A stretch of DNA of 64,000 nucleotides. It comes from Eledone cirrhosa. Its lineage: Eukaryota. The first letter of the stretch is position 1; the number at the start of each line of letters is the position of its first letter. The notes under the pieces were generated by a model. The model saw only the letters and a program-made list of their open reading frames with translations, searched no databases and was not told where the DNA came from. The stretch covers positions 12,524,001 to 12,588,000 of the forward strand of contig OZ024757.1 in NCBI GenBank assembly GCA_964016885.1, read 5' to 3'. The position numbers and the translations under genes are program-made. Below, in pieces: positions 1 to 64,000 of this stretch.

Positions 1-626
1 TAGTATATGTTAATTAGGTTTATAATAATTAAAACAGATATTGTATTTTATCTATAGTAGAATATAATTATAGGTAAACAGAAATTAAAATTAATACATA
101 CACATATACACATATATATACATATATATATATATATATACATATATATACATACATATACATATTTTTTCAAAAATTGCAAAGAATATATTAACTAGGT
201 ATACATCCAAAACCTATCTCAGTCTATGATTACATGACACTCTGCAATCCATCTGTATTAGGATATTAATTTTAAGCCAATTAAATTAAATTTTTAGGTT
301 AACCAAATTTAAAACCAAATTATAAATATATTTCTAAAATGTACATTAATTAGGTCTATAATACTAAAAATTATTTCTCTGTCATTGAATACACGATATT
401 TTGTTATATTTTATCTGTAAAGGAATTTTAATAAAAGGTTAAATAAATTAAAATTAATCTATAAATTAATTTACGAAGTATATATTAGTAATATTTAAAA
501 GTTTTTCACAATTTATGATTACACAATATTTTATAATCTCATCTGTAGTAGAATTTTAATTAAATTAAATTTATAGGTTAACCAACATTTAAATTAAATT
601 ATATAATAATTTCTAAAATAATGTTA

Positions 627-3059
627 TTAATTAGGTTTATAATATTTAAATGTTTTTCTTAGTTTATGATTACACGATATAATTAATTCCTGTCGTTTAT
701 TTAATAGGATATCCTTAGATTTCATTATTTCAAATAGTTCTTGGGAACATAATCTACATTCATTTCTATTATTTTGATAAGGGGTGGCTCTTTTGAGCAC
801 ACTCCAGGTCATATCATATTCTATATTCTTATTTTTATAACTATTGATTTTTTCTGCTAGAGATGTTGTATTAGCCAGTGCGGCATTTTTAAAACTATGT
901 TTGTGGGTATTAAACCTTGCCTTAAAATTGTTAGAAGTAGCTCCTATATATGAGCAAATAGAATCTTTAGTTTTAACATTACATTTATAAACTATGTTGT
1001 TAACAAGACAATTTCCTTTTAATGGGCAGTTTGCTTTGTTTCTACAGTTACAACCTTTCGTTAATTCTGTATTTGAGGAGATATTATGGTTAGTTTGATG
1101 TATTGGTGGTATACTTATGGTATTCTTACATTTATATGCATTATAGGCACTTATATTTTGTTTTATGTTATTTGTTGTTGAGTATGAGAATTTAACTGTA
1201 GACCTATTTAAGATTTGATGGTATTTGTGGTTTGGCGGGAAGTTTTTCTCTAGGATATAAAATTTTTTTTTAGCAATATTATCCTTAATTTGTAAATTAA
1301 ATGGAGCATTATACCAAGTAACCCGTCTATTACGGTTTCTATGTTGTTTATTATTTTTATAGGTTGTATCGTGATGTTTACTAGGAGGATTAATGTTAAT
1401 GATCTCACCCCGCACATTTTTAGTTAGATTTGTAAATTTAGGTGTTTTATCTTGTTTATTAGGAGTTTTATTATTAACATTTATTAGAGTTGTATGATGA
1501 GTAGTTTTTTGAGAGTTACTATACTTTATATTAGAAGAGTTGGTATTTTGGGGTATAGTGTGGGTGGCATTTATGTGTGTACTTTTCATTTGGTGTTTGT
1601 TGGTAATATTAGGTTGTATGTTTATAGTATTTTTAGTAGAAGGTATATATTCTAATCTATTTTTGTGGCCACTTCTATCTAGAGCTTCGTTATAGAAGGT
1701 CGCATTTTTATCAAATACATCTTGGTTAGAAGAAAGGTTAGAAATTCTAAGTGATATATTATATGCAAGGTTTTTAAGGATAGATTTAGGGTGATTAGAT
1801 TGTGAGTGTATGTAGTGTAAGTTTTGGTTGGGTTTATGGTAAGGTTGGTAGATACCCGTAGCTAAGTCTAAAGTTATATCTAGGAAATTTACTACTTTAC
1901 TTGTTTTTTCAAAAGTAATATGAAGACTATAATAGTCTTTAAGGAAAGTTATAATATGCTTTTTGTTTTTTTCTATTTCTGAAAGGCTAAGGTTGTTGGA
2001 AAGAAGAAGACAGTCATCACGATATAAACCACCTTTAAGGTGGGGAAAGGAGGCATTTATGTTGAAAAGGAGAAAGAGGCCCACAAGATCAGTAATTTGG
2101 GCGGAATCGCTTGAACCCATAGTAATATCAAATAGATTACTATATGTGTTTCTGGTCCAGTATTCATTCTGAAATTCAATAAGTGTTAGTCTAGCATGTG
2201 TAATAATATTAATGTCATCCAAAGTTAAGTTAGATCTATTTTTAGCAAATATCAATGCTTTGTTCAGGAGTATAGGTGATATAGAAGAATAGTAATTATC
2301 TATATCAAATTGTAGAAATGAAGCAGAAGATTTACATCTAATATTTTTAAACCAGTTAATTACCTGGGAAGTGTTTTCCCAGAGTGGTAAAATAACGTGT
2401 TTTCTTATTTGTGGGATGACTCTATCCAAAAATTTTTTGCTAATTATTCCAATATCAGATTTGGAGGGACATATAAGTCTTATAGAAGGATTTGAGTTAA
2501 AGTTTGATTTATGATCCTTCAGGTTGAAGTGTGGTCTTTTCAATGCCAAAGGTTCAGTTCTATCTTCAATGTTTAGTTTTTTTACTATGTTGTGTGTTTT
2601 GTTGTTGATGTTGGTGAGTGACGCATTATTAGATATTTTATAATTTTTCCTGAGTTCTTTATATATGAACTCATTATAATCTTCAATATCCATGTGATAC
2701 AAGTTACCAGTTTTGTCCGAGTGGACATGGATTTTTTTAGACTTTTTTAGGTCCAATAGGGTAGAATCAAGGTCCTTTTGAAAGACAGATTTATACTTTT
2801 TAAATTTGAGGTGTTTAATTAAATTAAAAAGGTCTTTCTCAAAGTCTTCAAGCAAAGAGTTGTGTGGTGGATTCTTGTAAGTATTGAAATCATACATATA
2901 TTTCCTATCTGCATATTTAGATTTTTTATCGAAGTGGTAGGCCCTCCATCTAACTCTTCTGATAAATTGGTTAGTTTTTTTAATCATAAGGAGTAAGAAA
3001 TCATCCTTAGAAGGTATTGGTATGTTCTTTAAAGAGGTTCCCAAATATTGTTTTTCCAT
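627..3059 (-). CDS. Penelope-like element RT + C-terminal GIY-YIG endonuclease, uninterrupted ORF (~810 aa; possibly Hydra clade)
   Basis: N-terminus SLKNIPIP..RRVRWRAYHF; RT motifs FLQFDIDNYYSSI, TMGSSDS, GLYRDDCL; thumb YHKPN..YIHSQSNHP; endonuclease CNCR..CPLKGNC..IVYKC..YIGAT..FKARFNTH..CRLC..E. Likely ATG at 3059 (MEKQYLG). Confidence 0.93.
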   Translation of the reverse strand: MEKQYLGTSLKNIPIPSKDDFLLLMIKKTNQFIRRVRWRAYHFDKKSKYADRKYMYDFNTYKNPPHNSLLEDFEKDLFNLIKHLKFKKYKSVFQKDLDSTLLDLKKSKKIHVHSDKTGNLYHMDIEDYNEFIYKELRKNYKISNNASLTNINNKTHNIVKKLNIEDRTEPLALKRPHFNLKDHKSNFNSNPSIRLICPSKSDIGIISKKFLDRVIPQIRKHVILPLWENTSQVINWFKNIRCKSSASFLQFDIDNYYSSISPILLNKALIFAKNRSNLTLDDINIITHARLTLIEFQNEYWTRNTYSNLFDITMGSSDSAQITDLVGLFLLFNINASFPHLKGGLYRDDCLLLSNNLSLSEIEKNKKHIITFLKDYYSLHITFEKTSKVVNFLDITLDLATGIYQPYHKPNQNLHYIHSQSNHPKSILKNLAYNISLRISNLSSNQDVFDKNATFYNEALDRSGHKNRLEYIPSTKNTINIQPNITNKHQMKSTHINATHTIPQNTNSSNIKYSNSQKTTHHTTLINVNNKTPNKQDKTPKFTNLTKNVRGEIININPPSKHHDTTYKNNKQHRNRNRRVTWYNAPFNLQIKDNIAKKKFYILEKNFPPNHKYHQILNRSTVKFSYSTTNNIKQNISAYNAYKCKNTISIPPIHQTNHNISSNTELTKGCNCRNKANCPLKGNCLVNNIVYKCNVKTKDSICSYIGATSNNFKARFNTHKHSFKNAALANTTSLAEKINSYKNKNIEYDMTWSVLKRATPYQNNRNECRLCSQELFEIMKSKDILLNKRQELIISCNHKLRKTFKYYKPN

Positions 3060-3383
3060 TGTGATATGGATGATGGACAATTGAAAGAGCTCAACTAAAT
3101 GTATATGGGTTTACAAAATCATACATATATATGTATATACATAAATATAAAATTAACACACACATACAGTACAAAAATACGAATATTTCCGTGAAAATAG
3201 GAGCAAAATTATGTAGATAAATCTACCAAGAGTTTACGGTAGTGTCCAATCCGTATGAAGAACTCAATGTAATCCGGATATCATGGAAAGAAGAGATGCA
3301 ATGAAAAATCACTTTCGGTGAAAGATAAACGGAATACAGAGTCAAGATAAAATGTTAAAAAAATAATGAATAAAACAATGAAA

Positions 3384-4145
3384 CCTCCTAGTAAACATCA
3401 CGATACAACCTATAAAAATAATAAACAACATAGAAACCGTAATAGACGGGTTACTTGGTATAATGCTCCATTTAATTTACAAATTAAGGATAATATTGCT
3501 AAAAAATTGTTTTATATCCTAGAGAAAAACTTCCCGTCAAACCACAAATACCATCAAATCTTAAATAGGTCTACAGTTAAATTCTCATACTCAACAACAA
3601 ATAACATAAAACAAAATATAAGTGCCTATAATGCATATAAATGAAAGAATACCATAAGTATACCACCAATACATCAAACTAACCATAATATCTCCTCAAA
3701 TACAGAATTAACGAAAGGTTGTAACTGTAGAAACAAAACAAACTACCCATTAAAAGGAAATTGTCTTGTTAACAACATAGTTTATAAATGTAATGTTAAA
3801 ACTAAAGATTCTATTTGCTCATATATAGGAGCTACTTCTAACAATTTTAAGGCAAGGTTTAATACCCACAAACATAGTTTTAAAAATGCCGCACTGGCTA
3901 ATACAACATCTCTAGCAGAAAAAATCAATAGTTATAAAAATAAGAATATAGAATATGATATGACCTGGAGTGTGCTCAAAAGAGCCACCCCTTATCAAAA
4001 TAATAGAAATGAATGTAGATTATGTTCCCAAGAACTATTTGAAATAATGAAATCTAAGGATATCCTATTAAATAAACGACAGGAATTAATTATATCGTGT
4101 AATCATAAACTAAGAAAAACATTTAAATATTATAAACCTAATTAA
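3384..4145 (+). pseudogene. Inverted, 5'-truncated copy of the GIY-YIG end of the PLE ORF
   Basis: Same protein as 627-1388 but with a TGT->TGA stop at ~3642 and a C->Y change in the CPLKGNC motif. Confidence 0.9.
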
Positions 4146-5204
4146 TAACATTATTTTAGAAATTATTATATAATTTAATTTAAATGTTGGTTAACCTATA
4201 AATTTAATTTAATTAAAATTCTACTACAGATGAGATTATAAAATATTGTGTAATCATAAATTGTGAAAAACTTTTAAATATTACTAATATATACTTCGTA
4301 AATTAATTTATAGATTAATTTTAATTTATTTAACCTTTTATTAAAATTCCTTTACAGATAAAATATAACAAAATATCGTGTATTCAATGACAGAGAAATA
4401 ATTTTTAGTATTATAGACCTAATTAATGTACATTTTAGAAATATATTTATAATTTGGTTTTAAATTTGGTTAACCTAAAAATTTAATTTAATTGGCTTAA
4501 AATTAATATCCTAATACAGATGGATTGCAGAGTGTCATGTAATCATAGACTGAGATAGGTTTTGGATGTATACCTAGTTAATATATTCTTTGCAATTTTT
4601 GAAAAAATATGTATATGTATGTATATATATGTATATATATATATATATATGTATATATATGTGTATATGTGTATGTATTAATTTTAATTTCTGTTTACCT
4701 ATAATTATATTCTACTATAGATAAAATACAATATCTGTTTTAATTATTATAAACCTAATTAACATATACTATAGAAATTAATATATAATTTTTAATTTAG
4801 TTAACCTATAATTTATATTCTACTACCGATGTAATACTTTATTTGTTTTTTTCCCTATTACTAAATTCATTTCCTAATATTGATACCATAACGTTAATAA
4901 TTTTAATTTAGTTATACTATAATTAATACTCTACTACTATTTAACTTCAAAATTCCGCTTCAAATATTATAAACCTAAGTAGTATACACCTTAGAAATCA
5001 ATATATTAACTATCTTTAATTTAGTTAACCTATAATTAATGGTATACTTATATTGAAATGCATAATTTTGCCTTCTTTCTTACATTTCCTAATACTGAAA
5101 CTACTATGTAAACACATATTATGATCTAAATGCAGATTAATATTCTATGTTTCTTAAAACCTATATTTACTATAATCCCCCCCCCCTTTTCCCCCCTACT
5201 ATTA

Positions 5205-5323
5205 TTATTTGTATTTGTAAGCGTGGATGTATGTATGTATATGTAGGTAGGTATGTATGTTTGGGTGTTTGTATGTGAGTATAAAAATACATATGTGCGC
5301 ATGTAAATAAGGGTGTATGATTG

Positions 5324-5356
<33 letters not shown>

Positions 5357-5578
5357 GTGTATATATATATATATGTATATGTATGTGTATATATATATAT
5401 GTATATATGTATTTATGTGGGTATATGTGTGTATGTATATGTATGCACATATATATGTCTATGTGTATATGTGTGTATGTGTATATATGTACGTATGTGC
5501 GCATGTATATGTGAGTGTATGTATATATATATATATATATTTGTAGTTGATGTGTGTATGTGTATATATATATGTATG

Positions 5579-5612
<34 letters not shown>

Positions 5613-5759
5613 TATATATATGTGTGTATGTATATATATATGTATATGTATGTGTGTGCATATTTGTCTGACTGTGTGTATTAATTTATTTATTTACTTA
5701 TTTATTTTATTTTTTTATATATATGTATATATGTATATATATGTATATGTGTATGTATA

Positions 5760-5804
<45 letters not shown>

Positions 5805-6111
5805 GTGTATATATGTATGTGTGTGTATATATATGTATGTGTGTATGTATGTGTATGTATGTGTGTTTGTGTGTGTACGTGTGTATATATTTATATGTGT
5901 ATATGTATCTCTATTTATATATGTATATATGTGTATGTATATCCCTTTATTTATGTATGTCTGAGTTGTGTGAGCGTGTGGTGGTGTTTGTATGTATATA
6001 CGCATACATGGATGTGTATGTATGTTATATATGCGTATATGTATGTGTGTATGTGTGTGTGAGTATATATGTATGTCTATGTATGAGTATGTATGTGTGT
6101 GTATATATATA

Positions 6112-6160
<49 letters not shown>

Positions 6161-6232
6161 TATATGTGTGTGTATGTGTGTATATATATCTTTATATATG
6201 TGTATGTGTGTGTATGTATGTGTGTATGTATA

Positions 6233-6311
<79 letters not shown>

Positions 6312-6373
6312 TTATATGTGGGTATGTATGTGTATGTGTGTATAATCATGAGTGTGTTTATATATGTGTGTAG

Positions 6374-6416
<43 letters not shown>

Positions 6417-6631
6417 AGTTGTGAATGTGTATATATATATATGTATGCGTGTATGTGTATATATATATATATGTGTGTATATGTGTATATGTCTATGTAT
6501 TTATATGTGTATATGTATGTGTCTCTATATGTATGCGTGTGTGTATGTGTATGTGTATTTATATGGTGTGTGTATGTATATTATGTGTATGTGTGTGTTT
6601 GTGTATATGTGTATGTATATGTATGTATATG

Positions 6632-6700
<69 letters not shown>
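5205..6700. repeat. (TA)n/(TG)n/(TATG)n low-complexity tract inside the PLE 3' region
   Basis: Direct reading; source of the spurious YI/CV ORFs. Confidence 0.97.
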
Positions 6701-6704
<4 letters not shown>

Positions 6705-7302
6705 TTGATATATTTCTTTTTTCTTTTTCTTTTCTTTTTATTTCTAAATTTATAGATACATTTATAAATAGGCAGTCTGCCAACACCGGTGAATACTGAC
6801 CTCTTCTCCCCGCCCCCCACCTACTTTCTGTATCTGGATCTAAATATGTGTGGCAGTGTTTATGTGCGCGCATTAATGTCCATTTGCTTATGATAATAGT
6901 GTATACACATGTATATGTGTGTGGGGGTGTGTGTGTGTATGTATGTTCGTGGTTGTGTGTATGTTTATGCGTATACGCGCGTGTGTGTGTGAATGTACCT
7001 ATATGTGTGAGTATATGAATGTGTGTATATATTTATTTTTATATTTATATGTGTATACGTATTTTATCTGTAGATTATAAACATACAGAGACATTAGCCT
7101 TGAATTTTTGTATTTACATACATCTTTTTGGCATGCGTATGCATGTGAACATATATCTTTATGCATATCTGTGAACGAAGTTACTTACATATATATACAC
7201 ACACCTAACTGTATAAACTTTTTGTATTTTCATTGGTCAATTTGAACTCTGTTCCCAAACAGACCTGTAATTTTGAATTGTTGTTATTATCAATAAATAT
7301 AT

Positions 7303-7456
7303 TTCATTATTTCTGAAGACGGCTTATATATGTGTTGGTATGTATATTTAATTTTGATAGTTTGTATAATTTTGTATAATTTTGTACATAGATCTGTTGA
7401 ATATGCATGCCAATTCTAACACATATATATCCTAGAAACGATCGTTAAATAATGAA
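7303..7456 (+). ncRNA. Type I hammerhead ribozyme with very long stem II
   Basis: ttcattattt-CTGAAGA(7313)-[~115 nt hairpin]-GAAA(7435)-cgatcg-TT-aaataatgaa; perfect 10-bp stem I and palindromic stem III. Confidence 0.8.
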
Positions 7457-7510
7457 CTTTTTTTGTTTAATATAAGGAACTGTTTCATTGTTTTATTCAT
7501 TATTTTTTTA

Positions 7511-7588
<78 letters not shown>

Positions 7589-7714
7589 AAAGTTCTATTT
7601 AAATTGTTGGGATACAACAAGCAAATATTTTTATAACTGATATAAAGCACTCGACAAATATTGGAGTAGATATACGATATTAACAAATGGAAACTATATT
7701 TATAAAACCATATT

Positions 7715-7779
7715 TATTTCATTATACATATTTCAAGGATACCAAGTTAAACCATGGTATGCCTTCATCAGACAAAATA
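7715..7779 (-). ncRNA. Type I hammerhead ribozyme (inverted pLTR copy)
   Basis: Reverse complement reads ttttgt-CTGATGA-aggcatacca..tggtatcctt-GAAA-tatgta-TA-atgaaa. Confidence 0.7.
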
Positions 7780-10044
7780 CAATATATACCAGTTTTATAA
7801 ATAAACATTGACGTACCCTTTCAAAATGCAACCGTTACTTTTGGAAGACATCAGGATAGTGGTTTGTTTATTTTAGTAAGTCGTTGTGTTAAGGAGAAGT
7901 AAAAAGACGGAGAGAGAGAGAAACGTGGGGAAAAGAAAGGGAGAGATAAATAAAGAAAAGCCTATCTAGCCTATTATGGGACCTAAAACGAGATAATGTT
8001 GAATATTCGCTGATTTGGAATATTATTTCATAAGCTACTCCTTTTAATTCCTCTTCGGAAAATTGCGATCTTTGTATACAGGAAATATTCTTTATATTAA
8101 AGACCAAAAATTCCCTTAATTTAAGGAATAATTTATTCAGTTGCTGCAGACATAGATTGAACTCAACGTTTAAATATAAATATAAATTTAAAATGTAGTG
8201 TAGTAAGACGCCTCACGCCCCCTGGCAGATAATAGACCAAGCCTAGTTGTCTCCCCCTGGTTGAGAACACCAGAGGTAAACTCAGACAGCCACGGGAAAG
8301 CAGACGGTATACACGCCACAGAAAACACCCTCTGTACCACGAAACGATAAACAGCCCTCGGGAACAGCAAACACCACAATACCTTTGTAATTGTAATACG
8401 CTCCCTTCACTACAACTGGATCACATATATTTGGTATGTTTCATTTGTAATATAATAAACACATATAAGCAAAATAAACATCACCATTATTTACATTGTT
8501 AAATATAACTCTCGTTGTGGTTATTGTCTTGTTTACGCACACATCCACTCACTTGTTATAATTCTCACTTACAAAAATGGTAAATAGACGAGGGACCTTC
8601 CCTCACGTCTATGTCGATAAACAATCCAACTAGGATACCTCATTTTACCACAGTAGTATAATTAAGTAAGTAATTTGGTTAATATATGAAACCTGTCGAT
8701 AAATCATTAGATTCCTTCACCTTTTTCATTTTCTTTGGTTAAGTACTAAAGTATAAATAAATTTTCTTCCTAAATATAAATATAAATATAATAAACTATT
8801 CTAGAAAAGTTTATCCTTTCAGTATCTTGAGTAAAATATACGTAAGATAAATTTCTATAATAAATCTATTAAACATATTATTTTAACTTAAAATATTCTA
8901 TAATATTTTAAAATATTTTAATATTTTGATATTTGTAGAATTCTTTTGTTTTTAAGTTATATTGATATAATTATATTTCCAAAATATAATCCTTTTGTAT
9001 TTTATATACTCAATTGTACTATGTAATATATTGATGTATACTTATCTCTATACGACTATGTATGTATATATGTGTATTAACATACATATACATGTGTTAT
9101 ATGCTTTTTTATGACTATATGTCTGTCTGTGTATATGCATGAGTGACGCGTGTCTACCAATTGGGTGAAGATGCACACACATATTTATATATGTATATCT
9201 AAGAATTGTGTGTGTACATGTACATGGTTACCCATGCAGTTTTGATTGCAGATATGCATAATTTATCAGCCATAAATGCATGAAAGTTAATCCTATATAT
9301 TTATATATATATACTAAATTATTTTTATTTAATAACACAAGGAATGTATAGCAGTAATAAAAAAATCACTTATGCTTTGTATGTATATATTATATAGATA
9401 TAATGTATATATTATATAGATATATGTATATATTATATAGATATAATGTGTATTTTCTGAATGTGTGTGTATATATATATTTATGTATCTTTGCCTATAT
9501 GTACGTGCTATATGATAGGTAATTTCTCTAGCAATATATATATTTCGTAATGTTTAAATTCCAATTTTTAATATATTGATCTCAATTTTTAAACTAAATA
9601 TCTAATCATAATTAAACAATGATTAATTTCTCATACTATATATGTATATTCCATTCATGAATATTAATATTTCTAATTTTATTTATTCATTTCATCTCAA
9701 TTGTTAACTCAACTTAATATGACATGACTTAAGGTTTTCGTTCTCTCCCCCTCTCTCTATCTCTATATTTCTCTATCTTGATTTTTTCTCTCTGTCTGGT
9801 GGTTTGATATCTCTCTGTTCTTTTCCTGTTTTCTTTTTTTCTTTTTTTCTTTTTTCTTTCTTCTTTTTCTTTCTTTATCTCTCCCTTTCTTTTCTCCACG
9901 TTTCTCTCTCTCTCCGTCTTTTTACTTCTCCTTAACACAACGACTTACTAACATAAACAAACCACTACCCTGATGTCTTCCAAAAGTAACGGTTGCATTT
10001 TGAAAGGGTACGTCAATGTTTATTTATAAAACTGGTATATATTG

Positions 10045-10108
10045 TATTTTGTCTGATGAAGTCATACCATGGTTTAACTTGGTATCCTTGAAATATGTAT
10101 AATGAAAA
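10045..10108 (+). ncRNA. Type I hammerhead ribozyme
   Basis: CTGATGA at 10053, stem II atacca/tggtat, GAAA at 10090, TA cleavage site, G-U-rich stem I. Confidence 0.7.
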
Positions 10109-10183
10109 TGGTTTTATAAATATAGTTTCCATTTGTTAATATCGTATATATATATATATGTAATAAACAACATAAGGCAATTA

Positions 10184-10244
10184 TTTCATTTACCAGTGGT
10201 TTCTTAAAAGCAAACAAATTTTGCTTTCAATCATCAGAATGAAA
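10184..10244 (-). ncRNA. Type I hammerhead ribozyme (solo pLTR fragment of the 44-49 kb PLE family)
   Basis: Reverse complement reads tttcatt-CTGATGA-ttgaaagcaaa..tttgcttttaa-GAAA-ccactgg-TA-aatgaaa. Confidence 0.85.
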
Positions 10245-10477
10245 AAATCCTGGTGTATTTATTGGCATTGTTACCTACATAGAGCACTCTTTTTTCCTGG
10301 ACATTTGCGACGGAATTACTTTATTTTTATATATATATATATTAGAAAGTGAGTTTTTTTTACAAAATGAAAAATAACCGAGGTGTCCTACACGAGAGAA
10401 AGTATAAAGAAAAAAAGATGAAATCGAAAATGCAACTGGAGTCTTATTTAAAAAAATATATATATATATTTATTTGG

Positions 10478-10518
10478 TTCCTTTACCGGTTTCGCAGTTC
10501 TTCTGCTTTTCAAAAGTA
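10478..10518 (-). ncRNA. Hammerhead-like motif with variant core (TTGAAAA)
   Basis: Reverse complement reads ctt-TTGAAAA-gcag aagaa ctgc-GAAA-ccgg-TA-aagg. Confidence 0.45.
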
Positions 10519-10561
10519 GAGTTGAGATGGAGGGTCTTTGGTTTTTCAACCAAATAAATAT

Positions 10562-11606
10562 ACCAGATAGAAAAATGCGTACAGCAAAAAAAAGTAATAT
10601 TGTTGGAATATAAACCTTTAAAAATACAGGACAAGAAACTAAAATAAAACTTTAAAAGAATAGGACAAGAAACTAAGATAAAACTTTAAAGAATTGGACA
10701 AGAAATAAAAAAATTTACAATAATATTAGTGGCAAAATTTTTATTGGTAAAAAATCGAGTTCCACATTCATAGGCTCTGGGTTCCATATTCAAAGGTCGT
10801 CGTCAGACCGAGGGGATCATATGATCCTGGTTTGAACACCAATTGAGCCATAACCATACCCCTATTTCATCATTCGGCGACACGCCTCATGTGTCATGCA
10901 TAATGTGAATGGACCCATGGGCCCATGAGCTCAGATCTTGAGCAGCAGCAGACGGTCTTGTCGTCCCGCTCATCCTTGATCTTGACCAACCTGTCCATCT
11001 TCTCCTTGCATCTTGTCCTTGAGTTCAAGTCCGGCAGTCCAGATGAATGCGTGCCACAGCTTTCTGGTACAGGAGGACTGGAGGGATGACGGGACAGAGG
11101 GAGGGAGGACCGGTGGTTGAGGGAGGTGCCGTAGTCGGTGGTCAGAGTCGACATCTTGTCCCAGTCGTCTTCTCCATCTTCGTCTGGTGTTGCGGGACCA
11201 GAAGTGCATTCTTGGAGGAGACCTGCAGCTGCATCGGCCAATTCTTCTTGCAATGGTCATTCTGACGGAGCAGAACTGCTCAGCCAACCAACCCCAACCA
11301 GAACCAACCACCTCAGGGGCAACGCACAATGAGAGCATGACAATTATTATGCACTAATCAAGAAGATACTGGGGCATAGCACAGGAAACGAATAAAAAAA
11401 ATTTGCCACTAATATTATTGTAAAATTTTTTTATTTCTTGTCCAATTCTTTAAAGTTTTATCTTAGTTTCTTGTCCTATTCTTTTAAAGTTTTATCTTAG
11501 TTTCTTGTCCTATTCTTTTAAAGTTTTATTTTAGTTTCCTGTATTTTTAAAGGTTTATATTCCAACAATATTACTTTTTTTTGCTGTACGCATTTTTCTA
11601 TCTGGT
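10562..11606. repeat. ~190-bp inverted repeat (10562-10745 vs 11392-11606) flanking a GC-rich cassette
   Basis: Direct reverse-complement match, including an internal ~33-bp tandem subunit (ggacaagaaactaagataaaactttaaa). Confidence 0.9.
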
Positions 11607-11879
11607 CTACTATTTTTTAAGGCAATGCAAGCAACAATTATCTAATAATTAAACGATCATAGTGAATTACTGACAAGTGATTGACATTTTAAAGTTCTTT
11701 TGAGTATAATTGCAATCTAGTTGAGGCAACTGGCTTAATGACAAAGCTAGTAAATCATGAATGCATTTGAGATGATTAGTGCATAATAGTGAATTGGTGA
11801 AACTTGTGCATTTCAATGGTGTTACAACAATAGATGTAAGTTATATAGTAGTAATACTTTATCATTTTAACTTTTTAGA

Positions 11880-12239
11880 ATGGACAAAAACCCATGCAAA
11901 GAAATGACTTTGACTGCAGTGATTCTCTCCAATTTACTTACAAAGCAAAACGTGGTCAAATACCTTATCATCTGTGATAAAATGCCCATTGAATCACTGA
12001 AAATCGGATGCATGGAATTAATCATAAAATGCACCTATGAATCGGAAGCCATCACATATATCAATGGATATAGGGAGTTGTTCACACTGGAAGACCATCA
12101 CTTCATTTGTGACTTCATCAGTTATCTCCACGATCATCTCAGACACCCAATGCCATTGATGAGAGGTGATCCAATGTGTGAGCATGTAACTAATCTTATA
12201 GAAGTTGTTATCGACCACCTGGCTTTTAGTGACATTTGA
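11880..12239 (+). CDS. Helentron cargo ORF, possible BACK-like (BTB-associated) helical domain
   Basis: NLLTKQNVVKYLIICDKMPIESLKIGCMELII resembles the L-x-x-x-N-V-x-x-x-L-x-x-A-x5-L-K-x-x-C-x-x-x-I pattern of SPOP/KLHL 3-box/BACK; preceded by a ttttAG acceptor at 11878. Confidence 0.35.
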   Translation: MDKNPCKEMTLTAVILSNLLTKQNVVKYLIICDKMPIESLKIGCMELIIKCTYESEAITYINGYRELFTLEDHHFICDFISYLHDHLRHPMPLMRGDPMCEHVTNLIEVVIDHLAFSDI

Positions 12240-12419
12240 CTGATTTGACTGATAATGATGTATTTTTAAAAAGTATGTGTACATTCTTGTTACTATTTTA
12301 AGGCAATGCAAGCAACAACTATTTAATAAAATTTTAATTTAAAAATGACCATTGTGCATTACTAGTATGATGACATTTTATTAAGTCACAAAATTAGTCA
12401 GTCAGCCATAGAACAAGAA

Positions 12420-12720
12420 TCAGGTGGCAAAAACATTGGCAAAAATTTGTGTCAATTTAAGATTTCCAACATTGTTCAAATGAATCATATCTGGTTTGAG
12501 GTCAGATTTGTCAAAGTTTGACCAATTTTCAATGTTGTGAAGATTGGGCAAGTTCAATTTTTGAATCATTTCTTTCATGGAGTAATTAAACTTTTCCAAA
12601 CGAGAATATCTCTTGCGCAAGTCATTTTTATTTTCAATTACACTTTGTGGACGTGGAATGACACCACTGTAGAAAATGGGTGTACAGTGGTGCTTTTCCG
12701 CTATTTTCTGTAGCCTTGCA
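12420..12720 (-). pseudogene. SGNH/GDSL hydrolase C-terminal fragment (Helentron accessory)
   Basis: ..PIFYSGVIPRP...FNYSMKEM...IENWSNF...KPDMIHLNNVGNLKL: SGxLPR and DxxHLNxxG motifs. Confidence 0.7.
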
Positions 12721-13254
12721 AAGAGACTCTTCCCCTGTTTTTTCCGGTTTTGTGCCTCGAATGGGCACTTTGTCCTTAATTTACAAATAAATGATTAATA
12801 AAAAATACTTGGGCAAAAATTATTGTATTACTTTGCACAGCTTTGTAGTGCCAACGGTGCGACGAGGATTCAGATCATTAGAGCATGTAACTAATCTTAT
12901 AGAGGTTGTTATCGACCACCTGGCTTTTAGTGACATTTGACTGATTTGGCAGACAACAGATACATTGGATAGACCTACTGCATACTTCGGCACTATCCTC
13001 TGACACTGTAGCTTGACAAATGTAACAAATTTCCTGTAGTACTACATATAAATGAAAAATTGCTCATGTTACAAAACAACAGTTACATTGGACAGACCTA
13101 CTGCATACGTCGGCACTGTCCTCTGACACAGTTGCTTGACAAATGAAACAAATTTTTCATATAGTAGTACAGATTTTTATACTCTATATTATTTTAATGT
13201 CTAATAGAGTTCACATGGATGTGTAGGACAGAGCATTCTGGAGTGATATTGGAC

Positions 13255-14105
13255 CTATAGTTTTTTTTTTAAAAGTAAAACAATATTTGGCAATTTAGGT
13301 GGAAATTTTGGGTGCCTTTTGGTTATGCACGTGTCACTAATTTCATCCCATTTGTCACCATCTTTGTGAATTAAACAAGTGTAATGACCTCCTGATGTGG
13401 AACCTAATGTGTGAACAATTGCTGATTGAAGTTGGAAATTGGTATAAAAAAACTGCTGGCGTTTTGAACTGAAATTCAATAAATCACAATGTATTTGAGT
13501 TTCTTGACCACTGGTTATGAGGAATCGGTTGATTGATACTACAAGGTAGTGCATTGTGGGTGGGAAATCTCTCCTGATGGTTGTTTTGTGCTCTGTATTG
13601 GTGGTGCAGGTGTCACATTGTTTTATTATGGTGTCATTTGATACAAGTAAAGTACGAAACTGTTGAGGGCCTTGAATAGGATGCAATGTCAAGTCTGATT
13701 TAATTTCTGGTGTTTTGTGAGTTTCGAGTCCACATCCAGGTCTATGTGTGCAAGTACAAATTTGATCATTCAAACGTGGGCATTCATTTTCATGACTTTT
13801 AGTGCATCTTAGTGTTTCATTCACTTGAAATTGGAATATTTGCTGTGCATTTGGTGGAAAATCTGGGTAGATATTTTTCCAAAAATCATGGGCACATTGT
13901 TGAGCACCATCATTAAATCTCCCCCAATTAATCTTCGCAGAATTGAAACATCCCGATCCCCTTGTGTGACAATATTTGCTATTTCCTGAACAACTGGACT
14001 GAGTAATTTGGTAGACAACAAAGTTTTCCAAAGTTTGGGCAATTGGGCAATAGCTTGAAGTGTAGAATTGGCAAAACAGGCATTTTCCTTATTTTGTAGT
14101 CTAAT
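13255..14105 (-). CDS. Ubiquitin-specific protease (peptidase C19) domain fused to the helicase C-terminus
   Basis: Cys box LQNKENACFANSTLQ (in frame with the helicase), QQCAHDF box, Cys pairs, LVVSINRF, His box IVHTLGSTSGGHYT..WDEISD; one frameshift at the G-run ~13921. Confidence 0.85.
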
Positions 14106-17100
14106 CATGGGAGTGAGCATGGAAAGTGTAGCTAATTTAGGTTTTTTGGTAGGAGGAGCATATTCAGAAGGGTTGTCCACATTCAACATTCGCCATGATC
14201 GTTTTTTTGGCATGCAAGATTCAGAAGCCATGCATGGTGGTTTATTTCTACATGGTCCAAGTGGAGGCAATTTTGTTGTAGAACGCAATTTGTTGTACTC
14301 TTCCCAAGCAGATTTGTCACACATGATCAGGGTTCGTGGGTCAAAATCTATCAAATAGACATTGCAGAGTTTCCTAGCTCGTGAAAGTGCAACATAGGCC
14401 ATTCCATCTGCGAACAACAGAGGACCAAGATCAGCAATGACCCCATCAACACTTATTCCCTGTGATTTATGGATGGTGATGGCATAGGCAAGGCTTAGGG
14501 GGAACTGTTTTCGTGTCACATACACACCAGGAAAGATTTCATAGTCTGCAGTCACCTTTTCTATTGAAATGTCATTGCCTATCATGTGATCAAATTCCAC
14601 AATGATTTGTCCCATTTTCCCATCTTTTCCATTGACCATGCTTTGCACTGTTCCCATGACACCATTACATAGCCCCTTCACCAAATTAATGTTTCGTCTC
14701 AGCATTACTCTGGCCCCAACTCCAACTTGCAATTCAGTCTCAAGTCCAGCAGTGTCTGATGCCTTTTTTGGTTTGGAAAATTTGTTTGACTTTGACTTTT
14801 TTTACGACCTTTCTGGCGCATTCCTGAGTCCTCAGCAATAACTACAACTATACTGATGTTGGCATGCTTAAGCATTTCCTTGTTGAATTCATCTACAGAC
14901 AGGCAAAATACAGACAAATTTTTGACTAGGTAATGTGCAAAGTTGCATTAGTTTCTCAGTTGCTTCTCTCATTGTTGCCCTGCGATCTGGGAATAGGCAA
15001 TGTTCACTCAAAGTATTGATGTCCATGTCTAGGTGATCCTATTCTTATTCGACCCAACATTTCAGAATAGTTTTCACTGTCATTTTTTTGCCGCATGTTT
15101 ATAGTGAGCTCATCATAGTCGAAAAATTTCCACAGTGACTGCCCACTTATTCCCAGACCAGTCCTTTTAGCATCATATGCAGAAATACTGGAAAAGAGTG
15201 TTTTTTCATTTACTGGTGGAAGTTGAAGTAGATTGCCAAAAACCAGAATATTTATTTTTCCAAAAGGGCTGGTCATTTGACTCTGGTCCCCAAAAATCTC
15301 ATCTAGACGCCTATGGATAAATGCCAACATCAGATGACTGACCATACTTATTTCATCGATAATTATCAGACGGACACCCTCTAGAGTGGATCGCAAAATT
15401 TTGAGTTCATCACTTTCTAATTCCCTATATGATGGTGACTGGGAGTTTCAAGAGCCTGTGCAAAGTAGTCCCCTTGATTTGGAAAGCAGCCATACCAGTT
15501 GGTGCACAAATGACTACTGGGGCCCCATTTCTCTTGCAACAAATTTGAGTAACTTTGTCAGAAATTATATCAATGAGAAACTTTTCCCTGTACCTCCTAC
15601 ACGAGAGACAAATTTGAGAAATTGTGGGCAATCATCACATCTGCACCTTGGTAGTGGTTTTTCCGAATTCCAATGCAATTCCTGTTTTTCAATTGCTGAT
15701 AAAATTAGATTGTATATGGATATTTGATCTGTATTAAGCTGTGTTTCTTTTGTCTGTAGAGCAGTTTCATCTACATCTCGAATTTGGGGAACATCAATAC
15801 CAGCCTCATCTCTTGCCTCCTTCTCCCCCTCTTCTCTCCGTCCTTCTCCGACCTCTCCCTCCTTTTCACCCTCCTTCTCCAACCTCTTCCCCATCTCAAC
15901 TGCATCAGTGATTTTTTTCCTCACATTTTGAAAATTCACCATATCAGGCAAATTGTTTGCACACAGATGAAAGGACTCTTCAAATGTTTTGCATCCCCCC
16001 AATAAATCTTTGTCCTCATCGCGCCAGGGTTTGAACAGCATTAGAAGATTGTGGTAATAACGTTCTTTTGTGTCATTTTTGAGCTGTATATTCGGTGCTT
16101 TAACTACCCGCTCTTTTACACTATGAAAATACCCCTTGTCATTGAGCAATTTCATTTTTGTAGCCACATCTTTGTCAACAGGTTTTTTTTGTGTCCTCTC
16201 ATATTTGCTGGCAACTTCATATAAGGAGGAATCTTCCAGGAATTTTGGCCGGTTTTTGTAAAAAGTTTCCACCATGTTCTCGTAGAACAAGTCCATTGAG
16301 TGTTCACTCAGTTCATCGAGATCATTTTGAGATTTCAATCTGCGGCCGCGCCTAATGGGAATGTCTGCACCTACCCAAATAACATGATCTGATGACCCGT
16401 AAAAATGATGCCCCAAAAGTTTGTCAGCAGCTTCATACCCTCCTGTATCCCTTTTCCCAAGCAATTGCAGTCCAGCACTTTTGTATTTCCCATATTTTGT
16501 TTTGGAATGATCCAGATTCGCCCACACTCCCTCAGCCTCATTTTTTTCAGCCTTAGTCTGATAGCAGGTGACATATCTATTCAAAATCATACTATTCTCA
16601 CCAATGTATTGCACATCTATATTTGCTTGCCAGGCTAGAAGTAAACATGGATTGTAGTCATTTATGTACTTTTCTGATTCTTTTCTTTCCAATTGGTACA
16701 GTTTTTTTGTCCCATTACCATTTTTTCGTGATTTGATACTTTCAGAAACTGAGAAAAACCGAAATGGCCCCACTGCACGTGCAAAACCAAAACGGCATTT
16801 TTTACGAAAATGTTTCCTTCTCCTCACTATTCTCCAGCATGCTTTGCCACAAGTATGGACTATGAACCGTCTAACGAGATTTACCAAGTTTGGGCTGGCC
16901 ACAGGGGATGGTAGCCGGCAAGTAATGCAGCGTTCAATAAATTGCTTGATTTTTTCTTTAGGATCTTTGTCAAAGATTACACTGTCCCGAACCCAGGCTT
17001 TAAGGTGAATGTGAGGGGCACCACGTTGTTGATACTCGAGTCGCCAAAAGTAATGAATAATTTCCCCAAATGGGCCTTTTTTATTTAAAATTACATCATG

Positions 17101-18974
17101 AAAAACAGCACTAAAACGATGGTGAAAGTACTCACTGACAGCCACAACATCATTTGCACAGAGATTCCCTATCAGCCTTGTTTCAACATTTGCAATGTCT
17201 TTATTGAGTTTTTCCAAAAATTCCCTCAAGCCTGGCCAAAAGTATTCAGCACATGAAAGAGTGATAAACAAATGGGCAGGACCGAATTTCTCATCTATGG
17301 CATTCAAGTCGGAGCACTTGTGTTCCCAAAATGGCTTTGTTCCACGAACATTCGCCATCATCATTGACAAACCACTTCCCAATTGTTCATCGTTGTCTTC
17401 CAATCTTTTATAAAATTGAGCAAGTGTCAATTTTGGACTTTTGAGTGATTTCATTACGGCATAAATGCCAGAATCTAGTGCTCTTTTGTCAGTCTTGTCC
17501 AAATTGTAGAGAATGTACTGACTGTCTCTACGAAACCGGGGGTCCTCATGTCTGAGTCTGTTTCTGATGAACATGTAGGACTTTACTCTAACATGGGGTC
17601 TGTTCATGTGCATCATTCCAAATTTTCCTTTAGGGAATAAGTGGGGGAAGCACATCAGATCCAGGTTTGGATCATTGTCCGGAAGAAGAGTACCTTCAAC
17701 TCGTTTCATGCGAAACAGTTCAAGGTCCTTTTGATTTGGGAGTGCAGGCTTGATTTTCTGTACAGTATGGTGTTCATAGACTGTTTCAGCATCAGTTTGT
17801 GTGAGAATGTGTGGAAAATTGATGGAAACATTTTCACCAGTGCATGTAACAATGTCCTCTAAATTTGTGGTTCTGTCTATCAAAATGTCATTGTTGTTTT
17901 TCAGCCACTCCAAGGCATCAAAGACATTTTGCATATTCACTAGCGATCGCCAAATTGTGCCCTTTTAGTTGGAACACTATCAACAATTATTTCAAATGCA
18001 TCATTTTTATTCGATGGAAGTTTTTTCATTACATGATTGATTGTGTTTTCTACTGGTAGTGGCATGTGAGTTGCTATTCCTTTAATAGCAGCTACTAGAT
18101 GTGATGGTGCACCTTTGAAACGATAGGGTGACAATTTAATGACATTGATGAAGCAATTGGCCATTTGGATCAAAATCTGCTCATACATGTTCAACATTTG
18201 GAATTTTGACCACTTCTAGGCCATTGATTGAAGCCAATGATGGTATCGACTTTTTGACAAGACTATTTCTACATGTAGAGCAAATCGTACATGGTAGAGA
18301 GTAGTTTTGTTGAATGGTTTCCAGGAGATAGGGATTTGTCAAAGGGCTCCAATCCTCCCAGACTTTGAGTTTAGCATCTAATTCTCGTTGTTTGCAAATG
18401 TCACAGGAGTTGATTTTCCTTTTTTGAATCTCTTTATTAAAATGTTTGATAATGGATGCAAAATTGGCCATGATTGAGGATTCTGAATGCAAGCTCTCAT
18501 TTTCATTTTCCACTATCTCATTCAAACGGCTTAGCAGATTGTTGGACATGTTTTTTGGGATTTACTAGATCATCAAACATTGACCAATTTCCTTCCAAGA
18601 TTGAAATGTCATAGGAGTCTAGCCAGACACAGACTGATCTCACTTTGTACACACATCTCAGAATTGTACGGATGCGAGGAGAGTGAGGAGCCATACTTCG
18701 AATCAGTTCAAGTCCATTTGTGCAGTCAGACTGTCCTATGTAATAGATGTTGTCCCTATGGAATCCTTTACACTGCTCAAAGTTTTCCATTTTTTTCCGA
18801 ATTTGGGACACAGTCAAATCAGGTGAAAGTTCATGTATGGCCTTGTGCATTCGTTTAGCTAGCTTTAGACGTGCAGTGGGATCTGGGCAATTTGATGGGG
18901 GACCAAATTTGCACAATCTAGCCAAAGTCAGAAGTTCTGTACATTTTCTGCCATCAAAATCTTCCTGGTCACTT

Positions 18975-19365
18975 TGCTCACCCCCTCTTTTTGTGCACCT
19001 GTCTCAGTTTGCTCACCTCCATCAGTTGGCTCATCTACCCCTGTTTGTGGACATTAACTTCGCTCACCTCCATCAGTTGGCTCATCTACCCCTCTTTGTG
19101 GACATTTCTCACTTGGCTCATCCCCCCCTCTTTGTGCACCTCCCTCACTTGGCTCATCTCCCCCTCTTTGCTTGCCTTCCTCACTTGGCTCATCCCCCTC
19201 TTTGTGCACATTTCTCACCTCCCTCTCCTTGTGCACCTCCCTCACTTGGCTCATCTCCCCCTCTTTGTCCACCTTTCTCACTTGGCTCATCCCCCCCTCT
19301 TTGTGCACCTTTCTCACTTTGCTCACCTCCCTCTCCTTGTGCACCTCCCTCACTTGGCTCATCAC
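18975..19365. repeat. Coding minisatellite (EPSEGGAQRGGD-like units) inside the Helentron ORF
   Basis: Recurring cacttggctcatc(t/c)cccctctttgtgcacc units. Confidence 0.9.
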
Positions 19366-20233
19366 CATCTTTACACCTGCACTCATTTGTTGGACAGTCA
19401 TCAGTCAGAAAATTGTGGTTTTCAAGTTCTGTTAGACGAAAATAATCAACTGTACTTTTTGGGAATAGAAAGTGTTCATTTGTGAAAGTATGGTAAAATA
19501 TTTCCCCCCAGTATGCAGTCAACCCCTCCTTCTTAGCTAATTTGATGTGTGCATAAACTGAAGCCATTGTTTTTTTCAATTCATTAAACATGAAATTTCG
19601 AATTCCCTGTGCTGCTCTGTAGATTTTGGAAACTTTTTCAAGGCCCTGCTTGAATTTCTTCCTATACTGTGTCCGATTTTTTGGTTTTTCTTTTTTCGAA
19701 GCCAAATATGATTTTGTGAATTTGTGTAACATGATTTCCCTTTGCATGCGAATGTCTTTAAATCGTTGAATTCGTTTTTTTCTGTACAAAAATTTGTGTT
19801 TTTGTTGTATCAACCGTGCATTTGTAAAATAATAATGTAAAAAATATATGGCATCTTTTTCTTTTCCTTCTTCTCCTGTTCTCAATCTGTGTGCTTTTTG
19901 ATACAATGCCTGTTGACGTTTGCCCTCATCGCCTGCTCTCACTCTGTGCTCTTTTTGATTCAATGCATGCTGATTTTTGCCCTCATCACCTGCCCTCAGT
20001 CTGCGCACTTTTTGATACGATGCCTCCTGACTTTTGCCCTCATCGCCTCTTCTCAGTCTATATGCTTTTTGCCATGCCTTACTTTTAAATTTTGCTTCGT
20101 CTGACTGTCTTTTTTCTCTTATTTCTGCAGCTTTCCGTTGTCTGTACTCCCTATTCCTAATTGCAGTTTTTCTCCGTTTTTCATTCTGTTTATCAATGTT
20201 TTGATCTTTGTCAGTCTCATTGAATTCAAATTC

Positions 20234-20300
20234 AGGTCCAGGATTTAATTCGACACAACCGATTATGAGCAATAAGATTAACGCGCGCGTTCTATATTTC
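20234..20300 (-). other. 2A-like (StopGo) ribosome-skipping motif
   Basis: RTRALILLLIIGCVELNPG|P; matches (D/C)(V/I)ExNPGP with a hydrophobic leader. Confidence 0.7.
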
Positions 20301-21386
20301 TGATTGGAAATAGGATAATTTCGTTTTTTGGATTTGTAAAAACTGGCATGAATGTGAATTTGATCAGTCCAATTGCCCGATTTTAGTGAAAGGTATTGAT
20401 TCGAAATGGAAATACTCCATGGAAATACTCCATTTCTGGAAAAACTGAATAAGCCGAGCAAAATTCTATATCCAGAGAAATTCTTTTTTTTTTTGTTTTT
20501 ATCAAACTATGCTCGCAATAATAATTTTCAATCCAAAAGAGAAATTTTTTGTTAGACGTCGAAAAAACTCTTTCTTTTGTGTAGCATTTTTGTGTTCGTC
20601 TGTATGCGTGAGTTACTTGTGTTACCATGAAAGTTATAACAGAAATATTGTGTAAGTCGCGTGCTTCAACAAATGGAATATTATGAATTTTATGGACTTA
20701 CGCTAAGCGAGTCTAGAAACCCGATTCGAATATTCCAAATGTTAAGCCACTCCACATTTCCGTTAAAACGACTGGCGAATTCAAATAGGCTGCGTTTTCA
20801 TACATAATCGTCGAGGGTCACAAATTTGGTGTAGATATATTGTCACCAATTTGGTTTAGGTATAAATTCGAATTTAGCGGAGAAGAATATTTAGAGAGTT
20901 GTTGTGTTGTTGCCACGAGGAACCAGGTTTGGTAGAAAGATACGATAGGAATATCGACAACGAATTTTAGCATGTTTTTACATTATTTATTAATAAAGGT
21001 TAAGAAGTGAATTAAGCTGGCATGCCAAGAATAATGAAATAATTCAATTAAGATTACAAGAGAAAATACGGGCGACTGGCTGAAGGCGTTTGGTCAGGCT
21101 CGTAGGTAATGTTTTGTTGTTACATATTGTTTGTGCTTACGGAGCAAAAGAACAAGTGTTGTTTACCTTAACACGGTCTAGCCTGGAAGTGATAGCGTCC
21201 TCAAATCTTTGCGGGCTATTTCTCCCTCCGAACGCGTAGGGATACATCCTCTTCTACTGGCGCTGATTGGCTGAGCTGAGCCAAATCACGCACAGAATGT
21301 ATGTGAGCCCGCGGAATGTAGGTCACTACACCTGGTATATGAAGAGCAACCGATACGATCGGTCTTGAAGAAGAATGAAGAATGAA

Positions 21387-22009
21387 ACCTTATCATCTGT
21401 GATAAAATGCCCATTGAATCACTGAAAATCGGATGCATGGAATTAATCATAAAATGCACCTATGAATCGGAAGCCATCACATATATCAATGGATATAGGG
21501 AGTTGTTCACACTGGAAGACCATCACTTCATTTGTGACTTCATCAGTTATCTCCACGATCATCTCAGACACCCAATGCCATTGATGAGAGGTGATCCAAT
21601 GTAACTAATCTTATAGAAGTTATCGACCACCTGGCTTTTAGTGACATTTGACTGATTTGACTGATAATGATGTATTTTTAAAAAGTATGTGTACATTCTT
21701 GTTACTATTTTAAGGCAATGCAAGCAACAACTATTTAATAAAATTTAAATTTAAAAATGACCATTGTGCATTACTAGAATGATGACATTTTATTAAGTCA
21801 CAAAATTATTCAGTCAGCCATAGAACAAGGATCAGGTGGCAAAAACATTGGCAAAAATTTGTGTCAATTTAAGATTTCCAACATTGTTCAAATGAATCTG
21901 GTTTGAAGTCAGATTTGTCAAATTTTGACCAATTTTCAATGCTGTGAAGATTGGGCAAGTTCAATTTTTGAATCATTTCTTTCATGCAGTAATTAAACTT
22001 TTCCAAACG
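21387..22009 (+). repeat. Direct duplicate of 11962-12602 (cargo ORF and SGNH tail)
   Basis: Near-identical ~620 bp with small deletions. Confidence 0.95.
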
Positions 22010-22370
22010 TCGTCATTTCTGGATTACCTCCCCTAGCGTCACGCTTACTACTCACTCACTTGAACACAAGATTTATCAGCAAACTTTGATTATAAATTTT
22101 TTCCTGCTGGACCAAATTTCTAGATTTTTAAGCCGAAAGATGCGTAATGATCTACTGTTCATGCTCATATAAGTTTTATCTCAATTAAATAAAGTAGAGC
22201 CGCGCTGTACTGTCGTAAACAGACGATTGTCAACGAAAACACGACCACAACAATATTACTAAACGGACGGTAGTCCGTTTAGGATATATATTTTTAAAAA
22301 AATACGACTCCAGTTGCATTTTTGATTTCATCTTTTTTTCTTTATATAAATATATATATATATATATATA

Positions 22371-22548
22371 CGAAAATGTTTGACCCCGACGGCAGAGCTC
22401 AAGCCGTTTCGACGGCTATTTCTGGAAATAGTCCAGAAATAGCCATCGAAACCGCTTGAGCTCTGCCGTCGGGGTCAACATCTTCCTATTACCCACTCTA
22501 CTACCCTAAGTATTGAGTACTCTGGTGCGTTATGGTCCATATGGGTCC
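22371..22548 (+). mobile_element. Short palindromic element (family also at 32947-33140 and 59101-59295)
   Basis: gaccccgacg..gtttcgacggcta..tagcc.tcgaaac..cgtcggggtc hairpin plus a shared tail cctattacccactctactaccctaagtattgagtact. Confidence 0.8.
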
Positions 22549-24958
22549 TTTAGACATCTCCGTCGCCTTCAACCCCTCCCACCACTCCCTCGTCACCTCC
22601 GCCTTCTTCAAACCCACCGACTCCCACTCCTACCTCGACTTCACCTCTTCCCACCCCACACACACTAAACACTCTATTCCCAACTCCTCAGGATCCGCCG
22701 CCTCTGTAGCCGAGATCTGACTTTCAGTCCCAGGCCCTTTCCCTAGTCAGCCATTTCATCAGCAGAGGTTTCCCCCCCCCCCCTCTCGTCCACACCGCTC
22801 TCACCCGCGGCCGTACTGTCCACCGCTCCACCACCCTCACCCCACGCCACCACACACCCACCCACCGTCTCCCCTTCCCCATCACCTACCACCCCTCCAC
22901 CATACCCCTCCACCGCACCATCCTCCGCCTCTTCCGACGCCTCCAGTCCGACCCCTCCACCTCCCACATCTTCCCAGTCCCACCACTCCCCTCCTTCAAA
23001 CGCGCACGCAATCCCTGCACCCTCCTCATCCACAGCTCCCTACCGCCCAACCCACGCTCCCCTTTCCCCCCGGTTCCCTTCTCTGTTCCAGGCCCCGCTG
23101 CAACACCTGTCCCCACATTACCAACACCACCACCTTCCAGGGTCCCAACGGCCAGTCTCTCTCTGCCCGGCATGCTTTCCGCTGCACCTCCTCCAACCTA
23201 GTCTACGGACTTCGCTGCACGGAGTGCAGCGCGACTTACGTCGGACAGACTGGACGTCGCCTGGCGGACAGGTTTACTGAACACCTCCGAGATATTCGTC
23301 TCGGTGGTAGTTCCCCCATCGCCCGCCACTTTGGTGCCCCTAGACATTCCGCACACCACCTCACAGTATGTGGCCTACTCCAATGCCACGGAACACCCGC
23401 CACTCTCCTCAGGGTCGAACAACGAACCATCTTCACCCTACAGACCCACACTCCCCCCGGCCTGAACTCCCCACCCTTATTCCTTTAGCCTTTGACCGCC
23501 CCCCTCCCCCCACACCCTACCACCCTTCCCCAACTAACATAGTAACATCCCTCCCTTCTTCTCACCCCCCCCTCCTTATCACACGCACACACCCACCGGT
23601 ACATATATACACGCGCTCACACTAAACACACACCCTACTACCACCACTAACCCTCACCCCGACACATCCACCCCACCACCCCGCAACTAACATCACTAAC
23701 ACCCCCCGACCCCAAGCACACGAACACACACACCCTCTTACACCACCCACTCTACACACCCTACCACCACTGACCCCCACTCACACCCGCATTCAACCCT
23801 TTCTCCACCTTCAGTATACTAAAACCCACTAACACCCCTCCACCACACACACACTCATCCAAACACGCACACACACACCAGTACACTACACTCCCTCCAT
23901 CGGCCCCCACACCCTTCCCTCCCCGCTCCACCCACACCCTTTCTCAAACACACACACATCCCACTAACACCTCTACTAATACACACACACCCCCTCCTCA
24001 CTGCAACTTTCACACCTACCCATCCTCTCCCCTGTCCACCGCACCTCCGCACACACTGACACACCGACTTTCTTCACTTACCATTCTACCCTACTGCTGC
24101 TATGCCCTTATCTCTGACCACCTCCCCGCACACACAGACACACAACCCTCCTCCTGCCTTGACCCTCTGACCACTTCCAGTTCCGCGCGCACCCCACATC
24201 TCCCCTCTTCTGACCAATCTCTTCACGGATTAAACATATGTGAACCTAGAATCCACCACATCCAAGGATATTACTCAGCATTCCACCACATCGTCTACGG
24301 AATTACCTTAAGGACTCACCCACTGACATACACCCCAAAAAATGTTTTTCCCCACACGCCACCTACATCCCAACACGCATAAACTCCACACACACATGTG
24401 CGTACCACCACATATTTACACATTCAGCCTCCGGAATCCTCTCCCCCCACCCCTCTATCCACACACGCACACACACTCCGACCTACACCCCACCCCACCC
24501 CACACACCTCTTCCTGAACATGCAACCCCGTTCTTCCTCCAACTCTTAATTTCACATACACACACACACACACGTACACCTACACACACACACCACCTTC
24601 AGCCCTCCCCGCTCGGACACCCCACCTCCCTCTCCCCACTCCACCCGCCACCACCCCTACACGCCCCACATCCTTCCACCACCTGTTTTACTTCATGTGT
24701 ATTTTTATTTTTATCATGCTTTTATATTTAATTTCATTTGTACCGTTTCCTCTCACCCCCTTTTTTCTATATGTCTCTCCACGACTACCCTACACACCCT
24801 TGGAAATCTCTTCCCACACACTTTTCACCTGAAAAGGGGCTTATGCCTGAAACGTCGTTCCCCACCACCACCCCACTCTCAAGAGTGTGAAACTAATAAA
24901 CCTTTGTTCGTACTGCCTCTCTGTTTTGTTCCCGTTCAATTGTTTACTATATATACGG
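22549..24958 (+). mobile_element. 5'-truncated Penelope-like element (Neptune-like), decayed RT thumb + GIY-YIG + pLTR
   Basis: LDISV..FFKPTDSHSYLDFTSSHP; FRCTSSNLVYGLRCTECSATYVGQTGRRLADRFTEH..PIARHF; pLTR with CTGAAAAggggcttatgcctGAAAcgtc at ~24829. Confidence 0.88.
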
Positions 24959-24959
24959 G

Positions 24960-25343
24960 ATAACAGATTATTGTTAAAGGTAGTACAGTTAAGGTACTCC
25001 GAGTAGTGGATGATGTCAACGCTTGGCTAAGTTTGACTCAACAAGGCGTTTCCATAGTGATGCTGCGAGTACGCGGTAATTTCTATGTTGTTAACACTTG
25101 GAGTAATTTCTAAATCAGGAAAGAAGAGTGACACGGTTTGCTATACAAAAAAGGTTTTTAATCTCATTGCTGACAATTGCTAGCTCTGATGAATTGACTG
25201 GTTATAACTATGTATTGGTGATCGAATGACGCGAAAACAGGCGGGTAGCGATTTCTAGACCTACCAGTTCAGAGAAACAATTGTCAGCTATGAGATTAAA
25301 AACCTTTTTTGTATAGCAAACCGTGTCACTCTTCTTTCCTCTT

Positions 25344-25377
<34 letters not shown>

Positions 25378-25795
25378 AAGAGGAAAGAAGAGTGACACGG
25401 TATATATATATAAAGAAGAGGAAAGAAGAGTGACACGGTTTGCTATACAAAAAAGGTTTTTAATCTCATAGCTGACAATTGTTTCTCTGAATTGGTAGGT
25501 CTAGAAATCGCTACCCGCCTGTTTTCGCGTCATTCGATCACCAATACATAGTTATAACCAGTCAATTCATCAGAGCTAGCAATTGTCAGCAATGAGATTA
25601 AAAACCTTTTTTGTATAGCAAACCGTGTCACTCTTCTTTCCTGATTTAGAAATTACTCCAAGTGTTAACAACATAGAAATTACCGCGTACTCGCAGCATC
25701 ACTATGGAAACGCCTTGTTGAGTCAAACTTATCCAAGCGTTGACATCATCCACTACTCGGAGTACCTTAACTGTACTACCTTTAACAATAATCTG

Positions 25796-25799
<4 letters not shown>
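24960..25799. mobile_element. Fold-back pair of ~390-bp HHR-bearing pLTR-like arms around (TA)n
   Basis: Arms 24960-~25357 and ~25402-25799 are reverse complements (coordinate sum 50759). Confidence 0.9.
25181..25290 (+). ncRNA. Type I hammerhead ribozyme, GUC site (mirror copy 25469-25578 on -)
   Basis: tagct-CTGATGA(25186)-long stem II (actgg/ccagt)-GAAA(25274)-caattg-TC-agcta. Confidence 0.75.
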
Positions 25800-25835
<36 letters not shown>

Positions 25836-25864
25836 AAGAGGAAAGAAGAGTGACACGGTTTGCT

Positions 25865-25960
<96 letters not shown>

Positions 25961-26063
25961 ATATACGTTCCTTCACGCACAAGGCGCCAAGGTACGCATG
26001 TATTGTCCAACCAAATGCCAGTGTGGTTCAATGGCGGGTTAATAATTTAACGAGCCAGAACAA

Positions 26064-26272
26064 ATATAAACAAGGTTTAGCAAATAATGAAAAAGTTTCA
26101 AAATAAATTTTAAAAAATTGACTTTACCTACTATAGTTACCTTTACCGATCGGTTTCGAATCCCAAAAATAAAACGGAGACCATACGGCCTTCGTTGCAA
26201 AGAAAAACTATAGTAGGTAAAGTCAATTTTTTAAAATTTATTTTGAAACTTTTTCATTATTTGCTAAACCTT

Positions 26273-26280
<8 letters not shown>
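26064..26280. repeat. ~75-bp inverted repeat enclosing a degenerate HHR-like segment
   Basis: 26064-26138 vs 26206-26280; minus strand of the spacer has GAAA-ccgatcgg-TA but a damaged CUGANGA. Confidence 0.75.
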
Positions 26281-26354
<74 letters not shown>

Positions 26355-26593
26355 ATACTTCCCAATATATAACAATATGTTTCAACACACGTTTCAGATA
26401 AGAAATCTCGCAAAACAAATTCAAAAACGAATTATATATATATATGTATTAGAGTAGGGGGTTAACCGAACAGGGAAGTGTGGTTCCCCATCATGGTCTG
26501 TTGGTTGTTAAAAGCCAGATTTTGTAGCTTCACCTCCAAATCCATGTGTTGTTTTTAAAAAAAATGGGGGAAAAGGGGCTGATATTAATAAAA

Positions 26594-26604
26594 AACCGGA
26601 AGTA
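26594..26604 (+). promoter_or_regulatory. Candidate ETS site (ACCGGAAGT) upstream of MAD1
   Basis: Exact ETS consensus ~290 bp upstream of the ATG; single motif only. Confidence 0.3.
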
Positions 26605-26885
26605 ACCTTTGATTATATCAAATGTTATCTTTACATTAAAATTAATGTTTGGTTCGAGATTTTCTTGTGGCAGTATTCGGTAGAGCGTCGAACAAATAAA
26701 CAAAATTACGGTTTGCGGTATCTAGTTACAGCAGTCTACGTTCTGAGTTCCAAAACCTATCCTTCCAGTTTGTAAACTATTATAGTTGTAATAATTACAT
26801 AGCTTGTTAACTAATTATAAATACATAGCTTGTTAACTAATACTTTAAACTTTGTGTCTTGTTTTTCTGTGAAAGGTTCCTCACC

Positions 26886-43040
<16,155 letters not shown>

Positions 43041-43069
43041 ATACCACTGATGGTTGGATCAATTCTACT

Positions 43070-43830
43070 TCTACCATCCCATACCACCAATACCCACTGG
43101 CCTGGCCCAGTAGTAAAACCAGACCATCCCATACCATGCCTACCCACAGGCCTGGCCCAGTAGTAACACCACACCATCCCATACCATCCCTACCCACTGG
43201 CCTGGCCCAGTAGTAACACCACACCATCCCATACCATCCCTACCCACTGGCCTGGCCCAGTAGTAACACCAGACCATCCAATACCATCCCTACCCACTGG
43301 CCTGGCCCAGTAGTAACACCACACCATCCCATACCATCCCTACCCACTGGCCTGGCCCAGTAGTAACACCAGACCATCCCATACCATCCCTACCCACAGG
43401 CCTGGCCCAGTAGTAACACCACACCATCCCATACCATCCCTACCCACTGGCCTGGCCCAGTAGTAACACCAGACCATCCCATACCATCCCTACCCACTGG
43501 CCTGGCCCAGTAGTAACACCACACCATCCCATACCATGCCTACCCACTGGCCTGGCCCACTAGTAACACCAGACCATCCCATACCATCCCTACCCACAGG
43601 CCTGGCCCAGTAGTAACACCACACCATCGCATACCATCCCTACCCACTGGCCTGGCCCAGTAGTAACACCAGACCATCCCATACCATCCCTACCCACTGG
43701 CCTGGCCCAGTAGTAACACCAGACCTTCCATACCATCCTTACCCACTGGCCTGGCCCAGTTGTAACACCAGACCATCCCATACCATCCCTACCCACTGGC
43801 CTGGCCCAGTAGTAACACCACACCATCCCA
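43070..43830. repeat. 50-bp minisatellite, ~15 copies, just after the MAD1 stop
   Basis: Unit cctggcccagtagtaacacca(c/g)accatcccataccatccctacccactgg. Confidence 0.96.
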
Positions 43831-43993
43831 TCACATTATATATATATATGATGGCTGCCCCCTCGTTATCCTCATTGCACGAGGAGAAAAAAAAAATTAA
43901 TAAATAAATTAAAATATATATATATATATATTTTAATTTATTTATTAATTTATTTATTATTTTGTATTTTATTTATTTTATTTATTATTTTTT

Positions 43994-44051
43994 TTCATTC
44001 TGAAGATTGAAGGAAAAATTTTTGCTTTTAAGAAACCACTGGTGAATGGAA
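43994..44051 (+). ncRNA. Hammerhead motif, GUG variant (second copy 48288-48345)
   Basis: ttcatt-CTGAAGA-ttgaagg..cttttaa-GAAA-ccactgg-TG-aatggaa. Confidence 0.65.
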
Positions 44052-44202
44052 TAATTGCCTTATGTTGCTTTATTACTTTACTACTATATATACGTATATG
44101 TAAGGTTCATATGAATTATCTAAGACTGAGTTTTACACATACACACATGTATGTGTGTGTGTATGCATATGTATGTGTATGTATATATATATATATATAT
44201 AT

Positions 44203-44767
44203 ATAATGAAAAATTGAACAGGGACAGAACAGAGAGGCAGTACGACAAATGTTTATTAAATTCACGCTCAGGAGAGTGGGGGGTAGGTGGGGGACGACGT
44301 TTCGGGCATAAGCCCTTCTTCAGGTGAGAGTTCAAAAGGTGTGTAGGGGAGTGGTGGAGAGACATATAGCGAAAGGAAACGGTGCGAAGAAATACAATTA
44401 TAAGAACACAGGCAAAGAATCATATACGGAAAAAAAGGGTACGGTAACAAAATCAAACAGAGGTAATGCGTGGAAGGAAAGACAAAGTGTGGGAAGGTGT
44501 GTAAAGTTCGGAGAAAGGTCACGGCGGATTAGATCGGGGTTGAGCCGGTTGTTAAGTTAAGTTCCAAGGATGGAGGCCGTGTGAGCGTGTGTTGTGTATA
44601 ATGAAAAATTGAACAGGGACAGAACAGAGAGGCAGTACGACAAATGTTTATTAAATTTACGCTCAGGAGAGTGGGGGGTAGGTGGGGGAAGACGTTTCGG
44701 GCATAAGCCCTTCTTCAGGTGAGAGTTCAAAAGGTGTGTAGGGGAGTGGTGGAGAGACATATAGCGA

Positions 44768-44770
<3 letters not shown>
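44203..44770 (-). mobile_element. Two tandem pLTR ends of the Neptune-like family nested in the upstream pLTR
   Basis: Reverse-complement similarity to 24680-24955, including CTGAAGAagggcttatgcccGAAAcgtc. Confidence 0.85.
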
Positions 44771-44817
<47 letters not shown>

Positions 44818-45374
44818 ATATAATTACATATACATATATGTGTGTGTATATATTGTATACGTGTGCGTGTTTGTGCATGTATGTGTATGTATGTGTTTAT
44901 GTATTTGTATATGTATATTTATGTGTGAGAGTGTGTGTATGTGTTTACGATTTCGTACGTATGTATACGTGCATTTGTGTGTATTACTTACCACGCGTGT
45001 CTGTCCAGTTAGCTGCCTTATGTAACGGTGTCAAAAATTTTTAATATATATATATTTTTTTCTTATATTTATTTGCGTGTGTGAATATGTAGAGGAGTGC
45101 ATTTATGTATGTATGTACGTATGTATATATTTATGATTGTGTGAATGTATGTATGTATATGTGTGTGTGTATGGCTATGTTTGTGTACGTGTATGCTTGT
45201 ACACACATGTATATATATATGTATGTGTATATGTGTATATATATATATATGTATACATGTGTATGTGTGTGTGTGTATGTGTGTGTGTGTGTATGTATGA
45301 ATGTATGTATGTGTATATGTGTATGTATGTGTATGTGTATATAAGTGTATGTTTTATATATATGTGTATGTGTA

Positions 45375-45422
<48 letters not shown>

Positions 45423-45569
45423 CATGTATGCTTTTGTGTTTTTGTGTGTGTGTTTGCATGTGTAGTTTTATTTTATTTTTCCTTTCCTTCTTCCTTCTCC
45501 AGCCTCACTTTCATATAGATTGCATTTTTGTTTTTTAAAATCCAAATTCAATAAAGAAACCAGGATTTT

Positions 45570-45628
45570 TTCATTCTGAGGATTGAAAGCAAAACCTTTT
45601 GCTTTTAAGAAACCACTGGTAAATGGAA
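45570..45628 (+). ncRNA. Type I hammerhead ribozyme, GUA site (second copy 49372-49430)
   Basis: ttcatt-CTGAGGA-ttgaaagcaaaa cc ttttgcttttaa-GAAA-ccactgg-TA-aatggaa. Confidence 0.85.
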
Positions 45629-45844
45629 TAATTGCCTTATGTTGTTTATTACATAATAATAATTAAGCTCTGTTGCCTACATAGAACACTCTTTTTTCCT
45701 GGACTTTTCCGACGGAATTACTTCATTTATACAGCTCCAACCGGGATTGATTGAAGCATATTCTATATTACATATACGATTGGCACTTTCCAGCCCGATT
45801 AGTTGAGCACTCTACAGTTTTCAGGAATTTAACCAACATACACC

Positions 45845-47956
45845 ATGGACCTTTATGATTTGGATTATTCAATCAAAAATATACCCACTCCTTCCAACAC
45901 AACTTACACCAAAATCCTCATAGATAAAATCGAACAAGTCGTTAAAAGAATGAGATGGAAGGCAATGGTTTACGATGGACTATTCAGTGCTGATACTAAA
46001 GATTGTTTTGACATCAAATCCCGTAAATATCCACCTAGAATTAAAGACATGGCCAACTTCGAATTAGACCTCGTTAATCTAATTAGTGATATCAAATTTC
46101 GTAAGTACAATAATAACTTTCAAACTAAACTTTCTAATGATATTTCTAATTTTAGAAATTCTACAAACACTTTCGTTCTTTCTGATAAAACTAAAAACCT
46201 CTTTGAAGTTAATAGTACTTTGTATAACCAACTTTTAACTAATAGTATTACCAATAAATATCAATTAACTAATAATAATACCTACAATACTATCAATAAA
46301 GAAGCTAAAGAACTAGCTAATTCTTTACAAATAGATAACCGGATTGAAAGCTTAGCTAAGCGTAAAGCATATATTACACTTAAAGACATAAATTGGACTT
46401 TACTAATCGACCTAGTTGTAGACTGATTAACCCGGCTAAATCCGACGTTGGCCTTGCAAGTAAGAAAATCTTAAGAAAAATAATTCTCCAAATTAGAACT
46501 AACACTGACCTATCACAGTGGCTAAATACTTCCTCTGTTATTTCTTGGTTCAATAATATACAAGGTAAAAATAAGTGTAGATTTACCCAATTTTATATTG
46601 TCGATTTTTACCCTTCTATTACTGTTTCCTTATTAACTAATGCCTTAGATTTTGCAAGACCCTTCATTAATATTTCTAAATTAGAAGAAGACATTATCTT
46701 TCATGCTAGAAAAACTTTACTTTTTACTAATGATAATATTTGGGTTAAAAAGTCAAACCCTGAAAACTCTTTTGATGTTGCAATGGGTTCATATGACAGT
46801 GCGGATGTGTGTGACTTAGTAGGATTATTCCTTCTCCACACCCTCAAAGAGAAATTTCCGTCCCATAATATCGGTTTATACCGTGATGACGGATTAACAG
46901 TTTCTCATACCACCAACGGCCATAACCTTGATAAATTCCGTAAAGATTTAATCAATACTTTTGCTATAGATACGAACCTTTCTAATGCTAACTTTCTTGA
47001 TATTAATCTTGATCTACTTACTGCCTCTTTTAAACCCTATCATAAACCTAATGAAAATCTTAGGTATATACACAAAGAGTCTTGCCATCCCCCTATAGTT
47101 TTTAATAATCTTATTCCTAACATTAGCCGTAGGATTTCTACCTTATCTTCGTCTATAGACATTTTTAATAAAGCCGCCCCTTATTATAATAAAGCCCTTA
47201 AGAACAGCGGTTTTACAGAAAACATTTCTTATTTACCTACTCCCCCCCCCCTAAAACTAACCACAATAACAGGAAAAGGAAAATTATTTGGTTCACACCC
47301 CCTTCTCTCTAACTGTCAAAACTAATGTAGGAAGGAAATTCCTTGAACTATTAGACAAACATTTTCCTCCTAATCATAGATATTATAAGATATTTAATAG
47401 GAACGTAGTTAAGATCAGCTACTCTTGTTGCCCATCTATGAAGTCCAAAATCACCAGTTCAAACCGTACGAGAATAAATCCAGGATGCAGTTGCAGGAAG
47501 CCGGATGAATGCCCATTGCAGGGTAAATGTAACACCAAATCTGTCGTTTAAGAGGCTAAGATAACACCAGTAATCAACAACCAGCCAGCCAGGAGTGAGC
47601 GATATGTCGGTATGACCCAGGACAGGTTTAAAACCAGATTTTACTCACATGTCGCTTCTTTTAAGCACTCCGATAAACGAACATCAACGGCCCTCGCAAG
47701 TAAGGTGTGGGAACTCAAGGATAGTAACATCCCGTACTCTATTGATTGGTCTATATTAGACCATTCGAGGGAGTACCAAAGGGGCACAAAGAATTGTTCT
47801 TTGTGTACCACAGAAAAGTATAGGATTTTGCTAAACTTGAGAGCCACTTCCGCTTGCCTTAACTCAAAGACTGAGATCTTCAGATGCTGTCCTCATCTGA
47901 AATCGCATCTGATCTGTAACTGGATTGACACTCCTATGATAAATCAACCACCTTGA
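45845..47956 (+). pseudogene. Disrupted PLE RT + GIY-YIG ORF (same clade as 627-3059)
   Basis: YSIKNIPTP..KRMRWKA, AMGSYDSADVCDLVG, GLYRDDGL, CSCRKPDECPLQGKC, YVGMT, CSLCTTEK; two frameshifts, a TAA stop, and the motif-A Asp changed to Tyr (QFYIVDFY). Confidence 0.92.
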
Positions 47957-48468
47957 ACTCCTTCTCTGCTCTTTACTTCTGCTACGGTTTTTATTTTGCT
48001 GATTCTACGTTCTGTACTCTTATATATTTACTTTTTTTTTTTTTCTTTTTTTTTTCTCCCTTACCTCCCCTTATATTTTACCTTTTCTTATGCCCCCCCC
48101 CCCCCATATTCTTTTTGCCTTGCCCTTCACATACCTATGTGTATGTGTATGTATATTTGTGTGTATATATATATATATGTATATATGTATGTATATATAT
48201 ATATATATGTATGTATGTGTATGTGTGTATATATATGTATATATTTGTGTGTGTATATGTATGTATATGTGGATAAAGCAGGTTTTTTTCATTCTGAAGA
48301 TTGAAGGAAAAATTTTTTGCTTTTAAGAAACCACTGGTGAATGGAATAATTGCCTTATGTTGCTTTATTACTTTACTACTATATATACGTATATGTAAGG
48401 TTCATATGAATTATCTAAGACTGAGTTTTACACATACACACATGTATGTGTGTATGCATATGTATGTG

Positions 48469-48591
<123 letters not shown>

Positions 48592-49135
48592 ATAGTTACA
48601 TATACATATATGTGTGTGTATATATTGTATACGTGTGCGTGTTTGTGCATGTATGTGTGTGTATGTTTTTATGTATTTGTATATGTATATTTATGTGTGA
48701 GAGTGTGTGTATGTGTTTACAATTTCGTACGTATGTATACGTGCATTTGTGTGTATTACTTACCACGCGTGTCTGTCCAGTTAGCTGCCTTATGTAACGG
48801 TGTCAAATTTTTTTTATATATATATATTTTTTTTTCTTATATTTATTTGCGTGTGTGAATATGTAGAGGAGTGCATTTATGTATGTGTATGTATGTACGT
48901 ATGTATATATTTATGATTGTGTGAATGTATGTATGTATATGTGTGTGTGTATGGCTATGTTTGTGTATGTGTATGCTTGTACACACATGTATATATATGT
49001 ATGTGTATATGTGTATATATATATGTATACATGTGTGTGTATATGTGTGTGTGTGTGTATGTGTATGTGTGTGTGTATGTGTGTATATGTCTATGTATGT
49101 GTATGTGTATATAAGTGTATGTTTTATATATATGT

Positions 49136-49229
<94 letters not shown>

Positions 49230-49924
49230 ATGCTTTTGTGTTTTTGTGTGTGTGTTTGCATGTGTAGTTTTATTTTATTTTTCCTTTCCTTCTTCCTTCT
49301 CCAGCCTCACTTTCATATAGATTGCATTTTTGTTTTTTAAAATCCAAATTCAATAAACAAACCAGGATTTCTTCATTCTGAGGATTGAAAGCAAAACCTT
49401 TTGCTTTTAAGAAACCACTGGTAAATGGAATAATTGCCTTATGTTGTTTATTACATAATAATAATTAAGCTCTGTTGCCTACATAGAGCACTCTTTTTTC
49501 CTGGACTTTTCCGACGGAATTACTTCATTTATATATATATATATATACATATACACACATATATACACACACACATATACATTAATAACAATAATAATAA
49601 TAATTATAACAACAATAATAATAACGACAACAACAATAATAATATACATATCATCATCATCATCACCGTTGTTCGTCCGTTCTTCCACGCTAGCATGGGT
49701 TAGACGGGTTGTCCTGTTGTGGGCAGTGTCTGGTCGGCTGACTATGCCTTGCTCATACAGGAACTGATTTGGCTTGATTTCTACAGCGGGATGCCCTTCC
49801 TAACACCAACCCCATTTACAGTGAGTGCTGGGTGCTTTTTCGTGGCGCCTACACGTCCACTTTACAGTGTTGGCTGGGTGCTTTTTTGCCGTGGCACCTC
49901 CACGACCACCTTGCGGTGGGGGTT

Positions 49925-50540
49925 GTGGGGGCATATTTTCTATATGCTTCAGCTTGTACCCATGGGAGGTCGGGTACTCTGTATTACTGCGTAACGCCTG
50001 AGGTCACGGTTGTGTGTCATTGCATTTGAGAGGTGTAATTGGGTAAGGTCGGCTTTTATCACCTCATCCCAGGTTATCTTGGGTCTCCCCACTCCGCGGT
50101 TTCCATCGACTTCTAGTGCTCTGCACCTTTTTATGCCGCTGTCATCCTTCATACGCATCACATGTCCATACCAGCGCAACCGCCTCTCCTGCACACAGCA
50201 TTTGATTCCTCTTATGCTCAGTCTCTCTCTCAATTCATTTATGCTTTGTCGTTCGCGTATATTACTATTACACATCCATCGGAGCATGCTTCGTTTCTCT
50301 CTAATCTACGTAAGTCTTCCACCTTCAGCGCCCAGGTCTCACTACCATGCAACATCGCTGTTCGGATACACGCATCATACAGTCTGCCTTTCATTCTGAG
50401 GGAGAAGCCTTTTGCAGCTAGCAGTGGTAGTAGTTCCCTAAACTTCTTCCATCCCGTTCTTACCCTAGTTATTGTACTTTCTGAACACCCACCTCCGCTG
50501 GTAATTCGGTCACCTAGGTAGCAGAAGCTGTCTACTGTTT
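49925..50540 (-). mobile_element. RTE-clade LINE 3' fragment
   Basis: MLRWMCN..ELRERL..ERRLRWYGHVMRM..GRPKITWDEVIKADL. Confidence 0.9.
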
Positions 50541-50592
50541 CTATAGAGCCCTCCCAGAGATTAGTGGTACTTGTTTCCTGTTTCCTGTATGA

Positions 50593-50658
<66 letters not shown>

Positions 50659-50662
<4 letters not shown>

Positions 50663-51164
50663 AGTTAATATAAATTAATATATAATAAACACTAATATAA
50701 TCATATAAGTGTTTGTATTGCAAATGACCAAGTTAGCTAGATTGAAAAATACTAATTAAATTAATACAGTTTGCCTGTCTCGATTTAAAATAATAAATCA
50801 ATAAAAACAAACCCATATTGGCAAGTATTTTGAGGTGAAACATACAAATTTTTCTGGATACCTGCCGAAGAGCACAGAAATTGAATTTTTCACTTTTTTA
50901 CTTATCGTTGCGAAACTTATTTGGGTTTTGAAATTTAAATTTGTCTGCGGAACAGGTTTGGGTTTTGAAATTTAAATTTGTCCAGGTATCACGGCTATTG
51001 CCAATATGGGTTTGTTTTATTGATTTATTATTTTAAATCGAGACAGGCAAACTGTATTAATTTAATTAGCATTTTTCAATCTTGCTAACATGGTCATTTG
51101 TAATACAAACACTTACATAATTGTATTTGTGTTTATCATATATATTAATTTATATTAACTTGTA
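50659..51164. repeat. AT-rich fold-back / MITE-like element with ~165-bp inverted arms
   Basis: 50659-50824 vs 50998-51164 reverse complement with several mismatches. Confidence 0.85.
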
Positions 51165-51473
51165 TTTCACGGCTCAGAAACACTTCTTTCTTTGAGTTAT
51201 TTAATTGTAAAAGACTGTTTGAGTTTATAACTCTATATATAGTATATATATGTATGTATGTATTTATCTATGTATGTATGTATATATAAAATATATATAT
51301 TTATATATAGTATTTACGTATCGAGAAAGAAAAAAAAAAGGGGGGGGGGATAGGTGATACATATAGTTATTTGCCAAGTAGCGTATGCCAAAGGTGCTCG
51401 ATACTAGTGCCGGCAGTATTAAATATTCGAAGTGTTAATATTTAGTGGGCTAGAGAGTTAGCAGAGCGTAAGC

Positions 51474-52081
51474 ACGTGGGAAAGTAAAAAATCGGAGAAT
51501 AGACCGTTAAAAGATGTTTATTTAAAATATCACCTACGTACGTTTCGCCCAGTTGGGCTTCTCAAGGGCATAAATAATCACAAGTGTTCCTTATATTGCT
51601 CGGAAAGAGTTTTTGAGGTTAAATCCACATGTTTATTTAAAATATAACCTACGTACGTTTCGCCCAGTTGGGCTTCTCAAGGGCATAAATAATCACAAGT
51701 GTTCCTTATATTGCTCGGAAAGAGTTTTTGGGGTTAAATCCACATCAAGGTTCATTGCTCGCAAAAATATCTTGTTTTGATTTTGCAGCAGGTCAAGGGA
51801 GGTAACTCTGGCCGGTGTTAGGGCAGTCTTTGTCCGGGAAAGATTGCCCTAACACCGGCCAGAGTTACCTCCCTTGACCTGCTGCAAAATCAAAACAAGA
51901 TATTTTTGCGAGCAATGAACCTTGATGTGGATTTAACCCCCAAAACTCTTTCCGAGCAATATAAGGAACACTTGTGATTATTTATGCCCTTGAGAAGCCC
52001 AACTGGGCGAAACGTACGTAGGTGATATTTTAAATAAACATGTTTTAACGGTCTATTCTCCGATTTTTTACTTTCCCACGT
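51474..52081. mobile_element. Palindromic pLTR-like element with three HHR-like units
   Basis: Arms mirror around ~51835; left arm has a tandem duplication; unit tatgccc-TTGAGAA-gcccaactgggc-GAAA-cgtacg-TA-ggtgata (51983-52027). Confidence 0.8.
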
Positions 52082-52086
52082 ATATT

Positions 52087-52120
<34 letters not shown>

Positions 52121-52555
52121 TGTATATATATATATATATATATGTATCATCATCATCATCATCATTTCATTTTACGTCCGCTTTTTCCCTGCTTGCAAGG
52201 GTGGGACGAACTGATTCTGGCTTGATTTCTACAGCTGGATGCCCTTCCTTACACCAACCTCATTTACAGTGAGTGCTGGGTGCTTTTTTGCCGTGGCACC
52301 TCCACGACCACTTTACAGTGGAATGATAGGGACCCCAGTCCCTATCATCTCATTTCTACAGCTGAGTAAACTGGAGCAATGTGAAATAAAGTGTCTTGCT
52401 CAAGGAAACAACACATCACTCGGTCTGAGAATTGAACTCACAACCTTTCGATTGCAAGACCAATGCTCTAACCACTAAGCTATGTGCCTCCATATATATA
52501 TATATATGTATGTATTTATCTATGCATATATGTATATATAATATCATCATTGTTT

Positions 52556-52867
52556 AATCATCATCATTGTTTAACGTCTATCTTCCACGCTAGCATGGGT
52601 TAGACGGGAGTTGTCCCAATTTGAGGCAAGGTTGGTCGGGTGACCATGTCTTGCTCGTATAGGACTGTCTGGCAGGTTTTCTATGGCTGGATACCCTTCC
52701 TAACACCAACCACATTTACAGTGTGGACTGGGAACTTTTTACCGTGTTACCTACACGGCCACATTACAGCGTGGACTATGTGTTTTTTTGTCGTGACACC
52801 TACACGACCTTGATCTAAATTATTTCATTTATTTGGACTGGAGCTTCAATTGAGAAACTAACCAGGC

Positions 52868-52898
<31 letters not shown>

Positions 52899-53924
52899 GA
52901 ACCAAATACAATTTAAAGTGTTAAATAAAAACATTACTTACATAACAATTAAGTTATATTTAAATGGTTGTACTTAATCCTTATGTAAACAATGTTTTTA
53001 TTTAGCACCTTCAAATGTATTTGCTTTTATATATTGTTTAAAGGTGTTTTATCTATCTATGTAAAGTGGTTGTGTAGGAGACACAGTAAAAAACACCCAG
53101 TCTACACTGTAAATGTGGTTGGTGTTAGGAAGGGCAACCAGTCGTAGAAAACCTGCCAGATACAGTTATGTACAAGCGAGACATGGTCACCTGATCAATC
53201 TTGCCTCAAGTGGGACAACTCCCATGCTAGCGTGGAAGATAGACGTTAAACGATGATGATGATGATATATATATATACTGTATGTATATTATTATCCCCA
53301 ATTTATATCCATGTTTCTATGCTGTTATGGGTTGAATGTATTTTCTCTTATCATTTGGTACGTCTTCTACAGCTTAATACCCTTCCTATCAACAACCACT
53401 TTACAGAGTGTACTGGGTGTGTTTGTACCATGTAAATCCCCAACATATTGAAGGTTGTCATGCTCCACCCACAATAACCCCTGACACAACTAAAGAGGCT
53501 TCTCTATCCCCCAACCTGTCTGACGCGTTTGTGCATACATTTATATGTATAAGTATATAAATATAAACGTGCAAACACACACACACAAACATACAATTAC
53601 ACACAGTACAGCAAATGGAACGCCAGTCGCTGTTTTATTATAGTGTTTTCACCATCCCCTTCTTTCTTTTTACACACACACACACACACATTGTGTGACG
53701 GACAGACAGAAGTCGCTCAAATTTATATATAAATGTAGATATTTACTGCCGATATCCTGTAGCAGCGTTTCTGCCATGACCGGATCTGATCCACAATCTG
53801 TTGGTTCTTGGAGTCATGGAAAGCAAGGCTCAACTGCAACCGCTGGACTTCATTCTGAAGTTGTTTTATTGTGCTTTCTTGAGTGGTCACTCTGTACACA
53901 ATATTGGAACAAAATCATACAGTG

Positions 53925-53959
<35 letters not shown>

Positions 53960-54481
53960 GCATGCATACATACATAAACATATACATACATTCACACACA
54001 TATATATATATATACATACACACACACACTCATATATATACATACATATATGCACACACACATATATATATACACACACACATATATATATACATACATA
54101 TACACATACACACACATATATACACCCACATATATATCATCAGCAGCATTTTACGTCCGCTTTTCCCTGCTTGCAAGGGTGGGACAGGAACTGATTCTGG
54201 CTTGATTTCTACAGCTGGATGCCCTTCATAACACCAACCTCATTTACAGTGTGGGCTAGGTGCTTTTTTGCCATGGCCCCTACACGACCACTTTGCAGTG
54301 GAATGATAGGGACCCCAGTCCCTATCATCTCATTTCTACAGCTGAGTAAACTGGAGCAACGTAAAACAAAGTGTCTTGCTCAAGGAAACAACACATCACC
54401 CGGTACGAAAATTGAACTCACAACCCTTTGATTGCAAGCCCAATGCTCTAACCACTAAGCCATGCACCTTCATGTATCTAA
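52556..54481 (-). repeat. Inverted duplicate of MAD1 intron8-exon9-intron9 segment (34070-35981)
   Basis: Collinear reverse-complement match over ~1.9 kb, including unique non-repeat sequence. Confidence 0.95.
53747..53891 (-). pseudogene. MAD1L1: Orphan copy of MAD1 exon 9
   Basis: 145 nt, splice sites intact, two synonymous differences from 34650-34794. Confidence 0.9.
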
Positions 54482-54737
<256 letters not shown>

Positions 54738-55313
54738 AGGAGGTTATAGTTCACTTGAAGCATTGTGTAATGAGGTATAAACGTTAGAATATGTGTAATA
54801 AGGCCAAGACAATGCAGATATGGACATAGAAAAAAGAATGCAATAGTGAAAGATATTGATGAGAATTCGTCTTTCACCTTGAATTTATTTAAATGTCCTT
54901 AATTTTCGAGATAATATCTCTTCTTCGGAGGGAAGTAAAAGTCTCAGACCAGCGTCTAAATTTCCAATGAAGCCATGCTGACCGGAAATAGTATAGAGTT
55001 CTAACTTTAATATCAAAGAATTAAAATTAGGTGGGTAAAGAGTAGTCTCCCTTTAAGAGGGGTTTGTTTATGTTTTTGTTGTGTTTTTTTAAATTTTATA
55101 TGCGTGCCTGTATATGTGTGTGGGAGAAAGCATGAAGGTGTAGGTATGTGGGTGTGTGTGTGTGAGTGTGGGAAGATAGGTCTAATCGTAAAAGTGGGGG
55201 GTAGGTGTTATCTGGTGTTAGAACTGGTTTTGTGTGTGTATGTGTGAGAGAGAATAAGTGGAGGTGTGCGCGTGCGTGTGTGTGGGGTGTGTAAAGTGGG
55301 GCTAGAGGCCCTA

Positions 55314-56547
55314 TCAGGTTATAAATTGGGTGTTGAGCTCTAGTCTATTATTGATTGGTGGATGTGTTCTATCTATAATGAGTGCTTCCTTGATTCTAAG
55401 ATTGCCGAGGTTTCTTTCCTTAGTTTCTATCCTAACTGTTATGTTTTTATCAGTGTTTTTGCATTTAACTAGGTGTTTCTTAAATGAGGAAGCGTTAGTA
55501 TTGAGGTGTTCTTTTATTCTTATGTGGAGTGGTCTGGTGGTGCTACCTACGTAGAAGTTGTTGCATTTGTCACACTCTAGTCTGTAAACTACGTAAGCCT
55601 GGTGGCATAGGTCTGTGTCGTTGATGGGGCAGTTGGCTAGTCTGCAGCAGTTGTCATGTCTGGTGGAGTGTCTCTTAGCTAGCCGTCCACGCAAAGAAGG
55701 ACCCGAATGGGCCAGTTGAATATCCAGACCTTCTCGTCTGATGGCTCTGCGGATGGCTGTTGTTGTTTCTTCACTGAAGTGTGGGAGCTTCAGGAAGCAA
55801 GTGTTAGTGCCTCGGGTGTGGTGTCCTCTGTTCTTTCTGGCACGGTTTGTGGTGGATGTCGTGTATCCGTTCAGTTTGAGTACTTCCAGGAAATGTGTGG
55901 TGTGTGTGTCTCGGTCTCTGGCGTCGGTGCATTTGTTCTTGATACGTGCCAGTTCGTTCTTTATGTATCCGAACTTGGCACCGAGTGGGAGGGCCGATCT
56001 GAAATGTACGAACAGGTCCCTGCTGGCGGCTTTTTTATAGAAGCAGGTGTGGATGTTGCCTTCCTCTGTTACCCTGAGTTGGAAGTCCAGCAGGGATAGG
56101 GATCCGCGGTTATCGGGGTGTTCTAAGCTGAACTTTATACTGGCGTCCATGCTGGAGAATGTTGTGTATATTTTCTCTGCCTCCTCACGGGATGATGTAA
56201 GGATGAGTATGTCATCTACATATCGGGTGAAGAAGGCATGGGAATGGCAGGTGTTGAGGGCTCGGCATTCTAGTTGGTTCATGTAAGTGATGGCCAGCAG
56301 GCCAGAGAGGCTGGATCCCATGGGTAATCCTGTTGTCTGTCTGTATGTGTGGTGGTGGAAGGTGAAGTACGTGTTGTCGACTGTGAAGGACAAAAGTTGG
56401 TGTATGTCCGTCGGGTGGAGGCCGTAGCAGTGGATGTTCTCTGCGACCACGCAGTCCGTCAATAAATCGACAGCTGGGTGAGCGGGGACTGTAGTGTAGA
56501 GGGAGACAACGTCGAGGCTAAAAGCGTATTTATTAAGTTTAAGTTGT
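55314..56547 (-). CDS. Inverted partial PLE RT/GIY-YIG ORF
   Basis: Identical to the C-terminal part of 56548-58458 except one D/N change. Confidence 0.9.
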
Positions 56548-58458
56548 CGGACTGCCTACCAACTGAAATGGATATCGACTCTCGACAACAACACCACGGA
56601 ATCCACCACACCCAGATTCCCGATATACCAACTAGATCGCCCACTCTATCCACCGCCCGCCAACCGCGAGCTGGAAGAAAAACTCTCGAGGCTAAAACAT
56701 TCCGTATTTAACATCTTACGGAAACAGAAGAAGATGGCCCCTAACCTCTCCAGGACACAACAACTCGCCCTGAAGAACCTACGGAATAAAGAACTTATTT
56801 ACTTACCATCCGACAAAGGTAAAGAGTTCTGCGTCATCTCTCAAGCCACATACAATAACCTAGCCTTCGAACACCTAAGCGACAGTGAACTGTACACAGT
56901 GATCCCGGACATGACCGCAGCCCAAATCGAAAAACAGACCAACTCCATTTGGTTCGATATCTGTAGGAGAAGACAACTCCCGAATAAAATTAAACTCAAC
57001 TACACCACTAGAAATAGCAGACTGCCCACTTTCTACCACCTCATCAAGACCCACAAGAATAGCACTAAGACGCATATAAGACCCATCGTCTCTAGCATAG
57101 AAGGACCCCTATACAAAATTTCCTGGCTTCTCTCCCAGGTCCTCAAGCCTCTACTCTCCACCTTCCCCGGACATGTCAGTAGCTCCGACGAAGTTATACG
57201 TAGATTACACCAACTCCAGCCAGAACAACTTAAACTTAATAAATACGCTTTTAGCCTCGACGTTGTCTCCCTCTACACTACAGTCCCCGCTCACCCAGCT
57301 GTCGATTTATTGACGGACTGCGTGGTCGCAGAGAACATCCACTGCTACGGCCTCCACCCGACGGACATACACCAACTTTTGTCCTTCACAGTCGACAACA
57401 CGTACTTCACCTTCCACCACCACACATACAGACAGACAACAGGATTACCCATGGGATCCAGCCTCTCTGGCCTGCTGGCCATCACTTACATGAACCAACT
57501 AGAATGCCGAGCCCTCAACACCTGCCATTCCCATGCCTTCTTCACCCGATATGTAGATGACATACTCATCCTTACATCATCCCGTGAGGAGGCAGAGAAA
57601 ATATACACAACATTCTCCAGCATGGACGCCAGTATAAAGTTCAGCTTAGAACACCCCGATGACCGCGGATCCCTATCCCTGCTGGACTTCCAACTCAGGG
57701 TAACAGAGGAAGGCAACATCCACACCTGCTTCTATAAAAAAGCCGCCAGCAGGGACCTGTTCGTACATTTCAGATCGGCCCTCCCACTCGGTGCCAAGTT
57801 CGGATACATAAAGAACGAACTGGCACGTATCAAGAACAAATGCACCGACGCCAGAGACCGAGACACACACACCACACATTTCCTGGAAGTACTCAAACTG
57901 AACGGATACACGACATCCACCACAAACCGTGCCAGAAAGAACAGAGGACACCACACCCGAGGCACTAACACTTGCTTCCTGAAGCTCCCACACTTCAGTG
58001 AAGAAACAACAACAGCCATCCGCAGAGCCATCAGACGAGAAGGTCTGGATATTCAACTGGCCCATTCGGGTCCTTCTTTGCGTGGACGGCTAGCTAAGAG
58101 ACACTCCACCAGACATGACAACTGCTGCAGACTAGCCAACTGCCCCATCAACGACACAGACCTATGCCACCAGGCTTACGTAGTTTACAGACTAGAGTGT
58201 GACAAATGCAACAACTTCTACGTAGGTAGCACCACCAGACCACTCCACATAAGAATAAAAGAACACCTCAATACTAACGCTTCCTCATTTAAGAAACACC
58301 TAGTTAAATGCAAAAACACTGATAAAAACATAACAGTTAGGATAGAAACTAAGGAAAGAAACCTCGGCAATCTTAGAATCAAGGAAGCACTCATTATAGA
58401 TAGAACACATCCACCAATCAATAATAGACTAGAGCTCAACACCCAATTTATAACCTGA
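56548..58458 (+). CDS. PLE reverse transcriptase + GIY-YIG endonuclease, 5'-truncated but stop-free
   Basis: PSDKG, RPIVS, SLDVVSLYT, GLPMGSSLS, RYVDD, VVYRLECDKCNNFYVGSTTRPLHIRIKEH. The frame stays open for 62 codons upstream of ATG 56734, back to the inversion junction. Confidence 0.93.
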   Translation, partial: RTAYQLKWISTLDNNTTESTTPRFPIYQLDRPLYPPPANRELEEKLSRLKHSVFNILRKQKKMAPNLSRTQQLALKNLRNKELIYLPSDKGKEFCVISQATYNNLAFEHLSDSELYTVIPDMTAAQIEKQTNSIWFDICRRRQLPNKIKLNYTTRNSRLPTFYHLIKTHKNSTKTHIRPIVSSIEGPLYKISWLLSQVLKPLLSTFPGHVSSSDEVIRRLHQLQPEQLKLNKYAFSLDVVSLYTTVPAHPAVDLLTDCVVAENIHCYGLHPTDIHQLLSFTVDNTYFTFHHHTYRQTTGLPMGSSLSGLLAITYMNQLECRALNTCHSHAFFTRYVDDILILTSSREEAEKIYTTFSSMDASIKFSLEHPDDRGSLSLLDFQLRVTEEGNIHTCFYKKAASRDLFVHFRSALPLGAKFGYIKNELARIKNKCTDARDRDTHTTHFLEVLKLNGYTTSTTNRARKNRGHHTRGTNTCFLKLPHFSEETTTAIRRAIRREGLDIQLAHSGPSLRGRLAKRHSTRHDNCCRLANCPINDTDLCHQAYVVYRLECDKCNNFYVGSTTRPLHIRIKEHLNTNASSFKKHLVKCKNTDKNITVRIETKERNLGNLRIKEALIIDRTHPPINNRLELNTQFIT

Positions 58459-58990
58459 TAGGGCCTCTAGCCCCACTTTACACACCCCACACACACGCAC
58501 GCGCATACCTCCACTTATTCTCTCTCACACATACACACACAAAACCAGTTCTAACACCAGATAACACCTACCCCCCACTTTTACGATTAGACCTATCTTC
58601 CCACACTCACACACACACACCCACATACCTACACCTTCATGCTTTCTCCCACACACATATACAGGCACGCATATAAAATTTAAAAAAACACAACAAAAAC
58701 ATAAACAAACCCCTCTTAAAGGGAGACTACTCTTTACCCACCTAATTTTAATTCTTTGATATTAAAGTTAGAACTCTATACTATTTCCGGTCAGCATGGC
58801 TTCATTGGAAATTTAGACGCTGGTCTGAGACTTTTACTTCCCTCCGAAGAAGAGATATTATCTCGAAAATTAAGGACATTTAAATAAATTCAAGGTGAAA
58901 GACGAATTCTCATCAATATCTTTCACTATTGCATTCTTTTTTCTATGTCCATATCTGCATTGTCTTGGCCTTATTACACATATTCTAACG

Positions 58991-59051
<61 letters not shown>

Positions 59052-59064
59052 TGTATGTATATAT

Positions 59065-59100
<36 letters not shown>

Positions 59101-59101
<1 letters not shown>

Positions 59102-59295
59102 CGAAAGAAATGTGGTAAGGAACCAGGTGGACCATAACGCACCAAAGTACTCAATACTTAGGGTAGTAGAGTGGGTAATAGGAACGAGTAGGACCCCGAC
59201 GGCTGAGCTCAAACCGTTTCGACGGCTAATTCTGGACTCAGAATTAGCCGTCGAAACGGCTTGAGCTCAGCCGTCGGGGTCCTACTTGTTCCTAT
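59101..59295 (-). mobile_element. Short palindromic element (family of 22371 and 32947)
   Basis: Reverse complement of the same tail plus hairpin; flanked by (TA)n. Confidence 0.8.
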
Positions 59296-59540
59296 ATATA
59301 TATATATATATATATATGTATTTATCTATGCATGCATGTGTATATATATATATATATTAGCGGAGCTACCCGGCTTCGCTCGGTGTTAAAAAGCTTATTT
59401 AGAAAACAATAATATTAAAATTTTAATCGTTATTTAAAAACTTCTCTAATTTAGTTTCTATTTTTTAGATCTTAACATTTATCTTTAAATGACTGAATGA
59501 TTGATGAATTTAAAGAAAACTCGTTATAAGAACATTTAAT

Positions 59541-62500
59541 TTATTTTACTGAAGTGCTTTTGGATACACAATGTTTTTTTGTTTTTCCTTCTGGTGCGTA
59601 CACGAATAAATCAGAAGGTTTACCGAGGCGTGAGCAAGCCACATACAGCTGTCCATGTGAGAAGCATGGATTTTCTAAATTTAGTCCACACACTTGTAGC
59701 GATTGTCCTTGTGCTTTGTTGATAGTCATTGCAAAGGCGAGTCGCACCGGAAACTGCAAACGTTTGAATTCGAATGGCGTATCTGTCGGAATCATTGGGA
59801 TGCGTGGCAACAGTACCTCTTCTCCTTTTAATTTTCCATTTAAAATTGTAGCTTCGATGATATTGTTCATCATCTTTTTCACTGAAAGCCTGGTACCGTT
59901 GCAAAGTTGTGGTGGATTGATGTTTCGGAGAAGGATGATAGGCACGCCAATTTTCAATGTTAAAATGTGCGGTGGCATGCCTGGCAAATCAAGTGAATTC
60001 AAGAATTCAGTTGGATAATTGATAATTTCGTCTTGATTCATTACAGTATCGATGGACTTATACGTTGTCGCTTCGCCTGGTATTTTGTTTTGAATGCTGA
60101 AATTAATGGCATTGACATCGTTGTTTTTGGCTGCTAATATAGCACGTGCATTGAGTCACTGATGATTTTTGTAATGCTGCGCGATATTTGGGAAAACTTT
60201 GTGAATCAGTTCGTCTCTGGTTGCCGTGATTCTACAGAAGTTTGTTGGCAATGTCATACATTTTGTGGATTCATCGATTACCATTTTCCCATTCCCAATA
60301 TTCAGCAATTGTTTTGTGAAACGTTCAGCGGATGCATCATTTTGTAGTTGTACACACATATTGGTTTTTAAAGTTAATTTCTGTACGTGTCGCCATAAAA
60401 CTGATGATTTGAGACATGCATTAAGCTCATCAGCGGGTGTTGATCGCGGTATAACTGGTAGAGTTTGTCGAAAATCACCAGGCAATAAAATGAGTGTGCC
60501 ACCGAAGAGCTGTTCATTTCCTTTCAAATCTTTTAGTGTGTTATTAAGCGCTTCCAATGATTTTTTGTGCGCCATAGTACATTCGTCCCATATAATGATT
60601 TGACATGATTGGAGTAGTTTACCTATACCAGAATTTTTGGTGATATTGCATGTTGGTGTCTCAGTGATTTGCATATTCAATGGCAATTTCAGTGCTGAAT
60701 GTGCAGTTCGGCCACCATCCAAAAGAGTTGCCGCAATTCCAGATGATGCGATTGCCAGTGCAATATTATTTTGTGATCGTATAGTTGCCAAAATAAGTGA
60801 AATGAGAAAAGTTTTGCCTGTACCACCGGGCGCATCTATAAAATACAATCAGCCGCTTTGATTTGTAATTGCCTGCATAATTTTGTCATATACTATGCGT
60901 TATTCTGGTACCAATTTCGGAAGATTCGTTTGAACAAATGTACCCAATTCGGCGACATCAAAGTTTGTTTCTCGTTGCAAATCACGATCGAAAATGTCGT
61001 TTACAGATCGATTCGGCGCAGGCATTCCCAATTGTACCAGTGTTTTGTTAGCGATTGCTAAACATATGACCTCAATCGAAACCAATGCTTCATTATACAC
61101 GATTGGTGTGAATTGAATATTCAGATTTTGATTTGTTGCACGCAAACGATGTACGATATCTTCACTCATGTAGTCTTTGTATTTTCCCAAAGATCTTTTG
61201 GATTTGATGGGAAGCACGTTGTCAATATTATTGCGAATAACGTGCGTATTTGCTGTGGTCGAGCAGTATTCGATGCATCAGCGAGTGAAGTGTCCCAATG
61301 TCCATCATTTTCAAGAAGATCTAATTTTTGGCAAGCTTCACGATAAGTGGCACATACTTGACTGTTTACTGTTCTCAATTCTTGGAATGATGTCGGTCCA
61401 CGTACGTTGATTAAACAATAATCGCAAGTAAAAGCATTCTGCATTATTTGGGTGAACAGTGTACAAACGGCCTAACGCGTCGGTCGAATATAAATTGGGA
61501 TGTCCTTCAACTACTTTACCCTGTTTGCGACGTTTAAACTTTTTCGTTGATGTATTCCATGTGTAATATGTTGGCACTTCAGAATAAAGTAGTGTCTTTG
61601 CAAACACATCTTCACTGCACAATGAGAAAAACGCAGTTAATGTTGTTGGCGGTGGTGTCAATGCCCTTGCACGTATATTTTCAGTTGTGAAGTATACACG
61701 CTGTCCATTTTCAAGGTGCACCGCCAAATGAACAACTGTTGGGTGTCGATAATGGATTGGACATGATAAAATGCGCCATACTGCTTCATTACTACTAATG
61801 TAGCGTCCCAGTTGGTATTGGTCGATTTCATCGATAGATGCATTTGCATTGCACACTCCAAAAACTGCCATATCGCTTCCTTTGTTGATATATTTGCAAA
61901 TGTACTTGATCGCTTTCACCGAATTGCAATACTCGACATTGATGTGTGCTTTGAACGTCTTTGAGAGTAACGGTGAATATGGTACAACCCAACGATTATC
62001 GACTTCAACATAATTGTTTCGTACTTTTAAAGTGATGGATTTGCCGCCATCTTCAGTTGCTCGTCGACGATAGAGTGGATATCCGTCATTGCCAGTGATA
62101 GTCTCGGCAACTAAGTCTCTTGGGTATTGTTTCGTGCATTTCCCATCAGACATGCATGGTGAATTGTTGTTGAGTAAGCCACATGGACCATGAATCATGT
62201 TTTTAGTGACGACTTCAAATAAGTCTGGATCAACGTCGACATCTGGTATTTCTGCTGAGATGATTTGATCAATTTGATCTGGTGTGACTTCTTCAATTAA
62301 CCAAATCAAAATGTGTGCATGTGGCAATCCTCTTTTTTGCCATTCAATGGAAAACATCCAACAGCGTGTCTCTCCAAAAACATGATGCGTTAAAGATTTC
62401 AATTTTTGTTTGAACACACGCGCTGTAATATCATGACGATCCGAAGACGATTGACCAGGTAACAAAAGTTCTTTAATTTCATCCCACGTAGGATTGCATG

Positions 62501-64000
62501 TGAATGTAATAAAAAAAATCTAGACGGCCATATGCGCGAACATATGTCATTACATCTTGTGTGTATTCATGCATGTGCCGTGGGCTCCCTGTAAATGTAG
62601 CCGGCAGTATAACCATTTTCCCCAATTCATTAGGATTCATATTGCCATCATTAACAATGGCATCACGTAAATGAATGTACTCTTCTGAACGTAGCTTGGT
62701 TTGATTCAATCGAATATAGAGAAGTCGTTCGGTTTCGATTTTTGCATACATATCGACAATGTATTGATGGAACAATTGTCGACATTTCAAAATATGATTT
62801 TCACCGTTTTCACGAATCATTAATCTATATGAATAATAATTCATGGCACTGACTTTCTTATTCGTTTCCTCATCTGTTTGTGGATTTCTCAGTTTGATGT
62901 TGAAATGATATCCATCTTCTCCTTGCCAAAATAAAATCGGATATTGCAAACCATCGTATGACCGATGCGTTTCTGAGACTCGCTGAACATCACCATTTCT
63001 GCGGTGAAGAATTATATCGCGCGAGTTAAATTCTTCACCTTCAATAACGATCGCCACTTCATCAATTGTTGGTGCATTGTACTGTCTTTGATGTTGGCCA
63101 ACAGGTGTTTTGTCTGCTCTAACTACAATTGTGTAGTCATCACTTGGCATTTGTTCAAGGGAAGCTCTAAACAATCGAATTAATTTGTTGTGTTGATTGA
63201 ATAAAGTTTGTAATGCAGTAACAATTTCTCGTTTAGTTCCCCTATTGAATTTGCAACGTTGATCTATTTGGTCATCAGTGTTTCCCATGAAATAAATTTG
63301 AAGAAATTTGTGATCTGCGTCCGGCAGTGGTAGTAGTGATCCAGCACGATGATAAATTTGCCCTTGTACTTTGAATGTTGGCATGTAATTCTCGCGCACG
63401 ATATTTGTTGCACCGAACGATGTCATTTGGAAACATGAATTGTACTTGCGTATGTTTGCCAAGAAATGTTTAGATTCGATGGTGTCACCTGATACTAACG
63501 TTGATAATGGTTCAGGTGGTGGATGTAATTCTGGCAATTTCACTTTTCCACCCGAGCAGCACATTCCTGGTGTTTCATTTTTAAATTTGAGGGCACCGCA
63601 ATACCCGCATAATTTATCCATTTTTCCAATAATCACACTTGGATGAAGACTGTAATCATAATTTGAATCGTAATGAAATGCACCAAGATTTAAATCAGCG
63701 TGCAGTATTCTTCTGGTGAGAGCATTGCGTAGTCGATTCATTTCCACTCTTGCTTTCCGTTGCTCGTCTGTTTCAGATGAACGGGCTTGAGCAGTTCTTA
63801 CTCAAACGGTTTGCAATCTTGCTTCCCGTTGCTCGTCTGTTTCAGATGAACGGGCTTGAGCAGTTCTTACTCGAACGGTTTGCCATCTTGCTTCCCGTTG
63901 CTCGTCTGTTTCAGATGAACGGGCTTGAGCATTGCGTAGTCGATTCGTTTCCAATCTTGCTTCCCGTTGCTCGTCTGTTTCAGATGAACGGGCTTCAGCA
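59541..64000 (-). pseudogene. Helitron RepHel (frameshifts and stops)
   Basis: CxxC..CC zinc knuckle, ITFTCNP, IEWQKRGLPHAHIL, IKYICKYINKG, DAPGGTGKT, WDECTM, GDFRQTLP, LQFPVRLAFAMTINKAQGQS, GQLYVACSR. Confidence 0.95.
63715..64000 (-). repeat. 69-nt coding repeats (23-aa STPR-like: RLETNRLRNAQARSSETDEQREA) at the RepHel N-terminus
   Basis: About four tandem units visible; one contains CGA->TGA. Confidence 0.85.

Follow-up and report, generated by a model that had tools for sequence, protein, structure and literature searches.

The window analysed here, by which we mean the whole 64-kb stretch of DNA, contains a decayed rolling-circle transposon of the HLE2 (Helentron) group, approximately 11 kb in length, and near the start of its transposase gene lies a virus-like 2A (StopGo) motif. 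The features of the element, listed from its 5' end, are as follows:

22247..22282: candidate HLE2 terminus on the upstream side of the gene, made up of a perfect 10-bp stem-loop (22259-22282) next to a 12-nt subterminal repeat (22247-22258)
21387..22009: 641-bp direct copy (96%) of 11962-12602, in the 5' part of the element
20237..20433, minus strand: leader region, open in the 2A frame, with no in-frame ATG in the window copy
20234..20293, minus strand: 2A/StopGo-like 20-mer, RTRALILLLIIGCVELNPG+P, read from the sequence and fitting (D/G/C/N)(V/I)ExNPGP
19190..20233, minus strand: RepHel N-terminal region with basic, charged helical repeats, a YHT-type motif and a 36-bp array (BLASTP to relative P0007)
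19861-20071: 57-bp repeat unit within the RepHel N-terminal region
19065-19363: variable 36-bp tandem array, within which the 2A frame stops
17943..19003, minus strand: frameshifted region ahead of Rep, containing DUF6570 and CxxC pairs (tblastn of P0002, P0005 and P0021)
15565..17964, minus strand: Rep (HUH) with HIH and Y-x3-Y, then the helicase Walker A (Helitron_like_N, E 1.8e-27)
13824..15564, minus strand: PIF1-type helicase with three in-frame stops and a frameshift (PIF1, Pif1_2B, UvrD_C_2)
13255..14100, minus strand: C-terminal USP/UCH deubiquitinase, split by a frameshift (UCH, E 0.006 and 4.1e-9, 36.9 bits)
11410..11421: candidate partner subterminal inverted repeat, with one mismatch in 12, near a T-run

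The HUH Rep of this element is fused to a PIF1 helicase, as in a RepHel transposase, and full-length relatives are collinear with it over 18900-13260. DUF6570, a marker of HLE2, matches within 17943-18215 (E 4.7e-5, at the cut-off score of 24.3), and both the Cys and His boxes of the USP/UCH domain were found. According to PMC11417382 these two domains hardly occur outside HLE2 elements; among our relatives DUF6570 occurs in all 20 scanned and UCH in 13 of 20 long matches. A reading made from the sequence alone had named the element a Helentron, which holds in the sense of the wider HLE2 group but not in the strict sense, since no APE domain was found: no endonuclease family was matched in the 10 element frames scanned with Pfam, and what follows the 2A is RepHel sequence, with no reverse transcriptase. 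The same reading took the USP as part of a virus-like layout. That view adds little, because UCH is a described accessory domain of HLE2 (PMC11417382) that is fused to many relatives lacking a 2A; it therefore gives no pointer to a virus-like polyprotein, and we set aside the USP as a novel or virus-like trait. Other fusions are carried by the HLE2 relatives P0058, P0059, P0031 and P0149 (N-terminal Macro, N-terminal UCH, C-terminal Ulp1 protease, SAP).

The window copy is dead and cannot make protein, since it has no in-frame ATG, at least four frameshifts and three in-frame stops in the helicase frame (15567, 15516 and 15450). Its candidate termini would fit the layout described for HLE2-reverse elements (PMC11417382), with ends that are approximate; AT-rich 12-mers such as the inverted pair 22247-22258/11410-11421 can match by chance. 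T-runs lie near both candidate ends, where a T/T insertion was sought, and no clean empty site was found. Joints at 11749/22011 and 12022/22013, in runs X1, X2 and X5 and in X4, leave out about 10 kb, which would suit internally deleted derivatives or an empty site.

Several further repeats occupy the neighborhood. A 340-bp mini-element (10403-10742, plus strand) matches 22346-22284 and 11609-11396 and has the same 12-nt inverted pair without a matching stem-loop; it is either a non-autonomous derivative or a repeat that received the element's insertion. Beside the upstream candidate end, 22380-22478 holds a 47-bp near-perfect inverted repeat that sits within a repeat of very high depth. In the 3' part of the element a weak GDSL/SGNH-like match (12423-12794, minus strand, E 8.5e-4, below the cut-off) overlaps the 641-bp block repeated within 21387-22009 and is possibly a captured gene piece. 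Farther away, a second and distant Helitron (59541-63801, minus strand) has a Rep 22% identical to that of the first, several broken frames and no DUF6570 match in the frames scanned, and its 5' part leaves the window at a 69-bp array. Two Penelope-like RT/GIY-YIG frames lie on opposite strands at 54633-59100 in a 1.9-kb inverted duplication (97.6% identical), and an 827-aa frame (627-3110, minus strand) with no Pfam match has an RT-like YRDD motif and sits in a 1.4-kb inverted repeat (99.4% identical); this stretch, 1-4771, is probably another Penelope-like element. Long palindromes occur at 24948-25808 (886 bp, 93%) and 51618-52049 (435 bp, 96%).

The 2A motif itself is the 20-mer RTRALILLLIIGCVELNPGP, encoded on the minus strand at 20293-20234. 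Its frame reads ...KYRTRALILLLIIGCVELNPG+PEFEF..., with the NPG and P codons at 20245-20234 and the predicted skip site between Gly (20239-20237) and Pro (20236-20234). The core, CVELNPGP, meets the expanded StopGo core (D/G/C/N)(V/I)ExNPGP; upstream of it lie a Gly and the Leu-rich hydrophobic tract ALILLLIIG, with four Leu at -19 to -10, and the Cys codon, TGT, is a single base away from the Gly codon GGT. NPGP occurs only here across the six frames of the whole window. Both the motif that had been claimed within 20234..20430 and the charged repeat region said to follow it, which corresponds to the 57-bp repeats, are thus borne out. The motif lies far beyond chance expectation: with the element's own composition, G-x-[VI]-E-x-NPGP is expected 1.2e-5 times over the 7.2-kb coding span read in six frames, and in 3000 order-3 Markov simulations it appeared in none, with ExNPGP in 3 and NPGP in 48. 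The pattern was picked post hoc, for a motif already known, and the margin is wide.

The open frame that carries the 2A runs from stop to stop over 20506-19190 on the minus strand (438 aa), and a BLASTP search of a 163-protein set aligned its residues 138-347 with residues 5-224 of the full-length RepHel-USP protein P0007 (E 2e-5), an alignment that takes in the YHT-type motif common to relatives. P0007 was found by BLASTP alone; phmmer of the 438-aa frame against the 163 relatives gave no match, nor did a search of residues 55-330 among 2737 proteins of 768-2190 aa, and in the ESM Atlas the best score was 0.76 (residues 26-140) with no usable match for residues 30-95, neither result being informative. 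At its downstream end the frame closes (19190) inside the 36-bp array, and the same frame reopens at 19003, where it matches P0002, P0005 and P0021. Since the 2A frame leads directly into the N-terminal part of an HLE2 RepHel, the 2A segment is not a nested insert, an outcome that had been named in advance as one that would overturn the claim. Sequencing depth in run X1 is 154 over the 2A bin, within the 71-197 seen in the element interior, and one contig at a depth of about 100 spans 19459-20240, including the Gly and Pro codons, alongside diverged contigs at depths of 10-18. Contig depth is no copy number, and these values suggest a small family that includes the 2A segment.

Upstream of the motif the frame is also open, and in the window copy it contains no in-frame ATG: the ATGs at 20433, 20420 and 20349 are all out of the 2A frame, and the first in-frame Met of the 438-aa frame is residue 254, 166 codons past the motif. 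Within the leader, 20406-20433 holds a 13-bp tandem duplication, and variants from other copies point to where translation may once have begun. Two contigs of run X2, with a loose end at 20420, lack the duplication and have an ATG that is in phase with the 2A and stands four codons before the Trp codon at 20419. A 1-nt gap at 20385 (one contig each in X1 and X2, from one sample) would shift the ATG at 20420 into the 2A frame. A reading of the two variants by eye gives leaders of 65 (loose end) and 61 (gap) residues, from which we infer a start 61-65 codons before the skip site; neither variant was seen on one molecule with the 2A codons. Depth in run X1 climbs from 154 over the 2A bin to 877 in the adjacent upstream bin, and the start variants may therefore stem from a more abundant derivative. 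The variant rows listed for contigs include none in 20234-20293, which carries no weight either way. An earlier placement of the motif 60-75 codons into the ORF accordingly holds for the start inferred from other copies and not for the window copy.

Conservation of the motif across related elements, which the sequence-only reading had put forward as a check, was not found. Neither the core nor a one-off variant of it is present in any of 174 related RepHel proteins (five of them cluster duplicates), all of which are at most 40% identical to the window element (39.9% for the closest); at least 550 residues precede the Rep in 52 of 172 relatives, and at least 750 in 22 of 172. The core is likewise missing from the six frames of 38 RepHel loci; the long frame of L001 is closed 9 codons upstream of its Met and that of L009 26 codons upstream, and neither has a 2A. 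NPGP does occur in L012, L031 and L032, which were rejected as they lack the core. Given this absence in relatives and loci, the 2A cannot count as a trait of HLE2 elements in general, and its codons were seen in a single family copy only; 2As of LINEs are described as similarly patchy within clades (PMC3708506). RepHel scans of viral contigs returned nothing, or helicase matches only (80 of 491 kept). The sole locus from prokaryote genomes is a RepHel-like match (L038, 1091-2659) on a contig of 2.9 kb from the assembly of a bacterial symbiont. P0001 likewise bears a bacterial label, and the likely cause in both cases is host DNA in the assemblies.

Whether such a peptide would skip can be judged from tested look-alikes. 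The StopGo core has recently been widened to (D/G/C/N)(V/I)ExNPGP by Li et al. (2026, PMC12846837), where rare natural core variants, including those with Cys at p12, are reported to be about 90% active or more in vitro, and this supports the earlier recognition of Cys in the Asp position as a genuine variant. Among the peptides ending IGG(V/I)E(L/V)NPGP listed by Snell and Matreyek (2026, PMC13405545), six of seven belong to a skipping class and one to the class of fall-off with reduced protein; the window peptide is absent from the supplementary files searched, and 12 of its last 13 residues are identical to two of the skipping-class peptides. In the same source a Cys-core peptide ending LLIIRCIELNPGP, with which the window peptide shares 11 of 20 residues, is classed as skipping with reduced protein, another peptide with a Gly-Cys-Val-Glu core skipped, and two that have a Cys core but no intact NPGP failed to skip. 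Of the listed Asp-core counterparts of IGG-type peptides only one in six skipped (PMC13405545); several of these we take to be the authors' engineered partners, which suggests that the IGG subtype needs no Asp. The look-alikes in these supplements were found by string searches and are not a full census; a row in which CVEL does not occupy the core position was left out. The presence of at least three Leu at -19 to -10 is associated with lower protein yield (PMC13405545). When two viral 2As were scanned by mutation, changes at the Asp position never reached the activity threshold (bioRxiv 10.64898/2026.09.24.754024), and several 2A-like sequences of LINEs are reported to be inactive (Odon et al. 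2013, PMC3708506). Both of two pattern matches in viral contigs show the Leu/Ile-Gly-Gly type of peptide inside a long viral-type polyprotein frame. The 2A of the window is a real motif and is restricted to its lineage; judged by these peptides it was probably once active, with a putative role set out below.

We lean, with somewhat better than even confidence, towards the reading that the RepHel-USP gene carried, in frame near its start, a 2A that was specific to the lineage and once worked. Under this proposal the lineage would have gained a short leader, perhaps from a retrotransposon or an RNA virus, ending in a working 2A/StopGo in frame before RepHel-USP. Translation of an intact copy would begin 61-65 codons upstream of the skip site; the ribosome would stall on the Leu/Ile tract and CVELNPG core, as the tested look-alikes imply, release the leader-2A peptide and resume at Pro to yield a transposase of about 2,300 aa without the leader. 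The 2A most likely had two effects: it would cut a foreign leader off the transposase, so that a captured leader may supply the start site while the foreign peptide is removed, and fall-off or lower yield would limit the amount of a DNA-nicking enzyme.

An alternative is that the motif is a passive relic: a captured 5' piece of a 2A-bearing LINE fell in frame, its motif has decayed and lies idle, with Cys derived from Gly or Asp, and the start of the transposase came from a different ATG or from splicing. Helitrons are known to capture gene pieces (PMC11417382), and the absence of the 2A from all 174 relatives, the want of an in-frame ATG in the window copy and the rise in depth from 154 to 877 just upstream, where the 5' half of the leader may be a more abundant repeat, would all be consistent with such an origin. 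However, Pfam gave no match to an endonuclease or any further LINE sequence beyond the Pro, and the frame runs unbroken into RepHel-like sequence. Moreover, the first Met past the motif sits 166 codons on, within the conserved N-terminal region, whereas two separate variants put an in-frame ATG at the usual distance from a 2A. On balance we consider this explanation unlikely, if a serious one. A separate nested insertion outside any RepHel frame might be read from the end of the frame at 19190, ahead of the first strong RepHel match, and from a unitig that ends at 20240; yet residues 138-347 of that very frame align with a RepHel N-terminus, the stop falls in a variable array beyond which the frame reopens at 19003 with its matches to P0002, P0005 and P0021, and the depth resembles that of the rest of the element, all of which makes an insertion highly improbable.

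Basic residues followed by a hydrophobic tract could also mark the leader as chiefly a signal peptide or membrane-targeting sequence, at which partial skipping would send the product to two destinations, and the 2A-like signals of sea-urchin NLR proteins offer a precedent (PMC4981915). But the tract is 11 residues long and stands about 45 residues past the inferred start, hydrophobic tracts are normal in 2As (PMC13405545), and entry into the ER would presumably bring no gain to a nuclear transposase; we regard this possibility as very unlikely, though a shade less so than the insertion. The least credible account is a chance match. It draws on the post hoc choice of the pattern and the very many windows read, and it is opposed by an expectation of 1.2e-5 for the core alone, by its absence from all 3000 simulations, and by an upstream tract, frame and position that are also right.

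Both the 2A and the HLE2 element are of known kinds, and it is their pairing that appears new. In the literature full text searched, with most subscription journals and Repbase reports outside its scope, no link between Helitrons and 2A or NPGP was found; the word Helitron is absent from the main text of the 2A papers and from the supplements searched, and the literature matches listed include no DNA transposon, helentron or polinton with a 2A-like sequence. These sources describe natural 2As from RNA viruses and retroelements, and from a small number of cellular genes. If the 2A of this element worked, the device would not be tied to RNA-based replication, and the case would separate two ideas on transposon 2As: that they replace an ORF1/ORF2 split, which cannot hold for a Helitron, and that they let the element restrain its own enzyme output, which can. 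It also offers a cheap test of how Helitrons keep their DNA-nicking enzyme in check, and enlarges the small set of known natural peptides that are Leu/Ile-rich with a Cys core.

A possible second case comes from coral. The proteins XP_044182051.1 and CAH3036358.1, listed in the supplement of PMC13405545, have a 2A-like peptide at residues 38-62, of the fall-off class, and in XP_044182051.1 (curated as 'ATP-dependent DNA helicase') the 2A is followed by a tegument-like deubiquitinase fold and charged helical repeats. Herpes_teg_N is described as nearly confined to HLE2 among Helitrons (PMC11417382), and it stands at the start of three of five RepHels picked for that motif. The coral proteins therefore look like a candidate second, independent 2A-bearing HLE2 N-terminus. 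They differ from the window element in their Asp core, in showing fall-off only, and in being 624 aa or shorter with no Rep shown, and the authors of PMC13405545 do not call them Helitrons; a search with tegument-DUB HLE2 relatives gave seven matches, with a 2A in none. We propose, tentatively and at somewhat less than even confidence, that HLE2 elements gained working 2A leaders more than once, in the window and coral lineages, and that leader-2A is a portable module shared by RNA viruses, LINEs and DNA transposons. Such a cassette would bring a start site, remove itself and throttle enzyme output.

Among known systems, the element is most like HLE2, which includes Helentron and HLE2-reverse (PMC11417382), in its DUF6570, Rep, PIF1 and UCH domains, and like HLE2-reverse in its candidate 12-nt subterminal inverted repeats and a stem-loop 5' of the gene. 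It differs from the group in having no match to an APE endonuclease or OTU, and in bearing a 2A, which is not among the accessory features that PMC11417382 names. For the peptide, the nearest tested look-alikes are the eukaryotic 2A-like sequences of LLIIGG(V/I)ELNPGP type of Snell and Matreyek (PMC13405545). Rotavirus CIESNPGP, to which the sequence-only reading had compared it, likewise has Cys in place of Asp, but its upstream context is of class B (WVRDLT type; activity 0.26; Rao et al., PMC12338488), whereas that of the window peptide is Leu/Ile-rich, and we dismissed it as the nearest model. A close parallel in arrangement is provided by the 2As of APE-type non-LTR retrotransposons (PMC3708506), which are also Leu-rich, sit in a mobile element's main ORF some 40-80 aa after its start and have been proposed as limiters of the downstream enzyme. 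Unlike these, the window 2A has Cys rather than Asp in its core and precedes not an APE/RT but an HUH Rep-PIF1 helicase-USP protein.
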